Shown here: in pieces, positions 1 to 64,000 of the stretch
How positions within the stretch are numbered: the first letter of the stretch is position 1
Layout of the letters: each line of letters begins with the position of its first letter
From: an archaeon
GTDB taxonomy: Archaea > Iainarchaeota > Iainarchaeia > Iainarchaeales > Iainarchaeaceae
Length of the DNA stretch: 64,000 bases
Assembly (NCBI GenBank): GCA_038046625.1
Contig: JBBSVV010000003.1
Location: 4,017-68,016 of the forward strand
Reading direction: 5' to 3'
Notes under the pieces: model-generated
What the model saw: the letters and a program-made list of their open reading frames with translations, nothing else
Database searches by the model: none
Told to the model about the DNA's origin: nothing
Program-made: the position numbers and the translations under genes

Positions 1-95
1 GCCGGGGCTCTCGAACCTTTGGTTGAAATCAGCCCGCCTCTTGAAATTTGCGGGGGATGCAACCGCGAATGGTTATTCTGCGAACCAAGCAGAAT

Positions 96-167
96 GCAGC
101 TGCCGGGATTCGAACCCGGGCCAACAGCTTGGAAGGCTGTGATGCAAAACCGCTACACTACAGCTGC
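96..167 (-). tRNA. tRNA-Gly (anticodon TCC), 72 nt, no encoded CCA
   Basis: Reverse complement reads GCAGCTG-TAGTGTAGCGGTTTTGCATCA-CAGCC-TTCCAAG-CTGTT-...GGGTTCGAATCCCGG-CAGCTGC. It has a 7-bp acceptor stem, a GGTTCGAATCC T-arm and TCC in the anticodon loop. Confidence 0.8.
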
Positions 168-1049
168 TTTAAGGAAATCAGCATGGGTCGGAACTATTCC
201 CGTTTCCTTAAAAATCCTGTATTTTATTGAATGCTTAATATTGCTGGGTTTAATTAGTTTAAAAAAAGTATCCACGTGAGCCTGATCGTAGATATAAACG
301 CTTTTTCCGGATAAGCTTGCCTTAAATCCCAGTGAAACCAATGCGCACTTTACCTCATAGAGGAAATTTGGCGAACAGCTGATAAATTCGACTACCGCAC
401 TATTTTTTCTTCTTCTATGAAAACTTCCGTCAGTGTCGAATAAGCCCCTCAAATATGCTGCAAGAAGATTTCTGTCGTTGAGGATTTTCCTTTGGATAAA
501 CATCCTGTTTTTTCTGTTTCCTTTCGGAAACCCAAACTCTTCAGAAAGATATGAAACAAGCCGCTTTGAATAAACCTGGCAGCGTATTGCCCCGTTTTTA
601 ACGATAAAAGTCGGCTCCAGTCCGAATAGTTTTTCAAACTTTTTTCCAATGCTGTTTTTCACATACGCATTATCTACAATTGCTCCGCATGTAATTGATA
701 CCCTGTAATTTTTTTCGTAAATATTTCCGTCGCCTGACATGGCGCCAAGGAATTCCGCAAGCTCTTTGCCTAGTTTCGGTTTTCGGATTTCTTTTTCCCC
801 AAACTGGTCAAGTTCTATTAATTGCAATTTTTCAATTTCTTTTAAATCGAATCCTGTTTCTTTGCAGAGTGTTTTCAAATTGCTTAAAGATATCCTGCAA
901 TTTTCTTTTAAGTAGTGGAAAATCATTCTTTTTGTAACGCCGATTATATCTGCAATTTTTTGCCAGCCAAGCCCGGAGTGCTCTTTTATCTTTCTGAGAA
1001 CTGCCGCCTGATGCCAAAGGCCAGTCTGCACAAATAGTTCTTTTGCCAT
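153..1049 (-). CDS. Free-standing LAGLIDADG-type homing endonuclease-like protein with an N-terminal HTH; its 3' end overlaps the 5' end of tRNA-Gly
   Basis: Two LAGLIDADG-like motifs (LAEFLGAMSGDGNI and LAAYLRGLFDTDGSF) plus an N-terminal HTH-like segment (GWQKIADIIGVTKRMIFHYL). The last ~15 nt overlap the tRNA at 96-167. Confidence 0.6.
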   Translation of the reverse strand: MAKELFVQTGLWHQAAVLRKIKEHSGLGWQKIADIIGVTKRMIFHYLKENCRISLSNLKTLCKETGFDLKEIEKLQLIELDQFGEKEIRKPKLGKELAEFLGAMSGDGNIYEKNYRVSITCGAIVDNAYVKNSIGKKFEKLFGLEPTFIVKNGAIRCQVYSKRLVSYLSEEFGFPKGNRKNRMFIQRKILNDRNLLAAYLRGLFDTDGSFHRRRKNSAVVEFISCSPNFLYEVKCALVSLGFKASLSGKSVYIYDQAHVDTFFKLIKPSNIKHSIKYRIFKETGIVPTHADFLKAAVV

Positions 1050-1146
1050 TAAAATTTTGCGATTTTTGAATTTTTAAAGCATTCGGGGCCTTAGTGCCGG
1101 TGCCAAACAGTTATCGATTAAAACGAACACCATACTTTATTTATTC

Positions 1147-1797
1147 ATGGGGAAAGGCATGTTCGTTGTTTTTGACGGCGTTGACGGCGCGGGAAAGGGA
1201 ACCGCAGTGAAAGGCGCTAAGAAGTTCCTTCTCTCTAAGGGGATTCCTGAATCTTGGATCGTCCATACTGCGGAGCCCACGAACGGATTTTACGGGAAAA
1301 AGGTTCGCGAGTTGCTTGTTTCTTCCCCGAAGCCTGAATTGAATGCGAAGCAGTTCCTGGATTTGTACGTTGCGGACAGGAAGGAGCATCTTGAAAAAAT
1401 TATTGAGCCGGCTTTGCGTGAGGGAAAAATCGTTTTGTGCGACCGCTTCAAGCACAGCACTTTCGTTTACCAGCATTTGCAGGGGATTCCGCTTGAAAAA
1501 ATCCGCGAACTGCATGAGGGAATGGCCACTCCTGATCTGGTTTTCATTCTGGACCTTCCGGTTGAGGTTGCGATGAAGAGGATACTGCGCAGAAAAAAGC
1601 TGGACACTTTCGAGCGGGCTGCTTTCATGGAAAAAGTGCGTGCAGGCTTCCTCAAGATGAAAGAAATTTTTCCGCGTGAGGACATAGTGTTCATTGACGC
1701 GTCGAAAAGCATTGGTGAAGTGAGGGCAAAAATAGGTTCGGTTCTTTGGAATAAAGTCAGGGAAAATGCGACCACCGGGAATCGAACCCGGCCCTGA
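1147..1797 (+). CDS. tmk: Thymidylate kinase (dTMP kinase)
   Basis: P-loop FVVFDGVDGAGKGT, DRF motif (LCDRFKHS), size ~216 aa. The ORF's 3' end runs into the minus-strand tRNA-Gly(GCC). Confidence 0.8.
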   Translation: MGKGMFVVFDGVDGAGKGTAVKGAKKFLLSKGIPESWIVHTAEPTNGFYGKKVRELLVSSPKPELNAKQFLDLYVADRKEHLEKIIEPALREGKIVLCDRFKHSTFVYQHLQGIPLEKIRELHEGMATPDLVFILDLPVEVAMKRILRRKKLDTFERAAFMEKVRAGFLKMKEIFPREDIVFIDASKSIGEVRAKIGSVLWNKVRENATTGNRTRP

Positions 1798-1837
1798 GCC
1801 TTGGCAAGGCCCAATCATACCAATAGACTATGGTCGC
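1767..1837 (-). tRNA. tRNA-Gly (anticodon GCC)
   Basis: Reverse complement reads GCGACCA-TA-GTCTATTGGTATGAT-TGGGCC-TTGCCAA-GGCTC-AGG-GCCGGGTTCGATTCCCGGT-GGTCGC-A. Canonical T-arm, GCC in the anticodon loop. Confidence 0.8.
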
Positions 1838-1842
1838 ACAAC

Positions 1843-1873
1843 CTTTTTTCTTTTCCCGGAGAAAAGAAAAAAG
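1843..1873. promoter_or_regulatory. Perfect palindrome CTTTTTTCTTTTC-ccgga-GAAAAGAAAAAAG immediately 5' of tRNA-Gly(GCC); candidate bidirectional promoter/oligo-T terminator element
   Basis: 12-13 bp inverted repeat seen directly. The same motif recurs at 3729, 3851, 3961, 22996 and 32538. Confidence 0.5.
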
Positions 1874-1961
1874 CTTGGCCAAAAAAGAAAAGCCATTCTT
1901 TGCCAAAAGAAAAGAACCCTAAGCCTAACAGATTTTTCCGTGGCGAAATCTTTTAAATTGC

Positions 1962-3683
1962 TCATTTCAACTGGCTAAGTATAACTGCTATTAAAGCCCC
2001 AAAAACCAGTATTCCAAGGCCTAAAACCCCTAGCAGGATATTTTGGCCGGTGAAAAGCTCCTGGATTTGCCCCTGCAAAGCCGGCTGTTGCGATTCGGGC
2101 TGCACCTCTTTTGCCTCGAGGGGCTGTTCCTGCACGGGCTTTTCCGGCACGATTATTTCGAATTCCCTTTCGACGCCGGCATTCACATTTACAGTCACTT
2201 TTCCGGGCTGAATGTTCTCTATTTTTTGCGTGAAGAGCTTTTGTGCTGATGCCTCAATGTTCACATTGCTCTTTGTTTCCTTTCCCAAGTAAATTACAGT
2301 TATTGTGGCTTCCCCTTCTGCATTGCCGTTGTTTTTAAGCAGAACCCTGAGTTCCAAATTGCTTCCATCAATGAACGGGCTCACGTCCTTGACGCTTATG
2401 TCGGCCGCTTTCTGTTCCGCGCCTTTCTTCTTCACGAGCTTTATTGTGCCGCTCATGTTTCCGTCCGGAAGAAGCAGGTACATTCCGTATGTGTAGTAGC
2501 CGTTCTTTGCCTCCTTGTCAGGCGCCTTCACTTTCCACGAAACCTCCTTTGTTTCCCGTGCTTTGAGGAAAATTATTTTGTTTTTTTGGTCCGCGCGGAA
2601 ATCCTCGTGCAGCGCAAGCTCCACCGGAAGTATCGCGTCCTCTCCCGAAACATTGGTTAATTGTGCCTTGATTTCAAAGCTTTCAAGCGGTTCAACTTCG
2701 GAGGGCTTTTCGAGCTTCGCGTCAAGCAGGCGCGTGAAGAACTCAACCGAATTTATTTTTATTTTCGGCTCCCCGAGCTGTGTCTGCACCTGAATCGCTT
2801 TCGCGCTTTTCGTGCTCAGGATTAAGTCCGCGGCTTTGTTCGCGTCGATTGTTTTTGCTATGGTGAAGTGCGCCGCGTCAAGGTATCCGGCCTCGCCATA
2901 AGTGCTGTCAACCCCTATCCAGCCGGTTCCCGGCAAATACGCCTCGAGCCAGCCATGAAGCCCAAAGCGCGTGCCGTCAAAGCTTATCCCCTTCACGTAT
3001 CTTGCGGGAATTCCTTTTGCGCGCAAAAATGCGGCGGTAAGGTTCGCGAACTCATCGCAGACGCCCGCGCGCGAATTGTATGTTTGTTTCGCGCTGTATG
3101 TGGCGCTGTAGTAGTTCTCGAAATCGTACGCAATGTTCTGGTTCACCCACTCGGTTATTCCGCGTATGGTTTCTATTTCAGAGTCGCTCGTGAATTCGAG
3201 CCGCGCCTTGCTCATTATTTCAGGGTCGCTTGATTCAATGTAATCGCTCGGCTTCTTATACTCCGGGAATTCCTTTATCGGGTTGGTTAGGTTGTAGTCT
3301 TCCCCAAGGCCGATTGCAGCGCTCCTCCTGACCCGCGCCTCCCTAATGATTTTGAATTGAGGTGCTTCCGCATACTCATGCAAATCATTTATTTTGTACA
3401 CCGCGTACTGCACCCCGTTTTTTTCTCCCCGTATCGGGAGAATTTTGTTCCCGCCTATTTCCATGTGCTCGTTCAGTTCAAGGAGCTCCTGGCCCTGTTC
3501 CTGCTGCATTGTGATGAACATTATTTCCATTTCGTCGCCTCTCGTTATTGTTCCGGAAAACGAGCCAGTTGCCTCTGAGGTTATGGTTACGTCCATGCTT
3601 TTCACGGTCGAGGGCCTGAATTCCTGCGCCGAAGCTGTTGAAAGCGCAAGAATAAACAGCAGCGCAAAAGCAATTTTTTTCAT
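1962..3683 (-). CDS. Secreted, C-terminally membrane-anchored transglutaminase-like cysteine protease domain protein
   Basis: N-terminal signal peptide (MKKIAFALLFILALSTASA) and C-terminal TM helix. Transglutaminase-like Cys/His/Asp core (GVCDEFANLTAAFLRAKGIP ... HGWLEAY ... GVDSTYG). Confidence 0.55.
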   Translation of the reverse strand: MKKIAFALLFILALSTASAQEFRPSTVKSMDVTITSEATGSFSGTITRGDEMEIMFITMQQEQGQELLELNEHMEIGGNKILPIRGEKNGVQYAVYKINDLHEYAEAPQFKIIREARVRRSAAIGLGEDYNLTNPIKEFPEYKKPSDYIESSDPEIMSKARLEFTSDSEIETIRGITEWVNQNIAYDFENYYSATYSAKQTYNSRAGVCDEFANLTAAFLRAKGIPARYVKGISFDGTRFGLHGWLEAYLPGTGWIGVDSTYGEAGYLDAAHFTIAKTIDANKAADLILSTKSAKAIQVQTQLGEPKIKINSVEFFTRLLDAKLEKPSEVEPLESFEIKAQLTNVSGEDAILPVELALHEDFRADQKNKIIFLKARETKEVSWKVKAPDKEAKNGYYTYGMYLLLPDGNMSGTIKLVKKKGAEQKAADISVKDVSPFIDGSNLELRVLLKNNGNAEGEATITVIYLGKETKSNVNIEASAQKLFTQKIENIQPGKVTVNVNAGVEREFEIIVPEKPVQEQPLEAKEVQPESQQPALQGQIQELFTGQNILLGVLGLGILVFGALIAVILSQLK

Positions 3684-3728
3684 GCACAGAAATAGTGTTT
3701 CTTTATTTTAATTGCTTGTGCTGCAGCC

Positions 3729-3759
3729 TTTTTTTTCTCTTTGGAAGAGAAAAGAAAAC
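3729..3759. promoter_or_regulatory. TTTTTTTTCTCTT-tggaa-GAGAAAAGAAAA palindrome (family member)
   Basis: Inverted repeat seen directly, between the transglutaminase-like gene and tRNA-Val. Confidence 0.4.
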
Positions 3760-3850
3760 TTTGGCGAAAGAAAAGAGAAACCGGTTTTGACACTTTTCTT
3801 TGGTACAGCTTTTCAATGGCCTTTTCCTGCACTTTTCTTTTTAGCACGGA

Positions 3851-3880
3851 TTTTTCTTTTCGTGCAACGAAAAGAAAAAA
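3851..3880. promoter_or_regulatory. TTTTTCTTTTCG-tgcaa-CGAAAAGAAAAAA palindrome abutting the 3' end of tRNA-Val
   Basis: Perfect 12-bp inverted repeat 4 nt from the tRNA 3' end. Confidence 0.5.
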
Positions 3881-3883
3881 GTG

Positions 3884-3956
3884 TGGGCCCGGCAGGAATC
3901 GAACCTGCGATTTCTTCGATGTAAACGAAGCGTCCTAACCGCTAGACCACGAGCCC
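3884..3956 (-). tRNA. tRNA-Val (anticodon TAC)
   Basis: Reverse complement reads GGGCTCG-TG-GTCTAGCGGTTAGGAC-GCTTCG-TTTACAT-CGAAG-AAATC-GCAGGTTCGATTCCTGC-CGGGCCC-A. Confidence 0.8.
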
Positions 3957-3960
3957 AACC

Positions 3961-3988
3961 TTTTTTCTTTTCTTGCGAAAAGAAAAAA
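3961..3988. promoter_or_regulatory. TTTTTTCTTTTC-ttgc-GAAAAGAAAAAA palindrome immediately 5' of tRNA-Val
   Basis: Perfect 12-bp inverted repeat with a 4-nt spacer, 5 nt from the tRNA 5' end. Confidence 0.5.
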
Positions 3989-4105
3989 CGTTGACGAAAA
4001 AAGAAAAGGCAAGTCCTGTTGCTGGAACAGCGTAGAATGAAGTGCCCTGATAGGGTTAAAAAAGTTGGCTAAAAAGGGAAAAAAGGCTTCTGAAGCAGAA
4101 GCCGT

Positions 4106-4396
4106 TTACTTTGTTTCTATTATTATTCCGCCGACCATTCCCGCGAATACATTGTACAGGAATGCGCTTAGTGCGCCGCCTATGAATCCTAATACTCCGT
4201 AAATTATCGGAAGTATTATTATTGACAGTACTCCGCCAAAGAGGCCTCCCGTAATTCCTGCCCCGTTTCCGCCTGCTATTGCCCCGAGCACAAGCGATAA
4301 TACCGTTAAGAGTGCCCCGAATATCAGGCCGATTACTGCGTATGTCACTCCCATGATTTTTGCCATGGACATGACGCCTATTTTCCTGATTTCCAA
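4106..4396 (-). CDS. Small glycine-rich integral membrane protein (hypothetical)
   Basis: 96-aa ORF, almost entirely hydrophobic and Gly-rich with 2-3 predicted TM helices. Coding status rests on ORF length only. Confidence 0.35.
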   Translation of the reverse strand: MEIRKIGVMSMAKIMGVTYAVIGLIFGALLTVLSLVLGAIAGGNGAGITGGLFGGVLSIIILPIIYGVLGFIGGALSAFLYNVFAGMVGGIIIETK

Positions 4397-4493
4397 AAGA
4401 AATCACCTCGCACACACATTGCGTTGCTCCGTATAAATTACTTTCATTTTTTGGCGCTTTACGGAAGCCTTATATATGATTTAATTGTATTAA

Positions 4494-4946
4494 TTGTTGA
4501 TTTCCATGCGCAAAATAATGTATTTCAGGGTTGCTGGGCGCGACGTGCACCTGCCAAAGCTCATAGGCGCATTCATTCTTTTTGCTTCATTGCTCATGTT
4601 TGTGCAGTCTTCCGCGCAAATGTTTGATTCCTGGGACAACCTCAAGCATTATGATTCATGCATACTGAAAATCAATTCGAACGCTTCGCTTGATGGCCAG
4701 CGCGCCGAATTCAATTCGTGCTCCGACACGCTTTACAGGGCAACCGGCATTGTTGTGCGTGAGGATGTGCCAAAGCTTACTGCGCGCCAGTTCTGGAGCG
4801 GCTTATTGGGTTCCATAGCTAGCCTCTTGTTCTGGCTTGCGATACTGTTTGTGGGCTACGTGCTTTACAGGAGCGGCGACCTCGTCATTCCGATTGAGGA
4901 AAGAATAGTCACCGAACCTGAGCACCAAAGAAAAAGAAGGAAATAA
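4494..4946 (+). CDS. Hypothetical membrane/secreted protein
   Basis: 150-aa ORF with an N-terminal hydrophobic segment and a second TM near the C-terminus. No recognisable domain. Confidence 0.4.
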   Translation: MLISMRKIMYFRVAGRDVHLPKLIGAFILFASLLMFVQSSAQMFDSWDNLKHYDSCILKINSNASLDGQRAEFNSCSDTLYRATGIVVREDVPKLTARQFWSGLLGSIASLLFWLAILFVGYVLYRSGDLVIPIEERIVTEPEHQRKRRK

Positions 4947-4952
4947 GGACAG

Positions 4953-6329
4953 TTACAATGTAACTGCCTTGACTTTTCCGTTTTCCTCTATTTTTCCCTT
5001 TCTTACTCCTACAACGTATTTTGCGCCGGCTTTTTCGGCCGCGTCGAAGAGCCTCTTGGTTATTACTCCGTCAAAGATTATTGAGTGGGCGTTCTTTATT
5101 TTCGCCATTTCCTCGACAAGGTTTTTTACCTCGACTTCCTTGACTTGTTTGTTCTTGTCGTCGAGAATTCTTGCCTTCATTGTTCCCTTGAGCTCGTCAA
5201 GTATGGGCCTGTAAACCGACTCTTCGTTCTGTGAGAGCGCTGGCCTTGCGGGGAATTCCTGTATAGGTTCCCTGGGCGCAATTGTTTCGCGCGGCACGAA
5301 TTCCCTTCTTTCGCGCCTGTCAGGCCTCATGCCGTTGTCGCGGTTGCCCCACCTGCTTGTTGGCCGTGGGTCCCTGTCTCCGTGATCGCGCATCCCTCCC
5401 CCGAAGCTTCTTTGGCCGAAGCTTCTTTCCCTGAAGCCGCGTTCGCGGAACGGCCTTTCCTGGAATGTCCTTTCGCGGAATTCCCCTCCTCCGGGAAATT
5501 TCCTTTCCGAGAGCTCTTCCTCCGCGGGAACCCTTTTTTTGAGGCTCTGGAGAATTTCTTTTCTCGTGAGTTCCTCGACTTCTTTTCCATCGGGCGCTTT
5601 TGCAATGTATGCTATGCGCGCGAGCTGTGCGAGTTTCCTCGCGTTCAGGATCCCTCCTCGGTCGCCGTCAACGAATGCGGTTATGCTTTTCTTTTTTCCG
5701 AGTTCGCTTATTGTGCTTGAGATGTTGGAGCCGTTCATTCCTATTACGTTCTTTATCTGGTTCCTCAGCATGTTCAAAACATCTGCGCGGCCTTCAACAA
5801 CAATTATTTCTTCGCTTATTTCTATGTCGGGGCCCGCGGGCAGTTTGTCCGGGCCGTACTCGGTTATTTCGGCTGCGCGGACGTTTTCGCGTATCTCGTC
5901 CCTCAGGGTTTGTGTTTCGGGGCTTGATTTGTCCATCATTTTTTTGAGCAGTTCTTTTGCGCGGTCCTTTATTTCCTGCCTTTTCGAGGTTCTCGTATCA
6001 TCAATGTCATCTATCTCGAACTTTGCCTGGCAGGGCCCAACCTTGTCCACGCTTTCAATGCTTGCCGCGAGCAGGCTCGTTTCCGCCATGTCCATTGAGC
6101 TCGGCACCAAAACCTCGCCCTTTGTTCTTCCCATTGCGGTTGTGTGGTTTATTTCTATGCGCCCGATTTTTCCGTTCTTCTGGAGCTCCTTCAAATCCAT
6201 TTCGTCTCCCAAGAGGCCTTCGCTTTGCCCGAAAATCGCGCCAATAATATCCGGCTTGTCAACTATGCCGTCTATTTCGAATTTCATTTTTATCATGTAT
6301 TTGACCGTGTTTATGTAGGTCTTCGCCAT
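4953..6329 (-). CDS. dnaG: Archaeal DnaG-like primase (Toprim domain) with an Arg/Glu/Phe-rich repeat insertion near the C-terminus
   Basis: N-terminus MAKTYINTVKYMIKMKFEIDGIVDKPDIIGAIFGQSEGLLG matches the archaeal DnaG N-terminal signature. Toprim block EIIVVEGRADVLNML...ITAFVDGDRGG. The ORF track begins 57 codons further upstream (6500); the start was chosen at MAKTYIN. Confidence 0.75.
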   Translation of the reverse strand: MAKTYINTVKYMIKMKFEIDGIVDKPDIIGAIFGQSEGLLGDEMDLKELQKNGKIGRIEINHTTAMGRTKGEVLVPSSMDMAETSLLAASIESVDKVGPCQAKFEIDDIDDTRTSKRQEIKDRAKELLKKMMDKSSPETQTLRDEIRENVRAAEITEYGPDKLPAGPDIEISEEIIVVEGRADVLNMLRNQIKNVIGMNGSNISSTISELGKKKSITAFVDGDRGGILNARKLAQLARIAYIAKAPDGKEVEELTRKEILQSLKKRVPAEEELSERKFPGGGEFRERTFQERPFRERGFRERSFGQRSFGGGMRDHGDRDPRPTSRWGNRDNGMRPDRRERREFVPRETIAPREPIQEFPARPALSQNEESVYRPILDELKGTMKARILDDKNKQVKEVEVKNLVEEMAKIKNAHSIIFDGVITKRLFDAAEKAGAKYVVGVRKGKIEENGKVKAVTL

Positions 6330-6378
6330 TTTCCAATCAACTCCTTTTCCATGGCTATTTTGTTTTTTTTCGCGAGAA

Positions 6379-6693
6379 TTAGTTTTTCGGAAGCTTTTCT
6401 CTTTTGAGGAACTTGAGAACAAGGTTTTTTTCCGCTCCTTTGAGGAGCAGTTTTTTCCTTCGGCTTTTTTCGCCGCTTTTAATTTCAACTCCGCATCCAA
6501 GCCTTTTTTTGAGCTCTTTCACGAGCCCTTTGTTGGCTTGGCCTTTGAGTGCCTTTTCCTTAACCTTGATTCTCAATGCGTTCGTCCAGGGGTTAAAGCC
6601 CAGAATTGCGAACTGTTTTGAATTCGGAATCACTTCCAATTCAATTTCAACATCATTGTTTTCTGCAACTGATTTAAGGTTCGTCAAAACCAA
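6379..6693 (-). CDS. Small basic protein, possible DUF167/YggU-like
   Basis: 104 aa, K-rich, weak resemblance to the UPF0235 family. Low specificity. Confidence 0.35.
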   Translation of the reverse strand: MVLTNLKSVAENNDVEIELEVIPNSKQFAILGFNPWTNALRIKVKEKALKGQANKGLVKELKKRLGCGVEIKSGEKSRRKKLLLKGAEKNLVLKFLKREKLPKN

Positions 6694-6871
6694 TTAAACC
6701 TCAAATTCCCCAAAAGGACTCGGGCTTCCAAAGCCGCCAATCCTCATAGCAAAACAATAAACTATATACATAAAGCTCGGTTATGGGTATATTAATGTTA
6801 GGGTTCCGTTTGCCCCTTGGTGCTTTGGCACGGATTATATATTCCTCCCAGCCCCTTTTTATTGTACACAC

Positions 6872-7276
6872 ATGGCTCACTACAACAAGGGCGCTTCGGC
6901 GGAGCGCGAGCTCATAAAGCTTCTCTGGAATCTTGGTTTCGTGGCTGCGCGGGTCGCGGGTTCCGGAAAGAACGCCTTGCCCATGCCTGATTTAATCGCC
7001 TTGGGGAAAGGAAAGAGCTTCATTTTTGAGTGCAAGGCATGGCGCGGGAACTATTTGAACATTTCCGCGGAGCAGATGGCCGAGCTCCAAAAATGGGGCG
7101 AGGTTTCCGGTGCACAGGCTTTCATCGGCTGGAAGTACCCGAACAAGGGCTGGTTTTTCGTGAAGCCGGAGCACTTCAGGAAGAGCAAGCATTACAACAT
7201 TTCGATTGCGACAACAATGAAGGTCGGCATTCCATTGGAAGTTGTTGTGGGCGAGCAGCGGCAATTAAAGGTTTAA
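6872..7276 (+). CDS. hjc: Holliday junction resolvase Hjc
   Basis: 134 aa. GASAERELIKLLWNLGFVAARVAGSG...PDLIAL...FIFECKA matches the Hjc catalytic E/D/E-x-K arrangement and size. Confidence 0.75.
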   Translation: MAHYNKGASAERELIKLLWNLGFVAARVAGSGKNALPMPDLIALGKGKSFIFECKAWRGNYLNISAEQMAELQKWGEVSGAQAFIGWKYPNKGWFFVKPEHFRKSKHYNISIATTMKVGIPLEVVVGEQRQLKV

Positions 7277-7446
7277 AAAGCCGTCATTGCTTATTTCTTT
7301 TATGATTGAGCTTGCCCTGGTTTTGCAGGAGCTTGAGAAGCTTTATGCGAAGGAGAAGAGCCTGCGCAAAAAGAATTTCCTTGAAAGCGCGATAACGAAC
7401 ATTAAGGAGTATGAGAAACTTCTCTGATTTTTAGGAATTTCCGCGC

Positions 7447-8100
7447 TTAAATCACGGTTGCCACGAACAACATCGTCACTGAAATCAGCCCCATGATGAC
7501 CATGAGTATGAGGTTGTCTATTGTGAGTGCCTTGTCGAAGTTCTGGTAAAAGAAGTATAGTACTCCCAGGCCGAACACCAGTCCAAGTATCCACATTGCG
7601 TTGCTGATGAGCCCGTTTCTTCCGCCGACTCCTTTCATGTGTGCCTCGTCCATGTCCACCTGCACCTGCCTTACTGCCTCGCCGAGCTCGTTCAGTTTCA
7701 CCTTCACCCGTTCGTTGAGGTCATTCACTTTCGCTATGTTGTCGCCGATTTGTTCCTGAAAGGTTTTGCTTTGCCCCGTAATGTCCCGCTCGTATTGCTT
7801 CAAATCGCTTATCACTGCCTTTGTGAGTTCTGTTCTGGATTCATGTGCGCTTGTTACGGCTTCCTCCTCAATGAATTTTTTGAGCGTGGGTTTTTGCGTT
7901 TCCAATTCGGCCTGCACGATTTTTTTTATTTCGCCGCGCAGCAATGCAAAAGTGTCCGCCTGTCCGAGAAGCAAAAGCCTTTTTGCCTTGTCCTGTGAAA
8001 CCCCGAGGTCTTTCAGGGTTTGCACTATTTTTTCTTCGCTTTCGCCTTCGCGAACCATTTTCTCTATTATCTCTATTATGCTTGTGTCCGTTTTCGCCAT
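7447..8100 (-). CDS. Coiled-coil protein with a C-terminal membrane anchor (hypothetical)
   Basis: Start chosen at MAKTDTSII. Long charged heptad-like region, then two TM helices at the C-terminus. Confidence 0.45.
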   Translation of the reverse strand: MAKTDTSIIEIIEKMVREGESEEKIVQTLKDLGVSQDKAKRLLLLGQADTFALLRGEIKKIVQAELETQKPTLKKFIEEEAVTSAHESRTELTKAVISDLKQYERDITGQSKTFQEQIGDNIAKVNDLNERVKVKLNELGEAVRQVQVDMDEAHMKGVGGRNGLISNAMWILGLVFGLGVLYFFYQNFDKALTIDNLILMVIMGLISVTMLFVATVI

Positions 8101-8191
8101 TTTTACTGCACCTCGCCGTTTTCGACCGGCGGTACCGATTGCCCCGCCTTCGGCGGGACTTGGCTCGCTTTGCTCGCAATATAGTTGCTCA

Positions 8192-8890
8192 TCATTGCAC
8201 CGTAACCGTTTGCTGGAACTGGTCCACATTATTTTCCGTGTTTAGGTTAAAATAGATTGTGGTGCCGCCTTTTTGTATCGGTATGAGCGAGTAGTCTATC
8301 TGCTTGCATTCAACAGCCTTGAGCGTTATCGTGTCTGTTTTGTTCGGCTCGGAAAAGAATCCTTTTTCGTGGTTTTCCGCTATTTTCACCTGCTTTTCCG
8401 TTGCGGTGTTGTTGCATGCTTCCACGCTGAACGCAAAGCTCTTGCCGAAGAGTATGTCGCTTGGAAAGCTCATTGTCAGGGTTATTTCCTGCTTTGCCCT
8501 TAGTACAACGAGCTTTTCGATTGTCGAGTGGAAAGGGCTCTGCACAATTATTGTTGCCTGGTTCGCGCTTATAGAGCCGGTGTAAATGCGTTGCTCCTCG
8601 TTGGGCGCAAGTGAAGCAAACATGTTCAGGTCTTTCGGTTCGCCTTCTTCCTCGCGGTATTTCACGGTTACGTTGTTGATTTGCCTGTCGGTGGTGTTTT
8701 TCAGGTAAATTTCCTTTTGGCCGTTTTCCTCGTTGAATTTTTCCTCGATTGCGAGGCCAGTGTTGAACAAAAAAAGGTATATGAGCATTATTCCGAATAA
8801 TGCGTAAACCGCCAGGAAGAAGAATTTCGCTTTTTTCGCTTTTTCCGGCATCATTGTTTTGCATCCCTCATTTTTGCGTTTCCGTTCCAT
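8192..8890 (-). CDS. N-terminally membrane-anchored extracellular protein (hypothetical)
   Basis: Hydrophobic segment FFFLAVYALFGIMLIYLFLF followed by a T/N/Q-rich domain. Start uncertain (possibly MMPEKAKK). Confidence 0.45.
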   Translation of the reverse strand: MERKRKNEGCKTMMPEKAKKAKFFFLAVYALFGIMLIYLFLFNTGLAIEEKFNEENGQKEIYLKNTTDRQINNVTVKYREEEGEPKDLNMFASLAPNEEQRIYTGSISANQATIIVQSPFHSTIEKLVVLRAKQEITLTMSFPSDILFGKSFAFSVEACNNTATEKQVKIAENHEKGFFSEPNKTDTITLKAVECKQIDYSLIPIQKGGTTIYFNLNTENNVDQFQQTVTVQ

Positions 8891-8909
8891 AACTTGTTTT
8901 TTGTTTATT

Positions 8910-9662
8910 TTAAGTGTTTTGTTTTCTTCTCAAGATTCCGCGCTGGAAATCCGTTATGAGTATCATTGCTGCCGCGTTCGTGTCGGGTGCGCCGTGCTTG
9001 CGGAGCTTTTTGCGTGCGAACGCGATTTTTTCGAGCAGCTCTTCCCCGTCTTTTGCGGTTACCCCGTAGGTGTCGAGTATTTCCTCTTTTTTTGTTTCAA
9101 GCAGCACATCCGCGACATCTATGCCTGTTTCCTCGAGGTTCTTGAGCTGCTGCGCGTTTTTTGCGCAGAGCAGCGCAATGAGCGTTTCATCGTGCTCGTT
9201 GAACGGTATTACTCCCGGAGAGTCAATGAGCATTGTTTGTTTGTTGATTCTCACAAATTGTACGCCTCTTGTGAATCCGGCTGTGGGCGAGGTTCTCGCG
9301 CTTTTCCTTCCTGAGAGTGCGTTGATGATGCTGCTTTTTCCCGTGTTGGGATAACCAACTACGGCTATCTTGGTTTCGCCGGAACCGCTGAGTTTTCCAA
9401 GGGCTTCCTTGAGCCTCATTATGCCTTTCCTGTTTTTTGCGGAAACAAAAATGCTTCCCGGGAGCATGCTTTTTTCCTTTTTCATTGTGTTCAGGCTTGT
9501 GAGATCAGATTTGTTTATTACGCGGAGCAGCTTTTTTCCCTTTTCTTCAACGAGCCTTTCAAGGTGGATGTTGATGCTTTTCTGGGGGAAGCGCGCATCC
9601 AGGACCTCAATTATAATGTCCGCTTCCTTGACAAGATTTTTCACGATTTCAGAGTAGTTCAT
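8910..9662 (-). CDS. Circularly permuted ribosome-biogenesis GTPase (YlqF/RbgA/Nog2-like)
   Basis: G4 (NKSDL) precedes G1 (GYPNTGKSS), with DARFP upstream. This is the cpGTPase order. Start chosen at MNYSEIVKNL. Confidence 0.7.
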   Translation of the reverse strand: MNYSEIVKNLVKEADIIIEVLDARFPQKSINIHLERLVEEKGKKLLRVINKSDLTSLNTMKKEKSMLPGSIFVSAKNRKGIMRLKEALGKLSGSGETKIAVVGYPNTGKSSIINALSGRKSARTSPTAGFTRGVQFVRINKQTMLIDSPGVIPFNEHDETLIALLCAKNAQQLKNLEETGIDVADVLLETKKEEILDTYGVTAKDGEELLEKIAFARKKLRKHGAPDTNAAAMILITDFQRGILRRKQNT

Positions 9663-9744
9663 CCGCAGGTCACTACAACAAGAAATTTTGTCCGGTACTG
9701 GGCAAGGTCGAATGCATTGTGCTCGCTCCGCCCGCATTTTGAGT

Positions 9745-9975
9745 TCATTTAATTGCCCCCTTGATTATGTGTGCCGCGGCATTGAATAAGTATATGCCGC
9801 CGAGGATTATTATTGCGAACACAGCAACCACGCCTATTGGGTTTGCTTCGGAAAACAACCCGTTTTTGAGGAATGAGTTCTGCATCACGCCGTACAGCGC
9901 GAGGAGAATCATGCTTCCGAGAAGTGCGAGCAGCGCTATTGAAACCAAACTTATCTTTTTTGCCTGTTCAAGCAT
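9745..9975 (-). CDS. Small two-TM membrane protein (hypothetical)
   Basis: 76-aa hydrophobic ORF. Confidence 0.3.
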   Translation of the reverse strand: MLEQAKKISLVSIALLALLGSMILLALYGVMQNSFLKNGLFSEANPIGVVAVFAIIILGGIYLFNAAAHIIKGAIK

Positions 9976-9980
9976 GTTCT

Positions 9981-10331
9981 CTAAAGCAATTTCAGGTCTT
10001 TCGTGAATTTATTGATTTCTGCTTCGGGAACAGGCCCTATTGCTATCGCGGTCGGCTCGCCAGCCTCGATTTGTGTCCTTCCAGCGTCCTTAATCAGTGC
10101 CGTGGGGAAGAGCTTTTTGAGTTTCTCGAACATTTCCAATAATTCCTTTTTGGAGTTGACTTTGAGCACAATTTTTGCCTGCCCGCTTTCCTTCCATTCC
10201 TCGACCCACTTTGGTTTTTCGCGCATGGTTTTTTCGTATGCCCCGAGCGAAGCATGTGAGCTCTGTGCGGCAATCTTCCCTGCGGACATGTTCAGGTCCT
10301 TTCGCACGATTATTACCTGCTTATAGTCCAT
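9981..10331 (-). CDS. pth2: Peptidyl-tRNA hydrolase, archaeal PTH2 type
   Basis: MDYKQVIIVRKDLNMSAGKIAAQSSHA... is the PTH2 family N-terminal signature; 116 aa. Confidence 0.8.
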   Translation of the reverse strand: MDYKQVIIVRKDLNMSAGKIAAQSSHASLGAYEKTMREKPKWVEEWKESGQAKIVLKVNSKKELLEMFEKLKKLFPTALIKDAGRTQIEAGEPTAIAIGPVPEAEINKFTKDLKLL

Positions 10332-10409
10332 TCAGAATTCAACGCAAACAAAGAATATATACGTTAGCGTTGAAGGTATTGGAAAATAGGGTTGTGCTAG
10401 TTTTTTTGC

Positions 10410-10766
10410 CTATTGTGCAGAAATTATTTGGTTTATTGTGGTTATGAGTGATTCTAGTTTTGCTTTTTTTATTTTGCCTATTTTCTTTACGACAAGGGTC
10501 TTTTCTATTTTCAGGATGTTTTCGGCTTTTATGCAGCATTTGGAGTATAACTTCCCTTCTTCCAAGTCGGCGTTTAAAAGGCTTAGCGTATATTTTCCCC
10601 TGGAAATGTTTGATGTGATGCCTGCAACAAGGATGTCCTCTGAATGCCCGTTAAAATCCTCGTTGCTTATAACCGTGACCGGCCTCACCTTGTTTCCGGA
10701 CTGGTTCGAGAACGGAAACGGCACAAGCAGTAAGTCCCTCTGCATTATCAAAGGTACCGGCTCCAT
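10410..10766 (-). CDS. MazF/PemK-family toxin (type II TA endoribonuclease)
   Basis: QRDLLLVPFPFS...RPVTVISNEDF...ILVAGITS matches the PemK/MazF fold signature. Overlaps the upstream RHH gene by a few codons. Confidence 0.65.
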   Translation of the reverse strand: MEPVPLIMQRDLLLVPFPFSNQSGNKVRPVTVISNEDFNGHSEDILVAGITSNISRGKYTLSLLNADLEEGKLYSKCCIKAENILKIEKTLVVKKIGKIKKAKLESLITTINQIISAQ

Positions 10767-10975
10767 TCTTTATTGTCCTTTTTGTTATTCCAGATTTTTT
10801 CCATGGATTTCTCCGCCATTACCATCCATCCGATTTTTTCCATGCGGTTTCTCTCGAGCTTCTCCATTATCAGGTTCCTGATGAATTCTGACTTGGACAG
10901 GTAATTCTTTTTTTTGATGAAATCCTCGAGTTCTGAGGCTTCATCTTCATGAAGTTTCACAGTTATAGTTTTCAT
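10748..10975 (-). CDS. Ribbon-helix-helix (CopG-like) antitoxin partner of the MazF-like toxin
   Basis: MKTITVKLHEDEASELEDFIKKKNYLSKSEFIRNLI is a typical RHH beta-strand plus two helices. Directly upstream of and overlapping the toxin gene. Confidence 0.6.
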   Translation of the reverse strand: MKTITVKLHEDEASELEDFIKKKNYLSKSEFIRNLIMEKLERNRMEKIGWMVMAEKSMEKIWNNKKDNKEWSRYL

Positions 10976-11149
10976 AGTAATCTTTGGGGATTACTTATTT
11001 AAATAGCTTTCTAAACTCTATTGCTGGTGCGGCGCGATTTTTCCCTTGCCCATTCCGAGGTCGGTGCGCACAATGATTACTTGCTTGTAGTCCATGCAAA
11101 AGAATTGCCTGAATGTGAATTTAAGGTTTTGCAGAGCGTAAGCTTCGGA

Positions 11150-11860
11150 TTATTCCAGTTTCCAGTAAATCCTTCTGTTCTCCGCGCCTTTGTTCTTGAA
11201 TCCCGTGATTTTGAGTTTCCCGATTTCTTTTGTGTTGTGCACGTGCGTTCCGCCGTCCGCCTGCACGTCAAGAGTTCCTATTGAAACTATTCTCAGGGTT
11301 GGAATGTTTTTCGGCAGAACGTCCTTGAGCCTGAATAATTCAGGGCGCTGCAGCGCCTTTTCGCGTTCCTCATACGCAAGGGTAATTTCAAGGCTTTTCT
11401 GTATCGCTTCATTCGCTTTGTGCTCGAACGTTTTCAATAATTCGCGGTCGAATTCAGGCACGTTGAAATCCATTCTTGATTCTTCTTCGCCGAGCTGGTT
11501 TCCCGTGATGAGTGCGCCGATTTCCCTGTTGATTACAGCCGCCAAAATGTGCGCGGAAGTGTGCATGCGCATGTACCTATATCTTTTCTCCCAATCAAGG
11601 ATGCATTTCACTTTGTCGCCTTCTTTCAATCCGTGCTCCGAAACCTCATGGGAAATTTCTTCGGGGAACTGCTTCGCAAAAACCATTTCGTATTCCTTTG
11701 CGTTGCTGAAGGTTATTTTTCCGGTATCCGAGGGCTGTCCCCCGCCCTGCGGATAGAAAATTGTTTTGTCTAGAACAACGAATTTTCCGTCGGTTACTTT
11801 GAGCACGGTTGCATCGCATTCTTTCGAGTAGGAATCGTCGAGGTAAATTTTTTGCGTCAT
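11150..11860 (-). CDS. alaX: AlaX-type trans-editing protein (alanyl-tRNA synthetase editing-domain homolog)
   Basis: HTSAHIL and GGTHV zinc-binding motifs of the Ala/Thr-tRNA synthetase second additional domain; ~236 aa. Confidence 0.7.
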   Translation of the reverse strand: MTQKIYLDDSYSKECDATVLKVTDGKFVVLDKTIFYPQGGGQPSDTGKITFSNAKEYEMVFAKQFPEEISHEVSEHGLKEGDKVKCILDWEKRYRYMRMHTSAHILAAVINREIGALITGNQLGEEESRMDFNVPEFDRELLKTFEHKANEAIQKSLEITLAYEEREKALQRPELFRLKDVLPKNIPTLRIVSIGTLDVQADGGTHVHNTKEIGKLKITGFKNKGAENRRIYWKLE

Positions 11861-12303
11861 TTTTTTCTCCTGCGTGTTATTAGTTTAGGTGCTGGCGGTG
11901 TGGGCCCAGGCTTTGTTGGAGGCTTTGGGATTTCCTTTTTCAAATGATTTGTTGTTCTGAGGTACATTTGCCTGAGTGCGGGATTATATCCCCATTTGTT
12001 GATTATTAGCAAAAACTTGTTTGCTATTAGTGGTTTGAGAACTTCCCGGGTTTGGTGAGTCAAGTGCCCGTTTTCATGCAATTCCATGATTTTGCCCAGG
12101 TAGGCAAATTCGAGGCTTCGTTCCTGGCGTTCGCGGTCTGCTTCTTCTGATTCTTTGATTTTGTCGCGGAGTTCAGAGTATTTGCCGATAAGTCCCGTGA
12201 AATTCGGCACCATGCCATAATCTGTGCCATTGACTATTTGTGGTTTAACTACAGGCGTTCTTCTAAGCTCCCTGATTTTCCTGAGGAACTCTGCCCTGTC
12301 CAT
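11857..12303 (-). CDS. Hypothetical protein with a Pro/Lys-rich tail
   Basis: 148-aa ORF; no recognisable domain. Confidence 0.35.
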   Translation of the reverse strand: MDRAEFLRKIRELRRTPVVKPQIVNGTDYGMVPNFTGLIGKYSELRDKIKESEEADRERQERSLEFAYLGKIMELHENGHLTHQTREVLKPLIANKFLLIINKWGYNPALRQMYLRTTNHLKKEIPKPPTKPGPTPPAPKLITRRRKK

Positions 12304-12345
12304 AAGAATCAGTCGTGGCGGAAAATCAGTTTAAATGAAATGCCT

Positions 12346-12765
12346 TCACTCTTCGCTTCCGTTTGTTTGTATTTCTATTTCCCGGGCTTCCTCTTTTGCT
12401 TCGCGGGGCTCCGGCGCGGCTATCCCTTTATAGGTGATTATTTTGGTTACTCCCCTTTCACCCCAGAGGTAGGCTATGCTTTGCTCTTCGCCCCTGGAAA
12501 GGGACAGTGTTTTTCCTTTTGCCTGGTCGTTCCCCTCTTTAAGTGTGAATAGCCTGCTGTACTCGAGCTTTGCGTTGTCCCCGGCAATGCTCAGGACCTT
12601 GAAAACGTGCTCGTGGTTCCCGTTTCCCATTACCTGGTCGAATTCCTCTTCGTTGTCCGCGGTGTAGGAAATTGTCTCTATTTTCTTTTTGAACGGGGGC
12701 CGCCAGTCCGATTCAATGGTTTTTACCTGAAAAACAGCTTTCATGCTATTTACTAAGTTCTTCAT
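12346..12765 (-). CDS. Hypothetical protein
   Basis: Start placed at MKNLVNSMKAV. The longer ORF-track version (to 12876) reads through repeat element A and is probably not coding there. Confidence 0.4.
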   Translation of the reverse strand: MKNLVNSMKAVFQVKTIESDWRPPFKKKIETISYTADNEEEFDQVMGNGNHEHVFKVLSIAGDNAKLEYSRLFTLKEGNDQAKGKTLSLSRGEEQSIAYLWGERGVTKIITYKGIAAPEPREAKEEAREIEIQTNGSEE

Positions 12766-12801
12766 CGTATAAAAAACTTTTGCTGTTTTCGCACCGGCAC
12801 G

Positions 12802-12853
12802 CCGGAAACCGCCGGCGGTACGGTGTACTATCTTCGCCTTTGGGCTCGATAGT
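12802..12853 (+). repeat. Structured repeat element, copy A: CCGGAAACCGCCGGCGG module + ACTATCTTCGC-N-GGGCTCGATAGT core
   Basis: Near-identical modules at 19705-19752 and 43774-43825. The core also occurs at 46761-46788, 34380-34392 and 60523-60552. Flanked by direct repeats GCACCGGCA (12791-12799 and 12863-12871). A TATAAAAAA-like box lies ~25 nt upstream (12770-12781). Confidence 0.7.
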
Positions 12854-12917
12854 CCATGCTCCGCACCGGCAACCACCCCCTATATGGTTTTAAAAGCCTC
12901 GAAGATTTGCTTCTTTT

Positions 12918-14009
12918 ATGGGCATAACTTCCGTGATTGACGGCGCGGTTCAGGCAATCCATGATACTGAGAAGCGCAAGGCCCTTGTTTCTGAAAAGCT
13001 CCTGCCCCTCAAAAAAGATTCGGTTTCTTTCGAGTCGCATGAAATACCAGAGAAGCGCCTCTCGTTTCCCGTTTCCAGGTGGGTTCCGAATGGTTTGGTC
13101 GGGGGCGTTGACTCTGGCTTTGTTGCGAAGAGGCTTGCTTCGGTTGACCTGGTTTTGATCCGCGCAATGGGCGTGGTTTTCAGTTACGAGAACGGAATTG
13201 TGAAAAAAACCGATTATTTTCCAGGTTATTTCAGGTTTCCAGAGCCTCACTTGAGCAATAATGCTTTGGAGGAGGATGAGGCCGAACAGTCAAAGTCACT
13301 GATGCGGCTTTATGAGGAAGTGAATGCCACAAAAACAATTATCAAGGAGCACAAGCCGAAGTACTGCTTCATCGACGGCTCGATTGTGCCGCAGTACCAG
13401 GACAAGCCGCGCAAGGAATCAAAGTTAACAAAAAATTATGTTGACATAATCAAGGAGTTCGAGTCACTGTATGGGCTCGCGGAGGAAAATAACTGCACTT
13501 TGATTGCGACCGTCGAGGATTCGCGTGGCTCGAGGTTTCGCGGAATTATCCAGGATGTTGTTCTCGCGAAAGAGCCTCTTGTTGAAAAGCGCCAATTGGA
13601 CGGATTGTTTGATTCCTCTTTGCTGGATTATTTTTTGTCAGTCGGCGAACGCACTTGTGCTTTCACTTACACGCAGAACATAAAGCAGCATCCCGTGCTT
13701 CACGATTTTTCCGAGTCCTGGAGCCACAGGATTTATTGCCTTTACATCAAGCCCACCCCGTTCGACAAGCCTTTGCGCGTTGAATTCATTTCGAAGGGCG
13801 ATTTGAAGAAGGAGGCCGATGAGGTTGCTTCGGTTGCGTTTGCCCTGAGTTCTTTGCATCGCGAGTATGCGTATCCTTCTGTCCTGATTGAGGCGGACTT
13901 CCACGCGAAACTGAAGCAGGATGAGATTGAGATTGTTTACAACAAGATAATGGACAAGCTCGGTGCTTCCGTGAAATTGAAGATGAGGCGCGACAACAGG
14001 CCGTTCTGA
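12918..14009 (+). CDS. nurA: NurA 5'-3' nuclease
   Basis: GGVDSG and CFIDGSIV (NurA-domain D-G-S active-site motif), ~363 aa, located in a herA/rad50 neighbourhood. Confidence 0.7.
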   Translation: MGITSVIDGAVQAIHDTEKRKALVSEKLLPLKKDSVSFESHEIPEKRLSFPVSRWVPNGLVGGVDSGFVAKRLASVDLVLIRAMGVVFSYENGIVKKTDYFPGYFRFPEPHLSNNALEEDEAEQSKSLMRLYEEVNATKTIIKEHKPKYCFIDGSIVPQYQDKPRKESKLTKNYVDIIKEFESLYGLAEENNCTLIATVEDSRGSRFRGIIQDVVLAKEPLVEKRQLDGLFDSSLLDYFLSVGERTCAFTYTQNIKQHPVLHDFSESWSHRIYCLYIKPTPFDKPLRVEFISKGDLKKEADEVASVAFALSSLHREYAYPSVLIEADFHAKLKQDEIEIVYNKIMDKLGASVKLKMRRDNRPF

Positions 14010-14057
14010 GGTAAGAAATATATAGTAAAAAGTAAGAAATGTGTATGGTGATGTAAG

Positions 14058-14312
14058 ATGGCAAAGACAGTGCTTTCATCGAAGGGGCAGCTTATTCTTC
14101 CTGCGGAATTCAGGGAAAGACGCAAAGTGCTGCCTGGAACTGAGTTTTCGGTTCAGGAACTGCCGGGCGGCGGGTACATGTTTATTCCCATTCCAAAGGA
14201 CCCTATAAAGGCCCTCAGGGGAATTGCAAAACACTTGGATATTTCTTCAAGCGATATAAAAAAGATGAGGCGGGAAGATGATAGGCGAAGAGAGAAAAAG
14301 CTTGGTTTTTGA
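14058..14312 (+). CDS. vapB: AbrB/SpoVT-family antitoxin (VapB-like)
   Basis: MAKTVLSSKGQLILPAEFRERRKVLPGTEF is a swapped-hairpin AbrB/MazE-type motif. Overlaps the downstream PIN gene. Confidence 0.65.
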   Translation: MAKTVLSSKGQLILPAEFRERRKVLPGTEFSVQELPGGGYMFIPIPKDPIKALRGIAKHLDISSSDIKKMRREDDRRREKKLGF

Positions 14313-14676
14313 CACATCGGCCATGATAAAGTATGCCAAGGATGAAGAGGGTAGCGCCAAGGTAGGCGAGTTATTCAAAAAGCATGAGTGCATTGCCAGT
14401 TCCATAAGCGCGTTTGAGATAGTCCATAAGATGGGGAGGGAAGACATAAGGGCTGCACTCTTATCAATCGCCTTTTTCGAGGAATTCTTCATTTTCATCT
14501 CTCCTGATTATGGGTTGGCAAAGAGGGCGGCTATTCTAAAATTGAAATATCCTCAGGCAAACCTTTCAATGGCGGACGCGATAATAATTCAAACCGCAGC
14601 AGAAAGAAATGCCCGCATTGTCACGTGCGACAAAGAATGGAGAGTTGTAAAAGAGGCAGAAATAGAAATAATCTGA
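14278..14676 (+). CDS. vapC: PIN-domain toxin VapC
   Basis: LVFDTSAMI (first Asp), ADAIIIQTA and TCD acidic residues in PIN order; 132 aa. Confidence 0.7.
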   Translation: MIGEERKSLVFDTSAMIKYAKDEEGSAKVGELFKKHECIASSISAFEIVHKMGREDIRAALLSIAFFEEFFIFISPDYGLAKRAAILKLKYPQANLSMADAIIIQTAAERNARIVTCDKEWRVVKEAEIEII

Positions 14677-14699
14677 CTTGGTTTTTTTGGTGTGTTGAA

Positions 14700-14813
14700 A
14701 TGATTTGCCCGAAGTGCGGTTCAAGCGAGATGGAGAAGATGCTCACAAAGGGAATCCAGTTCCGCTGCAGGGTCTGCGGTTACAGGGGCCCGATGAGTGG
14801 TGATTTTTCGTGA
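14700..14813 (+). CDS. Small zinc-ribbon protein
   Basis: MICPKCGS...CRVCGY gives two CxxC pairs. Start placed at the internal Met of ORF 14625-14813. Confidence 0.3.
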   Translation: MICPKCGSSEMEKMLTKGIQFRCRVCGYRGPMSGDFS

Positions 14814-15004
14814 AGCGGGATTCAAAGAAGATTGTGAAGTTCTGTTCCCGCTGCGGCTCAACGGATTTGAAGCCGCTTTATTTCATGGAAGCAATCGACA
14901 ATAGAATGCAGTGCATGGGCTGCAATGTGATTGAATTCCCTGTTGAGGGCACTGAAAAGTTTCGGAAAGAATTTTTGGAGGGAAGTAAAAATGCCGGCAA
15001 ATAA
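14810..15004 (+). CDS. Small zinc-ribbon protein
   Basis: CSRCGS...CMGCN CxxC pairs; 64 aa. Confidence 0.3.
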   Translation: MKRDSKKIVKFCSRCGSTDLKPLYFMEAIDNRMQCMGCNVIEFPVEGTEKFRKEFLEGSKNAGK

Positions 15005-18000
15005 CGAGGAAATCGGCACGGTAATAAGCAGCATGGATGGCCCTTCGCCGAGCGCATTGGATGTTGTTATTTATTCCGGAAAATTGCACCGCGGCCAGTT
15101 CGTTGAATTGGATTACAGTGAAGGAACCCTGGTTGCGCTTGTAACCGATGTAGTGAAAACAAACAGGTATTTTGAGCGCGTTGAATCCGTGAAGGAGTTC
15201 GAGCGTTCCGGCACGAAATTGTTCGAGCAGTTTCCTACTGCGGAGTGGGAATACCTTGTTGCAAAAACAAGGCCGCTTGGAGTTTATGATAAGGGCTTGA
15301 TTAAGCGCTCGACTTTTCCGCCTTCACCGGGCACAAAGGTTCGGGTTGCGGAGAAGGAAACGCTTGAAAAGTTTTTGGGCCTTGACCTTGAAAAGGGTTT
15401 GATGCTTGGGGAAATCGAGCACCACGGGGTTTTTGTGAAATTAAATCTCTCCCGCCTTTTCCAGAAGCATCTTGCGATTCTCGCAATGAGCGGCGCCGGG
15501 AAAAGCTATTTGGTTTCTGTTTTGCTCGAGGAATTGTTGGAGAGGAAGAAGGAGGATGGGCGCCTCGCTGTGATTGTGATGGACGCGCACGGCGAATACC
15601 GTTCTTTTGCCGAGCCTGTTCCCGACAAGAAGCACAGCGATTTTTCCTCAAAATCCAGGTTTGTGCGCGCCTCGGAAATCCAGATTGGTGTCCCAAAGCT
15701 TTCAATCGGTTTGCTTGCCGCGCTGATTCCTGGCCTTTCGGCGCCGCAGAAGCGTGACCTCGCAAGGGTTATTGAAAGATTGCGCAAGGAAATGAAAGAT
15801 GGCCTCGGGCCCTTTGACTTCAATGCGGTAAAGGCGGAGATTATGAAGGATTCTGAAATGAAGGAAGTAACAAAGATGTCTCTAATTGGGTGGATAATGT
15901 CCCTCGAGCAGCTTCACTTGTTTGGCAAGACTGATGCGCCCGGAATCAGCGATTTGGTGAAGCCGGGGCAGCTTACAATAATTGATTTGAGCGACGTGAT
16001 TGACCTTAAGAAGAAGCAGATTATTGTCGCGTATTATGCGCGCAAACTTTTTGATGAGAGGCGCGCAAAGCGTGTTCCTCCTTTCAGTATTGTTGTCGAG
16101 GAAGCGCATCAGTTCGCACCAGAAAGGGTTTCAAAAGAAGGTTCCATCAGCAAGCACGTGATTGAAACCATTGCCAGAGAAGGAAGGAAGTTCGGTGCGA
16201 GCATCTGTCTGATTTCGCAGAGGCCGGTTAACCTTTCAACTACGGCTTTGAGCCAGTGTGTTTCACCAGAAACTCAAGTGATTCTTTCAGACGGGCAGGA
16301 GTGTGCCATATCAGATTTCGAAAATAATTATTCCAAGACAAAATTAACAAGCTGCGATATTGAGAAAGGCAAATTGGAAGGGGCATATATTTCGCATTAT
16401 CAAAAAAATAATCCAAAGCAACAGGGGAAAAAATGCTTTGAAATAACTACTGTCGCAGGAAGACAATTAAAATGTACAGGCGACCACCCAATTTGGACAA
16501 AGGGAAAAGGATGGGTTAATGCGGCGGATTTAACTTTCAGCGATAAGGTGGCTATATTGCCGACAATTAAATCATATCCAGGGACTCCTGTTCTTGAAAT
16601 ATCTTCTGACTGCCTATCAGGTCTACTGCCTTCAACAATTAACAAGCAAAGATTGTTTGAAGAATTACAAGAAAAAGGTTTAATAGATAAAGAAATAGAA
16701 CCTCAAAAGATATTGGCTTTGGCGAGGCTCATCGGCCATATTTTTGGCGACGGTTCCCTGCATCCGCCTTACAAAAACAAACAGGGGCAGCATTCGCTGC
16801 GAATTACATTTTCAGGTTCGGAAGAAGATTTGCAGGAAATAAAAAACGATTTGGCATTTCTAGGCTTTAAGTCTGATCAAAAAATAAGCAGGCAAGTCAA
16901 AACTTCATATTCAAACTTTGTAAATTTTGGAAAAAGAAAAATTCACGGAACCTCAATATGTTTCAAAACTGGCATTGTAGGGCTTTGGGCTATTTTAAGA
17001 TTTTTGGGAGCTCCATTAGGGGATAAATCAAACACTAAAGTTTGTATGCCTAAGTGGATTTTAGATTCTCATATTTCCGTCAAAAGGGAATTCCTCTCAT
17101 CTTTGTGCGGAAGCGAATGTTCTGCGATAAGGTGGGACGGAAAATATCCTGATAGGCCTATTCTCCCATTTTCCAAGGTTGAATCGTTAAGCGGGAGCGG
17201 GCATTTGTATGCAAATAGTCTTATTTCTATGTTTCAAGATTTTGGAGTCAAGTCAAACTTATATGTAAGAGATTATGTGTGGAGAAAAGATGGCGCAAAA
17301 AGTCTGCAATTTATTATTTCGATAAATAGGTCGCGAAATAATTTGATTAATTTCTTGTCAAATGTTAACTATCGTTATGCTGTTAAAAAAAGAAGTGCGG
17401 GTTTGCATGTCTTAGAATATTTAAAATGGCTCAACATAAAACTTAATCAGAAAACAGGGCTGTTCAGCGAAGTAAATAAATCTGTCGGCGAAGTTGGTTC
17501 CAAGCAAACTTCATTGATTTATAAAATGCATAAGAAAGTTGTTGAAAACTGGGCAAGTATGGGTGTTGAAAAGTTACGACTCGCCCCGGCAGATAAAATA
17601 CCCGCTTATTCGTATTGGATAAAAGAAAAAACAGAGTCTCTTTCGGCTGGTTTAATTTGGGACGATGTAGAATATATTGAGCCCATTGTGCTTTCTGACG
17701 TAAGAGATATAACTGTTCCAAATCATCATTGTTTTTTTGCTAACGGATTTTTGACCCATAACTGCAACACCCACATTATTCTCCGTGTTACTAATCCTTA
17801 TGATTTGGACCACATCAAGCAGACCAGCGAGGGCATTGACCAAAGGACTGTTGACATGATTACTTCTCTCAGAACAGGCGAAGCCATAATTGTGGGCGAA
17901 GCCGTGAATTATCCCGTGTTTTTCAAGGTGCGCAAAAAAACCGTGCAGGATTCGCGGCACGAAAAGTCCCTCGAGGCTTCCGCTCTGGAGTTTGAGGAGA

Positions 18001-18041
18001 ACCGCGAGGAAAGGACAAAAGAACTTGATGATTTGCTGTGA
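14991..18041 (+). CDS. herA: HerA helicase (FtsK-HerA ATPase) interrupted by a 502-aa LAGLIDADG intein (nt 16257-17762)
   Basis: Walker A (AILAMSGAGKSYLV) and Walker B (IVVEEAHQFAP). The intein starts at Cys (SQ|CVSPETQVILSDG) and ends ...FLTHN|CNTHII, with LAGLIDADG blocks LIGHIFGDGSL / LSSLCGSECS. Start chosen at MPANNEEIG. Confidence 0.8.
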   Translation: MPANNEEIGTVISSMDGPSPSALDVVIYSGKLHRGQFVELDYSEGTLVALVTDVVKTNRYFERVESVKEFERSGTKLFEQFPTAEWEYLVAKTRPLGVYDKGLIKRSTFPPSPGTKVRVAEKETLEKFLGLDLEKGLMLGEIEHHGVFVKLNLSRLFQKHLAILAMSGAGKSYLVSVLLEELLERKKEDGRLAVIVMDAHGEYRSFAEPVPDKKHSDFSSKSRFVRASEIQIGVPKLSIGLLAALIPGLSAPQKRDLARVIERLRKEMKDGLGPFDFNAVKAEIMKDSEMKEVTKMSLIGWIMSLEQLHLFGKTDAPGISDLVKPGQLTIIDLSDVIDLKKKQIIVAYYARKLFDERRAKRVPPFSIVVEEAHQFAPERVSKEGSISKHVIETIAREGRKFGASICLISQRPVNLSTTALSQCVSPETQVILSDGQECAISDFENNYSKTKLTSCDIEKGKLEGAYISHYQKNNPKQQGKKCFEITTVAGRQLKCTGDHPIWTKGKGWVNAADLTFSDKVAILPTIKSYPGTPVLEISSDCLSGLLPSTINKQRLFEELQEKGLIDKEIEPQKILALARLIGHIFGDGSLHPPYKNKQGQHSLRITFSGSEEDLQEIKNDLAFLGFKSDQKISRQVKTSYSNFVNFGKRKIHGTSICFKTGIVGLWAILRFLGAPLGDKSNTKVCMPKWILDSHISVKREFLSSLCGSECSAIRWDGKYPDRPILPFSKVESLSGSGHLYANSLISMFQDFGVKSNLYVRDYVWRKDGAKSLQFIISINRSRNNLINFLSNVNYRYAVKKRSAGLHVLEYLKWLNIKLNQKTGLFSEVNKSVGEVGSKQTSLIYKMHKKVVENWASMGVEKLRLAPADKIPAYSYWIKEKTESLSAGLIWDDVEYIEPIVLSDVRDITVPNHHCFFANGFLTHNCNTHIILRVTNPYDLDHIKQTSEGIDQRTVDMITSLRTGEAIIVGEAVNYPVFFKVRKKTVQDSRHEKSLEASALEFEENREERTKELDDLL

Positions 18042-18191
18042 TCATCGTTCTGAAGTTTTCTGCCCGGACTTTTTTGCTGCATAAAATTTATTCATGAATT
18101 GAGTTTGTGTGCAACCTGTTGTCCTTCAGCTCCGCACCGGCAATGTGCCCCCCTTCAAAATCGCTTTTAAAGCCGGAATCCAAACTCCTGT

Positions 18192-19691
18192 ATGCTCCCA
18201 ATTGGAAAGACTTTCCTGTCCCGCATCACTTACCTTTCGGAAAAGAGGCAGGTTGTTGCGGAGTTCTCGAATTCCTCGGAAAAAATTTCCAAGCGTTACT
18301 CTTTCTTTCCCCGTATGCATTTCCCGATGGAGGGGATTTCACAGGGTTCGCTGAAGGAGGTTTTGTCGCTTTATGATTCCAGGCGCTTCAAGGTTGATTT
18401 TGAGGAAAACCGTGCCGTGATTTTTGCCGCCACGTTTTCCGACCTGAAAAAAATAAATAATTTGCTTTCGGATTCCCTGGGCTTTTCCTCGAACCTCATT
18501 GAGCCTGAGAGGCAGTTTCTCATTGACAGGGGCTGGAGCTACTTTGATTCTTTCACTTTTTCTGCGGATGAGCCGCAGAGGGTTTCATCGCTTGATTTTC
18601 CTGATGTGGCGCTCGGCTTTCTCTCCGATTCCCTGCCCATGACGATGCGTGACCTCATTTCATCCAACAGGCAGCTGGCCAGGGAAATCGCGGGCCGCGT
18701 TTCCATGTCGAGGGTACTGCGTATCCCCCTATTGTCTTCGGAAATGCACAGGGCCGCTCCGGAGGTTTTTCTGGAGAATGTTTTTTTCGCTTCAAAAATG
18801 CCTGTCCCCATTTCTCCGGAAAAAAAGCAAAGCATTCCGTTGAGGGTTCCGCATAAGACGGAAATAGATTTTTCCGCGGTTACGCCGCTGCTCTTGTGCA
18901 GGCCGTTCTCGAATGCAGGCCCGGAGACAGTGAACTGTGCCTGCTGCAGGCCGGCTTCGCTGAATGATTTCAATGTCCTTGCGGATACAATTGTGAAGGC
19001 GCGTTTTTTGCGCGAGGGCGCGTATTTCAATTCCGCGTCTTCTTTTTGGGCGGAGCAGTTCCACGTTTCAGGCCGGGACAAGGATGCCAGGTCAAGGAGG
19101 CGCGCCGAGTATAATTACCAGTTTTTTCCCGTGGGGCCTTTTTCGCGGAATGAAACGGCGGAAATTCTTTTGGCGGATGCCGTTGAGCTGCAGGGGCAGG
19201 GCATTGCCGAAATTCTCGGCGTAACGGGGTGGAGCTGGTTTTGTTCACAGAAGGAAAGCGCATTTTCAAGGGAAACGAATGCCCTGCGCGAAACCATTTC
19301 TTCCCTTGAATCTTCCCTGGATAAGGAGCATACTTCCGTTGTTGCATCAAATGGCCTGTTTTTTTCGCAGGCGCTCGAGGCGCGGCTGGATTATTTTTAT
19401 AGGAAGATTTTCCTCGAAACCGCTTCCTCGATTTTGTGTTCGGTTTCCGGCGTGCTTTCCGACAGGTCTTCGGGCTTTTTCTCCCCAAAAATAGCTGTTC
19501 TGCTGGAAGTTGCTTCTTTCCGCATCCTCAAAGGTTTTGAGGAAATATGCTCCTCGAACGGCATTGCAAGGGTTTCCACGGGACCTTCAAAAGCCTTTGT
19601 GGACTCTTCCTCGGTTACGCGCATTTTGAAGGATTTTTCCGAGGCATACAAGTTGAATAGGCCGTTTGTAAGGCTCAAAACCCGTTTTTAA
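18192..19691 (+). CDS. Hypothetical Ser/Phe-rich 499-aa protein sitting between herA and rad50
   Basis: Long uninterrupted ORF with no strong competitor. No Mre11 phosphoesterase motifs and no other recognisable domain. Confidence 0.45.
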   Translation: MLPIGKTFLSRITYLSEKRQVVAEFSNSSEKISKRYSFFPRMHFPMEGISQGSLKEVLSLYDSRRFKVDFEENRAVIFAATFSDLKKINNLLSDSLGFSSNLIEPERQFLIDRGWSYFDSFTFSADEPQRVSSLDFPDVALGFLSDSLPMTMRDLISSNRQLAREIAGRVSMSRVLRIPLLSSEMHRAAPEVFLENVFFASKMPVPISPEKKQSIPLRVPHKTEIDFSAVTPLLLCRPFSNAGPETVNCACCRPASLNDFNVLADTIVKARFLREGAYFNSASSFWAEQFHVSGRDKDARSRRRAEYNYQFFPVGPFSRNETAEILLADAVELQGQGIAEILGVTGWSWFCSQKESAFSRETNALRETISSLESSLDKEHTSVVASNGLFFSQALEARLDYFYRKIFLETASSILCSVSGVLSDRSSGFFSPKIAVLLEVASFRILKGFEEICSSNGIARVSTGPSKAFVDSSSVTRILKDFSEAYKLNRPFVRLKTRF

Positions 19692-19704
19692 CAACCCTTT
19701 CGCG

Positions 19705-19752
19705 CCGGAAACCGCCGGCGGTAGGGCGACTATCTTCGCTTTGCTCGATAGT
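19705..19752 (+). repeat. Structured repeat element, copy B
   Basis: CCGGAAACCGCCGGCGGTAGGGCGACTATCTTCGCTTTGCTCGATAGT, just upstream of rpoK. A TTTTTAACAA TATA-like stretch lies ~25 nt upstream. Confidence 0.7.
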
Positions 19753-19827
19753 AAGGTATTACGCTCGGAACTACCTTTTTTAATTCTTTGCGTAGGAGTA
19801 TTGGTAGATTAATAACTCGTTTTTTGA

Positions 19828-20043
19828 GTGTTTTTGATGGCTAAATTAACCCGTTTTGAAGTGACGCGCCTGATTAGTGCGAGGGCTTTGCAGCTTTCCT
19901 TGGGGGCGCCGGCACTCTCTAAATCAGAAAAAGAAGGGACCCCGATTGATATGGCGCGCGATGAGTTCGCGAAGAAGGTAATTCCTCTCGCGGTTTTGAG
20001 GGAGTTTCCCGACGGGCACGTTGAAAGGGTTGAGGTGAACTGA
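19828..20043 (+). CDS. rpoK: DNA-directed RNA polymerase subunit K (Rpb6/omega homolog)
   Basis: LTRFEVTRLISARALQLSLGAP matches the RpoK/Rpb6 core; ~70 aa. Confidence 0.75.
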   Translation: MFLMAKLTRFEVTRLISARALQLSLGAPALSKSEKEGTPIDMARDEFAKKVIPLAVLREFPDGHVERVEVN

Positions 20044-20238
20044 ATGGGCAAGGCCGTTCCGAAGAACATCAAGAGCAAGGCCAACACCTTGATGAGCACT
20101 TACCCTGACAAGGTTTCAAAGGATTTTGAGGCCAACAAGGTTTTCATTGATTCTTTCAAGATGCCTTTGAGCAAGGAGGAGCGCAATTTGGTTGCGGGCT
20201 TCATTGCGAGGACGAAAGCCAAGGCGTCAAGCGCCTGA
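20044..20238 (+). CDS. rps17e: 30S ribosomal protein S17e
   Basis: MGKAVPKNIKSKANTLMSTYPDKVSKDFEANK...ERNLVAGFIAR aligns to the S17e pattern (MG.VR...KR.A...YY..LT.DF..NK...RN.IAGY). Confidence 0.65.
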   Translation: MGKAVPKNIKSKANTLMSTYPDKVSKDFEANKVFIDSFKMPLSKEERNLVAGFIARTKAKASSA

Positions 20239-22272
20239 GATTTTTGTTGTCCCGTCATTTTCTTTTTCCCTTTCAAGCACGTAAAGCTTTCCTGATGCCG
20301 CATTCTCCATTTCCTTGTCATGCGTGATAATGAATATCTGCTCAATGAGTTCGGGCAGATGGTTGCGCATCATTTCGCTTAACTCGTGCACGGCATTCGA
20401 ATCCAAATTATGAGTGGGCTCATCCAGCATTATCCATCCAAGGTTCTGCGTGAGGACCAGAGAAACCGCTATCCGGATTGTTATGGCCGCGGCAGTCCTT
20501 TCACCTCCGGAAAGTATTCCCTCGACGCGTATCCACTCGCCGTTCCTTTGCCTCGCCATTATTTCGTAGCTGCCTTCATCCACAATTATTTTTGCGCTTG
20601 TTAAGTCCTTGTAAGGATAAACTTTTTCCCAGATTTCGTCCATTGCGTCGTTTATCGTTTCTATCATTGCGTTCCTCAGTTCGGCCTGTGTCGCTTTTAG
20701 CGCCTGCGTGAAGAGCGCGAGTTTTTCAACCGCGGTTTCGTTTGCCTTTATTGTTTTTTCGAGTTCTTTTGCCTGTTCAATGCCGCGCTTCATCATTTCC
20801 GCATTGTCGCGCATCTGCTTCAGAAGTTCTGAAGCAGCGCTTATTTCCGAGCTTGCTTTTGCCTTTTTTTCCCTGAGCAAAGCCATTTCTTCCCTTTGCC
20901 TGGCCATTTCCTTTTCGTCAAACCCTGTTTTGCGGATCATTTCCAGTGTTTGTTTGAGTTCCTTTTCGAGCGCGCTTTTCTGCTTTTCCTTTGCCTCCGC
21001 CTCTTTCGCGGCCTCGAAGATTTTTTTTGTTTCCTCGAGCTCCTGCTCGGTTTTCTTTTTGGCTTTTTTGTGCGCGTCTTTTTCCTTTTCGCGTTCCTCG
21101 AGCTCCTTTTCGTTCCTTTCGGTCTCTTCCTGAATTTCCCTTATTTTTGCGGTTATTTCGCGCTTTTGCCCCTCTAGCTCCTTTTCCAGCTTTTTCTTGT
21201 CATGCTCTTCCAGCGGCCTTTTGCACACGGGGCACTCGCTTCCCAGTTTTCCAGTTTCCTTTGCTGCCCTTGCGTTGGATTCGAGCAGGTTTTTTTGGAC
21301 CGCGAGCCTCTGCCTTGCCTTGGAAATTTTTTCCATTGTTTCTTTCGCGTTTTTTTCCGCCTTCAGGATTTTTTCCTCAATTTCCGAGTTTTCCTTCTGC
21401 TTTTCGCGCAACTCCTTCTCGGTTGCCTTTTTTTCCCCGATTTGTTTTCCAATCCTTTGGATGTCCTCTTTCAGTGCTTCCGTTCTGGATTTCGTTTTTA
21501 TTTCGAGTTCTTTAAGGAGGCGGTGTTCTCTTTCCTTTTTTTCCTGCTCCCCGAATTTTTCATCCTTTTGCTTCAGCTGCTTTTCGGTTTCCCCGAGCGC
21601 AACTTTTTTTTCCATGGCTTCTTTTTCCTTTTCCCGGATTTTTGTCTCGCGTTCCGCGAGCTCCTTTTCCGTGTCGCGCTTTTTGTGTTCCATGAGGAGG
21701 CTTTTCCTGTCTTCCGCCATTTTTTTTATCCGGTTTGCCAAAGTAACCGCGTTGGTGCGAACTTTTTCATAGCGGTCCAGGCCGAGCAGTTCATCGAATT
21801 TTTCCTTTCTTTGCGCGGGGCTCAGCTTCAGGAAGAAGTCTATTTGGTTTTGTTCGGAGTATATTGCGCGGCTGAACAAATCGTAGTTCACTTCGAGTAT
21901 TTCCTCTATTTTTTTGGTCACTTCGCTTGTTTTTGGCCCGGCAATTGTTTTGCCGTTTTCCTTTAGGCTTGCCTCGTTGATGCCGTTCCTTTTCAGCGTC
22001 CTTTCCACAAAGTATTCTTTTTTGTTGTAGTCGAACTCCATTTTCACTACGCTTTTTTCCGCCCTGAACGGCTTTGCCATTATTGTTTCGTCGAGGCTGA
22101 CCTTGCGCGCGTTAAGGCTCGGGAAGGTGCCGTAAAGTGCGAAGCATATGGCGTCTGTTACCGAGCTTTTTCCCGCGCCCATTTTTCCCACTATGACGTT
22201 CGTTCCCTTCACGAATTCCAAGTGGTTTTGGTGGTGGGTTTTCCAGTTCTCGAGGTAAATGCTTTTTATCAT
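20227..22272 (-). CDS. rad50: Rad50 ATPase (short, 681 aa) with a CxxC zinc hook
   Basis: N-terminal Walker A GKMGAGKSS. Zinc hook ECPVCKRPL in the middle of the K/E-rich coiled coil. C-terminal signature LSGGERTAAAI plus Walker B/D-loop MLDEPTHNLD. Confidence 0.8.
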   Translation of the reverse strand: MIKSIYLENWKTHHQNHLEFVKGTNVIVGKMGAGKSSVTDAICFALYGTFPSLNARKVSLDETIMAKPFRAEKSVVKMEFDYNKKEYFVERTLKRNGINEASLKENGKTIAGPKTSEVTKKIEEILEVNYDLFSRAIYSEQNQIDFFLKLSPAQRKEKFDELLGLDRYEKVRTNAVTLANRIKKMAEDRKSLLMEHKKRDTEKELAERETKIREKEKEAMEKKVALGETEKQLKQKDEKFGEQEKKEREHRLLKELEIKTKSRTEALKEDIQRIGKQIGEKKATEKELREKQKENSEIEEKILKAEKNAKETMEKISKARQRLAVQKNLLESNARAAKETGKLGSECPVCKRPLEEHDKKKLEKELEGQKREITAKIREIQEETERNEKELEEREKEKDAHKKAKKKTEQELEETKKIFEAAKEAEAKEKQKSALEKELKQTLEMIRKTGFDEKEMARQREEMALLREKKAKASSEISAASELLKQMRDNAEMMKRGIEQAKELEKTIKANETAVEKLALFTQALKATQAELRNAMIETINDAMDEIWEKVYPYKDLTSAKIIVDEGSYEIMARQRNGEWIRVEGILSGGERTAAAITIRIAVSLVLTQNLGWIMLDEPTHNLDSNAVHELSEMMRNHLPELIEQIFIITHDKEMENAASGKLYVLEREKENDGTTKISGA

Positions 22273-22368
22273 GCGAAAGAATTAGGTCTGGAAAAAGTTA
22301 AAATGGGAGTCTTGTGCCTTTTTGGGATTTATAGCAGGCCAATAAAATATTTTGGCGATATTTTTGGT

Positions 22369-22428
22369 CTGCTATCTAGCACCTGGCAGAGCAAAGCTCT
22401 GCCGGGCCTCGTACCCTACGGGTAGAAG
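22369..22428 (-). repeat. Structured repeat element, copy G (hairpin-module variant)
   Basis: The reverse complement aligns to 34270-34345. GTACCCGTAGGGTAC hairpin is shared. The second hairpin GGCAGAGC-tttg-CTCTGCC covaries with CGCAGAATC-ttct-GATTCTGC(A). Confidence 0.6.
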
Positions 22429-22471
22429 GAACCACATTAAAATGCCGAAAACTTTCGTGGTTTGCTATAAA

Positions 22472-22735
22472 TCAGAGCAGCGTCATACCCTCTATTTCCG
22501 CGTCCTCTACTTCTTTTAGTTTTTTCACTTCTTCAAGAACGCGGTCAATTGCCTTCTCGTCTTTCGAGTTAACCAGTATGCCGGCTTTTATTACTTCGAC
22601 GCCGAAGCCTATTGGTTCGCGTTTCACGTCCTTTACTTCGCCGCTTTTTATGCCCTTTACTGCCTTTACCGTTGCGTCAAGTTTTTCCAGGTCTTTGGCG
22701 TTTATTTTGAGAATTAGAAGCGTTTTGTCCGGCAT
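22472..22735 (-). CDS. ef1b: Elongation factor 1-beta (aEF-1beta)
   Basis: 87 aa; ...REPIGFGVEVIKAGILV... matches the archaeal EF-1beta guanine-nucleotide exchange domain. Confidence 0.7.
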   Translation of the reverse strand: MPDKTLLILKINAKDLEKLDATVKAVKGIKSGEVKDVKREPIGFGVEVIKAGILVNSKDEKAIDRVLEEVKKLKEVEDAEIEGMTLL

Positions 22736-22762
22736 CTTATCACGGGCTCAAATTAGGGCTGC

Positions 22763-22918
22763 TTACGGGCCTTCGAATCCGCATTCTTTGCACTTGTATA
22801 CGAGGCTTCTTTTGCGCGCATCCAAGCTGCGGTCTATTTTTGTGCCGCATCCAGGGCACTTGAACTCAATGAAATCGTCCGTGAGAATTTTGTTGGTTGT
22901 AATGCATGTTTTTATCAT
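22763..22918 (-). CDS. Small zinc-ribbon protein (51 aa), in the position usual for the Zn-finger gene beside ef1b in archaea
   Basis: Hand-translated: MIKTCITTNKILTDDFIEFKCPGCGTKIDRSLDARKRSLVYKCKECGFEGP. CPGC...CKEC zinc ribbon. Below the ORF-track length cutoff. Confidence 0.45.
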   Translation of the reverse strand: MIKTCITTNKILTDDFIEFKCPGCGTKIDRSLDARKRSLVYKCKECGFEGP

Positions 22919-22995
22919 TGAAAAAACCTTATTTTTAGCGGCATTATTTGTCTAGTATTCTCTATTGAGTTACCTTTAAAAAGGTTGATTTCAGC

Positions 22996-23021
22996 CTTTT
23001 TCTTTCTTGCGAGAAAGAAAA
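22996..23021. promoter_or_regulatory. TTTTTCTTTCT-tgcg-AGAAAGAAAAA palindrome upstream of the tRNA-like 5' fragment
   Basis: Same inverted-repeat family as the motifs flanking the tRNAs. Confidence 0.45.
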
Positions 23022-23103
23022 ACGCTGGCGAAAAAGAAAGAGACGGGGCATATTTTTGGCCATAGAACCTTTAATTAAGTGTTTTTCACCCATTTTTTTG
23101 CAC

Positions 23104-23140
23104 GGGCCCGTAGCTCAGCCAGGATAGCGCCCACCTCCGC
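23104..23140 (+). pseudogene. tRNA 5'-half-like fragment (acceptor + D-arm + anticodon-stem 5' strand), related to the 5' half of tRNA-Arg at 24216
   Basis: GGGCCCGTAGCTCAGCCAGGATAGCGCCCACCTCCGC aligns with GGGCTCGTCGCTA...ACGGATAAGCACCCCGCCTTCG. No matching 3' half follows. Its 3' 10 nt (CCACCTCCGC) are complementary to 23274-23283 (GCGGAGGTGG). Confidence 0.45.
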
Positions 23141-23396
23141 AATCGAATTTTTTCCTAAGACTCGGATTTTCTCGGCTTAAACCTTTGCACACTTCAACCC
23201 CTGCTTTTGGTGCAAAGGGTTTAATGCCTCCAAAACCCGCAAGACGTCTTTCGGAAAAAATTTCATCATTTAGCGGAGGTGGTCAAATGGTCGAAATTCC
23301 GATTCCAAACAAAGAAGAAATAGATTTAGCAGTAGAGGCTGAAGAGTTGACGGACAGGGAACTGTGGATTCTTAGCAAGTTTGGAGGTGATTTTGA

Positions 23397-24236
23397 ATGA
23401 ATCTCGCATCGGCAATCAGCCCTCTAAAATTGTATAATAATGCTTCAGAAGTACCTGCCATTATGGGCTTTGATTTTTCGTCAGATTTGGCCGAGGTTTG
23501 CGGCATCCATGCGGGCGACGGATACCTTCGTAATGACGGAAAAAGAAGGGAGCTAGACATCAGCGGCGGCATTGATGAAAAGGAATATTATGATTCGCAT
23601 GTCGTGCCTCTTTTTGAACGAGTTTTTGGAATAAATATTACTCCAAAATTTTTTCCAAAACGTCATACTTACGGTTTTGTAATTCGCGACAGAAACATTG
23701 TTGAGTTTATGCACTCGCTTGGGTTTCCTTATGGGGCAAAAACTTTCACAGTTTCAGTTCCTGAATTTGTTTCCAATTCCAAAAATTTGGATATACTATA
23801 TAGTTTCATTAGGGGCGCTTTTGACACAGATGGTTGCCTAGCTTTTCAAAAGAAAGTGGGAAGCGGCTATAAAAGTGAAGTAAAGAGGAAGCACTCCTTT
23901 CCTGTAGTTCAGATAAGTATCTGCTCTAAACCATTTTGTGATGGGCTGTGTTCACTTTTCAGGAAAACCGGTTTTAACTGCAAAGTTGTCATGCAGAAAC
24001 CTACTTATGACTATCAACACGTGAAATATGCCTTGTATTTGAGGGGTTATTCTAATCTTAAAAGTTGGATGCGCAACATTGGGTTCAAAAATACTTCAAA
24101 ACTATCGCGCTATGAGGTTTGGGAGAAATTCGGTTTTTGTCCTACTAACATTTCTTTTGAGCAGAGAAAACAAATATTAAATAATGAACTTGACCCCAAT
24201 TCCTTCTATAAGCATGGGCTCGTCGCTAACGGATAA
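23397..24236 (+). CDS. Free-standing LAGLIDADG-type homing endonuclease-like protein; its 3' end overlaps the 5' end of tRNA-Arg
   Basis: Motifs LAEVCGIHAGDGYL and LYSFIRGAFDTDGCL. The stop codon (24234-24236) lies 20 nt inside the tRNA. Confidence 0.6.
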   Translation: MNLASAISPLKLYNNASEVPAIMGFDFSSDLAEVCGIHAGDGYLRNDGKRRELDISGGIDEKEYYDSHVVPLFERVFGINITPKFFPKRHTYGFVIRDRNIVEFMHSLGFPYGAKTFTVSVPEFVSNSKNLDILYSFIRGAFDTDGCLAFQKKVGSGYKSEVKRKHSFPVVQISICSKPFCDGLCSLFRKTGFNCKVVMQKPTYDYQHVKYALYLRGYSNLKSWMRNIGFKNTSKLSRYEVWEKFGFCPTNISFEQRKQILNNELDPNSFYKHGLVANG

Positions 24237-24286
24237 GCACCCCGCCTTCGAAGCGGGCGATGAGGGTTCGAATCCCTCCGAGCCCG
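24216..24286 (+). tRNA. tRNA-Arg (anticodon TCG)
   Basis: GGGCTCG-TC-GCTAACGGATAAGC-A-CCCGC-CTTCGAA-GCGGG-CGAT-GAGGGTTCGAATCCCTC-CGAGCCC-G. Perfect acceptor, anticodon and T stems. The D-arm is short (3 bp). Confidence 0.7.
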
Positions 24287-24461
24287 CTGCACTTTCACGC
24301 AGAATCCTTGATTCTGCTGAAACCTGCACTAAAAAGAAAGAGTGCCGGAAAAAGAAAAGACCCCTGTTTCTGGCTCGGCAAGCCGTGCTTGGCCGGTTTC
24401 AATGTGGCCAGGGCTCGCTTTCTTTTAGGCAAGGAATTAATACTCGCAAGTAGTTGTATTT

Positions 24462-24947
24462 TTGATGAAGCCAAAAATATTGCCGCGTGCAAGAAAGTTT
24501 TTGAAAAGGCATAAAGGGAAACTAATTATCCCAGTTGGCCTTGGTATTGCGGTTGCGTCCGCTTCTTTTGGCCCGAAGTTAATTGAGCGCGGTGCAGATT
24601 ACTTGAACGCGCGCAAGGCGGATGCGATGAGGCAACACAGGCTTGACCTTACCGTTGAGCGGGGGAGGTTTGTTAATGAATTTTTTTCAAAGACCGGCGC
24701 TGTTCCTGAATCGAGAGAAGATTGCAATGCCCTCTGGGCATATTATTACAATAAAAGCCCCGCCCTGAAAGGCCTTTGGGAGCCAATTCTCAAAAAAACA
24801 AGGGAGGAAAAGCTCCGTGACCGCGTTTTTGTGCAGGAGTTCGGGGATGCAGGCCTGGAGTTTGAATTGGCGGTTGTGAGGGAAGCGCAACCGGAATTTT
24901 TTAAAAAGGCGCTTGCTTTGGACAAAGGCGCAGCGAAAAAGAAATGA
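24462..24947 (+). CDS. Hypothetical protein with an N-terminal TM segment
   Basis: 161-aa ORF; no recognisable domain. Confidence 0.35.
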   Translation: MMKPKILPRARKFLKRHKGKLIIPVGLGIAVASASFGPKLIERGADYLNARKADAMRQHRLDLTVERGRFVNEFFSKTGAVPESREDCNALWAYYYNKSPALKGLWEPILKKTREEKLRDRVFVQEFGDAGLEFELAVVREAQPEFFKKALALDKGAAKKK

Positions 24948-25003
24948 ACAACCCAAAACAATCCACTGCCTTTAGGCGTGGGTAATTCACTTTTATTGCA
25001 TGT

Positions 25004-26392
25004 TCAGTAATCCAAAAATTCTTCTTTTCCTTTCAAGTACGCAGTAAGGAACTGCTGGAAACCCTTGTTCTTTTTGTAAAGCGCGGCGATTTCCTTTTCG
25101 CTCATTATTTTCGCGTTTTTTCCGAGTGCTTTTCCCATCGCTTCTTTCTCGGCCCCCCTGAGTTTTTTCAGGAGCTGCGAAAGGAATGCCTTGAGTTCCG
25201 TGTGTTTGCGCTGCACTTCGATTATCCAGCGCCCTTTCTCTATGCGCGGCCCCGCGAGCATTTGTTTGTGTGCGGAGAGGAACGCTTCGGAATTTTTTTC
25301 GTCGAACGCTTCAGGCCCGATTTTTACTTCTGCTTTCTGGAGCTCCGTTGATTCCACCTCGAATAGAATAACCATTTGCTTTTCCTTTTCCAGCCACTCG
25401 GAACTTCGCTTCACTTGGAACCCCCCGAGTTCGGAGAATGTCCTGATTTTGTGCGAGAATCTCCTCAATTGCCCCCACATGATGTCCTCAATAACCCCTT
25501 TCGGATAGGATAGCGAGATTGCAATTAGCTCGGTTTTTTTCAGGAATTGCTTTAGTTTTGCCTGGCTCCATGCAGAGTGTTTTTTCGGGAAGAAAAAATT
25601 GATTGAGGGCTTTTTCATGAATGCTCTTGATGCCGCTATGAAGCGTGCGTACTGGTTTAATGAAAGTGCCGCGGCAACATTCCTGTTCCTGTCCACTGGA
25701 TCAACCACTGTAAAATGCCAGCCGAATTTTTTTTGGGCATCCCCTTTCGCATAATAGTTTTCGATGTCAATTGCTTCGCCATTTTTCCAGTGCGCCGCCG
25801 CTTCAAGTGCTTTTGCGAATGACCCGTATTTCAGCACAAGCAGTTCAGCAACGTAACCCGGGAAGCTGTTCGAGCTCAAATCGGCTCCGTAGCACTTTAT
25901 TCCTTTCATGAATTGCTTCAGCAGGCGCGCCTCTCCTCTATGGCGCTCCTCCATTTTTTTTACCAGGTAATTGTTGTGCAATACGCTTCTGTCTACTGCG
26001 CTCTGCATCAGCGATGAATCGGCAATGTTGTATGATGGCACAATTTCCACCCTGAAGCCGTTTATTTCTCCGCGTATGTAGGGGTGTTCTGAATATGCCT
26101 TTTCCCACGTGTGCCCCCTGAAAACGGCTTTTCCTATGCGCAGGCCTTCTTCCTCGAATTCTTTGCGCGGAAGCTCTTTCGGGTAGAGGACAAATATGTC
26201 AAGGTCCCGGTCATTCCTCAAATGCGTATTGCGTGCAATGCTGCCGACAATTTCGACTTTTTCGTGGCTGCCCTTCATTGCCATTATTTGTGCCGCGATT
26301 TTTTGGGCCAGTTTTTTTTCTTTTGCCAGTTCCTGCTTTGCAGGGGTGATTTTTTTGAGGGTTTTGGCAAGAATCTGCTGCAACGGAATCAC
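25004..26392 (-). CDS. cca: CCA-adding tRNA nucleotidyltransferase, archaeal class I
   Basis: GSIARNTHLRNDRDLDIFV is the class I (archaeal) nucleotidyltransferase motif; ~460 aa. Confidence 0.75.
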   Translation of the reverse strand: MIPLQQILAKTLKKITPAKQELAKEKKLAQKIAAQIMAMKGSHEKVEIVGSIARNTHLRNDRDLDIFVLYPKELPRKEFEEEGLRIGKAVFRGHTWEKAYSEHPYIRGEINGFRVEIVPSYNIADSSLMQSAVDRSVLHNNYLVKKMEERHRGEARLLKQFMKGIKCYGADLSSNSFPGYVAELLVLKYGSFAKALEAAAHWKNGEAIDIENYYAKGDAQKKFGWHFTVVDPVDRNRNVAAALSLNQYARFIAASRAFMKKPSINFFFPKKHSAWSQAKLKQFLKKTELIAISLSYPKGVIEDIMWGQLRRFSHKIRTFSELGGFQVKRSSEWLEKEKQMVILFEVESTELQKAEVKIGPEAFDEKNSEAFLSAHKQMLAGPRIEKGRWIIEVQRKHTELKAFLSQLLKKLRGAEKEAMGKALGKNAKIMSEKEIAALYKKNKGFQQFLTAYLKGKEEFLDY

Positions 26393-26447
26393 CAGTTTTA
26401 TATACTAATAATTCTTACTATAAATACATTGTTTTTCTGGTGGTTGG

Positions 26448-28016
26448 TTGGCTTCCGAGTTCAAGGAGTTCAGGGGCCCAAAGATAGATTCCTATGGGGT
26501 TGTCGAGATTTATGAGGGCTTCCCGTTTTTCTATTATGACATAAAGGACCCGAGCCTGAATGAGGAGGAAAAAATCATCCGTGAATCCCTGGTGCATTTG
26601 ATTCTCGGCAACTGGAGTTTTGAGGAGGTCACTTCGCAGTTGGGAAAGCTTTTCAGCAAGCGTTTCGTGGACATGTTCAGGGAGAAGATTATCCAGCCGA
26701 TTACTTACAATGACGCGCTTGAAACACTTTTGCGGGAAACGGAATTCGAGGCAATGAAGCTGGCGATGATTGCGCTTTTCACAGAGTTTTTGCCGCCCGT
26801 GAAGAGCCATGCCGTCCTTGCGGAAACAATTTTGGGGGACGCGATTGGCTACGCCAAGCTCTCCCCATTGGTTCTTGATGATAACCTTGAGGAGATAATG
26901 GTCAACGGTTACGAGACCTACGTGTTTGTTTTCCATAAGCGTTATGGCGTGTGCAAAACAAGTGTCGAGTATAAGCACAAGAAGTCCCTCGATGCTTTGC
27001 TGCAGAAGATTGCGAAAACTGTCGGGAAAAAGTTCGATGCCGAGCATCCTTTGCTGGATGCGCGCCTGCCTGACGGAAACCGCGCTAATGCGACGTTCCC
27101 GTTTGTTACTCCGTTCGGGCCGTCACTTACAATACGAAAGTTTTCCGCCGTTCCTTTGAGCGTCATCGACCTTATTGCCAATAACACGATGTCGAGCGAG
27201 CTCGCGGCTTTTTTGTGGGTGATGGTTGAGGGCATGAACATCGAGCCGATGAACATGATTATTACCGGCGGCTCGGGCTCCGGAAAAACAACCACGCTTA
27301 ATGCCTTGTCCACTTTCATAAAGTTCCACGAGCGCGTGATTTCAATAGAGGATACTCTCGAGCTTCATCTTGGCAGCAGGCAGAACTGGGTGCAGATGGA
27401 GTCCCGCCCTAAAATGAAGGGCCAGGAAGGGGTTTCGATGGATGATTTGCTGAAAAATGCCATGCGGATGCGCCCCGACAGGCTAATTGTGGGTGAGGTG
27501 CGCGGCAAGGAAGCGGAAACAATGTTTGTTGCAATGGATACCGGGCACAAGGGTGCATTGGGTACGCTGCACAGCAATTCCGCAAAGGAAATGCTTTTGC
27601 GCCTCAAGGCGGACCCAATGGGGGTTCCCGAGTCATTGATTCCCCTGCTTGACCTGATTCTTGTGCAGTACAGGATTTATGTGAAGGGCAAGGGCGTTGA
27701 GAGGCGCATAATGCAGGTTACTGAAGTGAGTTCCATGGATAAGCAGGCTTTGCTGAGCAACATTTATGAGTGGGACAGGAAAACCGATTCAATCAAGCGC
27801 ACTAATGTTCCAATGCACCTGATTGAGGTGCTGGCTTCGAAAACCCTTTCAACCAAGAAGGAGGTTGAGCGTGAGATTCAAATCAGGAAAAACATCCTTG
27901 AGTGGATGCTTCGGAATAACATCCGCGCAAACCCCGAGGTCGAGGTAATAATACAGCGCTACTATTACGACCCCGAAACTTTGCTGGAGCAGGTTCTTTC
28001 GGACAAGGCAAAGTAG
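26448..28016 (+). CDS. Type II/IV secretion-family ATPase (FlaI/PilB/VirB11-like), intein-free paralog
   Basis: Walker A ITGGSGSGKTTTLNAL, Asp box, Walker B and His box (MDTGHKGALGTLHSNS). Confidence 0.8.
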   Translation: MASEFKEFRGPKIDSYGVVEIYEGFPFFYYDIKDPSLNEEEKIIRESLVHLILGNWSFEEVTSQLGKLFSKRFVDMFREKIIQPITYNDALETLLRETEFEAMKLAMIALFTEFLPPVKSHAVLAETILGDAIGYAKLSPLVLDDNLEEIMVNGYETYVFVFHKRYGVCKTSVEYKHKKSLDALLQKIAKTVGKKFDAEHPLLDARLPDGNRANATFPFVTPFGPSLTIRKFSAVPLSVIDLIANNTMSSELAAFLWVMVEGMNIEPMNMIITGGSGSGKTTTLNALSTFIKFHERVISIEDTLELHLGSRQNWVQMESRPKMKGQEGVSMDDLLKNAMRMRPDRLIVGEVRGKEAETMFVAMDTGHKGALGTLHSNSAKEMLLRLKADPMGVPESLIPLLDLILVQYRIYVKGKGVERRIMQVTEVSSMDKQALLSNIYEWDRKTDSIKRTNVPMHLIEVLASKTLSTKKEVEREIQIRKNILEWMLRNNIRANPEVEVIIQRYYYDPETLLEQVLSDKAK

Positions 28017-28504
28017 CGCGACCCATTTTGCGTGAGAACAGAGCGCATCAGGAAAACGGACTTCACTTCAAATTCCATTTCGGGGCTTTCTCCTGAAATG
28101 GCATCCATCGCTTCCAGGAATTCTTTTTGTCCCGCGCTTCTGTTCCTCGCGAGCGTAATGTGCGCCGCGAACCTGTCTGATTTTTCCTCCAGTGCGGCGC
28201 AGATTTTTTCTGCGAGCATTGATGCCTCTTCCCCGCCTTTGGAGAACCCGAGCCAGATAACCCTTTTCCCGAACGCGCCTGTTTTTCCCGTGCGCATCCC
28301 GAATGCATCGAACCTTATTGCGTCGAATTTTTTCCTTATGTGAGTTGCCTCTTCATCGCTTTTTTCGCCGAGGAAGAGCATGGTAACGTGCAGGTTTTCT
28401 TTTTTTGTTTTGGAGAATTTTTCCCCGGGGATTTTTTGCAGAATCCTTGCGCTTATTTCGCTTTTGATTTCTTCGGGAATTTGTATTGCCGCAAACAGCC
28501 TCAT
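27965..28504 (-). CDS. RNA 2',3'-cyclic phosphodiesterase / 2'-5' RNA ligase (LigT/ThpR, 2H family)
   Basis: Two H-x-T/S-x motifs (HVTMLF and HITLAR). Start chosen at MRLFAAIQ. Confidence 0.65.
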   Translation of the reverse strand: MRLFAAIQIPEEIKSEISARILQKIPGEKFSKTKKENLHVTMLFLGEKSDEEATHIRKKFDAIRFDAFGMRTGKTGAFGKRVIWLGFSKGGEEASMLAEKICAALEEKSDRFAAHITLARNRSAGQKEFLEAMDAISGESPEMEFEVKSVFLMRSVLTQNGSRYFALSERTCSSKVSGS

Positions 28505-28564
28505 TGCTTTTTCACCGACCCAATCCATGCTGGGATCTAAGACCGTAGTTTAAGCGCGGGTGAT

Positions 28565-29161
28565 TCATTTTAGTGTTTTCCTGAATTCATTTTCGAGTGC
28601 GCGGAGCCTCGCGTAATTTTTTTCGAGCAATGGATTCGCCTTTTCGAGCAGCTTTTCAATGAACACCTTTTCTGCCAGTTGTTTCCCGTTTTCCTTTATT
28701 GGCAGGGCCATTGTTTCGGTTCCCTGGAGCTCTATGAGGAACTTGTCCTTCTGTGCCACCATTATGCCGCCCCTTTTTACCCCTGCTTTTTTCATTGCCT
28801 CAAGGACTGAGTTTGCGCCGCGGATGCTTTTGCACCCGATGTGCAGTATGAATGGGTCGAGCTTTAGCCAGAGCACTCCGCCTTTGTTTTCCTCCACTCC
28901 TTCGATGAGTTCCTTTGCGCTTACTGTTCTGTGCCATTTCCTGTGGAACGCATTCTTGTTTTTTGCTTCCCCGTTTTTTTCGAGGAGTATTATGCGGCCG
29001 CTGCAGCAGCTTGATGTGTAGAACCCCGGTGTTTCCGCAACAAAGGAGCACAGGCCGATCATTTGTTCGTCCATTTTTCCCTGTTTCAGGGCGTTTCCGA
29101 AGGTTTTTCCGTGCCTCTCCTTTATCATCGCAAACCGCGTTTTTCGGCTTTTTTTCCGCAT
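28565..29161 (-). CDS. taw3: tRNA wybutosine-synthesis protein Taw3/TYW3-like
   Basis: FYTSSCCSGRI matches the TYW3 S-S-C-S-G-R-I signature; ~198 aa. Confidence 0.6.
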   Translation of the reverse strand: MRKKSRKTRFAMIKERHGKTFGNALKQGKMDEQMIGLCSFVAETPGFYTSSCCSGRIILLEKNGEAKNKNAFHRKWHRTVSAKELIEGVEENKGGVLWLKLDPFILHIGCKSIRGANSVLEAMKKAGVKRGGIMVAQKDKFLIELQGTETMALPIKENGKQLAEKVFIEKLLEKANPLLEKNYARLRALENEFRKTLK

Positions 29162-29235
29162 TTTGTGGCCCTATAGGGTTTTGTCCGACCAATCGTTTTT
29201 TTATTCTTCTGTTGCTCATTTTTTCAGGTATTCGA

Positions 29236-30042
29236 ATGAAGGGTGCGTTTGTTCTGGCTTTTGTTGTTTTTGCTTCAGCTTCGGCTTTTGCTTCCATTTC
29301 AATGGTTTATCCTTCCCCAACTTTGATTGAGGATGCCTCCGTTGTGCAGCTGGGTTCGGTTGAGCCGGGGCAGGTTTTCGAGGCCGTTTTTTCCGACAAC
29401 ACCGGTTTCCAGAATACGGAGTGGGATGCCCTTGTAGTTGACCCGCAAACCCTTTCTTTGGGATGGAAAGTTGATTCCATTGGCAAGACTGACACTTCGC
29501 TTGTTGTGCGGGTCAGGGTGCCGCTCAATGCGCAGAGCAATGTGTACAATCTCGGGCTCGATTTTTACAGTTCGCATGAGCCTGTGCTTCAGCAGTCATT
29601 CGTGATGAGGGTTGTTGTGAAGCAGCCGCTTATTTCAGCGGCTTTCTCCAAGAAATCGGTTGAAAGCATCATAGTAGTTGACTCGCCCGTTGTTTACGCT
29701 GTTTCGCTTTCCAATTCTTCTATTGCAAAGCAGGAAGTTGTTGTTTCCTCGAATTTGCCGCAGAACTGGTTTGCCACACAGAGAATTGTGCTTGAGCCGA
29801 ATTCCTCGAAGGACCTCGTGTTGGTTGTCACTCCAAAGGTTTACGGCCAGAGGACATTTTCCTTCAAGGCGGTTATTCCTGAAAAGAGCCTTGTTGTGAA
29901 GAGCTTCACTTCGGAGCTGAATGTTAAGCCCACTTTGAAGGGAAAATTTGGTTCCGCATTTTCAGGCTTCCCGTTCTTCAACTTTGCGCTGCTGCCTTTC
30001 CAATTGTTCGATTCTTTCCTTGCGTTCGCGATGCCGAACTAG
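29236..30042 (+). CDS. Secreted protein with a C-terminal hydrophobic anchor (hypothetical)
   Basis: Start moved to MKGAFVLAFVVFASASAFA (signal peptide) to remove the antisense overlap with taw3. Beta-rich S/V-rich body. Confidence 0.5.
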   Translation: MKGAFVLAFVVFASASAFASISMVYPSPTLIEDASVVQLGSVEPGQVFEAVFSDNTGFQNTEWDALVVDPQTLSLGWKVDSIGKTDTSLVVRVRVPLNAQSNVYNLGLDFYSSHEPVLQQSFVMRVVVKQPLISAAFSKKSVESIIVVDSPVVYAVSLSNSSIAKQEVVVSSNLPQNWFATQRIVLEPNSSKDLVLVVTPKVYGQRTFSFKAVIPEKSLVVKSFTSELNVKPTLKGKFGSAFSGFPFFNFALLPFQLFDSFLAFAMPN

Positions 30043-31751
30043 ATTTTTTTGGCCATGTAGCGGCCTTCCCTTGTGTATCCGAGTTTTTTTGAGTAGTATT
30101 CCCTCGCGCCCACGCCGCTGATTACCAGCATTTTTTTTGCGCCGAATTTTTCTGACGCGATTTTTTCCGCCTCTTCCACAAGCTTTTTTCCGAGGCCTGT
30201 GTGCTGCCCACTTTTTTCCGCGCTTTTTTCCCCGAGCGCGAGTGAATTGCCGAACACGTGCAGTTCCCGTATGCACGCGGTATTTGAATCGAATTCTTTC
30301 CTGAATGGCTCGAAAGGGTTCCTGAGGCGGCAGAACCCGAGCAGCAAATCGTTTTTTTCGTCCTCGAAGGAAATGAAAACTTCCGTGCCTTTGCTTGCTT
30401 CGTATTCCTTTGCGGCGAGCTTCGCTTCCCCTTCAATTTCCCTTCCTTTTACCGCGTTTATTCCGGCTTCCCGGGCGCGTATTTCCCTTGCGTTGATCCC
30501 TTTTTGCAGGATTTTTTTGTCCACTATCTGGCGCAGGTTATTTTTGTCAACTCCGGCCAGCGCGAGCTTTGTCGGTATGTCGCGCTGTATCCTGTGTATT
30601 CTCGCGTACTCGGGAACGTATCTTTCCGATTCCGCAATTATTTCCGCCGCCTCATCCGTATTCAGGGGCGTGAATTTCCCGTTTTTGTAGAGCTGTGCAA
30701 GTGCAGTTCCCGGCATCACCATGCACGGGTAAATTTTCAGGCCGTCGGGCCTGAAATCAGGGTTCTGGAAAAGCTCCCTGAACATTTCAATGTCCTTTTC
30801 CTTCGAGCTCTTGGGCTGTCCCGGCATGATGTGATAAGTGACCTTCAATCCCGAGTCCTTGAGGAGCCTCGTTGCCTCAATCGAGTCCTCAACCGTGTGC
30901 CCGCGGTTCGTGTACTGAAGCACTTCGTTGTAAATGCTCTGCACTCCCAATTCAACCCTTGTGGTGCCCAGTTCAAGCATTTGGTTTATGTGCATTTGTT
31001 TGCTCCAGTCAGGTTTTGTTTCAATGCACATGGCCACTATCCTGACCGCGGCATTTTCGTTCCGGATGTGTTCCCTCTCAATGTTTGCAGGTTTTTTCAT
31101 TGCGAGCATTTTTTCGCGCCGGGCTCCGGAAAATTTTTTGTGCGTTCCTTTTGAGAAGAATTCGTTGAATTTTTTTGCCGAGAATTTTCCCTGGAAAATG
31201 AAGAGTTCTGAGAAGTCGTTTGCGGCCTGGAACGCATTGGAAATGAATTCGTTTTGATATTCCTGCGGGAAGCTCGGGAAGGTTCCGCCCATGATTATGA
31301 GTTCGAGCTTTTGGGGATTGTGTGCGGTTGCGTAGTATTGCGAGAGCCTGTTAATTGTCTGGAGGTAAGCGTCGTAGGAATTGTTGACTGCCCTCATGGT
31401 TGCGGGCTCGTTTCCCGTGTATGATTGCGGCACCGAGCCGAAGAAACTATTCGGGCCGCCCGGGCAGTAAATGCACGTGCCGTGGGGGCAGCTTATTGGC
31501 TTGGTCATTATGGCTACCGGAGCCACACCTGAAAGTGTCCTTAGCGGCTTTATTGATAGCATTTCGCCGAGCTTTTGCGAGGGCTCTTCCGCGTACGCGA
31601 GTATGTCCGGGTTGGACAGTATTTTTTCCATGCCAAGCCTTTTCCCTTCCGCGAGCTTGAGCCTGTTGAGCTGCTCTTTTTTCGTTATTTTGCCGGACTC
31701 TATGGCGCTTATTATTTTTTCCGCAAATTCCTGCCTTTGCCCCGGAGCCAT
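30039..31751 (-). CDS. elp3: Elp3 (radical SAM + GNAT) tRNA uridine-34 modification enzyme
   Basis: Radical-SAM Cys cluster (CPHGTCIYCPGG), Elp3-typical length, C-terminal GNAT (KLGYTREGRYMAK). Confidence 0.8.
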   Translation of the reverse strand: MAPGQRQEFAEKIISAIESGKITKKEQLNRLKLAEGKRLGMEKILSNPDILAYAEEPSQKLGEMLSIKPLRTLSGVAPVAIMTKPISCPHGTCIYCPGGPNSFFGSVPQSYTGNEPATMRAVNNSYDAYLQTINRLSQYYATAHNPQKLELIIMGGTFPSFPQEYQNEFISNAFQAANDFSELFIFQGKFSAKKFNEFFSKGTHKKFSGARREKMLAMKKPANIEREHIRNENAAVRIVAMCIETKPDWSKQMHINQMLELGTTRVELGVQSIYNEVLQYTNRGHTVEDSIEATRLLKDSGLKVTYHIMPGQPKSSKEKDIEMFRELFQNPDFRPDGLKIYPCMVMPGTALAQLYKNGKFTPLNTDEAAEIIAESERYVPEYARIHRIQRDIPTKLALAGVDKNNLRQIVDKKILQKGINAREIRAREAGINAVKGREIEGEAKLAAKEYEASKGTEVFISFEDEKNDLLLGFCRLRNPFEPFRKEFDSNTACIRELHVFGNSLALGEKSAEKSGQHTGLGKKLVEEAEKIASEKFGAKKMLVISGVGAREYYSKKLGYTREGRYMAKKI

Positions 31752-31810
31752 ATCCAGAACCCTGCTGCGAAAGGGTTTTATTTCTGCACAGCCTCCTTTG
31801 TGCGGTTGCC

Positions 31811-32119
31811 ATGGATGAGTATGAGGAGTTTGTGCAGTTCCTTGAGAATAATCCGGCGTATTACAAAATAATAAATTCCGCGGTTTTCATGAGCCTCCTC
31901 ACCATACTGAATTCGGCGCCGCGTTCTTTTTCCGAGCTCCTGAGGAGCAACCAAAATATTGAGGAGGAGGATCTTGAGACGATGCTCGCGGTTCTCGAGG
32001 CCCTTGAAATGGTGAAGCAGGCCAAATCGGCCGAAAACAGGGTTTTTTATGCGACCGAAAAAACCAGGGGAATGCTCTCGAAATTCGAGAAGGTCAAGGG
32101 CCGGTTCAGGGTTGCCTAA
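31811..32119 (+). CDS. Hypothetical small protein, possibly a winged-helix regulator
   Basis: 102 aa; weak HTH-like middle segment. Confidence 0.3.
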   Translation: MDEYEEFVQFLENNPAYYKIINSAVFMSLLTILNSAPRSFSELLRSNQNIEEEDLETMLAVLEALEMVKQAKSAENRVFYATEKTRGMLSKFEKVKGRFRVA

Positions 32120-32183
32120 TTTCTTGGATTTTCTGCTTGTTTTATAAATATTATAAATATATTATATATTAAGGTTTTTTTTA

Positions 32184-32534
32184 ATGGGCAAAACGCTTTT
32201 GGCTGTTTTGGGCATCGGGAAGGGCACATGGGGGCATGTTGCCCGGCTTATTTCCGAGGAAAAGTTCGACAAGGTACTGCTTATTTCCAACGAGTGGGGC
32301 AAGGAAAACTTTAAGCCGTTGAAGGAGTGCGACTGGATAATGATTAACAACCGCGCGGGCTTCGAGGTAATAAAGGAAGAAATCAAATCCAAGTTGCCTG
32401 AAAAGGATGATTTGGTGCTCTCGCTGATAAGCGGCTCCGGAAGGGAGCACATGGCTGTCCTTGCTGCCATAAAGGACAAGAAGCTCGAATTCAGGATTGT
32501 TATCCTTACGGGCGAAGGAACCAAGTACTACTAA
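32184..32534 (+). CDS. Hypothetical Rossmann-like small protein
   Basis: MGKTLLAVLGIGKGTWGH... Gly-rich N-terminal loop; 116 aa. No confident family. Confidence 0.35.
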   Translation: MGKTLLAVLGIGKGTWGHVARLISEEKFDKVLLISNEWGKENFKPLKECDWIMINNRAGFEVIKEEIKSKLPEKDDLVLSLISGSGREHMAVLAAIKDKKLEFRIVILTGEGTKYY

Positions 32535-32537
32535 CAC

Positions 32538-32566
32538 CTTTTTCTTTTCGTTGACGCGAAAAGAAA
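32538..32566. promoter_or_regulatory. CTTTTTCTTTTCG-ttgacg-CGAAAAGAAA palindrome
   Basis: Same family as the tRNA-flanking palindromes. Followed by two short hairpins. Confidence 0.45.
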
Positions 32567-32628
32567 CCGGGCAGAACAAAAGTTCTGCACGGCCACGCAA
32601 AATCAAAAGATTTTGCATGGAAGCTGTA
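32567..32628 (+). ncRNA. Candidate small structured RNA: two adjacent AAAA-looped hairpins bracketed by tRNA-type palindromic flank motifs
   Basis: GCAGAAC-aaaa-GTTCTGC (32571-32588) and GCAAAATC-aaaa-GATTTTGC (32597-32616). A/T-rich GAAAAGAAA motifs on both sides (32557-32566 and 32630-32660). Confidence 0.3.
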
Positions 32629-32682
32629 CCAAAAAGAAAAGTGTAAGGCTGTGCCAAAAAGAAAGAGAACGGCTTTTGCTGT

Positions 32683-33096
32683 TTGGCAACAGTAACTATT
32701 TTTTATCTGTTCAGTTCCTTTAGTTTCATGGCGGATTTTTTTCTCCTGTTCTTCATTGCGGCATCACTGCTGCTTGCGGTGCTCGTGTTTTTTCTCATGA
32801 AAAGGCTCTCTTCCCTTGAGGGGGTGCTTTCAGAATTGAAGTTTTCAAAGTCCTCGCAGTCAGTGAAGTACGGCAAAATGACCGAACAGTTTGTTCCCTT
32901 TACAAAGGACTTTCCTTTCAATCCGGAAAATTTCCGTTTTCTCGGCAACCCGATTGACGGCATTGTTTTTGAGGAGAATAAAATAATTTTTGCGGAGTTC
33001 AAGGCCGGCTCCTCCCAGCTCTCTGAAAAGCAGAGGCGCGTGAAGGAACTCGTTGAAAAGAAGAAAGTAGAATGGTTCGAGCACCGCATCGAATAG
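32683..33096 (+). CDS. Membrane-anchored PD-(D/E)xK-like (Hjc/NucS-fold) nuclease-like protein
   Basis: N-terminal TM helix, then PIDGIVFEENKIIFAEFKAGSS (D...E-x-K arrangement). Confidence 0.4.
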   Translation: MATVTIFYLFSSFSFMADFFLLFFIAASLLLAVLVFFLMKRLSSLEGVLSELKFSKSSQSVKYGKMTEQFVPFTKDFPFNPENFRFLGNPIDGIVFEENKIIFAEFKAGSSQLSEKQRRVKELVEKKKVEWFEHRIE

Positions 33097-33101
33097 GCGG
33101 T

Positions 33102-34142
33102 TCACCACTTCATTTTGTATCTCAAAAGCGCCGCTATTCCGCCGATTCCAGCAATTTTTTTCCCCGCCTCGTTTTTTTCGTTCACGAAGTGTATTTTCCC
33201 GTTTAACCGTTCCACAAGTTCCAGAATTGTTTCCGTTTTTCCGCGGTTTGCGGTCATAAAGTTTTCCTCGACAATTATTTCCTGTATTGCTCCCGCTTCC
33301 GCGGCTTTCTTCACTTCCTCGGGGCCTATTGCCGCGGCGCCGTTTTTTCCGAGTTCTGAAAAAAGTTTTTCAACGACTATTTCCTCCTGCGCCGATTGGA
33401 AGTTCCGGACAAGCGCATCTATTTTGCCGCTTTTGATGAGCTCGTTGAGGCCGGTTATCCCCACAGAATTTGTTGATTCAAAGCTGGCCGGCAGTTTTAC
33501 TGATTTGTCCTTGAGGAATTTTTCAAAATTCTGCCTTTCAAATCCCGGGCCCGCAATTACCACTGCATTTGCGCCGAGTTCCGTGATTTTTTTGAGGAGT
33601 TCCTCAAAGTACGGTTTTCCTTTTTCGTTTTGCTGGAACCTCTTGCCTTCCTTGTTTGCGATGATCCTTGCCCTGGTTTCAAAGCCCGAATCCTTCAGGG
33701 AAGCCAGATCAGCGGCTTCGTCATCCATAACAACAATGAGAAGTTTTTTCCTTCCCGCGGTCTCTTTCGCTTTCTCGAGCCTTTCAATGTGGTAGTTCTT
33801 GATGCTTTTTTTCTTTATTTTGAGTGCGGTTCCGGGTTCTGCCTCAATTGTGTGGTGTGATTTCAGTTCCACGAGCTCTTCAGGCTTTGCCGAAACAACT
33901 ATGCCCTGTATCCTGAGCTGGTTCGAGGGTTCGTGGAACTCAGCTTTTTCAACTTCTAATTCCACAAACACTTTTTGCTTGAACGCCTTTTCCCCTTCAG
34001 TTTTCGGCTTGATTTTCCTTTCGGAGCTGCCGCTGACCAGGTCGCCCTTCTCTATGAGCCTCTCCAAATGCCAGAGGTCGTCAAAAGAGTCAGGCACGAC
34101 CTCGAAATAATTGTTTTTCCTGTCCACTTTTATTATTTTCAT
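33102..34142 (-). CDS. pelA: Pelota/Dom34 mRNA surveillance factor
   Basis: 346 aa; N-terminal Sm-like domain plus eRF1-like domains 2/3. MKIIKVDRKNNYFEVVPDSFDDLWHL is the typical Pelota start. Confidence 0.75.
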   Translation of the reverse strand: MKIIKVDRKNNYFEVVPDSFDDLWHLERLIEKGDLVSGSSERKIKPKTEGEKAFKQKVFVELEVEKAEFHEPSNQLRIQGIVVSAKPEELVELKSHHTIEAEPGTALKIKKKSIKNYHIERLEKAKETAGRKKLLIVVMDDEAADLASLKDSGFETRARIIANKEGKRFQQNEKGKPYFEELLKKITELGANAVVIAGPGFERQNFEKFLKDKSVKLPASFESTNSVGITGLNELIKSGKIDALVRNFQSAQEEIVVEKLFSELGKNGAAAIGPEEVKKAAEAGAIQEIIVEENFMTANRGKTETILELVERLNGKIHFVNEKNEAGKKIAGIGGIAALLRYKMKW

Positions 34143-34240
34143 ATTAACAGCAATTGCCTATAAAGTGTTAAAAACACTTGGAAATCACTTCATTACATGA
34201 CAAGAGTCGCTGTTCTCGAGAAGGACCGTTGCATCACAAC

Positions 34241-34402
34241 AGTTTCGTCTGTTGGGTGCGAGTACTATCTCCTTGTACCCGTAGGGTACGAGGCCTCGCA
34301 GAATCTTCTGATTCTGCAAGGTCGCTTGGGCTCGATAGTAAGTTTGGTTATGGGTGTGAGGCACGATACTTCGCAGTTGACCTGCTTTGCGTTTGGTGAT
34401 GT
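34241..34402 (+). repeat. Structured repeat element, copy E (long form), inserted just upstream of abce1 and preceded by a diverged duplicate of the first 44 nt of abce1
   Basis: Starts ACAACAGTTTCGTCTGTTGGGTGCGA. Contains GTACCCGTAGGGTAC, CGCAGAATCttctGATTCTGC and GGGCTCGATAGT. 34197-34240 repeats 34406-34449 with 5 synonymous differences. Confidence 0.7.
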
Positions 34403-34405
34403 GAA

Positions 34406-36184
34406 ATGACTCGAGTAGCTGTTCTGGAAAAGGACCGTTGCATCAATGGCACGGGCTGTGATTACATATGCGGCCACGTGTGTCCAGTGAACCGCGCGGG
34501 AAAGGACTGCATTGTTCTAGATGAGGTTACAAACAAGCCCGTCATCAGCGAGGAGTTATGCATCGGCTGCAACATATGCGTAATTAAATGCCCCGTGGAT
34601 TGCATTTACATCGAGAACCTTGTCCAGGAACTGAACGAGAATCCTGTGCATCGCTTCGGCGAGAACGCGTTCAGGTTCTACAGGCTCCCCACAATAAGGA
34701 ACGGAGAAGTAGTTGGGTTGATTGGCAGGAACGGAATAGGAAAAAGCACTATCCTGAAAATAATTTCTGGCCAGCTGGTTCCAAATTTGGGGGATTACAA
34801 TTCAAAAGGCTCTTACGATTCGGTGATAAATTTTTTCAAGGGGAAGGAATTGCAGCGGCTTTTTTCCTCGCTGAAAGACAAGCGGATAAAGGTTTCTTAC
34901 AAGCCGCAGAACATAACTGATTTGCCCAAGGCGGCGAAAGGCACTGTGCGCGAACTCCTGAAAAAAACCGATGAGCGCAAAAAACTTTCCGAGGTTTCGG
35001 AGTTGCTGGGCCTCGGAAAAATTTTGGACAGGGAACTCTCGCACTTGAGCGGAGGAGAATTGCAAAGGGTTGCGATTGCCGCGGCCTCATTGAAGGATGC
35101 TGATTTGTATGCTTTTGATGAGCCAACTTCTTATTTGGATGTGAGGGAGCGCCTCAATGCCTCCAAGGTTTTGCGCGGTCTTGCGGAATCCGGAAAGGCG
35201 GTTGTTTTGATTGAGCATGACCTCGCGGTTCTTGATTACTTGAGCGATTATGTGCACCTTCTTTACGGAAAAAAATCGGTTTACGGAATAGTTTCAAAGC
35301 CGAAGAGCGTTCGCAATGGCATTAACGAGTTTTTGGAGGGCTTTGTGAAGGATGAGAATGTTCGGTTCAGGAGCACAGAGCTGAAATTTGAGGTCAAGCC
35401 TTCCACGGATTTCAGGAAAAAGAAAGTTATTGCTAGCTACCCGGAACTCAAAAAGTCCTTCAAGGGATTTTCCCTCGAGGCTGAGGCGGGGGATTTGCGC
35501 GAGGCCGAGGTTCTGGGAATAATGGGCCCCAATGCAATAGGCAAAACGACTTTCGTGAAGATGCTTGCCTCCGTTGAGAAGCCAGATTCAGGGAAGATTG
35601 ATTTTTCCATGCATGTTTCCTACAAGCCACAGTACCTTGTGCCTGAAAAGGGCGTTACTGTTGGTGATTTTATTGATTCTCAGGACCTTGATCTCTCGGT
35701 TTTCAAGAATGAGGTTGACCGAAGGTTGGCAATTACAGAGCTGGAAAATCACTTGCTTGAGGAATTGAGTGGCGGCGAGCTCCAGAAGATTGCTGTCGGA
35801 GTGGCGCTTTCGCGCACGAATTGCGAGCTCGTTCTTTTGGATGAACCAACCGCTTTTGTTGATGTTGAAGATAGGCTGAACATGGCTGATGCAATCCGTT
35901 CCGTAACAGATGCGAAAAAGAAGATTTGCATGGTTGTTGACCACGACATTTTGTTCCAGGATTATGTTTCTGACAGGTTGATGGTTTTTTCTGGCGAGCC
36001 CTCCGTGAAGGGCTTTGCGGGCGCCGCAATGTCAATGCATGACGGGATGAATTCTTTCCTCAAATCGGTTGGAATTTCTTTCAGGCGCGACCCGGAAAGT
36101 GGAAGGCCGCGTGCAAACAAGTTGCATTCGCAGCTCGACCAGGCGCAGAAGAAGAAAGGTGAGTATTACTATCTCGTGGATTGA
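34406..36184 (+). CDS. abce1: ABCE1 / RNase L inhibitor (Fe-S cluster + twin ABC ATPase)
   Basis: N-terminal Cys-rich ferredoxin-like domain (CINGTGCDYICGHVCPV ... CIGCNICVIKCP). Two Walker A/B + LSGGE ABC cassettes. Confidence 0.85.
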   Translation: MTRVAVLEKDRCINGTGCDYICGHVCPVNRAGKDCIVLDEVTNKPVISEELCIGCNICVIKCPVDCIYIENLVQELNENPVHRFGENAFRFYRLPTIRNGEVVGLIGRNGIGKSTILKIISGQLVPNLGDYNSKGSYDSVINFFKGKELQRLFSSLKDKRIKVSYKPQNITDLPKAAKGTVRELLKKTDERKKLSEVSELLGLGKILDRELSHLSGGELQRVAIAAASLKDADLYAFDEPTSYLDVRERLNASKVLRGLAESGKAVVLIEHDLAVLDYLSDYVHLLYGKKSVYGIVSKPKSVRNGINEFLEGFVKDENVRFRSTELKFEVKPSTDFRKKKVIASYPELKKSFKGFSLEAEAGDLREAEVLGIMGPNAIGKTTFVKMLASVEKPDSGKIDFSMHVSYKPQYLVPEKGVTVGDFIDSQDLDLSVFKNEVDRRLAITELENHLLEELSGGELQKIAVGVALSRTNCELVLLDEPTAFVDVEDRLNMADAIRSVTDAKKKICMVVDHDILFQDYVSDRLMVFSGEPSVKGFAGAAMSMHDGMNSFLKSVGISFRRDPESGRPRANKLHSQLDQAQKKKGEYYYLVD

Positions 36185-36236
36185 ATTTTTTCTGTTTTGC
36201 TTCAGCATTTAAACCTTTCAATGGACAATCACTTTT

Positions 36237-37655
36237 ATGTGCTCAATTGCAGGAGTTTATTCTAGGAAGGGCAAAAGCGTTTCCAAAGAGGCTTTAACTC
36301 TTCTTTCGGCTTTGAGGCACCGGGGCCCGGAAGCCTTTGGCGTTGCTTCTTCCAAGGGGGCTTTTACCTCGAAAAATTTTTCTTCGCTCACAATTCCTGA
36401 AAGCCCCTTCATTCTTGGGCATTGCCTCCTTTCCACAACAGGCTATTTGGAGCAGCCCGTCACTGTGGGAAATGTTTCAGTTGCCCACAATGGTCAGGTT
36501 TACAATTACCGGGAATTGTTTCCTGAAAACAAATTTGCATCAGATGCGGAGGCTATCGCGCTTTTCCTGGTGAGGGCTCTTCGCAAAAAAAGCGTTTTGT
36601 TTGCGGTAAAGGAGTTCATGCGCAAAGCTATCGGCGAGTATGCCATTGCATTCCTTTACAGGGGAAAATTGTATGCGTTCCGCGATTTTATCGGGGTTAA
36701 GCCGCTCTGGTTTGGCTCGAATGAGTCCGTTCATGCTTTTGCTTCCGAGCCTTCCGCATTGATGAAGATTGACATCCAGTTTCCACAGCCTTTGCTTCCG
36801 GGTCATTTGCTTGTTGTTTCGCAGAAGGGCACAAGAACCTCGAAGGTTTTTGATTTGAGCGATTTCAGGAAAAGCGTGCCCCACAATTTTTCGCAGGAGC
36901 GCCTTGCTTCCGAATTTGACAGAACAATAAAGCTCCAGACTGCCGGAATAAGCAGGGCTGCTGTTCTGTTCAGCGGCGGCGTTGATTCTTCTCTCATTGC
37001 AAAGGCTGTTTCGAATGAACTCGAAAGAACCGAATTGTTTGTTGCTGGCACTCCTGAGAGCAATGATATTTCTTTTGCGGAGAGGGTTGCTCCAGAGCTC
37101 GGACTTCAGCTGCATAAAATTTACCTTGACGAGAAAAAAATCGAGTCGCTTGCTTTCCGCGCAATGAAAGCGCTTTCCTTTTTCGACGAGATGCAGCTTG
37201 GAATTGGTATTCCTGAGCTGGCTTGTTCAGAGGCCATAATGAAAAAGGGTTTTAAGGCCGTGTTTTCCGGGCAGGGCAGTGACGAGATTTTTGCGGGCTA
37301 CATGAATTATGCGCGTATCCTCGCCGAGAAGGATTTCAAAGCGGTTGATGATGAAATCTGGTTTTTGCTTTCCAGGATGTGGAGCAGGAATTTTTTCAGG
37401 GATGATGCCATGGTTTCCGCAAATTCGCTTGAATTGCGCGTTCCTTTCGTTTCAACTAATTTTTTGTGCGAGGCAATGGCTTTTCCCGCGAAGGAAAAAA
37501 TCTTGGCTCCTGATGATAAATTGAGGAAGCATCCTGTAAGGGCTTTGGCTGTGAAATATGGGCTGCCTGAATTCGTTACGCTGAGGCCGAAGAAGGCGAT
37601 GCAGTACGGTTCCGGCGTGCAAAAAATAGTTTCAAGGCTCTTCCAAAAAACTTAG
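36237..37655 (+). CDS. asnB: Asparagine synthetase (glutamine-hydrolysing), class II amidotransferase
   Basis: MCSIAG N-terminal nucleophile Cys. PP-loop AVLFSGGVDSS. Confidence 0.75.
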   Translation: MCSIAGVYSRKGKSVSKEALTLLSALRHRGPEAFGVASSKGAFTSKNFSSLTIPESPFILGHCLLSTTGYLEQPVTVGNVSVAHNGQVYNYRELFPENKFASDAEAIALFLVRALRKKSVLFAVKEFMRKAIGEYAIAFLYRGKLYAFRDFIGVKPLWFGSNESVHAFASEPSALMKIDIQFPQPLLPGHLLVVSQKGTRTSKVFDLSDFRKSVPHNFSQERLASEFDRTIKLQTAGISRAAVLFSGGVDSSLIAKAVSNELERTELFVAGTPESNDISFAERVAPELGLQLHKIYLDEKKIESLAFRAMKALSFFDEMQLGIGIPELACSEAIMKKGFKAVFSGQGSDEIFAGYMNYARILAEKDFKAVDDEIWFLLSRMWSRNFFRDDAMVSANSLELRVPFVSTNFLCEAMAFPAKEKILAPDDKLRKHPVRALAVKYGLPEFVTLRPKKAMQYGSGVQKIVSRLFQKT

Positions 37656-38167
37656 GTGCAGGAGTAGCTTGGCTGCTCCGTGCATCCGGAGATTCCGTCT
37701 CTTACGCTGCAACTCGGTGGAGAGCCTGAACTTAGTGCTTCCTTTTGGAAGCTGAACTGCCTTGTTTCCTTAACCATTACTCCGTTTATTCCTGTGGTGC
37801 ATTGGACATATCCTTGTGCGGTTAGTTGTCCCTGGTTAAAACTTGGGTTGCTTGTGTTTCCTGAGGCATCAACGAACGTGCAGCCCATATTTCCTGCAAT
37901 TGAATTGAAATATTCTTGCACCTTCGCTGTGCTGTTTGGGTTGCATGCTGGGTTCAGCACGTCATAATATCCGTCGCTTGTCGCCTTGTCAAGCAGCCTT
38001 ATCACGTTGTCCGTTTTTATCGCGTTTTCGCGCGCCGCCTGCATTGTGAGGAATGAATTTCCTGAGCTCTCGGATATTATGGCGTTGCTTAGCGCGAAAA
38101 TAACCAGTGCTATCGCTGCGGTAGCTATTATTGCGGTTGCTGTCCCCTTTACCCCAATTTTTCGCAT
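37652..38167 (-). CDS. Archaeal type IV pilin-like protein (class III signal peptide)
   Basis: Basic N-terminus, then a long hydrophobic helix (KGTATAIIATAAIALVIFAL). Cys-rich C-terminal domain. Confidence 0.5.
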   Translation of the reverse strand: MRKIGVKGTATAIIATAAIALVIFALSNAIISESSGNSFLTMQAARENAIKTDNVIRLLDKATSDGYYDVLNPACNPNSTAKVQEYFNSIAGNMGCTFVDASGNTSNPSFNQGQLTAQGYVQCTTGINGVMVKETRQFSFQKEALSSGSPPSCSVRDGISGCTEQPSYSCT

Positions 38168-38445
38168 TTCTTCACCCCGTCAGCCAGTGCCCCGTTGTTG
38201 CCGTATTTTTTTATTTCACTGCAGTTTGCCTTCAAGGCTTCCGGAGGCGTAGTGTCGGCACCTGTGTCATTCTGGTAGAACGCCACCAGTGCCTTGTCTG
38301 ATGCTTTCGTGTAAAGTATGGCCTGCTGCGTTCCTTCTTTTGAGCCCCCGAGGGACGTGAGTGTGATTGCGGAGAACAGCACTATCGTGATTGAGAGCGC
38401 GAGCGCCGCATCGGTGCTGAATATTATTCCCTTTTTCATTTCCAT
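38149..38445 (-). CDS. Pilin-like protein
   Basis: MEMKKGIIFSTDAALALSITIVLF class III signal peptide-like start. Confidence 0.45.
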   Translation of the reverse strand: MEMKKGIIFSTDAALALSITIVLFSAITLTSLGGSKEGTQQAILYTKASDKALVAFYQNDTGADTTPPEALKANCSEIKKYGNNGALADGVKKCEKLG

Positions 38446-38960
38446 ATTGCCACCTGTAAAACTTTTTTTGCTGGGCAGATTGCAGGGTTCCCGTTCACGC
38501 ATTTTTCGTATGTTGTTTTGTCTATTGTTCCGCCTGCGGGGCTGACGAAGTTCCTTTGAATGCTCGTGACATCCTGTTCCCCGGCTGCCTGGCTGCATTG
38601 CCCCATTTGCAGGCTGTTCGAGCCGTCCGGATCGGAAGACCTCACATTGCAGTTTATTCCTTCAGGAATCATCAGGTCTTGTTTTGTGGCGCCTTGAATG
38701 GCGGTGTTGGCATTTGAGCAGCCTTCAAGGCTGTAGCCTTGTGTTTCAAAACCTGTGGGTGTGCACGGCGAATTTTCAAGTGCCAGGTTGCTTGCCGTGA
38801 GTGCTATTGCGTTGAGTTCCGCCTGCACGGAATTTTCTTTTGCCTCGTTGCTTGAGTAATCATAGAAATTCAGGAGCATCCCCATTGCCAGCACTATCAG
38901 CGCCGCGGCTATAACAAAGTCAATGGAAAATATTTGCCCTTTTTCTTTTCCAGATTTCAT
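38436..38960 (-). CDS. Pilin-like protein
   Basis: MKSGKEKGQIFSIDFVIAAALIVLAM: KGQ-type cleavage motif plus hydrophobic helix. Confidence 0.5.
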   Translation of the reverse strand: MKSGKEKGQIFSIDFVIAAALIVLAMGMLLNFYDYSSNEAKENSVQAELNAIALTASNLALENSPCTPTGFETQGYSLEGCSNANTAIQGATKQDLMIPEGINCNVRSSDPDGSNSLQMGQCSQAAGEQDVTSIQRNFVSPAGGTIDKTTYEKCVNGNPAICPAKKVLQVAIWK

Positions 38961-39382
38961 GGCGTTATTACCTTTTGTATTGTCACTGTGCTGCCGCAAC
39001 TGAATGAAGCGGGCAGGTTCATTTCGTTTATTTGCATGTCACTGAGACCCAAACCGGAGTACATCTCCTGAATCGTGCTGCCGTCCGGCCGTACCGAGCT
39101 TGCAGTTATTGAAGTTTGTGTCACTGTTATGGTGCAGTTCTGCGGGTTCTTGTTTCCCGCGTTTTTGATTGTGGGCGAGGCGTAGGTTATTTCCTGTCCA
39201 AATGCTTTTGCCGCGCCGATTGTGGCGTATGCATCAATGAGTATTGCCTTGAGGCTGTTTCTTGTCGTTGCTTCGCCTGTTTTTTCCTGGAAACCGCCAG
39301 TAAACACAAGGAGGCCCGCAAAAAGCATGAGTATCGCAATGAACGCAAACATCAAATCCAGACTAACCTGCCCTTTCCGCAT
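38957..39382 (-). CDS. Pilin-like protein
   Basis: MRKGQVSLDLMFAFIAILMLFAGLLVF class III signal peptide. Confidence 0.5.
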   Translation of the reverse strand: MRKGQVSLDLMFAFIAILMLFAGLLVFTGGFQEKTGEATTRNSLKAILIDAYATIGAAKAFGQEITYASPTIKNAGNKNPQNCTITVTQTSITASSVRPDGSTIQEMYSGLGLSDMQINEMNLPASFSCGSTVTIQKVITP

Positions 39383-39420
39383 CCATTCATTAAGCATTTT
39401 ACATGTTATTAAAATTAGCG

Positions 39421-40935
39421 TTAAAATAACGGCTTGCCCGTCATTTCCCTGGGTTTTGCGATGCCCATTATTTTGAGTATTGTTGGCGCGACATCAATGA
39501 GCTGGCCTTTCCTGAGTTTGGCTTTTGAAAGGCTCTTCTCATTTGAAACAAGGATAAGCGGAACAGGGTTTGTAGTGTGGCTGGCTTTCGGCTTTCCGTC
39601 CGGGTATTTTGTTTCCTCCGCATTCCCGTGGTCCGATGTGATTATTAGCGTATAATTGTTTTTTTTCGCTGCCTTAGCAACCCTTCCGAGGCATTCATCC
39701 ACTTTTTCAACGGCCCTGACTATTGCCTTGTGGTTTGAGGAATGCCCGACCAAATCCGCATTGGCGAAATTTATTAGCATGAATCCGTATTTGTTTTTCG
39801 CGATTTGTTTCACCGCGTTCTGCGTGATTCCTTCGGCCGACATTTCTGGCGTCTTGTCGTACGAATCGACTTTTTCCGAAGGCACCATGATTCTGTCCTC
39901 GCCCTTGAATGGCTTTTCCACCTGTGAATTGAAGAAGTAAGTAACGTGCGGGTACTTGTCGGTTTCCGCTATGCGCAGCTGCTTCATGCCTTTTTTGGAA
40001 ATGTTTTCCCCGAGGTTGTTGCCCGGCACCACGTCACGGAACAGTATTGGGCAATCAACCTTCTTGTCGTATTTTGTCATTGTTGCCAAGAACGCTTTAG
40101 GCTGTTTTTTCCTTTTGAATCCCGAAAATTTTTTGAGGTGCAGTGCCCTCACTATCTGCCTCATCCTGTCGGTCCTGAAGTTGAAGTCAATGACAACATC
40201 GTTGTCCTCTATAAAGCATTTTTCGCCTATGCTCATTGCCGGCAGGTAATAATCGCTTCTCGCGCCCTTTGAGTAAGCATAATGTATCGCCTTTTGCGTT
40301 GTCGGGAAATTTTTTCCTTCTCCTTCCGTTATCAAATAATAGAATTTTTGCGTGCGGTTCCAGTTGTTGTCCCTGTCCATTGCGTAGAACCTTCCGCAGA
40401 TGCCCGCAACCCTTCCGCCGTATTTTTTGCACCACCCATTGATTTGTTCCGCGTATTTTTCCGCGGTTTTTATTCCCACGTCGCGGCCGTCTGCTACAAA
40501 ATGCAAAACCATTTTTCCGCCGAGTTTTTTGGAGTGCATGAATTCCATTATTGCCCTGAGGTGGTTCACGTGGCTGTGTATTCCGCCGTCGCTGCACAGG
40601 CCGATAAGGTGTATGTGTTTCGCTTTTTTTGCCTTTTCTGCGGCTTTTGCGAGCGTTTTGTTCCTGAAAAAGCTTTTGTCAGCTATGGAGTTGTTTATCC
40701 TGTCAAGCGGCTGCCGCACTATTCTTCCCGCGCCCATGTGGAGGTGCCCGACTTCGGAGTTTCCCTGGCTTCCTTTCGGCAGGCCGACGCATTCTCCGCT
40801 GGCACAGAGGCTTGTGTGCGGGCAGTTTTTCCACAACGAATCATAATTCGGTTTTTTTGCTTCGGCAATTGCGTTGTATTTTTTTTCCCTGCGCAGCCCG
40901 AAGCCATCAATCACAATCAGAATAAGTTTCTTCAT
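39421..40935 (-). CDS. gpmI: 2,3-bisphosphoglycerate-independent phosphoglycerate mutase (bacterial-type iPGM)
   Basis: ILIVIDGFG...SGECVGLPKGSQGNSEVGHLHMGAGRIV matches the iPGM N-terminal phosphatase-domain signature; 504 aa. Confidence 0.75.
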   Translation of the reverse strand: MKKLILIVIDGFGLRREKKYNAIAEAKKPNYDSLWKNCPHTSLCASGECVGLPKGSQGNSEVGHLHMGAGRIVRQPLDRINNSIADKSFFRNKTLAKAAEKAKKAKHIHLIGLCSDGGIHSHVNHLRAIMEFMHSKKLGGKMVLHFVADGRDVGIKTAEKYAEQINGWCKKYGGRVAGICGRFYAMDRDNNWNRTQKFYYLITEGEGKNFPTTQKAIHYAYSKGARSDYYLPAMSIGEKCFIEDNDVVIDFNFRTDRMRQIVRALHLKKFSGFKRKKQPKAFLATMTKYDKKVDCPILFRDVVPGNNLGENISKKGMKQLRIAETDKYPHVTYFFNSQVEKPFKGEDRIMVPSEKVDSYDKTPEMSAEGITQNAVKQIAKNKYGFMLINFANADLVGHSSNHKAIVRAVEKVDECLGRVAKAAKKNNYTLIITSDHGNAEETKYPDGKPKASHTTNPVPLILVSNEKSLSKAKLRKGQLIDVAPTILKIMGIAKPREMTGKPLF

Positions 40936-41294
40936 TCTATCACTTTGAGCCGGACTGTTTTTCCATTATTATCAAAAGCCCTGATTGTATTTAAATCGTA
41001 GGGATAGCTGATGATGATGTGCACTTTTCCGAACTTCCTGAACGACTCCAGGTCGGCTTCGGAAGGGTGGTTGTATATTGAGGGGTGCGAGTGCATTGTC
41101 CCTATTATTTCGCGGTCGAAAGGTATCAGGTCTGCGCTGTAGCTTGCAAATCCATCCCCGAAAATTGCGGGCACAACCACGAACTCCTCTATTGTGCCAC
41201 CTTTTTCCCCGAGCAGGCAGAAAAATTCATTAGGGTAAACATTTTTTGATGCCCGGAGAAGCGACTCTATAAGCCCTTTTTTGATTGAGCGCAT
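40932..41294 (-). CDS. JAMM/MPN+ metalloprotease domain protein
   Basis: E...HSHPSIYNHPSEAD matches the JAMM H-x-H-x(7)-S-x(2)-D motif; 120 aa. Confidence 0.6.
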   Translation of the reverse strand: MRSIKKGLIESLLRASKNVYPNEFFCLLGEKGGTIEEFVVVPAIFGDGFASYSADLIPFDREIIGTMHSHPSIYNHPSEADLESFRKFGKVHIIISYPYDLNTIRAFDNNGKTVRLKVIE

Positions 41295-41319
41295 CCATGA
41301 ATTGGTTGCTTCTTTGTCC

Positions 41320-42516
41320 TTAAAAACCGAACCCGCCGTAAATCAGGAGCGTCGGCACAATGAGGAAAGCCATGAAGTTGCTCCTCCTTATTCCCGCCTT
41401 TATTCCCGCGATTGCGATGCATGAGGCGCTCAGCATTGCGACAACACCCCATATTCCTGAAAACCAGAGTGAGAGCAGAAAAAGAAAAGCAAGTATTGCG
41501 GTGCTTGCTTTCGGGTAATTTATTTTCTGCACCGCGTCTATAGACACTTCCGAGATTTTTTGCGCGGCAATTGCCGCGATTCCGAGCGAGGCAACGGAGG
41601 CCGCAACAAGAACCAGGAACGTGTGCAAATCTGTATGCACTATCTGCTTCAGCGCAACCGCCATTCCTGTCCGCGTTTTTTCGATTGTGAAGAACGCCAC
41701 TATGCTAGCAATGAGGTTCCCCGTGTTCACGCCGCCTATTATTGTGAGGTATTCCCTTGAGCTTAATTTCCCCTTCAGTTTTTTTGCGATGAATGCCGCC
41801 TGGCTTGGGCCTATTGCAGGCACAAGTGAAACGAACGCAGAAATCAGTGCTCCGAGTGCCGCTGCGCCCGTTCTTGCCCGCGCCTTAAGTTTTTTCGCCT
41901 GTTCAGGAATGCCATTCTTGTGTGCCATGGCCTCGAGCAGTGAGGGCACTGCAAAGAATCCTGTTACGAGCGGGAGTATGGGGTTTTGCATTGCCGATGA
42001 AAGCACAACAATTCCCAGGATTCCGGAGAGGGCCATTGTTGCGATTGTTTCTTTCCTGTTTTTTTCGCTGAATATCATGCCGATTGCAACGAACAGTATT
42101 ATCGCGGGTATTGCGGTTGAAAAGTACTGCGAGTAATTTGTTATGAGCGAGTACATGAATGGCATGAGGATTATTACGAGCGTTCCGGTTGCGATGCCGC
42201 CGAATATTGTGTGGCCTATTGCTTCCATTGCCTTTCCCTTGAGGAGCATTTTGTGCCCCGGGAGTATTGATTCCGCCATGTCGCTTGATGGTGCGCCGAA
42301 GAGGATGCTTGGGATTGCGTCAAGGAATGAATGCGTTATCGCCATTGAAACAACGAATATTGCGAATCCTGTTGTGCGGTTTTCCGGAAACGAGAGTGCA
42401 ACGAGGGCTATTGTGTTTGCGTGTATGCCCGGCGCCAGCCCCGTGAATATCCCAGCAATTGTTCCGGCGAAAAGAAGGGCGAGTTCCTCAATCAATTTCC
42501 TCAACCCTTTTGACAA
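41320..42516 (-). CDS. Polytopic membrane permease (TctA/DUF112-like)
   Basis: ~10-12 predicted TM helices with Gly-rich helices. Family assignment is tentative. Confidence 0.4.
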   Translation of the reverse strand: MSKGLRKLIEELALLFAGTIAGIFTGLAPGIHANTIALVALSFPENRTTGFAIFVVSMAITHSFLDAIPSILFGAPSSDMAESILPGHKMLLKGKAMEAIGHTIFGGIATGTLVIILMPFMYSLITNYSQYFSTAIPAIILFVAIGMIFSEKNRKETIATMALSGILGIVVLSSAMQNPILPLVTGFFAVPSLLEAMAHKNGIPEQAKKLKARARTGAAALGALISAFVSLVPAIGPSQAAFIAKKLKGKLSSREYLTIIGGVNTGNLIASIVAFFTIEKTRTGMAVALKQIVHTDLHTFLVLVAASVASLGIAAIAAQKISEVSIDAVQKINYPKASTAILAFLFLLSLWFSGIWGVVAMLSASCIAIAGIKAGIRRSNFMAFLIVPTLLIYGGFGF

Positions 42517-42844
42517 TTATTTCAAGTTTCTCGTTGTACCTCGTTATTTGTCCCGTTGCCTTCACCGCGCTCCCGTTTTTGAGAATTGAGGCTTGCTCGA
42601 GAGTTGGAGAAAAATAGGCCGCGCTTATTATGCCGTTGTTTTCGAGATCGAAGAACGCGTTTCCCGAGCTGATTTTGAGGTTCGCAATGCTTCCTGACAA
42701 TGAAACTTTTTCGCCGATTGAGGATTCGTTTATTGCTGCTATTTCAACCTGCCTTTCCTCGGGCAGGAGCAGAATCAGTGCCGTGATGCCGATTATTGCG
42801 AGTATGTACGCGATTTTTTTGGTGTCCGCGAGGTCCAGGTGCAT
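42488..42844 (-). CDS. N-terminally anchored small extracellular protein (hypothetical)
   Basis: TM helix followed by a beta-rich ~80-aa domain. Confidence 0.35.
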   Translation of the reverse strand: MHLDLADTKKIAYILAIIGITALILLLPEERQVEIAAINESSIGEKVSLSGSIANLKISSGNAFFDLENNGIISAAYFSPTLEQASILKNGSAVKATGQITRYNEKLEIIVKRVEEID

Positions 42845-42890
42845 TATTTAAGGTAAAACAAAAAACAATAAAAATACGTCGATTGACGAA

Positions 42891-43223
42891 CTATGGGCAT
42901 TGGGTTCCATTTATAATTAGCTTCTGTATGTTATGCCCGATTTTCGTGGCGCAAATAGTATCCAGGTCGCTTCCGCTTGGATTTGGCTCTATTTTGAGCT
43001 GTATTTTTGTTCCCCCGTCTTCACTGTAATTCAGGTCTTTCACGTAGTATTTGCTGTCCATATCCCCTATTGCATGTATTAGGTCCTGCCTGTAATTCGC
43101 TACGCTGTTGACAGAGCCGCTGACGTCAAAATACTTGAAGACAACCAGCATGGAAATCGCTATCACGAGTGCCGCGATTATCGTTATTTCGATGCTTGCC
43201 TGCGCCCTCGAGTGCGGGTTCAT
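42891..43223 (-). CDS. Pilin-like protein
   Basis: Start at MNPHSRAQASIEITIIAALVIAISMLVV. Confidence 0.45.
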   Translation of the reverse strand: MNPHSRAQASIEITIIAALVIAISMLVVFKYFDVSGSVNSVANYRQDLIHAIGDMDSKYYVKDLNYSEDGGTKIQLKIEPNPSGSDLDTICATKIGHNIQKLIINGTQCP

Positions 43224-43224
43224 T

Positions 43225-43800
43225 TCACCCACTCTGGCCGAATGTGACTTTTGTTTCGGATCCGATTTTGTCCACTTTTGCAATGAATATGGCGCCCTGC
43301 ACTCCGGTGTTTACCTCACTCGGCGAGCATGAGAATGAGGCTCCTGCATCGAGCTCTTTCGTGCATTTTTTGTCTGCATCAGGATCCAAATCCAAGGCCA
43401 AGTCATCATCCGCATTGTTTTTGCATTCTTCGGGGACGCGGGCTGAAATCTGTTCAAGCCCCGCATCAAGCGGAACAACAAGGTATGAGAAACCTATCCC
43501 TGCAAAGTTCGTGGACGGTGGGGCCGCAGGAACGCAGTAAATTTTTGATTGCGGCGGAATAACAATTTCTATGGTCTGCCTTGTTCCGGCGCCGGATATT
43601 GAAACGTATTGTGCCGCGTTCACGAGCTTGTCGGCAGAGGCGCGGAGCTTCGCGAGGTTTGCGGTGTCGTTCATTGCATTGCTCGCAATGTCCGCGTTCG
43701 GCTGTATTATTGCGACTATGTAAAGCAGTGAAACCACGAGTATGAGCAGAAATTCTATGCTCGCCTGCCCCCGCCGGAAACCGCCGGCGGTATGGTGCCC
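43225..43800 (-). CDS. Pilin-like protein whose N-terminal signal peptide (RRGQASIEFLLILVV) is encoded by repeat element C; start codon unresolved
   Basis: Class III signal motif RRGQAS-IEFLLIL. No in-frame ATG within 50 codons upstream. The coding frame runs through the CCGCCGGCGG palindrome. Confidence 0.4.
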   Translation of the reverse strand, partial: GHHTAGGFRRGQASIEFLLILVVSLLYIVAIIQPNADIASNAMNDTANLAKLRASADKLVNAAQYVSISGAGTRQTIEIVIPPQSKIYCVPAAPPSTNFAGIGFSYLVVPLDAGLEQISARVPEECKNNADDDLALDLDPDADKKCTKELDAGASFSCSPSEVNTGVQGAIFIAKVDKIGSETKVTFGQSG

Positions 43801-43915
43801 TATCTTCGGTTTTGGCCTCGATAGGTCTTGCTTCGCAATTTTCCCGTTCAAAATATCAAGTTCCACAACAGTTTCGGCTGTTGGGTGCGATAGCCCATGC
43901 TGTCGCATGGACTTG
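43774..43915 (+). repeat. Structured repeat element, copy C (module 1 + hairpin module CAACAGTTTCGGCTGTTGGGTGCGATAGCCCATGC), with a diverged duplicate of the prepilin-peptidase gene 3' end
   Basis: CCGGAAACCGCCGGCGGTATGGTGCCCTATCTTCGGTTTTGGCCTCGATAGG, then a ~45-bp direct repeat (43827-43870 versus 43916-43960). Confidence 0.65.
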
Positions 43916-43940
43916 GCGTTGCTTCGCAACGCAGGCTTAT

Positions 43941-45065
43941 TCAAATAATCAAGTTCCATATCAAGTCTCCCGTAAACTGAAGCGCAATGTACGCAATGAG
44001 GATTGCGGGAACAAATGCCGCGGTTTTTCTCACGACCAGTTGCTTCGGCGCATTTCCCTGCAAAGCTTTTTTCCTGAGTTCTTTCGCCGCCTCTTCCGTA
44101 AGCCCTCCCGCCTCGCGCGGGCTCGAAAACACGTTCCCAGGGACTTTGTATGCCTTGAGGGCGTTTTCAATTTTATTATCCATTAACTGCTTAATAACAC
44201 TTTTTATGCTCGGCGCCTCGACAGGAATTATTTTCCCTCCTTTTTCCACAAGGTAATAATCCGGAATCATTCCTTCCGTGATTTTTGCGGTTTCAATTTT
44301 TTCCCTGAACGCAAATTCGCGGCTCTCTGCATAAAGTTTCCACAGGAAATAAACGCACACCAGCGGAACCGCTATCGCTATCGAGTTGAACAAAAGGTTT
44401 TGCGCCGAAACCAGCAGGCCGGCAACGGCTGAAATTATTATTGCCGCGTTCCTCGCCTTTTTTGGGATGAAAGCTGCGGCAACCATTATGGGGAGCACCC
44501 AGAACAATTCAATCCCGGATTTTGAAAGAATGGTTTCAACGCCAGCGGCAAAAATTCCGGCGCCGAGAATGCCAGTTGCTTTTGATGCTACGGCTTTCAT
44601 CGTCCTCGCGAAAACTTCTTTGTGCTTCAATGAGGCCGTAAGCGCCATCAGGATTCCGAGCGGCAGCATGGAAAATATTGATGCCACTATGAGCGTTACC
44701 GCAAAAATCGGCAGCGGGGTTGTTGAAAGCAATTGGCCTTGCAGCCCGAGCGCGTCCCTGAGGATTCCGTAATTTACGGGGTTGATTATTGCGAGCGCTG
44801 TAACAAGCTTGACATCGCCTCCCGCCCACGCGCCCATCCTGTAGAGCGCGTATGAAACCACAAAGGCAATTGTGGCAGCGGCGAATGCAAATAATATTGG
44901 TTCGATTGCCTGTGCATTCAGCGATTCAAAAATTTTTAGTATTATGCCGGTTCCGGCTATTGTGTAAGTGAGCCTGTTCGGAACAATCCGTTTCCTGAGG
45001 TCGGTATAGGTTGCAATGAGCAGTGTTATGAGTGTTAAAAAAAAGTATAGGGAGGAAAACACCAT
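43941..45065 (-). CDS. Prepilin/pre-archaellin peptidase (A24 family, PibD/FlaK-like) with a C-terminal extension
   Basis: Polytopic membrane protein. N-terminal DLRKRIVPN aspartyl-peptidase motif and a second Asp in ...AWAGGDVKL. Confidence 0.65.
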   Translation of the reverse strand: MVFSSLYFFLTLITLLIATYTDLRKRIVPNRLTYTIAGTGIILKIFESLNAQAIEPILFAFAAATIAFVVSYALYRMGAWAGGDVKLVTALAIINPVNYGILRDALGLQGQLLSTTPLPIFAVTLIVASIFSMLPLGILMALTASLKHKEVFARTMKAVASKATGILGAGIFAAGVETILSKSGIELFWVLPIMVAAAFIPKKARNAAIIISAVAGLLVSAQNLLFNSIAIAVPLVCVYFLWKLYAESREFAFREKIETAKITEGMIPDYYLVEKGGKIIPVEAPSIKSVIKQLMDNKIENALKAYKVPGNVFSSPREAGGLTEEAAKELRKKALQGNAPKQLVVRKTAAFVPAILIAYIALQFTGDLIWNLII

Positions 45066-45066
45066 A

Positions 45067-45237
45067 TCAGCTCATTAGAGTTGATACGGCCGAGTCCCTG
45101 TTTTCAAGCACTTGTGCCTGTGCCTTGTCCGCTATTTGGGAAATGTTGAAGGCGATGATTGTTACCGCAATGACCAGCATCACCGCAAAAAGGACGGTGA
45201 GCAGGTATTCGATTGAAACCTGCGCCTTCTCATCCAT
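45067..45237 (-). CDS. Small pilin (56 aa)
   Basis: Hand-translated MDEKAQVSIEYLLTVLFAVMLVIAVTIIAF... Class III signal peptide; below the ORF-track cutoff. Confidence 0.45.
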   Translation of the reverse strand: MDEKAQVSIEYLLTVLFAVMLVIAVTIIAFNISQIADKAQAQVLENRDSAVSTLMS

Positions 45238-45258
45238 CAAATCACATTTATTGTTGGG

Positions 45259-45552
45259 TTATGTTGCCGTTGCAGTGCAGCTCGGGTATGTTCCGCCGCA
45301 GTTGTATGGCCTGCCACCGTTTGCTCCTTGTATGGTGACTTGCCTTGCGCCTCCAGTACTTTTAGTGGCGCAAACCTGGCCCGAATCAATTGCTGTTGAT
45401 TGTGTACAAAGAGATGCTGCTGTCGTGTTGCCGGTTTGCCCTGTACCAGTATTAGTTATTCCCAGCAACAGTGTAATCACTATCACCGCCACGAGAACCG
45501 CGCCTCCAATCAGGAGCAGGTATTCCAGTGCACCTTGTCCTTTCTTTTCCAT
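45259..45552 (-). CDS. Pilin (class III signal peptide), Thr/Gly-rich
   Basis: MEKKGQGALEYLLLIGGAVLVAVIV. Confidence 0.55.
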   Translation of the reverse strand: MEKKGQGALEYLLLIGGAVLVAVIVITLLLGITNTGTGQTGNTTAASLCTQSTAIDSGQVCATKSTGGARQVTIQGANGGRPYNCGGTYPSCTATAT

Positions 45553-45591
45553 TGCTTTTCCCTCCCTTTTTTTAGTATCATAAGCTTTTTT

Positions 45592-45732
45592 TCAGCCGAT
45601 TTTATTGGCTTCGCCGCCAATGCTGCCGACCAGGCTTTTCAGGAAGAAGCCTATCGCGGCCGCAACCACGACCGCAGCCCCGAGAAGCAAAAGCACTTCT
45701 ATGGAACTTTGGGCTTTTTCTCCTTCAAGCAT
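45592..45732 (-). CDS. Small pilin (46 aa)
   Basis: Hand-translated MLEGEKAQSSIEVLLLLGAAVVVAAAIGFFLKSLVGSIGGEANKIG. Confidence 0.45.
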   Translation of the reverse strand: MLEGEKAQSSIEVLLLLGAAVVVAAAIGFFLKSLVGSIGGEANKIG

Positions 45733-46688
45733 TATCCGGCACCTCCAACCAACAGGCCTGAGAGTATCTCCGCAGCTATGTAGGCTGAATATGCGATAAA
45801 CAAGAGGATTGGGAAGTATATAATACTTTTCCCGGCCTTTCCGTCGCGCATGATGCTTATCATCACGCTTGTGATCGCCGTTTCAATGAAGATGTACGCT
45901 TCTATCGAGATGCTTATTATGCCGAGCGCCTTTATGGCTGAAGCCTGTTCCGCGGCCGAGGCCACTCCTGCTGACGCGGTGAGGAGTACGTGCGTTATTG
46001 TTGAGACAAATCCGAAAATCATGGGTGCGATTGCGCCTCCCGCTGCAAACATGAATATTACCTGCATTGCGGTTCTCGCCTTTCTGTCCTTGTTTATCCT
46101 GAATGCCTCGCGCACATCCTCCGAAATTTCTTCGAGCACTCCAGCAAGGCCCGCCCCTGCCCTCACAGAGTCGATTATTATCGTTATTGTCCTCTTCACG
46201 AGCCTCGAATCCACGTTTTCGGACAGTGTTTTGAGCGAGTTGTCGAAGTTTTCGCCTTCCTCGAGCTTCCTGAGCACTTCGTTCATTTCCTTTTTCAATG
46301 GCCCGTATTCTGATGTCGCGATTTCCCTCAATGCATACTCGTATGTTCCCCCTGCCTTTAGGGTGTCCGCCATCTGCCTCAATGCGTCGGGCAGCGCTTC
46401 CTCTATTTCCTCAATTCTTTTTACCGCCATCAGGTATGGGTAACCAATCATGAGGTCGATAACCACGACGAACGCGAGCACGCCGACCTGTATGTTCCTC
46501 GTTATTCCCGCCTGCCCCAAAAAGTACCAAGTGCTCAACCCGATAATTACGGAAGCGAGCACCGAGAGCATTATCCAGAGCACTGGGTCCACCCTGAATT
46601 CCGCGCTTCTCAGGTAGTCCGCATATTTCTGCACGAACTGGATTTTGTTTATCAGCGGTATCTTGCTTGCAAGCCTTAGGGCCATTTC
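45732..46688 (-). CDS. FlaJ/TadC/PilC-like polytopic membrane platform protein (T2SS F domain), copy 1
   Basis: Start at MALRLASK. Two repeats of the cytoplasmic-domain + 3-TM pattern. Confidence 0.6.
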   Translation of the reverse strand, partial: EMALRLASKIPLINKIQFVQKYADYLRSAEFRVDPVLWIMLSVLASVIIGLSTWYFLGQAGITRNIQVGVLAFVVVIDLMIGYPYLMAVKRIEEIEEALPDALRQMADTLKAGGTYEYALREIATSEYGPLKKEMNEVLRKLEEGENFDNSLKTLSENVDSRLVKRTITIIIDSVRAGAGLAGVLEEISEDVREAFRINKDRKARTAMQVIFMFAAGGAIAPMIFGFVSTITHVLLTASAGVASAAEQASAIKALGIISISIEAYIFIETAITSVMISIMRDGKAGKSIIYFPILLFIAYSAYIAAEILSGLLVGGAG

Positions 46689-46702
46689 ATCCCCTCCTCC
46701 CG

Positions 46703-46788
46703 CACAATAGTTTCGTCCGAGAATGCGCCTCGGAAGGGTGCCAAGATTGTTGGGTACGACTGCTATCTTCGCCGTGGGGCTCGATAGT
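46703..46788 (+). repeat. Structured repeat element, copy D, at the junction between the two tandem flaJ-like genes
   Basis: ...GGGTACGACTGCTATCTTCGCCGTGGGGCTCGATAGTAA. Flanked by imperfect direct repeats TTCATCCCCTCC (46687-46698) / TTCATCCCACC (46814-46824) that contain the stop/start junction GGGATGAAA. Confidence 0.6.
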
Positions 46789-46813
46789 AAAAACATTTGC
46801 GTGTGTCATTTTT

Positions 46814-47968
46814 TCATCCCACCTTCGGTTGGGTTATTTTTAAGTAGAACACGAGGAACCCAAGCACAAGCGGCATTGCAACCAAATAAATTGCCGCTAT
46901 TGCTATCGGGGACAATGCAACGCTTCCCACGGAAATCGGTGCATTGGTTATGGAGCCTATTATTCCGATGAAAACCGGCACCACTATTGCGGCGAAAATG
47001 TATATTACTCCGAAGAAGTTCATTTTTTCCGAGAACTCGCGGACCGCAATGCGCATGTCGAAGCTCACGTCCTCGGCAATTGTGTTCATTATGTCCGAGA
47101 GGTTTCCCCCGGTTTTCATTGCGCGTATTATGTGCAGGAGCGCGTTGCGCAGCGCCTTTGACTGTGTCCTTAAAGCGAAGTGCCTTAGCGCGTCTTTCGT
47201 GTCCGTTCCTTCCTCGACCTCGTTTATTGTGCGCGCGAATTCTTCGCTCAGCACGCCGTAATCTGAGGTCGCTATTGTCTGCAGTGTTTTGTAGAGGCCT
47301 ATTCCGGACTTTAATTCGGTCGCCATGTGCCTCAATGCGAAGGGCAGCTCCACGCTCATGGCGTCGCCCCTTCTTTGTGCGTTGCTTTTCGGTACGAGCA
47401 TCAGCGCTACAAGCGCGAACATTCCCACTGCGCCGGAAATGAGGATTGAGTAAAGCAGGTTCACCTTGTACACGAAGCTCAGTGCGGCAATGATTGCAAA
47501 TGAAAATATTCCCGCAAGCGTTGCGGCCGCAAGGGAAAGCGCGAGCCATTGCTGGAGCGAGTACTTCATGTTTGCGGAGTAAAGGTAATACCGCACATCA
47601 TTCGCGAGCGGCAATTTTTTTATGAGGCGTGAAACCGGGTCAAGCGGCAGCCTGAGCATCAGGTAAAGTTTTCCAAGGCTCTTTATCGCAGGGCTCTGGA
47701 ATTCCTGCAAATCTTCAACGGTCTGGACGTTTATTTTTGCCTGTTCGCCCTCGGCAATTATTCCCCTCAGCTCCCCAAGCTTTCCCCCGACTTCCTCGAA
47801 TTCAATGCCCTGTTCACGGTACTTTTTTTTCATGCGGTCGACTATTTTTTCTACCTTGTCCATGTCCACGGTTTCCTGCGCGTCCTTTCCCGCAGTCGTC
47901 TGCTTTTTTTCTTCCTTTTTTTCCTCGATTTTTTTTCTCAGGTCGCTCAAAGTGCTCATGGTGTTCAC
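46814..47968 (-). CDS. FlaJ/TadC/PilC-like membrane platform protein, copy 2
   Basis: Same architecture as 45732-46688; 384 aa. Confidence 0.6.
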   Translation of the reverse strand: MNTMSTLSDLRKKIEEKKEEKKQTTAGKDAQETVDMDKVEKIVDRMKKKYREQGIEFEEVGGKLGELRGIIAEGEQAKINVQTVEDLQEFQSPAIKSLGKLYLMLRLPLDPVSRLIKKLPLANDVRYYLYSANMKYSLQQWLALSLAAATLAGIFSFAIIAALSFVYKVNLLYSILISGAVGMFALVALMLVPKSNAQRRGDAMSVELPFALRHMATELKSGIGLYKTLQTIATSDYGVLSEEFARTINEVEEGTDTKDALRHFALRTQSKALRNALLHIIRAMKTGGNLSDIMNTIAEDVSFDMRIAVREFSEKMNFFGVIYIFAAIVVPVFIGIIGSITNAPISVGSVALSPIAIAAIYLVAMPLVLGFLVFYLKITQPKVG

Positions 47969-50900
47969 TTTTTTTTCATTGAGTACTGCTTTACCGCTTC
48001 GGAGATTTCTTTCATGCTTCTCCTGTTTTCCTTCACGAGCTTTTCGAGGTATGCCGCCCTGTCCTTGACCTCGTCATCAAAGTCCTTTTTGGACATTCCC
48101 GCGAGTTCCTGGAGTTTTTGGGCGTAATTTATCTGGGCTTTTGTCCTTTTTAGGGAGTCTGTTACCGGGTCGCGCAGGTATACGGCTTCGGTTTTCGGCT
48201 TGCCTTCAAGGGCGCCGGTCACTTGGGCAATTTCGGTTATTCTCCTTATTGTCCCCATTTTCCTGTCGTGCAGCCTGTGCTGTACAACTATTATGTCGAG
48301 CCCGGAAAGCATTACTTGCGGCACGTTCATCGGCGGGTTTGTCACCCTCACGATTGTTTCCTGTGCCGAGTTTGCGTGCACTGTTCCGAGTGAATTTCCC
48401 ACGATTATTCCCTGTGCCACGAAATTATGGGGGTTCCTGCCGGTTTGCCTTTCTTCGCTTACCGTCAGGTCATATACAAATCCGTTGTATGGGTATGAGT
48501 GTATGGCAATTACCTTATCCCAGAAAATGTCGGATTCCGCGAGCAGCTTAAGCTTTGAGGATTCAATTCCCGCAGATTCAAATGCCTTGGCGAGTGCCCC
48601 GACTGCACGCCTGCTCGGCGTCCTTTCCCTTCTTTTGTAAAAACTTATTGCTCCTTGTGTTAATCCTGCCATTCTCGCAATTTCAGAATTGCTGTACCCC
48701 TTTTCTTTTTTTGCCGTTTTGAGCAGTTTTATTATGGTGCCGTTGCATTCTATGGTGTCGGTATTCGTGTTGCTTTCTTTTCCCCTGCCGAGCAGTTCCT
48801 CTATTTTCCTTATTTTTTCGGGGAATTTTACCGGGTAGGTTTTGTAGAATTTTTCCACTTGGTCTATTCCATAAATATAGAGCCTGTACCATCTGCTGTT
48901 GTGTGCGCGTGACTCGTATTTTCTGGAGGTTATCCCTTCCGTCAATAATGCATAGCGGAAAAAATCTATGTAGTGCTCGTTTGCGCATGAAATGACGATT
49001 GCATTGTTGTTTGCATCAACATGCCCTTCTGCGTCAAAAAAGCCCGCGACAAACCCGCGCAGGGAGTTCGTGTAGTGTGAATTGGACATTTTTGCTTTCT
49101 GCCTGCTTCCCGCGGGGATGTCAAGCATTTCCATAATCTTTGCGGTTTTCTTGAACCCGCTTATGTGCGCTTCATAGCATTGCTTTTGCGGGCGCGGGTT
49201 CACTATTTTCACGTGTGTCCCATCGAGGTTTTCTTTCATGTAATTTATGAATTTCGGGATTATGGTTTCCTCTTCTGTGTAGAGGTTTATTGAGCCTTCA
49301 TTGCACAGGTATTGCTTGCCGTTTTTTTTCCTTTGCCTTTTGTAATAGGTTATGTTTCCGTCACCGTGCAGCAGGCCACTCCAGTATTCGCTCTCGGTTT
49401 CTTTTGCGTTTTCTTCCCTGAGCAGCTTTCTCGGGGTTGCAATGTTTTGCCCTTCCTTGAGAGTGTCCGCCCTTGCCTGTTGAATGTTGTCCGCAAGAGT
49501 ATAGAATGGGTGGTTTCCCGTGCAGGTTAGTTCGCTGCCGGAAGCAAGCTTTATGTGGTAAACGTTGCCTGTGAAAGGCCTGCGCCTTGCCTGCACGATT
49601 TTTTGCCTGTTCACTTTCCCTTTGCCGTCCACAGAGTTGATGTGCTCATCGCCCACAGTGCACACTTCCCACTCTCCTTCTTTCCGGCTGCCGTTTTTCT
49701 GCAGTTGCTCTTCCGTGAATTGGCCGATTTCGCGTATTCCCGAAGTCAGCGCTATTTTTGCTTCGCCCGTAAGGCAACCGTCATGCCCCGTGTTGAATGC
49801 CGTGAACAATGAGAACGCCTCATCATGCCTGATTTCGCCGACAATTATCCTGTCAGGGCGCATTCTCAGGGAATTTTTCGTGAGTATGTCAAGCGTTACC
49901 TCTCCGGTTCCTTCAAGCCCAGGCGGCCTTGCTTCCATCCTTATCCAGTGCTTCAAGGGAAGGTTCAGTTCGGCCGTGTCCTCAATGGAAATTATCCTTT
50001 CTGTTTCCGGTATGAATGTTGCGAGCACGTTCAGCGTTGTGGTTTTTCCGGAGCCGGTTCCGCCTGAAATCAGTATGTTTGCGGGTTTCGTGCCCAAGCC
50101 ATCGGTGCATGCCCACAGGAATGCGGCGGTTTCCGCTTCAATGGTTTTGTTTTTTATGAGGTCTATTATTGTGTAAGGGTCTTCGCGGAACTTTCTTATT
50201 GTCAATGTGGAGCCCTGCACCGAAGCGGGGGGAATTGTTGCGTTGACCCTGCTTCCATCAGGGAGTCTCGCATCAAGGAGCGGGCTGCTGATGTCCACCC
50301 TTCTTCCTATTTGCCTTGCAATCCTGTTCACGAGATCCTGTATTTCATTGTCGTTGTAGAACTCGATGTTCGTTATCATCATTCCGTATTTCCTGTGGAA
50401 AATGTAAACCGGCCTGTTCGGCGCGATGACCATTATTTCCTCGAGCTTGTCATCGTGAATCAGGTCGTCTATTATTCCGTACCCTATCATTTCCCGTATT
50501 ACCGTGTTCGCATAAAAATCAAACCGCGTTTTTGGTATGTTGAGTTCCGGGGAGTCGCGGAGAATCTCAAGCACTTTCTGGTAGTAAACGTTCTTTCTCT
50601 GCTCCGGGTCGCGGATCTTGTAAGGCGTAATGCTGATTACCCTTGTCGCGGCCTCCTTGATGGTGTTGATTATTGTTTTTTCCGCCCCCACAGGCCTTGG
50701 CACGGGTATCCAGTAGTAAAGCAGGGGCTGTCCCGGGAGCTCGTAAATTTTGGCGTTTCCATAGGAATCAATGAGCTTTTTTTCGGATGTTTCCAGTTCC
50801 CTTTCCGCGGTGGATTTTTGTTCCTCGGGAACGCTTTCCGGGTTTTGCGGCGCGTTGATATTTTCCTGTGGCGGGAGCGTGCTCTTTATTTCCGCTATTT

Positions 50901-51204
50901 TCTGCTTGGCCAGCATCACTTCTTTGGCGGCTTTCTTCTCTTCATCTTCCTTGTCCTCGCTTTGCGCCTTTTCAGGTTCTTCGCTGCGCATCTGCTCAAG
51001 TATAAGGTTTTTTTTGCCCGGCAATGGCTTCGGTTCCGTGTGCCATGGCTTTTTCCCCTGGGCTTGTTGAATCTGTGCGGGATTTTTTTTTGCGGGCTCG
51101 GGCTTCACGGCTTTTTTTTGCGCGGCGTCTTCCGGCTTTCCGGGTTGTTTTGCGTCTTTTTTTGCCTTTGCCTTTTCAAATAGCGCGTCGAGATAATCTG
51201 GCAT
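47965..51204 (-). CDS. FlaI/PilB/VirB11-like secretion ATPase with a K/E/P-rich N-terminal extension, interrupted by a 461-aa LAGLIDADG intein (nt 48394-49776)
   Basis: Walker A ISGGTGSGKTTTLNVL. The His box is split FNTGHDG|CLTGEAKIAL...GIIVGN|SLGTVHANS. Intein endonuclease blocks LLHGDGNI and FVAGFFDAEGHV. Confidence 0.8.
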   Translation of the reverse strand: MPDYLDALFEKAKAKKDAKQPGKPEDAAQKKAVKPEPAKKNPAQIQQAQGKKPWHTEPKPLPGKKNLILEQMRSEEPEKAQSEDKEDEEKKAAKEVMLAKQKIAEIKSTLPPQENINAPQNPESVPEEQKSTAERELETSEKKLIDSYGNAKIYELPGQPLLYYWIPVPRPVGAEKTIINTIKEAATRVISITPYKIRDPEQRKNVYYQKVLEILRDSPELNIPKTRFDFYANTVIREMIGYGIIDDLIHDDKLEEIMVIAPNRPVYIFHRKYGMMITNIEFYNDNEIQDLVNRIARQIGRRVDISSPLLDARLPDGSRVNATIPPASVQGSTLTIRKFREDPYTIIDLIKNKTIEAETAAFLWACTDGLGTKPANILISGGTGSGKTTTLNVLATFIPETERIISIEDTAELNLPLKHWIRMEARPPGLEGTGEVTLDILTKNSLRMRPDRIIVGEIRHDEAFSLFTAFNTGHDGCLTGEAKIALTSGIREIGQFTEEQLQKNGSRKEGEWEVCTVGDEHINSVDGKGKVNRQKIVQARRRPFTGNVYHIKLASGSELTCTGNHPFYTLADNIQQARADTLKEGQNIATPRKLLREENAKETESEYWSGLLHGDGNITYYKRQRKKNGKQYLCNEGSINLYTEEETIIPKFINYMKENLDGTHVKIVNPRPQKQCYEAHISGFKKTAKIMEMLDIPAGSRQKAKMSNSHYTNSLRGFVAGFFDAEGHVDANNNAIVISCANEHYIDFFRYALLTEGITSRKYESRAHNSRWYRLYIYGIDQVEKFYKTYPVKFPEKIRKIEELLGRGKESNTNTDTIECNGTIIKLLKTAKKEKGYSNSEIARMAGLTQGAISFYKRRERTPSRRAVGALAKAFESAGIESSKLKLLAESDIFWDKVIAIHSYPYNGFVYDLTVSEERQTGRNPHNFVAQGIIVGNSLGTVHANSAQETIVRVTNPPMNVPQVMLSGLDIIVVQHRLHDRKMGTIRRITEIAQVTGALEGKPKTEAVYLRDPVTDSLKRTKAQINYAQKLQELAGMSKKDFDDEVKDRAAYLEKLVKENRRSMKEISEAVKQYSMKKK

Positions 51205-51257
51205 TCGGAATCCTACTAAAGGACAGTTTTCTTTTATATAAATATTACTTTATCGGG

Positions 51258-53174
51258 TCATTTCCTTTGCGCGGTTTCCTGCATTACCCTTTCCGCGAAC
51301 TTCTTTAAGGGTATGCCGAACTCGACTTTGCCTGTTCTGTCCCTTACTGCCACGGTTTTGGCTGTTTCTTCCTTTTCGCCCATATTCACTATGTATGGCA
51401 CCTTCTGCATCTGCGCCTCGCGCACTTTGAATGAAACGGTTTCTCCGCGCGCATCCAGTTCGCTCCTGATGCCCTGCGCAACAAGCTCATTATGAACCTT
51501 TTCCGCGTAAGAATTGTACTTTTCGCTCACTGAAATGACTCTTGCCTGCACGGGCGCCAACCAAACAGGAAATGCGCCCGCGTAATGCTCTATCAATATT
51601 CCTATGAAGCGTTCCATTGAACCGAATATTGCGCGGTGAATCATTACTGGTTGCGCTTCCTTGTCCCTGCTGTCGATATACTTTATTCCGAATTTTTCCG
51701 GCATCTGGAAATCCAATTGAACGGTTCCGAGCTGCCAGCTTCTTCCGAGAGAATCCTTGATGTGGAAATCTATTTTCGGGCCGTAGAATGCGCCATCCCC
51801 CTCATTGAGTTTGAATTCTTTTCCGCTCGCCTTCAAGGCATTTTTGAGCGCGGCTTCCGCCTTGTCCCACGTTTCCTTTGCACCCATTGCCTTTTCAGGC
51901 ATCGTGCTCAGTTCAATGCGATACTCGAACCCAAATGTTTTGTAGTAATGTTCCGCCAGTTCAAGGGTGCCTTTCACTTCGCTTTCAATCTGTTCGGGCG
52001 TGCAGAAGATGTGCGCGTCGTCCTGCGTGAATTTTCTCACCCTGAAAAGCCCGTTCAGCACTCCTGATAATTCGTGCCTGTGCACCAAGCCGAATTCCGC
52101 CATCCTTATGGGCAAATCCCTGTATGAGTGCCTTGCGTTCGCGTAAATAAGGATGTGGCCGGGGCAGTTCATGGGCTTTACAGCATACTCTTCATCGTCT
52201 ATTTTGGTGAAGTACATGTTGTCCTTGTAGTGGTCCCAGTGCCCGCTCTTGAGCCAGAGCTCTTTTTTGAGTATTATCGGCGCAATCACTTCCTGATAGT
52301 TCCTTTTCTTCTGCTCCGTGCGCGCGAATTCCTGCAAGGTGTTCCACAATTGCGTTCCCTTTGCGTGGAAGAAAATCGTTCCCGGAGCCTCATCCTGCAT
52401 CGAGAACAGATCGAGCTCCTTGCCGAGCTTCAAATGGTTTCTTTTTTCCGCTTCTTCCTTCTGCTTCAGGTATTCCTGCAGCATTGATTCTTTTGGGAAC
52501 GCTATCCCGTAAATTCTTTGGAGCGATTCCCTTTTCGAGTCCCCGCGCCAGTATGAAGCCGAGGTTTTCAGCAATTTTACCGCCTTGATTTTTTCCGTGT
52601 TGGAAACATGGCCGCCTTTGCACAAATCATAGAATTTTTCCTGCCTGTAAATGCTGAGCTTTTTTCCCGCTTCCGCGAATTCTTCTATGAGTTCCTGCTT
52701 GAACTTGTTCTGCGCGAATTTTTCCAATGCTTTTTTCTTGTCCACTTCCTCGCGCTCGATTTTCCTTTTCTCGGAAATAATCTGCATCATTTTCTTCTCG
52801 ATTTTCGCAAGGTCTTCCGGAGTAAAATTTTTCTTCACGAAAAAATCGTAGTAGAATCCCTCTTCAATCGGCGGCCCTATTGTGGGCTTTGCATCCGGAA
52901 ATAATGAAGTAACCGCTTCCGCGAGAACATGCGAGGCGGTGTGCCACAGGCTTTTTTTGCCTTCAATGTCTTCCCAAGTTAGGATTGAGAATTTCCCGTT
53001 TTCTTTAATTGGCAAATCGAGTTCGATTATTTTTTCGCCGAGCTTTGCCGAGAGCGCTGCCTGTGCGAGCCTCGGGCCTATTTTTTCCGCGATTTTTTCC
53101 GCTGTGGTTCCGGCTGCAAATTTTTGCTTCGAGCCGTCCGGAAATTCGAGTGTAATTTCGGCCATTTCAACCAA
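51258..53174 (-). CDS. thrS: Threonyl-tRNA synthetase
   Basis: N-terminal TGS domain, class II motifs, anticodon-binding C-terminus; 638 aa. Confidence 0.8.
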   Translation of the reverse strand: MVEMAEITLEFPDGSKQKFAAGTTAEKIAEKIGPRLAQAALSAKLGEKIIELDLPIKENGKFSILTWEDIEGKKSLWHTASHVLAEAVTSLFPDAKPTIGPPIEEGFYYDFFVKKNFTPEDLAKIEKKMMQIISEKRKIEREEVDKKKALEKFAQNKFKQELIEEFAEAGKKLSIYRQEKFYDLCKGGHVSNTEKIKAVKLLKTSASYWRGDSKRESLQRIYGIAFPKESMLQEYLKQKEEAEKRNHLKLGKELDLFSMQDEAPGTIFFHAKGTQLWNTLQEFARTEQKKRNYQEVIAPIILKKELWLKSGHWDHYKDNMYFTKIDDEEYAVKPMNCPGHILIYANARHSYRDLPIRMAEFGLVHRHELSGVLNGLFRVRKFTQDDAHIFCTPEQIESEVKGTLELAEHYYKTFGFEYRIELSTMPEKAMGAKETWDKAEAALKNALKASGKEFKLNEGDGAFYGPKIDFHIKDSLGRSWQLGTVQLDFQMPEKFGIKYIDSRDKEAQPVMIHRAIFGSMERFIGILIEHYAGAFPVWLAPVQARVISVSEKYNSYAEKVHNELVAQGIRSELDARGETVSFKVREAQMQKVPYIVNMGEKEETAKTVAVRDRTGKVEFGIPLKKFAERVMQETAQRK

Positions 53175-53266
53175 ACTGATTTGTTGTGGGTAAAGAATAA
53201 GAAGGTTTTCTGCCGGAAAAACGGCGTTTTTTAAGTTATTTAAGACGTTTTGCGCTATTTTTCATT

Positions 53267-54526
53267 ATGAAAATCCAGATGGGTTCAGTGACTCCAAGCC
53301 CCGAGGTTTGCGTGCGCTGCAAGGGAAGGCTTTGGTGCGGGCCGAAATGCTTTATTTTGGAGAGATATGAAAAGAGGCAGTGGGCTGTTCATTCAGTTCA
53401 AAAGCGCGAGCTTCAGAGTGAATCTCCTCCCGGTGTTTTTGTGGGGTGGTATGGTTATCCCAAGATTACTTTGTCGCCGATGGCTCCTGCGCTTTCCCCT
53501 AAAGATTCTTGGATGACTGATGACACTGACAAATGGTTCGGGCTTTCAAGCGAAAAAATAATTGAGTTTAGGGAAAATTTGGTTCGCGGTTCAATGCCTG
53601 TTGAAGTGCATAAAGCAAGCGACCCTTCGTATCAAGTAAGCGAGATTCAGGAAACGCTTATGGCGAAGAAGTCTGTTGATATTGAAATGAAATTAAAATC
53701 AATTCCCACCGCGCGAGGCCTCTCGTTTTCCGATTTTCACGCTCCAATGGGGCCAAGTGCGGACCTTTCGGAATTCAGGATGACTGAGAACCCGAGCATT
53801 AATCCTAAAATAGATTACTTGGTGTCCGACACCGATGTGAAGGCGAAGGATGCAATGGTCGAGTTGTTTGACGCAGAAGTGGGCGTAAACCAGTTGCACA
53901 AAATCCTGAGTGCGGGGATGCTCGGAGTGAAGAAGAACAGGAAGTTTGTTCCGACGCGTTTCGCAATAACTGCAATCGATTCAAACTTATCTGAATATTT
54001 TATTGATGAAAAAATCAAATATTATCCGCATATTCAGGAATTCGAATTATATTCCTCTAATTATTTGGAAAACTATTTTTACATTTTGTTGGTTCCGAAA
54101 GAATGGAGTTACGAACTTATGGAGGTTTGGAAACCAGGTGCATCCTGGAATATTGAATCCAAAGAACCGACTTTTATGACTGATTACGAATTTTATGCTG
54201 GGAGAAAAGATTATGCTGAGAATACAGCCGGTGGTTACTACGCGGTCAGAATTGCTATTGCCGAGCAGTTGGAAAAAAGAAAGAAGCAAGCGACCGCATT
54301 AGTATTCAGAGAAATTGGTGATGCAGGGACGCCTGCGCTAGGCGTTTGGAAATGTCGTAATACAGTCAGAGCTGCCTTGGACAAGAAGCCGCTGACTTTT
54401 TCAACTGTCAATTTGGCCCTTGATTATATTGCCACAAAACTTACTGTTCCAATAAAATACTACAAAAAGAATAGTAAAATTCTGGATGTGCTTGCCCATC
54501 AAAGGACTTTGCTTGATTTTTCTTAA
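53267..54526 (+). CDS. NreA-like (COG1602) protein with an N-terminal Cys cluster; putative DNA-repair-associated
   Basis: CVRCKGRLWCGPKC N-terminal C-x2-C-x5-C-x3-C. ~420 aa. Assignment by size and pattern recall only. Confidence 0.35.
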   Translation: MKIQMGSVTPSPEVCVRCKGRLWCGPKCFILERYEKRQWAVHSVQKRELQSESPPGVFVGWYGYPKITLSPMAPALSPKDSWMTDDTDKWFGLSSEKIIEFRENLVRGSMPVEVHKASDPSYQVSEIQETLMAKKSVDIEMKLKSIPTARGLSFSDFHAPMGPSADLSEFRMTENPSINPKIDYLVSDTDVKAKDAMVELFDAEVGVNQLHKILSAGMLGVKKNRKFVPTRFAITAIDSNLSEYFIDEKIKYYPHIQEFELYSSNYLENYFYILLVPKEWSYELMEVWKPGASWNIESKEPTFMTDYEFYAGRKDYAENTAGGYYAVRIAIAEQLEKRKKQATALVFREIGDAGTPALGVWKCRNTVRAALDKKPLTFSTVNLALDYIATKLTVPIKYYKKNSKILDVLAHQRTLLDFS

Positions 54527-54579
54527 CTGTGAATTTTTCGGTCCGCAATCATTAAAAACTTCATAATAACTCTTACTTT

Positions 54580-55074
54580 ATGGCACTGCCACAAAAACCC
54601 AGAAAAGGATTTGGCGACCGCGGCCTCATTATCTCAGGCAAAAGGCGCAAGGAAATAATGGAGTTGCGAAAAGAGGCTTTTGTGGAAATGTATAACAAGC
54701 CTCCGGGCAGTGTCACAATCAGGCATTTAGGCAGGGAAGACATATTCATCGGAAGGACAAACTCCGGGACTGTTGTGCTTAATCATGGTCAAGTCGAAGA
54801 ATTCAAGGCGCATTTTGGCCAGCTCAAGAAGCGCCCAAGTCTGCCAGATAGGGTGAAAGCCAATGAAATAGCGCTCAAAGCCCCTATAGGAAAAATAATT
54901 TTTTTTAGCGGCGGGGTATTGGTCAGGGCCAAAAATGGCGGAGTATCCGCCTTCTCCGAAGCCCTTTCTAATGAATTGGCGCGGTTTATGGCTGCTTCAG
55001 GAGAGATAACGTTTTCGTATTCCGGCTGGGTGTTTGAAAAGCGTCTCGACGGAATTTACTTCCTGGAAGATTGA
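54580..55074 (+). CDS. Hypothetical protein (possible Brix/ribosome-biogenesis-like)
   Basis: 164 aa with a basic N-terminus. No confident motif. Confidence 0.3.
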   Translation: MALPQKPRKGFGDRGLIISGKRRKEIMELRKEAFVEMYNKPPGSVTIRHLGREDIFIGRTNSGTVVLNHGQVEEFKAHFGQLKKRPSLPDRVKANEIALKAPIGKIIFFSGGVLVRAKNGGVSAFSEALSNELARFMAASGEITFSYSGWVFEKRLDGIYFLED

Positions 55075-55090
55075 GTTCTTGATTCGTTCT

Positions 55091-56134
55091 TTACTTCTTG
55101 TATTTGGTGAACTGCGCGAGCAGCGCCTCAAGTTGCACGCGCTCGTTTGCGCCCTCGACCATTCTGAAGTTGTATTCTCCGATTGTGTCAATCAGCTCTA
55201 TTTTTGTTTTTCCGGGGACTTCCTTCTCGTCCATCGCAATCAGTTCGCGGTGCAGCTGTGTAATCACGTCCTCGCCGCTCATGCCGTATTCGTAAAGCAG
55301 TTTATCGAGCAATGCCCGCGCTTCGAGGAATTTTCCGCTCAAGGCAACTTTGATGAGTTCCTTGACTTCATCCGGCCTCGCTTTTGCGCTGACCTCGTAG
55401 ATTGTTTTGTCCGTGATTTTGTGGGCTGTTGTTGCCGAGGCCTGGAGCACGTTGATTGCTTTTCTCAAATCCCCTTGGCTCACGTAAATTATTGCCTCAA
55501 TCGCTTCATTGCTCAAATCTATTTTTTCGTTTTCGGCAACCCCTTTCACGCGCTCGCCGATGTCCTTTGAGGAGAGCTGGTTGAACCTGAAAATGACGCA
55601 CCTCGATTGTATCGGTTCAATGAGCTTGCTCGAAAAGTTGCAACTGAGTATGAACCTGCACGTGCGTGAGTACATTTCCATTGTCCTTCTCAGTGCTTGC
55701 TGTGCGTCAAAGGTTAGCGCGTCGCTTTCGTCCAGAAAGATTATTTTGAACCCGAAGTTGAATGCGAGTGTTCGCGCAAAGTTTTTGATGGTGTCCCTGA
55801 CCACGTCAATGCCCCTTTCATCGCTGGCGTTCAGTTCCAAAAAATTCTGGGAAAAATTTTCCTTGAAGAATTCCTTGGCCATGGAAACAGCCGCGGAGGT
55901 TTTGCCTACTCCCGCGGGTCCTGAAAACATGAGGTTCGGCATCGTGTTGTTCTGCACGTAGGTTTGCAGCCTTTGCGTGATGTTTTTCTGCCCCACCACC
56001 TCGCTCAGTTTTTTTGGCCTGTATTTTTCAATCCAGGGGAGCTCTATGCCTACGTCCATTATTGGATGTGAAATCATAATAGTTTTAAACCGATTCGCAC
56101 CCCTTTTAGTAGGTTTTTCATGGATTCGAAGCAC
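55091..56134 (-). CDS. rfcS: Replication factor C small subunit
   Basis: PWIEKYRP, Walker A GPAGVGKTS, DEAD-like LDESDAL, SRC motif (QSRCVIFRF). The true start is probably the internal M at ~56059. Confidence 0.85.
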   Translation of the reverse strand: MLRIHEKPTKRGANRFKTIMISHPIMDVGIELPWIEKYRPKKLSEVVGQKNITQRLQTYVQNNTMPNLMFSGPAGVGKTSAAVSMAKEFFKENFSQNFLELNASDERGIDVVRDTIKNFARTLAFNFGFKIIFLDESDALTFDAQQALRRTMEMYSRTCRFILSCNFSSKLIEPIQSRCVIFRFNQLSSKDIGERVKGVAENEKIDLSNEAIEAIIYVSQGDLRKAINVLQASATTAHKITDKTIYEVSAKARPDEVKELIKVALSGKFLEARALLDKLLYEYGMSGEDVITQLHRELIAMDEKEVPGKTKIELIDTIGEYNFRMVEGANERVQLEALLAQFTKYKK

Positions 56135-56641
56135 CTAAAGGTTTTGTTTGTTTTCGCGCTTGTGTATGCCGCGCTTTATGCGCTTGGAATGATAATCGGG
56201 CCCCTGCAGGACTGGAATTTTTCCCTTGATTTTTCGAGGCTTGATTACACGCTTTACTTCCTGCCGATTGCTGGGTTCTTTTTTGTGTATTTGCTGGTCC
56301 CATGGATGCGCGAGGAGCTCGGCTTTGGAAACACCTTCCTGTACATTTTTCCGGCGCTTTTAGCGGTCTTTTCCTACATTGCTTTTGTGGTTGCGGTTTA
56401 CTATTATTTCGGGAACCAGGCCTCGCTTTCCGGGGTCGACATTTCGGTTTTCCGCCTGGATTATTTTTCGCTTTTCCTCCAGTCCTCTTACATTTACTTT
56501 GTGCTTGCCGGAATAGGCGGCTGGGCCGCGCGCATGCTGATTGAGAATTTCGATGAAATGCCCAAGGAAAAAGGTTCGGGGAAAAAATCCCGCGGCGAAG
56601 GCGGGCACGAAATCAGCTCGAAACTTATTACAGGTGATTAA
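56120..56641 (+). CDS. Polytopic membrane protein (hypothetical)
   Basis: Four or more predicted TM helices; no recognisable domain. Confidence 0.4.
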   Translation: MDSKHLKVLFVFALVYAALYALGMIIGPLQDWNFSLDFSRLDYTLYFLPIAGFFFVYLLVPWMREELGFGNTFLYIFPALLAVFSYIAFVVAVYYYFGNQASLSGVDISVFRLDYFSLFLQSSYIYFVLAGIGGWAARMLIENFDEMPKEKGSGKKSRGEGGHEISSKLITGD

Positions 56642-56644
56642 CCC

Positions 56645-57934
56645 ATGAGAATTCACGTGGAGGGCTATGGCTGTTCCATGAATCTCGCGGAAACCGAGAT
56701 GATTCGCGGCCACGCGAAGGAAAACGGCGCCTCTATTGGCTCTGTTTCGGATTCTGATTTTCTTGTTGTGAACACTTGCGCTGTGAAGGAGCAGACCGAA
56801 TTCAAGATGTTGGGCAGGATACGCAAACTCAATCAGGCCGCGGAAAAAAATGGTTCGCAGCTCATTGTTTTCGGGTGCCTGCCGAAAGTCAGCCCGCATC
56901 TGATAGAGGGGATCTCGCCCAACATAATCCAAATGGGCCCGGACCTTGAAAAGCTTTCCCAGGTTCTCGGAATAAAGGAGGCGCCTTTCTCGCCTTCAAT
57001 CAATGCTTTGCGTGACAATCCTAACGTAACCATAATGCCGATAAACAGGGGCTGCACAAATTTCTGCACTTTCTGCGGCACCAAGTTCGCGAGGGGCAAC
57101 GTGAATAGCTTTCCCATTGAGCATTTGAAGCGGCGTTTTGTTTCTTCGCTTCCTGATTCAAGGGAATTCTGGCTCACGAGCCAGGACACGGGCGCCTATG
57201 GCCTTGACATTGGAACCTCGCTCCCTGAATTGCTGCGCGGGCTTCTCTTGGTTCAGGGCGAGTACAGGATAAGGATAGGGATGATGAATCCGCATCACCT
57301 GAGGCGCATTTATGATTCGCTTGTGCCGCTTTTTTCCGATGGCCGCGTTTACAGGTTCCTGCACGTTCCGTTGCAGGCGGGCTCCAACAGGATACTTGCC
57401 TTGATGCGGCGCGGCTACACTGTTGAACAGTACTATGAACTAATTGGGGATCTTCGCAGGGATGTTCCGGACATTACCATTGCTACGGATGTGATTGCGG
57501 GCTTTCCAACGGAAACGGAGGCGGAATTTTCTGAAACCCTGAAGGCAATAAAGGAAACCTCGCCGGATATCGTGAACATTTCCAGGTTCGGCGCGAGGCC
57601 CGGAACAATTGCTGCTTCGATGGATGGGCAGCTGCACGGCCGCATAAAGAAGGAGCGGAGCAGGAGGCTTGCCTCGCTGTGCAGGGCAATTTCTTTCAGG
57701 CAGAACGGGCGCATGCTCGGCAAAACTGAAAGGGTTTTTGTGAGCGAGGAAGGGGTAAAGGGCAGGTTTATGGGCAGGTCCTCAAACTACAAGCCCGTAA
57801 TCATAAGCGAGGATTTAAGGGGCAAATTTGCTGATGTGGAGATAACCTCGGTTTTTCCCACTTACCTCGAGGCGAAGGTAATTTCAGCCGAAAGGGAAAA
57901 GCCTGTTCTCAGGGGCTTGTTGGCTGCCAAATGA
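56645..57934 (+). CDS. Radical-SAM methylthiotransferase (MiaB/MtaB/CDKAL1-like)
   Basis: UPF0004 N-terminal Cys triad (GYGCSMN...NTCAV...GCLP). Radical-SAM CTNFCTFC. C-terminal TRAM-like domain. Confidence 0.75.
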   Translation: MRIHVEGYGCSMNLAETEMIRGHAKENGASIGSVSDSDFLVVNTCAVKEQTEFKMLGRIRKLNQAAEKNGSQLIVFGCLPKVSPHLIEGISPNIIQMGPDLEKLSQVLGIKEAPFSPSINALRDNPNVTIMPINRGCTNFCTFCGTKFARGNVNSFPIEHLKRRFVSSLPDSREFWLTSQDTGAYGLDIGTSLPELLRGLLLVQGEYRIRIGMMNPHHLRRIYDSLVPLFSDGRVYRFLHVPLQAGSNRILALMRRGYTVEQYYELIGDLRRDVPDITIATDVIAGFPTETEAEFSETLKAIKETSPDIVNISRFGARPGTIAASMDGQLHGRIKKERSRRLASLCRAISFRQNGRMLGKTERVFVSEEGVKGRFMGRSSNYKPVIISEDLRGKFADVEITSVFPTYLEAKVISAEREKPVLRGLLAAK

Positions 57935-58177
57935 GCAAATATGCTATAATTTTAGCCTTAAGGATTTATGAGGCATCAATGATGCCTCGGCAACCGCTCC
58001 TTCAACGAATTGAACAATGGGAGAAAAGGCCGCAAATATTCATTTGTTCAATTCGTTGCCGGCGAGCACCCTTCCAGAACGGAGTTCTGGGGGCCTCGCA
58101 AAGCAATTGCTTTGCAAGGTGGCCGGGGTGAATGTTTTTAATATCTTCCAAATACACGTATTTCAGGGTTTATTGGC

Positions 58178-58927
58178 ATGGATTTGCGCGGAGCATTGAA
58201 CAGGTATCTGAAGAATTTTTCCACTGCATTTTCTTTCGTTTTGCTTTTGGTGTTCGTTCTTCCATTCATTCTTGGCAAGGAGGGCGAGTTTCTTGCGAGT
58301 TCCTTTGTTTCCTCGGCAACCGTTTTCATTGACTATGGGTTCATCAACGAGCCGCTTCTTAACTCGGCCCTTCTTCTCGCGCTGGCGTTTGTTTTCCTTT
58401 TCTGCTACTCCGTGCTTGTCTGCCTAATGGTTCTTGCGGTGAGAGGCGATTTGAGCAACGTGAAGATGAATAATTACCTCGCGGAAAAAATCGGGAAGTT
58501 CGCTTTCAGGTACTTCAGGTTCCTCGCGCTCTTCACGATTATTGCGTCCATTGCGGGGGCAATTCTCATTGCTTACGGTCTGCCTATCTGGGTGCTGAAT
58601 TTGCTGCTGATGTTTTTGTCGGCTTCGTTCCTTTTCTTGCCCCAGACAATCGTGGTTGATGAGGAAAGCCTGGGCAGCTCCATTTTCAGGAACTGGGACT
58701 TCATTTCGAAGAACATGTTTTCTTTTGTGCAGGTCCTGGCCCTCGGAGTCGTGAGCCTGTTCCTGCTCCAGCTCATAGAATTTGCCCTTGATTACTTCTT
58801 TTTTGTCGGGAGCTTCGTTTCCCTGCTCATCGGGGTTGTTTTCCTCGTGCCTTTCATCGAGGTGGTGAAGACACAGATTTACATGCACCGGTTCGGCCTG
58901 ATCAAGAGCTATCATCCTTCAGGCTGA
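58178..58927 (+). CDS. Polytopic membrane protein (hypothetical)
   Basis: Six or more TM helices; no recognisable domain. Confidence 0.4.
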   Translation: MDLRGALNRYLKNFSTAFSFVLLLVFVLPFILGKEGEFLASSFVSSATVFIDYGFINEPLLNSALLLALAFVFLFCYSVLVCLMVLAVRGDLSNVKMNNYLAEKIGKFAFRYFRFLALFTIIASIAGAILIAYGLPIWVLNLLLMFLSASFLFLPQTIVVDEESLGSSIFRNWDFISKNMFSFVQVLALGVVSLFLLQLIEFALDYFFFVGSFVSLLIGVVFLVPFIEVVKTQIYMHRFGLIKSYHPSG

Positions 58928-60596
58928 GCTTTACGGCCGGGCAGTCGTTCAGCAATTCAAGCGCCTCCTTCATTGTTTCGGCCACGTAAACAAACCCGTA
59001 TTTTCTCTTTTGCCTTGTGCCCCTCATGCTGAACAGCATTTCCTGCACCAGTTTTCTGTCCTCGTGCAGGCCGAACCTGCGTTCGGCTTCAGGTTCCGGC
59101 ATTTCCATTGCGGCCAGGTTGTGCCTGTGAATCAGCGCAATTATGTCGTCCGCGAGCTTCGGCGCGTCCGCAACGCCCATTGTTTCGGCGCAGCGCTTTA
59201 TTCCGGCAAGGCTTACAGCGCCAAGGCTTTTCAGGAGCATCCATTCCTCGAAGTAAGGCCTTGCCTTCAGCCCCTCCTTTTTCTTTTCGCATAATCCTGA
59301 AATTTTTTCCGCAATAATCTCCAGCCTTTCAATGAAGCGCTCCTCGTTTCCTGATTCCAAAGCTATTTTTTCCAGGTTTATTGCGGTGAGCTGAAGTACG
59401 CCGTCCGCGTTCCCGGTCAATACTCCAAACTGGTACGCGGTGGTTTTTTCGCTTGAGTTGTTCAGCACCAGTGCGTTGTTGAGGCCGCTTTTTTCGAGCA
59501 GCTTGAGCTGGTACTTGGAGTCGATTGATACGCTAAGTTCGAACTCTTCCGGGTTCGAGGAAAGCAGCATTGCCGCAATGGCAGTCGCGTTCTCCTTTCT
59601 CTTTGAAAGGCCTTCCCATTCGTAGCCGCTGAAGAGCGCAAGTTCGGCGCAGCGCTTCCCCGTAATAGAGAATATTTTTTCTGTCTCCAAGATTTCTTCG
59701 CGGAGTTTCCTCGGGTTCACGGGCTTTTCCGGCGCGATGGAAAAATTGAATGCCTTCAGCGTAACCGGGTTCGTGCAGAACCTGTCGAGTTTTGCGGCCT
59801 CGACAGGCGTCGCATAAGTTTTTTCCCCTGCAAAGAATTTCGAGTGCGCAAAAGTTTTCGTGGAAAAATCTTCGGCACCGTAAATGTGTATCGTGCCGTT
59901 GAAATGCAGTTCCCTCGCGTCCTTTGTTATGGCTGAGAGCCAGTTGTACTCCCTGAGTATTTCCCTGTCCTCGAACAATCCTGCGTTCAGCCTCTTTTTC
60001 ACCTCGAATACCGGGAGGCCGAGGCGCACGTACTGGCCGTGTATCGGCTCGTGGCCGTATTCAAGCAGCTTCACGTTCACCATTTCGCGTATTATATGGG
60101 TGTTCAGATACCCTATTTTCAGGTCCTTTATCTTGTCCTCCACTTCGCTCCCGATTTTTTCTGCAACGTGCCTGCTGATGCCTGTTTCCTTGAGCAGCGA
60201 CTTGATTATGTTGCCGCGGTCGAAAGACTCGAGCTTTTCGCGTGAAGTGAATACCTTGAGTTCCTCGAATGAAATGAATGTTTTTGCCGCCTCGGGATTG
60301 AGCTTTTCGAGCGTTTCCGCGGCCTTTCTCCTGAGCTGCTTTTCCCCGCCTTCAAAAGATTCGAGCTCCTTGATTACCTTCACCACTTCCCACTTAGTGG
60401 CGCCGCTCTCCTGGCATTCGAACGCTATCCTCTGTATTACTTCGCTGATGGGTTTTTTCTCTTCCACAGATGCTTTTAGTTCAAAAAAGTTCTTTAAATT
60501 GCCGCATCCTCTTGTATTTTTTACTATCGAGCCCTCAAAAGGCGAAGATAGTTGCCCCAACGGGTCGGCAGCAAGAAATGTTGGGCGTATATTCAT
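58902..60596 (-). CDS. ATP-cone-containing, ribonucleotide-reductase-like protein (function uncertain); the annotated N-terminus runs into repeat element F
   Basis: ATP-cone-like segment (...HVAEKIGSEVEDKIKDLKIGYLNTHIIREMVNVKLLEYG). No clear glycyl-radical or CxxC tail was seen. Confidence 0.35.
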   Translation of the reverse strand: MNIRPTFLAADPLGQLSSPFEGSIVKNTRGCGNLKNFFELKASVEEKKPISEVIQRIAFECQESGATKWEVVKVIKELESFEGGEKQLRRKAAETLEKLNPEAAKTFISFEELKVFTSREKLESFDRGNIIKSLLKETGISRHVAEKIGSEVEDKIKDLKIGYLNTHIIREMVNVKLLEYGHEPIHGQYVRLGLPVFEVKKRLNAGLFEDREILREYNWLSAITKDARELHFNGTIHIYGAEDFSTKTFAHSKFFAGEKTYATPVEAAKLDRFCTNPVTLKAFNFSIAPEKPVNPRKLREEILETEKIFSITGKRCAELALFSGYEWEGLSKRKENATAIAAMLLSSNPEEFELSVSIDSKYQLKLLEKSGLNNALVLNNSSEKTTAYQFGVLTGNADGVLQLTAINLEKIALESGNEERFIERLEIIAEKISGLCEKKKEGLKARPYFEEWMLLKSLGAVSLAGIKRCAETMGVADAPKLADDIIALIHRHNLAAMEMPEPEAERRFGLHEDRKLVQEMLFSMRGTRQKRKYGFVYVAETMKEALELLNDCPAVKLSLKDDSS

Positions 60597-60646
60597 TTGT
60601 CGACCCGTTGTCCGCCGTGGGCCTGCGGCGCGAAACTGTTGTTCGG
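60523..60646 (-). repeat. Structured repeat element, copy F (minus-strand orientation)
   Basis: The reverse complement reads GAACAACAGTTTCGCGCCGCAGG...GGGGCAACTATCTTCGCCTTTTGAGGGCTCGATAGTAAAA. Confidence 0.6.
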
Positions 60647-60713
60647 AAACTTAACTTTTTAATGCCTTGGGTGTTTGAATAGTAAATAGGCTGTTTTTGC
60701 GGGGGTTTTATTC

Positions 60714-61187
60714 GTGGAGGTGCTTGACAAGATTGACCACAAGATTATCCAGTTGCTTCTCGAGGATGGGCGCGCGTCGTTCAGCACAATTGCAAAGGAC
60801 GTGAAGCTCACGGATGTCGCGATAAAGAAGCGTTTCGAGCGCCTCAAGAGGCGCGGCGTGATTACCGCGATTTCCGCGGATTTGAACCTCAGGGCCCTTG
60901 GCTATGAAAACCCGATTTTTGTCCAGATAAGGAGCGAGCTCTCGAAGAACAAGGATGTCGTGAAAAAGCTCAAAGAGCTGGATTACATACTCGAGCTGCA
61001 TCAGGTTCTCGGCGAATACAACCTTGTCGCGAAAATTGTTGTTCCCGACCTTGATTCCGCGGAAAAGTTTGTGGAGCGCCTCGGAACCATTGACGGCGTT
61101 CTCGACATCAAAACCCTTGTCGTGATTTCCGAAGTGAAAAAGTCAAAGTCGCTTCCTTCATTTTCATTCCAGAAGAAGCTCGCGTGA
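60714..61187 (+). CDS. Lrp/AsnC-family transcriptional regulator
   Basis: N-terminal HTH (KIIQLLLEDGRASFSTIAKDVKLTDVAIKKRFERL) plus a C-terminal RAM domain. Confidence 0.75.
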   Translation: MEVLDKIDHKIIQLLLEDGRASFSTIAKDVKLTDVAIKKRFERLKRRGVITAISADLNLRALGYENPIFVQIRSELSKNKDVVKKLKELDYILELHQVLGEYNLVAKIVVPDLDSAEKFVERLGTIDGVLDIKTLVVISEVKKSKSLPSFSFQKKLA

Positions 61188-61265
61188 GATTTTGAATTCA
61201 GTTTTTTTGTGGTTCTTTTAAAAATTTGTTGATGCCACAAATCTTCTTTATTTGGGTCGGGGTGA

Positions 61266-63356
61266 TTGGCTTTGCTGAAAATGATTATTGCGGAAAAGGC
61301 AATTGCCGGGCAGACAATTGCCTCGATTCTCGCGGGCAAAAGCGTTGCCGCCTCGAGCGTTGGCTCGGCGCAGGCATTCCGGTTCAAGGCAAACGGAAAT
61401 GACTGCATTGTTTTTCCCCTGCGCGGCCACATAAGCGATGTCGAGTTCCCAAAGAAGTACAGTTACTGGGTCGGCACGGATTTGAAGAAGCTGCTTCACG
61501 CCGAAATAGAGTACGCGGGAAAGGAAACCGCAATCATTGCCGGCCTGAAGGGCATTGCAAAGGAATGTGATGAGGTAATTATTGCGACCGATGCCGACCG
61601 CGAGGGCGAAAGCATAGGCGTCGAGGCCCTGAATTACCTGAAAGAGGCTAACCCCAAAATAAAATTCAAGCGCGCCTATTTCTCCGCAATCACAAAGAAG
61701 GACATTGACAAGGCATTTTCAAGCCTCTCTGAGGTTGACTATAATTTCGCTGATTCCGCGGACTCGCGGCGCGAAATAGATTTGATTTGGGGCGCCGTGC
61801 TCACGAGATTCATTTCCCTTGTTTCGGGGAAGCTTGGCAAGGATTATTTGAGTGTTGGCCGCGTCCAGACGCCCACGCTTGCAATCATAGTAAATAGGGA
61901 GAAGGAGCGCCTTGCATTCAAGGTGAAGCCGTACTGGGAGGTGCTCGCGCACTTCAAAAAGGATTCCATTGCCTTTGTTGCCGGGCACAAGAACGGGAAG
62001 TTCTGGGCAAAGGATGGGGCGGAAAAAATTGCGAAGCTCAAGGTCCGGTTCGGAATTGTAAAATCCATCAAGAGTTCCAGGCGCACTTTAAGCAGGCCCA
62101 CTCCTTTCAATACAACTGATTTTCTGAGGCAGGCGACCACACTCGGTTTTTCCGCGAGCCAGGCAATGGAGATTGCCGAAGGCCTGTACCAGCAGGGCTT
62201 CACTTCCTATCCGAGAACGGATAACACGGTTTATTCCGCAACCCTTGACTTAAAGGAAATTCTTTCGGAAATGGCGAAGGTTCCCGAATTTTCGAAGGAT
62301 GCAAACGCATTTCTCGCCAAGGGCGTGCTGAATCCTTCGCGCGGAAAAAAGGAAACCACGGACCACCCTCCGATACACCCGGTTACCGCGGCACCGAAAT
62401 CGAAGCTTAGCGAGAGGCAGTGGAAAATTTATGAATTGATTGTGAGGCGCTTCTTTGCAACTCTTAGTGAAGATGCGGTCACTGAAAACATGGCCGTTGA
62501 CATTGATGTTGAGAAAGAGCCGTTTGTTGCGCACGGCCAGAAGATTGTGAAAGCCGGCTGGAAGGACGTTTATCCGTACTCGGGCATTTCAGAAGTTTTT
62601 TTGCCTCCGCTTTCCGAGGGTGAAAAGGTCGGGCTTGAAAAGCTTGATTTGCTTTCAAAGGAAACCCAGCCGCCTTCACGCTACAGCGAATCAACACTCA
62701 TAAAGCTGATGGAGGACCTTGGCATTGGCACGAAGAGCACGAGGCACACGATAATACAGAAGCTCTTCGCGAGGCATTACATAATGGGGAGCAAGGCAAT
62801 TGAGCCGAACAAAATAGCGTTTGCGGTTGTGGATGCGCTTGAAAAGAACGAGGTGGCTGCGGTAAAGCCTGAGATGACCGCCGAACTGGAAAAGGAAATG
62901 GACCAGATTGCGGCGGGCAAGAAAACAAAGGCCGAGGTGGTAGAGGGATCGCGGGAACTTTTGGGAAAAATACTTGAAAGGATGCTTGAGAACAAGGATA
63001 AAATCGGTTCGCATTTGAGGGAAGCGTTGCGTGAGGACTCGATTGTCGGCAAGTGTGACAAATGCGGCGGCCAATTGAGGATGCTAATGAGCAGGAACAA
63101 GAAGCGCTTCCTCGGCTGCACTAATTATCCGAAGTGCACGAACACTTATCCGTTGCCGCAGAAGGGGAAAATTGTTCCCACAAGCAACTTGTGCGGGAAA
63201 TGCGGAACCCCGGTCATAAAGGTTTTTGGGCAAAGGTACCGGTTTGAAATGTGCGTGAACCCGAACTGTGAAACCAAGGCACAGTGGAAGGCGCAGAAGG
63301 AAAAGGCTGCGGCAGCAAAAGAAAATAAAATCGAGGGTGCGCAAACTGTTTCGTGA
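61266..63356 (+). CDS. topA: Type IA DNA topoisomerase (Topo I/III-like) with C-terminal zinc ribbons
   Basis: Toprim (IIATDADREGESIG), the Topo IA core and C-terminal C4 zinc ribbons (CDKCGG...CTNYPKC; CGKCGT...CVNPNC). Confidence 0.8.
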   Translation: MALLKMIIAEKAIAGQTIASILAGKSVAASSVGSAQAFRFKANGNDCIVFPLRGHISDVEFPKKYSYWVGTDLKKLLHAEIEYAGKETAIIAGLKGIAKECDEVIIATDADREGESIGVEALNYLKEANPKIKFKRAYFSAITKKDIDKAFSSLSEVDYNFADSADSRREIDLIWGAVLTRFISLVSGKLGKDYLSVGRVQTPTLAIIVNREKERLAFKVKPYWEVLAHFKKDSIAFVAGHKNGKFWAKDGAEKIAKLKVRFGIVKSIKSSRRTLSRPTPFNTTDFLRQATTLGFSASQAMEIAEGLYQQGFTSYPRTDNTVYSATLDLKEILSEMAKVPEFSKDANAFLAKGVLNPSRGKKETTDHPPIHPVTAAPKSKLSERQWKIYELIVRRFFATLSEDAVTENMAVDIDVEKEPFVAHGQKIVKAGWKDVYPYSGISEVFLPPLSEGEKVGLEKLDLLSKETQPPSRYSESTLIKLMEDLGIGTKSTRHTIIQKLFARHYIMGSKAIEPNKIAFAVVDALEKNEVAAVKPEMTAELEKEMDQIAAGKKTKAEVVEGSRELLGKILERMLENKDKIGSHLREALREDSIVGKCDKCGGQLRMLMSRNKKRFLGCTNYPKCTNTYPLPQKGKIVPTSNLCGKCGTPVIKVFGQRYRFEMCVNPNCETKAQWKAQKEKAAAAKENKIEGAQTVS

Positions 63357-63720
63357 ACAACCAAAAATAATCTGCTGCCTTCATGCGTGGGCAATTCACA
63401 TAAAAATTTTTATTGCAGCAAACCAATAAAGTAATTCGGCGGATTTTCAGCGTGTACCTTATTTCTGAAAAATCGGTTTCTGCAAAATCTTTTTTAGGAT
63501 TGGAGTTGGGAACGGGGTTCTTTTTTTCTTCAATTAGCTTGGTGAGCCTAACCCCGCTCCAAACTTGTTTGGTTGGATTCACTTTTTAGGATTGGATCCC
63601 CCCGGATTTTCTGTCCAAACTAATAAGGTGCCGTCCAGCTTTTTATAAATTCGTTGAATTTGGCTGTGAGTTTTGTATACTGATTATTAAATTGAATGTA
63701 CTTTTGGTATATTGTTGTTC

Positions 63721-64000
63721 ATGTCTTCTGTAATGCGCTTGGATGATGAAATCAGGCTCAAAATTCTCTCCGCCCTGCTCAAACAAAATTCGGTTTCCCC
63801 GAACATCAGGCAGCTGCAGCGCTACACGGGCTACCACAAGGCAACCATAAAGTCCTCGCTGGATTTCCTTTCGAAGGAGGGCTTGCTCATGGGCTTTGGG
63901 CCTAAATTTGATTTCCAGAAGTTCGGGTACAGGCTCGAGGTGCTGAGCTTTTTCCAGGCCGACCTCACTCAGAAGGGGCTTTTCGCAAAATTTTTGGCGG
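63721..64000 (+). CDS. Partial (3'-truncated by the window end) winged-helix transcriptional regulator-like protein
   Basis: Hand-translated MSSVMRLDDEIRLKILSALLKQNSVSPNIRQLQRYTGYHKATIKSSLDFLSKEGLL... An ArsR/TrmB-like HTH pattern. Open to the end of the window. Confidence 0.4.
   Translation, partial: MSSVMRLDDEIRLKILSALLKQNSVSPNIRQLQRYTGYHKATIKSSLDFLSKEGLLMGFGPKFDFQKFGYRLEVLSFFQADLTQKGLFAKFLA

Follow-up and report, generated by a model that had tools for sequence, protein, structure and literature searches.

A gene-less structured repeat element inserted with a direct duplication at the start of abce1 in an archaeal genome

The stretch of DNA analysed here (64,000 nt from a DPANN archaeon, referred to below as the window) carries abce1, the gene of the ribosome recycling ATPase, next to its divergent neighbour pelota. 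This gene order was kept in L005, L007, L009 and L039 (compared loci are given as L numbers), and the next-best ABCE1 relative was only 79% identical. The interval between the two genes contains a second copy of the first 40 nt of abce1, followed by a structured element:

33102 to 34142, minus strand: pelota, open reading frame (Pfam Pelota_N and eRF1_3 on the identical locus L001)
34159 to 34196, plus strand: ancestral abce1 promoter region, aligned by eye with orthologs
34197 to 34236, plus strand: DR1, the upstream repeat copy, representing the old first 40 nt of abce1 at the native promoter, which at present forms the leader's 5' end and opens the upstream open reading frame
34197 to 34409, plus strand: upstream open reading frame of 70 codons, opened by DR1, with a TGA stop that overlaps the abce1 ATG (ATGA)
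34237 to 34262, plus strand: element hairpin H1 (CAACAG-TTTCGT-CTGTTG, 34237-34254) and linker GGTGCGAG (34255-34262), supported by covariation
34263 to 34340, plus strand: element hairpin H2 (TACTATC...GGGCTCGATAGTA), the family signature, with a covarying closing pair
34341 to 34405, plus strand: element tail, variable within the family, holding a GGTGAT motif
34406 to 34445, plus strand: DR2, the working first 40 nt of abce1, with an N-terminus that agrees with about 40 orthologs beginning M[TAVP]R[VIL]AVLE
34406 to 36184, plus strand: abce1 (RLI), 592 aa, a 100% match to a protein named RLI (Pfam Fer4 and ABC_tran)

The two direct repeats begin exactly at the A of an ATG and end in ...ATCA, with unrelated flanks on either side, and the pair was recovered by two independent means, a repeat search (family D8, 88%) and blastn alignment of the region against the window (35/40 identical, E = 3.7e-07). 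The repeat period is 209 nt, and the intervening element (34237-34405) measures 169 nt. Translations of the two copies are identical (MTRVAVLEKDRCI), as all five differences (repeat positions 6, 7, 12, 21 and 24) are synonymous, four at third codon positions and one (AGA/CGA) at a first position; the probability of five synonymous changes out of five would be 9.4e-4 if differences were random. An earlier note on this DNA had described an upstream copy that re-encodes the ABCE1 N-terminus with synonymous differences only, and this observation is borne out. Its measurements required correction: the repeat spans 40 nt rather than about 44 (34197-34240), the element was given as 162 bp, and the five differences, all of them synonymous indeed, had been placed exclusively at third codon positions.

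The same arrangement was present across 7.8 kb, at full identity, in an independent NCBI assembly, and in Logan three contigs derived from other runs contained the 3' part of the element together with abce1. The same abce1 architecture was seen in L039, a JGI contig that is unrelated and represents a second lineage. Agreement between the independent assembly, the Logan contigs and L039 excludes an assembly artefact as the source of the duplication.

Empty sites, which the earlier note had suggested seeking among orthologs, were found at the orthologous pelota/abce1 loci L005, L007, L008 and L009, where both the element and the duplicate are missing; no upstream abce1 duplicate was seen in these four loci or in L040 and L041. 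The pelota-to-abce1 spacer is 52-53 nt long in L005 and L009, and the distance from pelota to DR1 in the window is 54 nt; a promoter motif is also common to this locus and L008. Since the gene start in these two empty-site orthologs lies at the place of DR1, the inserted sequence amounts to 209 nt (the element plus one repeat), and deletion of these 209 nt would restore the ancestral gene. The arrangement at abce1 is an insertion with direct duplication, and it occupies the same site in two lineages (the window and L039).

Comparison of the two gene starts revealed a mosaic pattern in both lineages. In L039 the repeats differ at positions 3, 6, 9, 12, 15 and 38, and for the window and L039 together 9 of 11 differences fall at third codon positions (p = 1.4e-3). 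Silent sites are saturated over the 5' 15-24 nt, and the copies agree fully over the 3' 16-25 nt: 2 of 11 codons were identical in the 5' part versus 12 of 13 in the 3' part (p = 5e-4, with a mosaic boundary picked after the data were seen). At identical residues, distant orthologs use the same codon in 40-50% of cases, so the 5' parts of the repeats are as diverged as separate species. Lineage-specific residues are common to both copies (T2/V4 in the window, P2/I4 in L039). In L039 the upstream copy has ATA in place of ATG together with an I13T substitution. At position 6, both genomes have A in the upstream copy and T in the downstream one. A saturated 5' part beside an identical 3' part in two lineages cannot be explained by simple decay of a dead copy, and the silent-only differences suggest that both copies evolved as working coding sequence, their 5' parts probably with separate histories.

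One way to account for these data is plain target-site duplication followed by evolution in place, two initially identical copies diverging as the functional one drifted silently and the relic was homogenised in part by gene conversion, with luck contributing to the pattern. The perfectly identical flanking repeats of some other family copies fit this account, as do the shared insertion site and the greater identity of repeats within each genome (34/39 and 33/39) than of upstream copies across genomes (26/39); the paralog-specific position 6 also suggests one old duplication. Opposed to it, a neutral relic would be expected to show about 42% silent-looking differences by our own arithmetic, versus the 9/11 observed. 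Shared lineage-specific first-position changes are moreover interleaved with unshared third-position differences, which conversion tracts cannot yield, and the contrast of saturated and identical parts is itself difficult to reconcile with this history. We regard it as unlikely.

The element between the repeats is gene-less and belongs to a repeat family with a common core, in which H1, pseudoknotted with the following linker, precedes the conserved hairpin CUAUCUUCGCC...GGCUCGAUAG (CUAUC...GAUAG). This pseudoknot is of the H-type and arises from pairing between the H1 loop and the linker. Covariation in alignment A2 placed pairing at 98.9% for H1 and 84% for the pseudoknot helix; none of 500 shuffles reached the observed pairing, and slid controls were 34-45% paired. 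The pair that closes H2 also shows covariation among family members (CG 12, AU 7, GC 3, UA 1). At abce1 the H2 loop is enlarged by two nested hairpins (34272-34293 and 34294-34321), the first of which recurs at 22381-22430 on the minus strand. L039 carries a nested hairpin of 52 nt that is lacking in the case of protein P0002, and this marks a demonstrably recent insertion. Tails of other family copies range from 11 to 67 nt with no conserved end. Screening the whole window with Rfam 15 at gathering score returned tRNAs only, and matches at E up to 10 on 34150-34470 and 12760-12900 were at chance level. HDV-like and pistol-like ribozyme topologies were rejected, as reasoning on helix order indicated a misfit and the Rfam models gave no match. 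No description of such a structured family was found in literature searches, and the elements constitute a previously undescribed structured repeat family with a conserved RNA-like fold.

At least seven family copies, all gene-less and with elements of 65-170 nt, are present in the 64-kb window, where a gapped pattern for H2 gave five matches against zero expected. In addition to the copy at abce1, these are:

12786 to 12872, plus strand: family copy (H1 CGCCGG..CCGGCG and H2) between divergent genes, upstream of nurA; repeat family D5
19691 to 19755, plus strand: family copy beginning at the stop codon of the open reading frame 18192-19691
43762 to 43959, plus strand: two family copies (43762-43846, and a second from 43866), the second flanked by a 19-nt direct repeat
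46702 to 46791, plus strand: family copy between two minus-strand genes of a pilus operon
60515 to 60642, minus strand: family copy that includes a nested hairpin module and lies at the 5' end of an ATP-cone gene

The 19-nt repeat (43847-43865 and 43940-43958) corresponds to the start (ATG/GTG GAA CTT GAT ...) of a minus-strand pilin-like gene, and its reading frame continues across the elements at 43762-43959, inside the cleavable leader. A class III signal-peptide-like motif, FRRGQASIEFLL, was recognised there by eye, and the neighbouring gene is that of a prepilin peptidase. The copy at 46702-46791 is orthologous to one in Ca. Iainarchaeum andersonii (L020, flank 96% identical). Scanning of species genomes identified 28 loci in other genomes, all archaeal; assigned lineages were several DPANN phyla or Altiarchaeota, and many loci were labelled just as uncultured or unclassified archaeon. 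Family copies are often located in or beside tRNA genes, many are antisense to the host gene, and the core motif was absent from IMG/VR viral contigs.

Long flanking repeats are a trait of the family: direct repeats of at least 17 nt flanked 6 of 33 elements versus 8 of 1500 random control positions (Fisher p = 1.7e-7). Their lengths were 14, 17, 19, 20, 20, 21, 27, 28 and 40 nt, most copies being without a detectable repeat, and the sequences at abce1, the pilin-like gene, the tRNAs and the L24-like and S7-like genes are mutually unrelated. These repeats re-create tRNA nt 1-20 in L033, tRNA 3' ends in L015 and L026, a TTG start in L013 and the last codons of a ribosomal protein S7-like open reading frame in L034 (assigned by eye from the translation, not by Pfam); in L014 the result is an in-frame 31-aa insert in a ribosomal protein L24-like open reading frame (likewise assigned by eye, not by Pfam). 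Ten repeat-flanked copies displayed no consensus at the 5' or 3' element ends and no terminal inverted repeats. Two candidate target guides were rejected. Pairing of the linker with the 3' end of the upstream repeat, which reaches 7 bp at abce1, is not a family trait (observed 3.11 versus 3.26 in shuffled permutations), and complementarity between tail and repeat reached significance in L033 alone (z = -4.1), abce1 and L039 showing none.

These features bear on the kind of element involved. Like MITEs and REP/BIME-type elements, the family is short, gene-less, multi-copy, hairpin-forming, modular or nested, and intergenic or located at gene ends. It differs in having ragged ends, neither terminal inverted repeats nor a fixed short target duplication, a core fold (pseudoknot and invariant hairpin) conserved across phyla, and copies that serve as tRNA introns. 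Long and variable target duplications (8-514 bp) have a precedent in IS1549 and IS1634 (PMC2266710); these are autonomous elements of 1.5-2 kb with a DDE transposase and inverted repeats, whereas the present family has neither a gene nor such ends.

There is also a resemblance to archaeal integrative elements of the SSV/pNOB8 type, which favour tRNA genes and supply a gene end, leaving a partial target copy on one side and the restored gene on the other. By this analogy, a miniature element might have carried an attP with its own abce1 start and been integrated in trans by a tyrosine or SSV-type integrase. The repeat does begin exactly at ATG and has an identical 16-25 nt core beside a diverged arm (homologous recombination gives the same picture), and the family's preference for tRNA genes with partial tRNA duplicates left behind recalls archaeal integrative elements, for instance the C. 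subterraneum case (PMC3293823). Those elements, however, are kilobases long, encode a recombinase and use one att core, while here the elements measure 65-170 nt, their boundaries are not conserved, and the flanking repeats (14-40 nt) differ in sequence and length at each locus with no common att core. Pfam searches of about 30 window open reading frames detected no integrase, transposase or reverse transcriptase, and the absence of the motif from IMG/VR contigs also speaks against this reading. We therefore consider site-specific integration very unlikely. Of the interpretation put forward in the earlier note, the insertion, the real silent-only divergence, the siting of family copies at gene and tRNA termini beside long direct repeats and the distinction from a cut-and-paste MITE all stand; att-site duplication by a recombinase is not supported. 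Its proposal that the element brought its own copy of the gene end survives in part, as the mosaic fits a foreign start with a crossover in the repeat, which would have come through host recombination and not by way of a dedicated integrase.

Duplication templated by RNA would offer a different origin for the repeat boundary. Here a nick at the insertion point would prime copying of the target transcript up to its 5' end, where the polymerase would switch onto element RNA, giving the product promoter-[1..x]-element-[1..x]-rest with a repeat that begins at the RNA 5' end. Consistent with this, the repeat begins at base 1 of a probably leaderless mRNA in the window and L039 and at tRNA +1 in L033, the element is a strand-specific folded RNA-like structure with U-G pairs, and its ragged ends are those expected of copied RNA. 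In L015, L026, L034 and L014, however, the element is antisense to the duplicated gene. The L013 repeat starts at a TTG start codon about 35 nt from a TATA-like box and the L034 repeat ends at a stop codon, so that the boundary follows the limit of the open reading frame and not the transcript end; in L015 and L026 it is the tRNA 3' end, again in antisense orientation. No reverse transcriptase was detected among the window open reading frames searched, and this route appears quite improbable.

The reading we tentatively favour, at somewhat less than an even chance, is that the element inserted with duplication of its target and that the resulting allele then passed between related species through homologous recombination. 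The 169-nt element became inserted 40 nt inside abce1, together with a direct duplication that covers the target between the start codon's first base and the point of insertion. A complete abce1 is thereby rebuilt downstream, and the old gene start is left stranded at its native, probably leaderless promoter. Target duplications would vary from none detected up to 40 nt, and in essential genes only those reaching a gene terminus would survive; from about ten cases, we infer that such survivorship is why the boundary of a long repeat so frequently coincides with a start codon, a stop codon or the end of a tRNA. The insertion allele may subsequently have moved between related species with one crossover inside the repeat, which would join a saturated 5' part to an identical 3' part.

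Several observations weigh against the transfer step. Neither a donor lineage nor an intermediate relative was found (the next-best ABCE1 being as distant as stated above), so that recombinational transfer is proposed from the pattern alone. When abce1 and pelota of the window were compared with those of L039 in sliding windows, no tract of raised identity appeared, which argues against recent exchange between these two lineages. The paralog-specific position 6 is accounted for by an old shared duplication no less well than by repeated transfer, and the upstream copy in the window keeps its ATG and all 13 codons and opens the 70-codon reading frame. A copy retained in this way could be functional in place. 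The silent-only mosaic in two lineages is, in either case, a rare natural marker of inter-species recombination or of hidden use of the upstream copy.

How abce1 may be expressed behind the insertion is suggested by its upstream region, where an A/T-rich TATA-like box (TATAAAG / GTTAAAAA, 34159-34174) is accompanied by a shared TTGGAAATC motif. Between the end of this box and the first ATG lie 22 nt, and in L008 and L009 TTTTAAAT is likewise followed by 22 nt and then ATG (24 nt in L039). This spacing implies a leaderless transcript with a putative start at about 34197. The element sequence, read directly, contains neither a TATA-like box nor four or more T in a row, and transcription of abce1 would probably start at the old promoter and run across the element, giving the mRNA a structured leader of 209 nt. 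Translation would then begin at the downstream ATG, presumably through the Shine-Dalgarno-like GGTGAT (34395-34400; -11 to -6), which lies in the element tail 5 nt upstream of that ATG; in this genome, ribosomes terminating the upstream open reading frame at the overlapping ATGA may assist. Adaptive silent recoding of the new internal start was considered and rejected, as in both genomes the codons actually present downstream raised the predicted opening energy of -14..+15 and did not lower it. The abce1 case would thus illustrate how an essential leaderless gene can absorb an insertion, its start being duplicated, the old start turned into leader and a ribosome-binding site supplied by the element.

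The upstream reading frame remains open in just 7.3% of shuffled elements, and a homologue search with its 70-aa product matched only itself, with none outside this genome. With its ATGA on the abce1 start it resembles translationally coupled upstream open reading frames, from which it differs in opening with a copy of the gene's own N-terminus and in being absent from the second lineage.

These data could also mean that the upstream copy is functional in place and that both copies are translated. In one version, translation of the DR1-initiated frame would deliver ribosomes to the abce1 ATG; in the other, the element and DR2 would be removed by splicing at a relaxed bulge-helix-bulge (BHB) motif on the UGCA palindrome of both repeats, with DR1 as the first exon. 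The restriction to silent differences is in keeping with either, first and second codon positions being conserved while the third is saturated, and so are the residues shared by both copies within each lineage and the 70 open codons with their ATGA overlap. Coupling, on the other hand, would constrain the frame and not the amino-acid sequence, and in L039, with its ATA and I13T, the upstream reading frame is not conserved. Shared residue changes interleaved with unshared silent differences would not easily arise through gene conversion.

DPANN archaea possess broad-specificity splicing endonucleases. The titles of two papers (PMC12397907, PMC5829648) are consistent with this. A partial BHB motif is present in the window with putative splice points at 34235 and 34444, in which 4/4 positions of the central helix and 4/5 of the outer helix are paired, and the same element core occurs within a canonical BHB tRNA intron in L030. 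The putative inner helix, by comparison, is paired at 0/4 positions in the window and the outer helix at only 2/5 in L039, and a second apparent motif at 34221 is merely the internal hairpin of the repeat. BHB processing across the element, which the earlier note had raised, was judged improbable, the predicted motif being incomplete in the window and without conservation in L039. Function of the upstream copy in place, by whichever version, is in our judgement improbable.

Beyond abce1, one conserved core occurs in three settings: as the body of tRNA introns, beside tRNA genes, and in insertions with long target duplications in essential genes, the latter comprising abce1, the ribosomal L24-like and S7-like open reading frames (both by eye) and, additionally, the leader of the pilin-like gene. 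The family bears on the gain and movement of archaeal tRNA and mRNA introns. As a candidate for a mobile intron-like element in DPANN archaea, it is concrete and can be searched for. That the H1-pseudoknot/H2 element is a mobile RNA-level element, either a transposing BHB intron or a self-processing RNA, seems to us a rather slim prospect. If true, one way in which Archaea gain introns would be insertion accompanied by target duplication, and a spliced leaderless abce1 mRNA would use the upstream copy and an unspliced one the downstream copy, keeping both in coding shape.

Similarity to archaeal BHB introns (tRNA; Cbf5 mRNA, PMC2738675) lies in the common core of the L030 and L028 tRNA introns and in the restoration of abce1 on excision of 209 nt; differences are the incomplete and non-conserved motif at abce1, the location of the element 5' of a complete gene copy and the antisense orientation of many copies. 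In L030 a tRNA-Gly intron at position 37/38 has the element core as its body and shows a canonical BHB (UUGC/GCAA; worked by hand). The ARAGORN tRNA scan does not call the intron-containing tRNAs of L028 and L030. In L028 the core occupies the same tRNA position with a less regular BHB motif, and the match to the Rfam tRNA model extends over 1998-2149 and accommodates the element as an insertion, its removal thus being predicted from the sequence to restore a functional RNA.

A repeat search (family D8) paired 34197-34236 (ATGACAAGAGTCGCTGTTCTCGAGAAGGACCGTTGCATCA) with 34406-34445 (ATGACTCGAGTAGCTGTTCTGGAAAAGGACCGTTGCATCA), the first 40 nt of the working abce1, at 35 of 40 positions, and a blastn comparison of this region with the window recovered the same repeat (E = 3.7e-07). 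The repeat begins precisely at the A of the ATG and ends past ...ATCA, the flanking bases are dissimilar, and both copies translate as MTRVAVLEKDRCI. All five differences (repeat positions 6, 7, 12, 21 and 24) are synonymous, an outcome with P = 9.4e-4 given that a single-base change in these codons would be silent in 24.8% of the possible cases. The duplicate abce1 start of the earlier note, with silent differences only, is therefore present, with three corrections: it spans 40 rather than 44 nt, one of the five differences placed there at third codon positions (AGA/CGA) is a first-position change, and the insert, put at 162 bp, measures 169 nt (repeat period 209 nt). An assembly artefact was ruled out by an NCBI assembly matching the locus with full identity across 7.8 kb and by three Logan contigs from other runs in which the 3' part of the element is joined to abce1. 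These independent contigs (L002, L003 and L004, at their position 1) stop at one base within a near-palindromic nested hairpin (34294-34321), the palindrome having probably interrupted assembly there.

The ORF at 34406 (592 aa) encodes ABCE1/RLI, with its nearest named relatives in Ca. Diapherotrites/Iainarchaeota; two Ca. Iainarchaeum andersonii loci match other parts of the window at 88-96% identity. Divergent to abce1 lies pelota (33102-34142, minus strand), a synteny kept in orthologs, and the spacer between the two genes is 52-53 nt in the empty-site loci L005 and L009; in the window, pelota is 54 nt from the upstream copy and 263 nt from the downstream one. The motif TTGGAAATC ahead of the upstream copy is common to the empty-site locus L008, and an A/T-rich box ends 22 nt 5' of the upstream ATG, as in L008 and L009, a spacing which implies a leaderless abce1 transcript starting at about 34197. 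The upstream duplicate was absent from every other abce1 locus examined (L005, L007, L008, L009, L040 and L041), which upholds the insertion reading of the earlier note, as no second copy was already in place at the empty sites. It follows from the ortholog spacing and the absence of the duplicate elsewhere that the ancestral arrangement was promoter-ATG and that 209 nt (element plus one repeat) have been gained since. A structured family member has inserted and abce1 positions 1-40 have been duplicated, the downstream copy forming the working gene start and the upstream copy standing at the old promoter.

Layout of the abce1 insert
34237-34254: hairpin H1, CAACAG/CTGTTG
34255-34262: linker, GGTGCGAG
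34263-34340: hairpin H2, TACTATC...GGGCTCGATAGTA, enlarged by two nested hairpins
34341-34405: tail, with GGTGAT five bases 5' of the abce1 ATG

Neither a TATA-like box nor a four-T run is present in the tail. A 70-codon ORF begins with the upstream copy and ends in a TGA overlapping the abce1 ATG; its frame is open in just 7.3% of shuffled elements, and a search found no homologues of the ORF. Expression of abce1 would now proceed from a 209-nt structured leader via the GGTGAT site, possibly assisted in the window genome by termination-reinitiation at ATGA. Two exclusive folds are predicted for the linker GGTGCGA within this leader (34229-34262), one with the H1 loop (pseudoknot) and one with UUGCAUC, the last 7 nt of the upstream repeat, the latter being the minimum-free-energy prediction.

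Further copies of this H1-linker-H2-tail family occur in the window.

Other family members in the window
about 12786-12872: family copy
about 19691-19755: family copy
22381-22430: family fragment
about 43762-43939: two family copies
about 46702-46791: family copy
about 60515-60642, minus strand: family copy

A scan with the pattern CTATCTTCGCC-N(2-12)-GGCTCGATAG, using one genome per species, returned 28 loci, compared with approximately three matches expected by chance according to our arithmetic. All 28 are archaeal (Iainarchaeum, Pacearchaeota, Aenigmatarchaeota, Altiarchaeota, Undinarchaeota and Nanobdellati), many of them in MAGs named merely as uncultured or unclassified archaeon. The pattern had zero matches in IMG/VR viral contigs, no Rfam model matched, and no description of such a family was found in the literature; it appears to be undescribed. 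Covariation analysis of 15 copies found H1 98.9% paired and the helix between H1 loop and linker (an H-type pseudoknot) 84% paired, with both-sided changes in 8 of 11 pairs; in 500 shuffles the observed pairing was never reached, and slid controls were 34-45% paired. The closing pair of H2 covaries too. Because several pairs are U-G, the predicted fold is strand-specific. At one Ca. Iainarchaeum andersonii locus (L018, 3630-3770) the H2 unit is found in tandem with a period of 51 nt.

In about a dozen of the 28 loci the element lies within or beside a tRNA gene. At L030 (minus strand, about 5100-5280) a tRNA-Gly(GCC) gene has an intron at position 37/38 with the element as its body, and the intron boundaries make a canonical bulge-helix-bulge (BHB) motif, derived by hand (central helix UUGC/GCAA, two 3-nt bulges). 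At L028 (1998-2149) the Rfam tRNA model covers 152 nt with the element as insert, its core being the body of a tRNA-Gly intron at the same position, with a less regular BHB motif. At L033 (894-1030) the tail would form a strong duplex with the duplicated 5' part of the tRNA (-27 kcal/mol, z = -4.1); such tail-repeat complementarity was seen in no other copy, and general pairing of target with linker found no support as a family trait.

Direct repeats of at least 17 nt flank 6 of 33 H2 elements, compared with 8 of 1500 random positions of the same geometry (Fisher p = 1.7e-7).

Flanking direct repeats at family copies (L-numbers, loci of other genomes)
L033: 20 nt, duplicates tRNA positions 1-20
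L015: 20 nt, tRNA 3' end, antisense to the element, running about 9 nt past the tRNA end
L026: 21 nt, tRNA 3' end, antisense to the element
L034, minus strand: 17 nt, the five final codons of an S7-like ribosomal protein ORF (identity by eye from translation), with the element tail completing the stop codon
L013: 28 nt, starts one base 5' of a TTG start codon
L014, 2291-2410: 27 nt inside an L24-like ribosomal protein ORF (identity likewise by eye), repeat plus element adding 93 nt (31 residues) in frame to its C-terminal tail
43847-43865 and 43940-43958, window: 19 nt, start of a minus-strand pilin-like gene

The upstream repeat abuts H1 in all cases (0-10 nt), a tail of 11-67 nt precedes the downstream repeat, and the ends share no consensus among repeat-flanked copies. 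A cut-and-paste MITE is excluded by these ends and the variable tail, in agreement with the earlier note. The integrase acting on an att site which that note favoured fares differently: a single att site is excluded because every locus duplicates its own target, and no recombinase was found in a Pfam search of about 30 window ORFs. The sole precedent found for long, variable target duplications (8-514 bp) is IS1549/IS1634 (PMC2266710), and the family joins traits of mosaic repeat elements, long-duplication insertion sequences and BHB introns. Most copies lack a detectable repeat; long repeats occur where an insertion lacking them would have destroyed a gene; the majority end at, or about a base from, the gene end (exceptions L015 and L014), which suggests survivorship among duplications that vary in length. 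At abce1 the duplication would have arisen at insertion, and only its reach as far as the start codon would have let the insertion survive. A repeat templated by RNA, from transcript 5' end to nick, would suit abce1 and L033 and is a misfit to the antisense cases and those bounded by ORF limits. In the pilin-like gene, two elements (43762-43959) lie inside the 5' end and are read in frame within a cleavable leader (...FRRGQASIEFLL); of the two start-codon copies one is ATG and the other GTG, and the neighbouring gene on the upstream side encodes a prepilin peptidase.

The same arrangement at abce1 was found in a second lineage (L039, a JGI contig), whose ABCE1 is 78.5% identical to that of the window; together with the family-wide pattern, it strengthens the original observation, which is confirmed. 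The order is pelota, TATA-like box, ATACCAAGGATTGCGGTATTGGAAAAGGACAGGTGCACCA, element, ATGCCTAGAATAGCTGTATTGGAAAAGGACAGGTGCATCA, with a period of 172 nt; the element begins with CAACAG, has the linker GGGTGCG and a hairpin nested inside H1, and lacks H2. That nested hairpin is a 52-nt module (CAAAGAGTTGGCAAATGAATATATAC...GCTGCCAACTCTTTG; L039 1380-1460) and, because it is missing from the 97% identical sequence of protein P0002, is a presence/absence polymorphism of recent origin; window 60560-60600 has a related module, its stem compensated. The L039 copies differ at positions 3, 6, 9, 12, 15 and 38, five of them third positions, one of which turns ATG into ATA in the upstream copy, while the sixth is an I-to-T change. 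An upstream copy functional in place, through splicing or coupling via the upstream ORF, would best fit a silent-only pattern, but L039 has this ATA start, the I13T change and no upstream ORF, and the BHB motif sought across the abce1 element, a processing route raised in the earlier note, is incomplete and non-conserved.

With both genomes pooled, 9 of 11 differences fall at third positions (p = 1.4e-3), and identical codons number 2 of 11 in the 5' part of the repeat versus 12 of 13 in the 3' part (p = 5e-4, boundary picked post hoc). Since distant orthologs have 40-50% of codons in common at identical residues, the 5' parts of the repeats read as diverged to the degree seen between species, and no differences occur in the 3' 16-25 nt. 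Lineage residues are common to both copies of each genome (T2/V4 in the window, P2/I4 in L039), and at position 6 the upstream copies of the two genomes have A and the downstream copies T. A dead copy decaying in place could not have produced such a mosaic. Plain duplication followed by drift and gene conversion has the codon-position statistics against it, and conversion tracts cannot interleave shared first-position with unshared third-position changes.

On the favoured reading, the mosaic would record homologous recombination between related species differing at silent sites. The donor allele would already have been repeat-element-repeat, and one crossover in the 3' part of the repeat would leave the recipient's 5' part upstream and the donor's downstream. 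A donor with saturated silent sites could, by our estimate, remain 90-95% identical in the constrained ABCE1, which would explain the shared P2/I4. The interpretation in the earlier note is right in part; its idea that the element arrived with a gene end of its own would be kept on this account, via host recombination and without a dedicated recombinase. No recently exchanged tract was found between the window and L039 lineages, and a test for adaptive opening of the abce1 start region gave no support.

Inteins are carried by HerA (14931-18041), within a NurA-HerA-(unknown)-Rad50-like cluster (12918-22272), and by a type II/IV secretion ATPase (47965-51204), the latter intein with a LAGLIDADG domain. 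A free-standing LAGLIDADG-domain ORF (153-1049, minus strand) overlaps a tRNA gene (95-167) by about 15 nt at its 3' end. A-rich hairpins (AAAGAAAA...) make up a second repeat family, which adjoins tRNA genes at 1845-1895, 3961-4011, 22995-23045 and 24312-24362, and a similar A-rich hairpin lies 5' of H2 at two Altiarchaeota loci (L025 and L038).

Follow-up and report, generated by a model that had tools for sequence, protein, structure and literature searches.

How a pilin-like gene can be read when no start codon lies close to its cleavage site, and what the palindromic DNA is that separates it from the neighbouring prepilin peptidase gene, are the questions raised by one junction in a 64-kb stretch of archaeal DNA (64,000 nucleotides, here called the window). 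The explanation we favour, with a probability of roughly 60%, is that two double-hairpin elements inserted at this junction, that target DNA was duplicated in the process, and that the pilin gene would have tolerated the insertions by means of a long in-frame leader. The junction contains the following features.

43225..43959, minus strand: pilin-like open reading frame, 244 aa from ATG 43959 and open from there
43765-43959, minus strand: pilin leader of 65 residues, if ATG 43959 is the start
43772..43846, plus strand: element copy 1, CGCCGG subfamily (covariance model 57.1 bits, E 3.5e-13)
43772-43789: hairpin 1 of copy 1, CGCCGG-AAACCG-CCGGCG
43800-43824: hairpin 2 of copy 1, CTATCTTCG..CTCGATAG
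43828-43838: module TTGCTTCGCAA of copy 1
43839-43846: tail TTTTCCCG of copy 1
43847..43865, minus strand: relic copy of the end of the peptidase gene, forming the left half of the target duplication and adjoining hairpin 1 of copy 2
43866..43939, plus strand: element copy 2, CAACAG subfamily (covariance model 19.1 bits, E 0.004)
43866-43883: hairpin 1 of copy 2, CAACAG-TTTCGG-CTGTTG
43886-43907: variant second hairpin of copy 2, TGCGATAGC-CCAT-GCTGTCGCA
43916-43932: 7-bp hairpin of copy 2, GCGTTGC-TTC-GCAACGC
43940..43958, minus strand: right member of the 19-nt target duplication, the peptidase 3' end in current use (WNLII*)
43941..45065, minus strand: prepilin (class III signal) peptidase gene, 374 aa, C-terminus ...GDLIWNLII*, stop codon 43941-43943
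43967..43971, minus strand: Shine-Dalgarno-like GGGAG, 7 nt upstream of ATG 43959-43957 and within the peptidase coding sequence

The peptidase matches Pfam Peptidase_A24 (E 3e-15; its Arc_PepC match is weak) and shares 98% amino-acid identity (dN/dS 0.08) with its ortholog in Candidatus Iainarchaeum andersonii, the closest relative. The pilin gene and this A24 peptidase gene are neighbours in a pilus operon that also holds T2SSE and T2SSF genes. Alignment with homologous peptidase-pilin loci shows that most of the DNA between the two genes is missing from I. andersonii: the junction measures 167 nt in the window (43773-43939) and 8 nt in that relative, whose DNA (about 94% identity, 93.5-94.5%) aligns up to 43772 and then from 43940 on. 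In a more distant relative (L005) the junction is also compact. As judged by alignment and covariance model, the 167-nt insert comprises two members of a double-hairpin repeat family, arranged in tandem, that represent two subfamilies and independent insertions. The sequence-only reading had described a single element; two family copies, of 57.1 and 19.1 bits, take its place. Tandem duplication of one unit was rejected as their origin, as the first hairpins and spacers come from different subfamilies. Copy 1 is missing from the orthologous site of I. andersonii and is 85% identical across 66 nt to the family copy at 12800. Copy 2 begins with CAACAGTTTCGGCTGTTGGGTGCGA (43866-43890), which recurs at 34237-34261 with 24/25 nt identical (0 expected), so that the earlier proposal of a hairpin module shared with another copy in the window is borne out with one mismatch. 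The DNA of 43766-43962 folds far better than its shuffles (z = -4.9).

From this one comparison we infer a two-step insertion history. No intermediate alleles were found by the peptidase search, among population loci or in a metagenome scan. The peptidase search returned sequences above 52% identity only from this species and I. andersonii; L001-L003 belong to the same population (at least 99.7% identity) and have an identical junction; and scanning metagenomes for a peptidase end without copy 2 gave no matches. That pattern would match I. andersonii too, so this lineage is probably absent from the collection.

The pilin is predicted to be cleaved at ...RRGQ|ASIEF, between 43765 and 43764, which would leave a mature part of about 179 aa. 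A basic residue and GQ precede a hydrophobic helix (...FRRGQ|ASIEFLLILVVSLLYIVAII), as in archaeal type IV pilin precursors, where a (K/R)(G/A)Q|(A/S) motif is followed by a hydrophobic helix starting ..IEF; the Pfam Class_IIIsignal match (PF04021, residues 62-81) is weak, at E 0.028 and below the curated cutoff. Homologs begin MERGQASIEF... (P0002, 84% identity) and MRGQASVEF... (P0003). On this alignment the pilin already had its cleavage motif GQ|ASIEF and its hydrophobic helix before the insertions, and what the elements give is limited to leader residues upstream and two nucleotides of the codon for Arg at -3. The view that an element supplies the signal peptide is therefore right for the in-frame leader residues and wrong for the cleavage motif and helix. 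The other strand of the palindrome CCGCCGGCGG is indeed read in frame with the pilin (...HHTAGGFRRGQASIEFLLILVV), and it was also correctly observed that no canonical start lies between the palindrome and the helix. The pilin had, however, been described as having no nearby ATG, and in-frame ATG codons occur at 43959 and 43908. With a GTG at 43869 these give candidate leaders of 65, 48 and 34 residues. A short leader of less than about 15 residues is not encoded, as the 29 codons preceding the cleavage site contain no start. The records for this pilin give three different starts.

ATG 43959 follows its Shine-Dalgarno-like GGGAG at a distance of 7 nt, and other genes in the operon have GGAGG/GGTGA-type motifs 2-8 nt before their starts. 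I. andersonii has this GGGAG-N7-ATG as well, and there the upstream ATG is in frame with the pilin (MEPNILKMERGQASIEF) and would yield the leader MEPNILKMERGQ|ASIEF; in L005 the same upstream pilin frame is open.

It is conceivable, if unlikely, that copy 1 inactivated the pilin gene by removing its start codon, that the upstream frame is open by chance and that the gene is a young pseudogene or silent. The proximal ATG present in both relatives is gone in the window, and the implied leader of 65 residues, of which 53 are encoded by mobile-element DNA, compares with 4-9 residues in the other pilins of the operon and 4-12 in orthologs and paralogs together. The lack of Shine-Dalgarno-like motifs before ATG 43908 and before GTG 43869 would also fit inactivation, as would the disagreement of annotation pipelines over the start (213 aa from the GTG, 227 aa from ATG 43908). 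Several observations argue the other way. The mature region (about 180 codons) is intact, with a dN/dS of 0.36 relative to I. andersonii, and the Shine-Dalgarno-ATG pair that was in frame in the ancestor is still kept. The lengths of both insertions are divisible by three (22 and 31 codons; net gain 159 nt, 53 codons), and neither brings a stop codon into the pilin frame. When the insert is shuffled with its dinucleotides preserved, only 11% of the results lack stops in that frame, and keeping the frame twice (two independent one-in-three chances) with no stops has a joint chance of about 0.01-0.04. The insertion moreover seems old, because the copies of the 19-nt repeat discussed below have diverged by about 10%; this divergence (2/19) is comparable in magnitude to that at synonymous sites between the species (0.11-0.24). 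It suggests that the pilin gene has survived long since insertion, a time argument that amounts to 2 substitutions in 19 nt.

In the reading we prefer, with the insertions accommodated in the leader, copy 1 would have entered just after the proximal pilin ATG-GAA and cut it off from the remaining gene; tentatively, the tail TTTTCCCG may include a relic of this old start. Translation would most likely begin at ATG 43959 with its ribosome-binding site. This codon lies within the last peptidase codons, in another reading frame, and would have been in frame with the pilin already in the ancestor. The resulting leader, hydrophilic, net-positive and 65 residues long, would replace one of about 12 residues, and the adjacent prepilin peptidase would remove it at the conserved RGQ|AS site. 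Since both insertions are in frame and stop-free, they are most likely in-frame extensions of a leader cleaved by the neighbouring peptidase, and they would have been tolerated because the element-encoded residues would never reach the mature pilin. The elements probably turned a 12-residue pilin leader into a 65-residue one. Exaptation of the element as coding sequence, as proposed earlier, is plausible in this weak sense of a tolerated, removable putative leader. Processing and membrane insertion might fail with a leader so far beyond 4-9 residues.

The peptidase end bears on how copy 2 could have arrived. A 19-nt direct repeat, TTCAAAATATCAAGTTCCA (43847-43865) and TTCAAATAATCAAGTTCCA (43940-43958), has 2 mismatches and only these 2 matches in the 64 kb (0.02 expected), and when the two flanks of the 43866 element are aligned locally, the score exceeds that of shuffles at p<0.003. 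A direct repeat of the peptidase 3' end at the element had been claimed and is confirmed here. Its length had been put at about 45 nt, of which the 19 nt are real. The middle of the longer repeat (TTTTCCCG versus CGCAGGCTTA) is unrelated. There are exactly two occurrences of the block TTGCTTCGCAA (43828 and 43919). They are collinear with the 19-nt repeat (spacings 91 and 93 nt), and the block is probably an element module rather than peptidase-derived. In unrelated genomes (L020, L080), family copies likewise carry a TTGCTTCGCA block 3' of their second hairpin, and with the unrelated middle this leaves only about 19 nt that are demonstrably peptidase-derived. The stretch 43916-43960 had been taken as the peptidase C-terminus; the reading frame ends at 43941, which places 43916-43940 outside the peptidase coding sequence, and the coding part of the repeat is only 43941-43958.

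Translated in the peptidase frame, the left-hand copy gives LLWNLIF*; the 19 nt themselves cover W N L I F, the stop codon and one further nt. Its ATATTTTGA (LIF*) is the ancestral ending, as found in I. andersonii, and the peptidase end in use is now LII*; the two mismatches are adjacent, ATT ATT in the in-use end and ATA TTT in the relic. Both copies have a lineage-specific TTG codon (AAC TTG, versus AAC CTA in I. andersonii), so the 19-nt duplication appears to have been made in this lineage. By this shared codon the flanking duplication is a copy of the target and was not carried by the element, as the sequence-only reading had supposed. Copy 2 would have entered six codons before the peptidase stop, duplicating 19 nt, such that the right-hand copy is now used and the ancestral end persists as a relic. 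No duplication is detectable in the flanks of copy 1, so another route of arrival is possible for that copy.

The earlier suggestion that gene-terminus duplication recurs at elements is supported by the ABCE1 5' end, the rpoK 5' end and the T2SSF junction. The covariance model finds 7 family copies in the window; those outside the peptidase-pilin junction are listed here with the ABCE1 repeat.

12800..12856, plus strand: family copy, 63.8 bits, flanked by a 10-nt direct repeat CGCACCGGCA (p about 0.01)
19703..19755, plus strand: family copy, 54.1 bits, with an rpoK 5'-end duplication of about 27 nt, gapped (p about 0.003)
34237-34342 plus tail, plus strand: sister case, a long element of the CAACAG subfamily matched by the covariance model
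34197-34236 and 34406-34445, plus strand: 40-nt duplication of the ABCE1 5' end, score 55, p<0.003 (whole case 34197..34445)
46742..46791, plus strand: family copy between two T2SSF genes, 44.2 bits
60523..60552, minus strand: family copy, 30.7 bits, the model matching hairpin 2 only (positions 28-54 of 57)

At ABCE1 the duplication covers 40-43 nt and the stop of the upstream ORF now overlaps the true start in an ATGA; at rpoK the duplicated 5' end is now the C-terminus of the upstream ORF. The flanks of the 46742 copy are weaker (a 9-nt TTTCATCCC repeat, p about 0.03), and this T2SSF site is filled in I. andersonii too and empty in L005. Window flanking duplications with p of 0.01 or less measure 10, 27, 40 and 19 nt, and a gene terminus is duplicated or rebuilt at four or five window copies (peptidase, ABCE1, rpoK, T2SSF junction).

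These cases suggest that on insertion a stretch of host DNA would be duplicated on both flanks, one duplicate adjoining the first base of hairpin 1 exactly and the other following the variable tail. Staggered breaks, then fill-in synthesis, would be the likeliest cause. With a duplication of this length (10-61 nt), an insertion up to a few dozen bases from a gene end would regenerate a complete terminus on one side, so that insertions survive and gene-terminus duplications accumulate at elements.

Archaeal integrase att sites typically comprise repeats of such lengths at tRNA genes and gene ends. The gene-terminus repeats could accordingly be att sites of site-specific integration, or homologous-recombination imports, mostly deleted later, which we consider improbable. 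The repeat lengths (14-61 nt) and the targets at tRNA genes and gene ends would suit this origin. So would the fact that the in-use peptidase end and not the relic differs from I. andersonii, and that all 5 differences between the ABCE1 copies are synonymous, as if both had evolved as coding sequence in different lineages. Against it, only about 50-170 nt lie between repeats, with no integrase gene there; the 74 nt of 43866-43939 and the 169 nt of 34237-34405 hold no integrase-size ORF. At least 5 different targets in the 64-kb window, and many elsewhere, would each need an attachment site of their own. The TTG codon common to both peptidase-end copies is likewise contrary to import, and tandem [element + target] arrays in L011, L112 and L104 fit repeated insertion at one site. 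SSV-type integration uses a core of about 44 bp. The resemblance to integration at tRNA genes lies in repeats of tens of nt that contain a gene terminus, one completing the gene and the other a relic, and in the frequency of tRNA genes as targets; the short distance between repeats, the lack of an integrase, the many targets per genome and the tandem arrays set the present elements apart.

The element consists of a core of about 55 nt and a variable tail, forms two DNA hairpins and encodes no gene. The sequence of hairpin 1 is variable, and its stem is always 5-9 bp long; a spacer like GGTACGA separates it from hairpin 2, whose core is CTATC-TTCG-[inner stem]-CTC-GATAG. The covariance model finds 63 copies in the window and the archaeal loci searched. 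Base-pair cells are paired in 85.8% of cases, versus 68% in shuffles and 27-41% in slid controls, and double-change cells number 206 versus 63 in shuffles, in an alignment fitted to the model. The loci were gathered by the exact CTATCTTCG..CTCGATAG pattern, so that invariance of the core is partly an artefact of the finding method. The MAFFT alignment made for RNAalifold misaligned hairpin 1, and a curated subset and the covariance model were used instead. A hairpin 1 stem of at least 5 bp accompanies 47/68 archaeal motif hits, versus 11/60 bacterial chance matches of the same 17-nt motif, and flanking repeats scoring at least 14 (14-61 nt) accompany 19/65 archaeal versus 3/59 bacterial chance hits. 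The left repeat usually ends about 29-31 nt before CTATC (in some copies up to about 40 nt), a distance that places its end at the first base of hairpin 1; the right-hand repeat lies at a variable distance of 0-100 nt from hairpin 2. As a trait of the family, host duplications of 10-61 nt also flank copies in other DPANN and Altiarchaeota genomes, where tRNA loops and the ends of genes are common sites. Among the targets are D-loops, T-loops and 3' ends of tRNAs. Copies are also linked to assembly breaks: runs of N stand at them in one public metagenome-assembled genome.

It is most doubtful that the element acts mainly as a functional RNA structure or as a signal for cis regulation or processing (terminator, tRNA-adjacent processing site, attenuator), controlling the pilin, rather than as mobile DNA: structure is strongly conserved with compensatory changes in several archaeal phyla, many copies directly abut tRNA 3' ends, TTCG loops are frequent and the junction folds with the z score given above, but GT/TG pairs (27) show no excess over AC/CA pairs (26), so that neither strand is favoured and DNA rather than RNA is indicated, copies lie both sense and antisense to the transcription of flanking genes, presence at orthologous sites differs between close relatives, host-derived flanking duplications are unexpected for a regulatory motif, and no Rfam family matches. 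At gathering scores Rfam reports 4 tRNAs only in the whole window, and permissive scans of 43740-43970 and 34180-34420 gave chance-level matches only (E above 1). On inspection, a hammerhead-like reading of hairpin 2 (reverse strand CUAUC-GA-G[stem]C-GAA-GAUAG) fails, the helix being continuous and the essential hammerhead positions different, and a kink-turn reading of its core requires a register that pairs poorly.

Mobile carriers were also considered. Comparison of all ORFs against all in 50 archaeal loci found no transposase-like gene recurring near copies; a LAGLIDADG-like protein occurs in 5 loci, far from the elements, along with housekeeping genes. None of 44 motif hits in viral contigs had the two-hairpin architecture. 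Integron attC sites do not apply, as core sites RYYYAAC/GTTRRRY are absent, hairpin 2 ends CTATC/GATAG and copies lie among housekeeping genes rather than in cassette arrays. IS200/IS605-derived palindromes and REP sequences insert with no target duplication and have similar hairpins near both ends. Derivation from IS200/IS605 or REP/RAYT is disfavoured by the long duplications, the dissimilarity of hairpins 1 and 2 and the lack of a GTAG or CGTC tag in the alignment. As in MITEs, copies are multiple, non-coding and present or absent between relatives. Terminal inverted repeats (at least 10-15 bp) are lacking: reverse-complementing the left ends (CAACAGTTTCGG... or CGCCGGAAACCG...) does not yield the right end (...GCTCGATAG plus tail). 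Nor is there a fixed target duplication of 2-10 bp, the repeats being variable at 10-61 nt.

Full-text literature searches found no description of this element family, and its relation to known systems is one of partial likeness. MITEs, REP/BIME, Correia/NEMIS and ERIC share with it a short, gene-less, hairpin-forming and mostly intergenic sequence in many copies, and MITE-type repeats likewise differ in presence between close relatives and are sometimes co-transcribed or translated with host genes. Target duplications of MITEs are stated as 2-10 bp (PMC11602168). The present element differs in its unrelated ends without terminal inverted repeats, in its duplications of 10-61 nt, in a core that spans several archaeal phyla rather than one genus and in having no known parent insertion sequence. 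Rickettsia palindromic elements insert in frame into protein-coding genes. The likeness here is a palindromic repeat translated within a host protein without destroying it; the differences are residues confined to a cleaved leader, another sequence and structure, another domain of life and long flanking duplications. Among mitochondrial elements, the double-hairpin DHEs of Allomyces, the repetitive hairpin-forming RHEs of sponges and yeast GC clusters resemble this element as pairs of hairpins of tens of nt that have spread in compact genomes, and they too cluster near tRNA genes and gene ends with no known enzyme. The Allomyces elements are reported without flanking duplications (PMC2800124). 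Long duplications, residence in archaeal chromosomes and a lack of sequence similarity distinguish the present family from them.

More tentatively, we propose that the double-hairpin element represents an undescribed class of archaeal mobile DNA, spread through DPANN and Altiarchaeota and making long, variable target duplications (10-61 bp), a possibility we rate at somewhat less than even. On this view it lacks terminal inverted repeats, the foot of hairpin 1 is invariably one of its junctions, and it would prefer tRNA loops, 3' ends and the hairpin loops of resident copies, building tandem [element + target] arrays. If this is true, the insertion mechanism, by transposition or repair and probably with a host enzyme, would be unlike the known pathways of transposases, integrases and reverse transcriptases; should the family prove as common as the motif scan indicates, the long variable duplications would point to an insertion mechanism new for archaea.

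DPANN genomes are tiny and streamlined, yet at least 7 copies of one hairpin element occupy this 64 kb. The pilin would offer a clean natural test of the maximal class III leader length that is still processed. Its extension would be one example of a routine remodelling of gene termini into new C-termini, leaders, upstream ORFs and ribosome-binding sites, and a widespread family would shift gene boundaries and cause annotation errors on a large scale without itself being annotated.

The peptidase and the pilin-like ORF belong to a minus-strand type IV pilus operon, which comprises a T2SSE ATPase, two T2SSF genes, three small pilins, an A24 prepilin peptidase, the pilin-like ORF and a further small pilin. 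The source is a DPANN archaeon closely related to Candidatus Iainarchaeum andersonii. An identical peptidase protein occurs on GCA_964365115.1 contigs and in two sequencing-run assemblies, and the nearest pilin homolog lies on I. andersonii contig AQRS01000033. Separately, the T2SSE ATPase gene holds a 1.39-kb internal segment (48388-49775) that is missing in I. andersonii (618 aa versus 1079 aa) and is an intein with a LAGLIDADG domain, by Pfam matches on the gene call of L001, a locus from the window's own population. The junction contains the following features.

Genes and element copies at the peptidase-pilin junction
43225-43959, minus strand: pilin-like ORF
from 43772: element copy 1, hairpin CGCCGG-AAACCG-CCGGCG, then CTATCTTCG-GTTTTGGC-CTCGATAG, then TTGCTTCGCAA
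from 43866: element copy 2, CAACAG-TTTCGG-CTGTTG-GGTGCGA, a variant 9-bp hairpin, then the 7-bp hairpin GCGTTGC-TTC-GCAACGC
43941-45065, minus strand: A24 prepilin peptidase, stop codon 43941-43943

The window and I. andersonii are 93.5-94.5% identical along the operon, and their alignment is interrupted precisely at 43772/43940, with 167 nt of window sequence facing 8 nt in I. andersonii. There the peptidase ends ...TGG AAC CTA ATA TTT TGA and the annotated pilin starts two bases past that stop (ATG GAA AGG GGG CAG GCA AGC, MERGQ|ASIEF). The junction is just as compact in the more distant relative L005 (MRGQ|ASVEF); the window's lineage therefore gained the 167 nt by insertion.

In the insert, a covariance model of the family (20 members) detects two copies, 43772-43828 (57.1 bits) and 43866-43914 (19.1 bits), so that the element recognised in the sequence-only reading is present, as two copies rather than one. 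The fold of the whole stretch has z = -4.9. Copy 1 is 85% identical to the copy at 12800; the start of copy 2 matches the copy at 34237 at 24 of 25 positions, and the hairpin module CAACAGTTTCGGCTGTTGGGTGCGA has a further occurrence at 34237 that differs by one mismatch, as had been proposed. The direct repeat is also real: TTCAAAATATCAAGTTCCA lies at 43847-43865, between copies 1 and 2, and again with two mismatches at 43940-43958, after copy 2, these being the sole two matches in the window (0.02 expected). Of the ~45 nt claimed as a duplicate of the peptidase end, this 19-nt part stands. The TTGCTTCGCA block is read as an element module rather than as part of the peptidase end, because it also follows hairpin 2 in unrelated genomes (L020, L080). 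The peptidase C-terminus had been placed at 43916-43960, but the position of the stop leaves 43916-43940 outside the coding sequence. TTGCTTCGCAA occurs exactly twice (43828 and 43919), collinear with the 19-nt repeat. The duplication could conceivably have spanned ~38 nt, its middle part being replaced afterwards.

AAC TTG is found in both 19-nt copies, against AAC CTA in I. andersonii, and the duplication therefore arose within the window's lineage. The first copy is a relic that keeps the ancestral ATA TTT TGA (IF*); the functional peptidase end reads ATT ATT TGA (II*). Because copy 2 and its duplication amount to 93 nt, the relic is in frame with the peptidase, and read-through of the TGA would add 30 residues, ending ...LLWNLIF*. 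This is probably a mere by-product.

The minus-strand reading of the CCGCCGGCGG palindrome as ...HHTAGGFRRGQASIEFLLILVV holds. The pilin had been described as having no nearby ATG, but its frame extends without a stop to ATGs at 43908 and 43959. The former ATG-GAA-A and GG-GGG-CAG are now separated by copy 1, whose last bases restore the Arg codon at position -3 (TTC CGG CGG GGG CAG); beyond the element, CGGGAAA is a possible relic of the old start, ATGGAAA, although the match is weak. ATG 43959 lies inside the last peptidase codons (GAT ATG GAA C), with GGGAG 7 nt upstream, comparable to the ribosome-binding motifs of other operon genes. The same ATG is in frame with the pilin in I. andersonii, reading MEPNILKMERGQ|ASIEF, and the equivalent upstream frame is likewise open in L005. 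From ATG 43959 the window's frame runs stop-free through both elements, giving a hydrophilic 65-residue leader of net positive charge. In net terms 159 nt (53 codons) were inserted, reconstructed as +66 nt from copy 1 and +93 nt from copy 2 with its duplication. A stop-free pilin frame was obtained in 11% of dinucleotide shuffles of the insert; with two independent one-in-three frame chances the joint probability is ~0.01, or 0.04 if the insert was a single event.

The proximal pilin ATG is lost, and a dead or silent pilin gene is a serious, if rather unlikely, alternative. The mature pilin part is intact (dN/dS 0.36), and divergence between the 19-nt copies (2 of 19 positions), set against the between-species synonymous divergence of 0.11-0.24, suggests that the gene has survived long after the insertion. 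We favour translation from ATG 43959 because of the in-frame ATG, the GGGAG, the stop-free insert and the intact mature part; the adjacent peptidase would then remove the entire 65-residue leader at RGQ|AS. The original observation is largely confirmed, and its interpretation, partly right, acquires a broader frame.

An exact-pattern scan (CTATCTTCG-N3-12-CTCGATAG, one genome per species) gave chance matches in bacteria and, in archaea, dozens of matches (Iainarchaeota, Woese-, Pace-, Micr-, Aenigm- and Undinarchaeota, Altiarchaeota and a few bins labelled otherwise). The full architecture is confined to the archaeal matches.

Architecture of the element family
Hairpin 1: 5-9 bp, 8-12 nt upstream
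Spacer: often like GGTACGA
Outer stem of hairpin 2: CTATC/GATAG extended by 3-4 covarying pairs
Interior of hairpin 2: covarying inner stem

Across 63 model matches, from loci collected by the exact core pattern and aligned by fitting to the model, 85.8% of cells are paired, versus 68% in shuffles and 27-41% in slid controls, and double-change cells number 206 versus 63 in shuffles. One copy has CCATC/GATGG instead of CTATC/GATAG. GT/TG pairs show no excess over AC/CA (27 versus 26), copies lie in both orientations relative to transcription, and Rfam scans returned no family match to the element; all three speak for hairpins or a cruciform in the DNA rather than for a functional RNA.

The copies at L030 966-1022 and window 12800-12853, from apparently non-orthologous loci of the two species, are 96% identical, far more than the ~86% that dS predicts for neutral sites. 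This points to recent activity, to exchange between lineages or to strong constraint on the element. Another, diverged member went undetected by the covariance model at 22360-22440 (minus strand), where 33 nt are 91% complementary to 34270-34302. It copies part of the long insert in hairpin 2 of the 34237 element and ends in GCTAGATAGC. Whether 8114-8180 (CGCCG-TTTTCGAC-CGGCG, GTACCGATTG, then hairpin CCCGCC-TTCG-GGCGGG), just upstream of a gene starting MAKTDTS, is a diverged relative is uncertain at 6.5 bits. L001 (GCA_964365115.1) has 100-N scaffold gaps at 4052-4151 and 5457-5556, one of which falls exactly within the element that separates the T2SSF genes; short-read assembly apparently breaks at the repeats.

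Flanking duplications, of which the sequence-only reading had noted those of gene termini, are a family property. Flanking direct repeats scoring at least 14 (14-61 nt) accompany 19 of 65 archaeal motif matches versus 3 of 59 bacterial chance matches, two of the latter being an unrelated bacterial repeat. The left repeat typically ends ~29-31 nt before CTATC (up to ~40 nt in some copies), at the first base of hairpin 1; the right one starts 0-100 nt past GATAG.

Flanking repeats at window copies
12800: 10-nt repeat, p about 0.01
19703: about 27-nt gapped repeat, rpoK 5' end, p about 0.003
34237: 40-nt repeat, ABCE1 5' end, p<0.003
43866: 19-nt repeat, peptidase end, p<0.003
46742: repeat of at least 9 nt, p about 0.03
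43772 and 60523: no flanking repeat found

The duplicated sequence belongs to the host. It comprises 5' halves of tRNAs with the cut in the D-loop (archaeal loci L065, L039), 3' ends of tRNAs with the cut in the T-loop or close to it (L011, L019, L071, L086), and gene ends. The tRNA boundaries at these loci fall in the T-loop (57/58 or 58/59), the D-loop or precisely at the discriminator base, which suggests a preference for hairpin loops or ends in DNA. Hairpin-1 loops of resident copies also serve as insertion sites (L023, L030, window 19703 and 46742), and tandem [element + target] arrays occur in L011, L104, L112 and L115. At L112 1250-2749, from an unrelated archaeal bin, a Fic-domain gene has two [element + 35-nt target] units in tandem on its upstream side and a third downstream, a hint that such arrays may bring about the insertion or rearrangement of genes. 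Variable duplications with one precise junction could come from staggered breaks with fill-in or, alternatively, from reverse transcription primed at the target site or from repair-mediated capture.

Other gene ends in the window bear similar marks. At 34197-34445 the 40-nt ABCE1 5'-end duplication flanks a long element; all five differences between the copies are synonymous, each copy encoding MTRVAVLEKDRCI. A 70-codon ORF (34197-34409) begins in the upstream copy and crosses the element, and its stop overlaps the true ABCE1 start (34406) as ATGA; this looks like translational coupling by way of the element. At 19665-19860 the end of ORF 18192-19691 (...VRLKTRF*) resembles the start of rpoK (MAKLTRFE...) on the opposite side of the 19703 element; the upstream ORF has apparently taken its C-terminus from a duplicated rpoK 5' end. 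The element between the T2SSF genes, compared across window 46640-46860, is present in I. andersonii (L004 5150-5330) and absent in L005 (4100-4200); the window copy has an extra 30 nt in its hairpin-1 loop. The last codons of the first T2SSF gene (GAAGGTGGGATGA) seem to recur, in diverged form, as the ribosome-binding region of the second, GGAGGAGGGG.

A palindromic family distinct from the element, TTTTTCTTTTC-N-GAAAAGAAAAA, adjoins tRNA genes in the window (1845-1895, 3730-3780, 3851-3877, 3961-4011, 22995-23045, 24312-24362). Similar motifs flank tRNAs and elements in archaeal loci L012, L046, L086 and L106, and the palindrome may serve as a promoter or terminator signal for the tRNAs.

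The double-hairpin element has the behaviour of a non-autonomous mobile repeat, and the translated palindrome at the pilin resembles the outcome seen with Rickettsia palindromic elements. It differs from attC sites, which were rejected. A MITE was also rejected: the element has no terminal inverted repeats, and its duplications are far above MITE length, quoted as 2-10 bp (PMC11602168). IS200/IS605-type and REP elements make no target duplication, whereas this element does; unlike att-bounded integrated elements, it is tiny, has no integrase and has many targets. Its nearest analogues in form are the mitochondrial double-hairpin elements, which are reported without the flanking duplications (PMC2800124) that the archaeal element has. 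Literature searches and Rfam scans found no description of the double-hairpin family.

With duplications this long, an element that inserts up to a few dozen bases from a gene end restores that end on one flank, which is enough to account for the terminus duplications that accumulate at elements. We propose that an archaeal double-hairpin element, apparently undescribed, inserted twice at the peptidase-pilin locus, one insertion making the 19-nt duplication of the peptidase terminus, and that the two together probably turned a short pilin leader into a long, still cleavable one.

Follow-up and report, generated by a model that had tools for sequence, protein, structure and literature searches.

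The locus examined here raises the question of how a hairpin-rich repeat came to lie exactly between the stop codon of one gene and the start codon of the next, and how the second gene could remain expressed. In the window, i.e., the complete 64-kb stretch of DNA that was analysed and to which all coordinates refer, the two genes form a tandem on the minus strand and each encodes one T2SSF domain (PF00482). The upstream TadB/FlaJ-like gene (46814-47968, 384 aa; Pfam T2SSF E 8e-21) ends in a TGA stop at 46816-46814, while the downstream TadC/FlaJ-like gene (45732-46685; Pfam T2SSF E 9e-19) encodes 317 aa; the two are paralogs with 28% identity (E 3e-24). Homologs of the downstream protein are nearly all 310-325 aa long, which fixes its start at MALRL, ATG 46685. 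According to Pfam, the neighbouring genes encode a T2SSE ATPase (47965-51204) and a Peptidase_A24 (43941-45065), and pilin-like genes with a G/QASIEF cleavage motif are present in the window. T2SSF, TadB-TadC and FlaJ platform proteins are polytopic membrane proteins that occur with an adjoining T2SSE ATPase, a prepilin peptidase and class III signal pilins, and both flanking genes match this description. As no archaellin genes were noted, the locus is of the pilus type rather than part of an archaellum. The T2SSF pair and the repeat core in its spacer confirm a sequence-only reading of this DNA, which had placed a repeat element exactly at the stop/start junction of two tandem flaJ-like genes.

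The spacer that separates the two T2SSF genes measures 128 bp and is bounded by the 9-mer GGGATGAAA on both sides (46812-46820 and 46685-46693, minus strand). The left junction copy contains the upstream stop codon and is followed by AAA-ATG (46809-46807) at the position of the ancestral start codon; the right copy is preceded by the Shine-Dalgarno (SD)-like GGAGGAGG, and its last A opens the TadC-like start codon (46685-46683). Between them lies the inserted element, copy C (46694-46811, minus strand, 118 nt), with hairpin H1 at 46760-46790, whose 25-nt core occupies 46763-46787 and which has covariation support, and hairpin H2 of the CAACA...TGTTG type at 46703-46752, which is interrupted by a nested 32-nt hairpin (46716-46747). 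On its own, the 9-mer reaches no more than moderate significance, with three occurrences in the window (the third at 44464) versus 1.08 expected and a direct repeat of at least 9 nt between the flanks in 17/300 shuffles. The duplication is convincing because a stop codon, an A-run and an ATG recur on both sides, indicating that the junction was duplicated, and because the junction is uninterrupted in relatives. The flanking repeat of about 10 bp that had been noticed from the letters alone therefore stands as far as GGGATGAAA is concerned, but the duplication probably extends through the ATG, spanning about 13 nt, with an A-run that differs by 3 nt.

Related genomes provide the corresponding empty sites. 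The same two genes are adjacent in four Diapherotrites relatives (L017-L020; TadC 67-72% identical), with neither spacer nor core motif and with only 1-4 nt between the genes (TGAaaaaATG, TAAcATG, TGAaacATG and TAAaaaaATG). This comparison, together with duplications of native sequence at other copies of the element, supports the proposed insertion with target-site duplication, but not the overlapping stop/start that the sequence-only reading had assumed as the original state, since the two codons are adjacent in the relatives. One of the relatives, GCA_043812975, hosts the repeat family at its ABCE1 gene (L022, 29 bits) and hence offers a true empty site in a family-hosting genome. In Ca. Iainarchaeum andersonii (GCA_000402355), which is about 97% identical, the element occupies the same junction in a form that is 32 nt shorter, and the insertion therefore predates the split of the two lineages. 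The nested hairpin in H2 is missing there; alignment of the two sequences shows either its later nesting into copy C in the window lineage or its loss in I. andersonii. Among other TadC homologs we found no N-terminal extensions hinting at independent insertions at the same junction. The upstream gene ends in ..V-G-stop in the window versus ..V-stop in the relatives, so that the exact ancestral junction is a reconstruction; at 67-72% amino acid identity, the empty-site relatives are too diverged to set the copy C boundaries at base level. Copy C entered the junction of the tadB-like stop and the tadC-like start, then 1-4 nt apart, before the I. andersonii split, and the junction duplication probably arose upon insertion as a long staggered target duplication, as suggested by the duplications of 10-40 nt at other copies. 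With a true target duplication, the pre-insertion junction would read ...GTGGGATGAAATGGCC.

Copy C is one of at least seven copies, each 62-193 nt long, that a covariance model detects in the 64-kb window, a density of about one copy per 8 kb. In each, a 10-nt linker joins the 25-nt hairpin core, which is near-invariant, to a second hairpin that covaries. The core, CTATCGAG[C/G]CCnnnn[C/G]CGAAGATAG, occurs three times in the window versus zero expected, and H1 folds into an outer stem of 5-8 bp, a GA/GAA internal loop, a 3-bp inner stem and a tetraloop. Of all cells, 91.5% are paired versus 75.6% in shuffles, with 38 double-sided changes versus 14.2 expected (0/500 shuffles). Matches of 30-72 bits were obtained in the window, in I. 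andersonii and in other archaeal MAGs, including copies inside tRNA introns (L012, L014), where they lie antisense. Most copies are sense-oriented, but both orientations relative to transcription occur, in unrelated contexts. H2 falls into two subfamilies (ACCCAAC...GTTG and CGCCGG...CCGGCG), and an identical 20-nt H2 in three copies points to recent spread. Only tRNAs pass the Rfam gathering threshold, the element itself yields no relevant Rfam family even when E-values up to 10 are admitted, and no account of similar elements in Diapherotrites or DPANN came to light in the literature; this family of hairpin inserts thus apparently has not been described before. It does not encode a small conserved protein, as the frame differs among copies (LSSPKAKI versus TIEPHGEDS frame) and the peptides are unconserved. 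Bacterial matches to the core are without the inner stem and occur by chance at about the expected rate, and viral carriage was dismissed because IMG/VR returned only a phage radical-SAM-like coding match, the same chance match that is seen in metagenomes.

The clearest traces of insertion come from other members of the family. Copy A (element 12800-12861 within 12790-12871, minus strand, 70 bits) is flanked by the exact 10-nt direct repeat TGCCGGTGCG. At copy 19.7k (19664-19857, minus strand, H1-H2 at 19701-19754, 47 bits), which is antisense to its neighbours, a duplication of about 24 nt (19664-19688 and 19832-19857) includes the start of RpoK. The first 40 nt of the ABCE1 gene stand on either side of copy 34.2k (34197-34445, minus strand), a covariance-model match with an expanded H1 apex, namely at 34197-34236 and 34406-34445 on the plus strand. 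The exact direct repeats of 10 nt at copy A and 16 nt at copy 34.2k were reached in 0/300 shuffles. Copies B1 (43866-43939) and B2 (43772-43839), on the minus strand within 43772-43958, are in-frame inserts of 93 and 66 nt in the part of a pilin gene (locus tag AABW99_00500) that encodes the signal peptide, and B1 is flanked by a 19-nt duplication at the pilin start (43940-43958 and 43847-43865). The I. andersonii pilin, with flanks that are about 96% identical, has neither B1 nor B2 and gives the empty allele for the B1 duplication, which indicates recent mobility, i.e., since the split of the two lineages. The only plus-strand copy, 60.5k (60521-60640, 30 bits), has an expanded H2 and lies in a divergent intergenic region, and a probable degenerate copy, 8.1k (8103-8195, minus strand), gives a weak match of 11 bits at a gene junction. 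Duplication lengths vary, from 9-13 nt at copy C through 10 (copy A), 19 (B1) and about 24 (RpoK) to 40 nt (ABCE1), and the duplicated stretch usually takes in the start codon of the neighbouring gene. As judged from these sequences, duplication of native target sequence is unambiguous at the pilin start, ABCE1, RpoK and copy A.

We consider it likely that these repeats are a family of non-coding, hairpin-rich, mobile elements of Iainarchaeia-type archaea (Diapherotrites, DPANN), of which copy C is one member, with a junction duplication that dates from its insertion and with preserved expression of the downstream gene. At copy C itself, however, the matching flanks might not be a true target duplication. 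The element could come with a head (ATG-ACAC...) and a tail (SD-like GGAGG..., TGA, A) of its own and, by landing at start codons through target preference or microhomology, donate a new SD, stop and start context; the right GGGATGAAA would then be part of the element, functional convergence or subsequent gene conversion would explain its match to the native left flank, and the pre-insertion junction would read ...GTG(GGA)TGAAAAATGGCC. Several features of the ends are in keeping with this proposal. The left junctions read ATG/ACA in four independent full-length copies (C, two at L004, and L006) and every right junction reads ..TGA(A)/ATG; the right arms of C, L003 and L006 are alike over about 24 nt, the right end of copy C (TGCG..GGAGG..GAT.TGAA-ATG) resembles those at L006 and L004, and both L004 copies finish in GCAGCGGTTGA(A)ATG. 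Likewise, a similarity matrix of matched versus mismatched flanks is without diagonal dominance, and the right junction copy in I. andersonii matches the 9-mer at only 8/9 positions. Because the copy C tail resembles that of other loci and site specificity is not clear, part of the 9-mer identity could be element-carried or convergent. As an explanation of the duplication as a whole the proposal is nevertheless unlikely, given that the native sequence duplicated at the pilin, ABCE1 and RpoK starts and at copy A is impossible for an element to carry and that site-specific strings recur in both flanks, namely ATT(T)GAATGA (L006), AAACGG..GGTGCA (8.1k) and AGG.GGGATGAA (C).

Other explanations take the spacer as functional or as removed. 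It could be a cis-acting RNA of the pilus operon that is kept for this role and is not a selfish insert; the hairpin might bind a protein (e.g., as a K-turn of the L7Ae type), mark a site of processing or stability, or set the ratio of the TadB- and TadC-like proteins. The core is indeed near-invariant across distant MAGs with a conserved asymmetric GA/GAA loop, covariation backs the structure, the insert has been kept since the I. andersonii split and the majority of copies are in sense orientation. We regard this explanation as very improbable, as four relatives have the same junction without the element, the element resides in unrelated contexts in both orientations, including antisense in tRNA introns, and Rfam gave no match; exaptation of the element as a cis-acting RNA may still have taken place. 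We take GGCGAAGA / GAGCC in the core to resemble the Kt-7 K-turn. Kink-turns consist of a C stem, a 3-nt bulge, tandem sheared G.A pairs and an NC stem, but the covarying pairs outside the 25-mer (A-U, C-G and G-C at -1/+1) fix 5-8 Watson-Crick pairs and the register of a 2x3 internal loop, and an L7Ae-binding kink-turn was rejected. Hardly credible is an intron-like insert that is either removed by the archaeal splicing endonuclease at a bulge-helix-bulge (two 3-nt bulges beside a 4-bp helix) or skipped by ribosomal bypassing, and that would thus never require translation. Family members do lie within the tRNA introns of L012 and L014, and in two lineages the duplicated N-terminal ABCE1 codons upstream of the element differ only synonymously from the real ones, as would be expected if those codons contribute to a protein. 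However, the tRNA copies are cargo of a canonical intron at 37/38, and in a paralogous tRNA the intron measures 24 nt and is free of the element; inspection of the surroundings of copy C revealed neither exon-intron complementarity nor a bulge-helix-bulge. The bridging open reading frames (ORFs) described below stop at the downstream ATG, and the pilin frame is open across both inserts with a decayed internal ATG, as expected for read-through.

For mobile inserts in operons, preserved expression of the neighbouring genes is the second part of the question, and copies are accommodated in two ways, either by a bridging short ORF or by in-frame read-through. Read-through applies to the pilin leader of 64 residues, where the frame continues across B1 and B2 and the ATG downstream of the inserts has decayed. 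At junctions, bridging ORFs start beside the stop of the upstream gene or in ATGA/GTGA overlaps, and their ends either overlap the downstream ATG or lie 0-4 nt away from it; in 7/8 junction copies the end lies at most 4 nt from this ATG. The chance of such an ORF is 1-20% per site, with a product over six independent sites of about 2e-9. At copy 34.2k the bridging ORF has 70 codons (34197-34409, plus strand) and ends in an ATGA overlap, and at 8.1k it has 30 codons, starting in an ATGA overlap and ending 2 nt before the next ATG. At copy C it has 40 codons (46687-46809, minus strand; MTHANVF...GRRG and stop), starts with the left-copy ATG and has a TGA stop that ends 1 nt upstream of the downstream ATG; an ORF of this kind appeared in 1.4% of shuffles. 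That the short ORFs end at the downstream ATG suggests selection for translational coupling. Copy C has probably been kept because gene expression was preserved: the left junction copy retains the upstream stop, its ATG would open the 40-codon ORF across the element, and translation of this ORF would end with the duplicated TGA, which leaves 1 nt to the real ATG; the latter also has the SD-like GGAGGAGG in front of it. From the position of this stop and the SD-like motif, we infer on sequence grounds that the downstream gene is still translated, by termination-reinitiation or SD-led initiation. For archaea, coupling by termination-reinitiation has been established where stop and start codons overlap or nearly adjoin (PMC6728339, PMC10666635), and the bridging ORFs share its stop/start geometry. 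Known coupling passes directly from gene to gene, whereas here it would be relayed via an extra ORF encoded by the insert.

How the element moves can be approached from its anatomy. A Pfam scan of 38 window proteins revealed no transposase, reverse transcriptase, HUH enzyme or integrase. The 3' end coincides with the base of H2 in A, B1, B2, 34.2k, both L004 copies, L008 and L014, while the 5' extent is variable, with microhomology at the 5' junctions. Together with the long, variable duplications and the lack of terminal inverted repeats, these ends would, speculatively, be easier to explain if a small structured RNA or ssDNA were inserted by target priming than by the cut-and-paste action of a DDE transposon. 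Short, non-coding and multi-copy as they are, the repeats share this much with MITEs, but the duplication-defined termini of A, B1, B2, 34.2k and C share no terminal inverted repeats and the target-site duplication has no fixed length, so that they are not classical MITEs; an apparent ATGACAC/GTGTCAT inverted pair turned out to be a nested antisense copy in L006. REP/REPIN elements were rejected since duplications flank the hairpins and the window contains no Y1/HUH gene. IS200/IS605-derived palindromes insert 3' of a fixed tetra- or pentanucleotide without duplication, but the left flanks of the present copies differ (TTA, GGA, GAC, GGC ...) and native sequence is duplicated. On reading, ACCCAAC...GTTG in H2 loosely fits the R''/R' of an integron attC-like site, but the CGCCGG...CCGGCG subfamily does not.

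The family shares properties with several known systems. Like Rickettsia palindromic elements (RPEs) and other intragenic MITE-like repeats (reviewed in PMC10969869; PMC1779305), it is small (about 60-190 nt), non-coding and hairpin-forming, populates a reduced, gene-dense genome, and occurs between genes, in RNA genes and in frame within protein-coding genes that are not destroyed by it, as in the pilin signal peptide here. Unlike RPEs, it is archaeal and unrelated in sequence, its duplications are long, variable and inclusive of the neighbour's start codon, and its operon-junction copies are spanned by short ORFs ending at the downstream ATG. Prokaryotic MITEs such as Sulfolobus SM1-4 and those of haloarchaea (PMC10969869) are likewise short, multi-copy, non-autonomous, flanked by direct repeats, polymorphic in close relatives and prone to nesting. 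In contrast to MITEs, the present family has no terminal inverted repeats, duplications of about 9-40 nt, no cognate IS identified, and a core conserved across very distant MAGs with a remainder that covaries like a structured RNA. With REP/BIME/REPIN and ERIC-type bacterial palindromes it has in common imperfect palindromes of conserved asymmetry that are transcribed in operons and often intercistronic. REPs require RAYT transposases and leave their target unduplicated, whereas the present elements also enter coding regions and tRNA introns and no RAYT/HUH gene was seen in the window.

Target-primed reverse transcription of SINEs and other non-LTR elements yields a similar anatomy, and the common, precise 3' end (the H2 base in at least eight copies), variable 5' extent with 5' microhomology and variable duplications are all found here, along with subfamilies that are consistent with few source genes, for which 19701-19754, 60521-60567 and L008, upstream of tRNA-Ile, are candidates. 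Unlike SINEs, the family has no A-rich tail and no reverse transcriptase or endonuclease was identified, so that the analogy is one of anatomy. It is intriguing to propose, though distinctly doubtful, that the elements are copies of a small structured RNA (H1, 10-nt linker, H2) put in by a target-primed, SINE-like process with 10-40-nt duplications, and hence the first archaeal retroposon-like family. Only insertions that duplicate a start codon would then survive in a near-spacerless genome, where they would be decoded by relay ORFs or in-frame read-through, and the relay ORF at the gene for the ribosome-recycling factor ABCE1 might be an autoregulatory upstream ORF. To our knowledge, no such retroposon is known in archaea.

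DPANN genomes are tiny and tightly packed and are usually thought to be poor in mobile repeats. The present family nevertheless sits in operons, gene starts, a signal peptide and tRNA introns, and has been mobile after its host lineage and the closest sequenced relative separated. Such a compact genome could tolerate inserts where the junction is duplicated and bridged by a short ORF, or where in-frame read-through adds a peptide that is cleaved off. The conserved 25-nt hairpin provides a handle for finding the mobilising enzyme, which, if it works by target-primed insertion, would define a new kind of archaeal mobile element. Deposited gene calls are over-extended or mis-started near the elements, which gives annotated lengths of 354 aa for the TadC-like protein and 213 aa for the pilin.

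The locus that hosts copy C, a 118-nt element, is type IV pilus-like (Tad/Epd-style). On the minus strand, an intein-containing T2SSE ATPase gene (47965-51204) is followed by two single-domain T2SSF genes (upstream, 46814-47968, Pfam E 8e-21; downstream, 45732-46685, Pfam E 9e-19), then by small pilin genes, the prepilin peptidase gene (43941-45065) and more pilin-like genes. The T2SSF genes are paralogs with 28% mutual identity, and in such a locus the family can reasonably be labelled "flaJ-like". TGA 46816-46814 is the stop codon of the upstream gene; as homologs measure 310-325 aa, the downstream gene is taken to start at ATG 46685. The 128-nt spacer between them is bounded by GGGATGAAA at both ends (46812-46820, 46685-46693) and contains the 25-nt core CTATCGAGCCCCACGGCGAAGATAG, which confirms the sequence-only reading that a repeat sits exactly at the stop/start junction of tandem flaJ-like genes with duplicated flanks. 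Judging from the left (GGGATGAaaaaATGac) and right (GGGATGAaATGgcc) boundaries, a stop, an A-run and an ATG lie on either side of copy C, the layout that duplication of an ancestral junction would give.

The comparison with related genomes proposed in that reading also supports insertion with junction duplication. In the closest genome, Ca. Iainarchaeum andersonii SCGC AAA011-E11 (96-98% identity across the locus), the element occupies the identical junction and is 32 nt shorter; relative to it, copy C contains one more hairpin, nested within the loop of its second hairpin (H2). In four more distant Diapherotrites genomes the gene order is conserved and the T2SSF genes abut without an insert (gtgTGAaaaaATGgca, gttTAAcATGgca, gtgTGAaacATGgcg, gtgTAAaaaaATGacg). 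One of the four, GCA_043812975, has the element family at a different locus, which makes its uninterrupted pilus junction a real empty site.

The interest lies more in the repeat family than in the single T2SSF locus. Three instances of the pattern CTATCGAG[C/G]CCnnnn[C/G]CGAAGATAG are present in the window, with none expected. A covariance model built from ten copies detected seven or more copies across the 64 kb (12.8k, 19.7k, 34.2k, two at 43.8k, 46.7k and 60.5k), an eighth, weak match at 8.1k, and further matches in Ca. I. andersonii, several archaeal MAGs and metagenome contigs; no Rfam family matches the element. All archaeal copies share one architecture, i.e., hairpin 1 (H1), a 10-nt linker and H2. 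H1 comprises an outer stem of 5-8 bp, a conserved asymmetric GA/GAA internal loop, a 3-bp inner stem and a tetraloop, whereas the sequence of H2 depends on the subfamily and its pairing is always kept. Across 16 copies, 91.5% of cells were paired versus 75.6% in shuffles, and 38 double-sided changes were counted versus 14.2 expected, a value reached in none of 500 shuffles; slid registers collapsed. Two H2 subfamilies coexist in the window, one with an identical 20-nt H2 (ACCGCCGGCGGTTTCCGGCG) in three copies and the other with CAACAG.CGAAACTGTTG in three other copies.

Target duplications recur at other copies. In relatives and I. andersonii, the pilin encoded downstream of the peptidase has a short leader, ME.N...(K/R)G|QAS(I/V)EF, which in I. 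andersonii reads MEPNILKMERG|Q from an upstream in-frame ATG. The leader in the window reads MELDYLNK[31 codons]ELDILNGK[22 codons]RG|QASIEF and holds two in-frame, stop-free inserts, B1 (93 nt) and B2 (66 nt). B1 is flanked by two copies (17/19 identical) of a native 19-mer that is single in I. andersonii. The first 40 nt of ABCE1 are present twice with an antisense element in between (34.2k), while in relatives the duplication is 24 nt (L022) or the sequence is single-copy (L023). About 24 nt spanning the start codon are duplicated at RpoK, and copy A (12.8k) has an exact 10-nt repeat. Based on B1, ABCE1, RpoK and copy A, the duplications are long (10-40 nt), variable in length and mostly span the neighbour's start codon. 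The elements lack terminal inverted repeats. One end coincides exactly with the H2 base in A, B1, B2, the 34.2k copy, both copies of an archaeal MAG locus (L004), L008 and L014, and at this end the element abuts a tRNA 5' end in L008 and a tRNA exon in L014; the 5' extent varies.

At copy C, a staggered cut may not account for all of the GGGATGAAA identity; part of it could alternatively be an SD-stop tail borne by the element or the product of joining guided by microhomology. ATG|ACA(C) opens four independent full-length copies, every junction copy ends in ..TGA(A)|ATG, a stretch of ~24 nt is similar among the right arms of copy C, L006 and the I. andersonii ortholog of copy C, and a matrix of left-flank versus right-end similarity did not clearly prefer matched sites. 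We consider this explanation rather unlikely; under both readings of GGGATGAAA, the spacer was inserted and the stop/start context now exists in two copies.

The inserts seem to be tolerated through translation across them. An ORF crosses the whole insert in eight copies at junctions or gene starts, beginning at an upstream start-codon copy or an ATGA/GTGA overlap with the upstream stop, and in seven of these copies its end is no more than 4 nt away from the downstream ATG (-1 for copy C, and 0, 0, +4, +4, -2 and -4). The chance per site is 1-20%, with a product of ~2e-9 over six independent sites. The 40-codon bridging ORF of copy C (46809-46687) ends with the duplicated TGA, 1 nt ahead of ATG 46685, which is preceded by the SD-like GGAGGAGG. 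In archaea, stop/start pairs with this geometry support coupling by termination and reinitiation (PMC6728339, PMC10666635). The pilin represents an alternative solution, with inserts read through in frame within a leader that is removed by prepilin peptidase. We infer that in a genome almost without intergenic DNA only translatable insertions that duplicate the stop/start region would be retained, which would explain why nearly all duplications include a start codon.

No transposase, integrase, HUH or reverse-transcriptase domain was found by Pfam among the 38 window proteins scanned, and no viral contig carries the core. By its anatomy, namely a defined 3' end, variable 5' ends, long duplications of variable length, hairpin-loop nesting, a few subfamilies and junction microhomology (GTGCG at copy A; TG at B1 and 34.2k), the element resembles a product of target-primed (SINE-like) insertion more than one of DDE transposition. 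A possible mobiliser is instead an IS family with long variable direct repeats. That the family is retroposon-like and categorically new for archaea is a minority possibility. In function, the element is closest to Rickettsia palindromic elements and other intragenic MITE-like repeats, whose in-frame hairpin inserts are tolerated in reduced genomes (PMC10969869, PMC1779305); it also resembles intercistronic palindromes of the REP/ERIC type. A classical MITE is ruled out by the lack of terminal inverted repeats and of a fixed-length target-site duplication, and REP and IS200/605 derivatives because the element duplicates its target; it is neither a K-turn nor a BHB intron. Archaeal MITEs in a review of these elements are limited to Sulfolobus, haloarchaea, Desulfurococcus and a few others (PMC10969869), and our literature search found no such elements for Diapherotrites.

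Through B1 and B2 (43772-43958, minus), both absent from I. andersonii, the pilin signal peptide has grown from ~11 to 64 residues. Its former internal ATG has decayed; the NCBI GTG start gives 213 aa and the native overlapping ATG 43959 gives 244 aa. A 564-aa gene (58902-60596, minus) has a weak ATP-cone match, and its longest ORF starts upstream of the 60.5k element and reads antisense through it (..GQLSSPFEGSIVKN..), which points either to a further in-frame insertion at the N terminus or to a start placed too far upstream. In L004 (= L010), two element copies (1401-1517 and 3334-3391, minus) lie at consecutive junctions, rpoB''-like/rpoB'-like and rpoB'-like/rpoA'-like, of what N-terminal sequence suggests is an RNA polymerase operon, each within a bridging ORF of 31 or 38 codons.

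At ABCE1 (34197-34445, plus), the first 13 codons (MTRVAVLEKDRCI) occur on both sides of the antisense element; a 70-codon ORF begins with the upstream copy, and its stop overlaps the genuine start codon as ATGA. L022 (1390-1540) has the identical layout with eight codons duplicated; the locus in L023 spans 1345-1560. All differences are synonymous (five copy-to-copy per genome, eight between the two upstream copies), which suggests purifying selection on the upstream peptide. P0125 (639 aa), a third homolog, represents an in-frame version. The duplicated start could possibly serve as an autoregulatory upstream ORF at this ribosome-recycling factor gene, be bypassed or be spliced.

The T2SSE intein has Intein_splicing, LAGLIDADG and HTH domains; L018 and L020 share it, whereas L019 and the ortholog of I. 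andersonii (618 aa; L021 184-2040) lack it. A HerA-like helicase (DUF87, 14931-18041) also bears an intein, a second T2SSE ATPase gene (26448-28016, plus) is intein-free, and a free-standing LAGLIDADG_3 ORF (153-1049, minus) adjoins tRNA-Gly genes.

A 33-nt hairpin module (GGCCTCGTACCCTACGGGTA.AAGG) lies within the expanded H1 apex of the 34.2k copy (34270-34302) and alone at 22398-22430, which suggests that sub-hairpins move or nest independently. In L008 (88-216, minus), an element with an upstream TATA-like box ends exactly at the 5' end of tRNA-Ile(UAU); RNase P cleavage there would free an RNA with the exact family 3' end, which makes L008 a candidate source gene. In two metagenome contigs, entire antisense two-hairpin elements lie within the canonical 37/38 tRNA intron, with the H2 end abutting the exon (L014 397-553, plus; L012 ~215-405, minus). 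The L012 tRNA appears to hold a second intron in its T-loop, and in a neighbouring tRNA of the same type (50-144, minus) the intron is plain and 24 nt long. Distinct from the element is a family of A/T-rich palindromes, which (TTTTTCTTTTC...GAAAAGAAAAA; 1845-1895, 3730-3780, 3851-3877, 3961-4011, 22995-23045 and 24312-24362) mostly adjoin tRNA genes and probably represent promoter or terminator signals.
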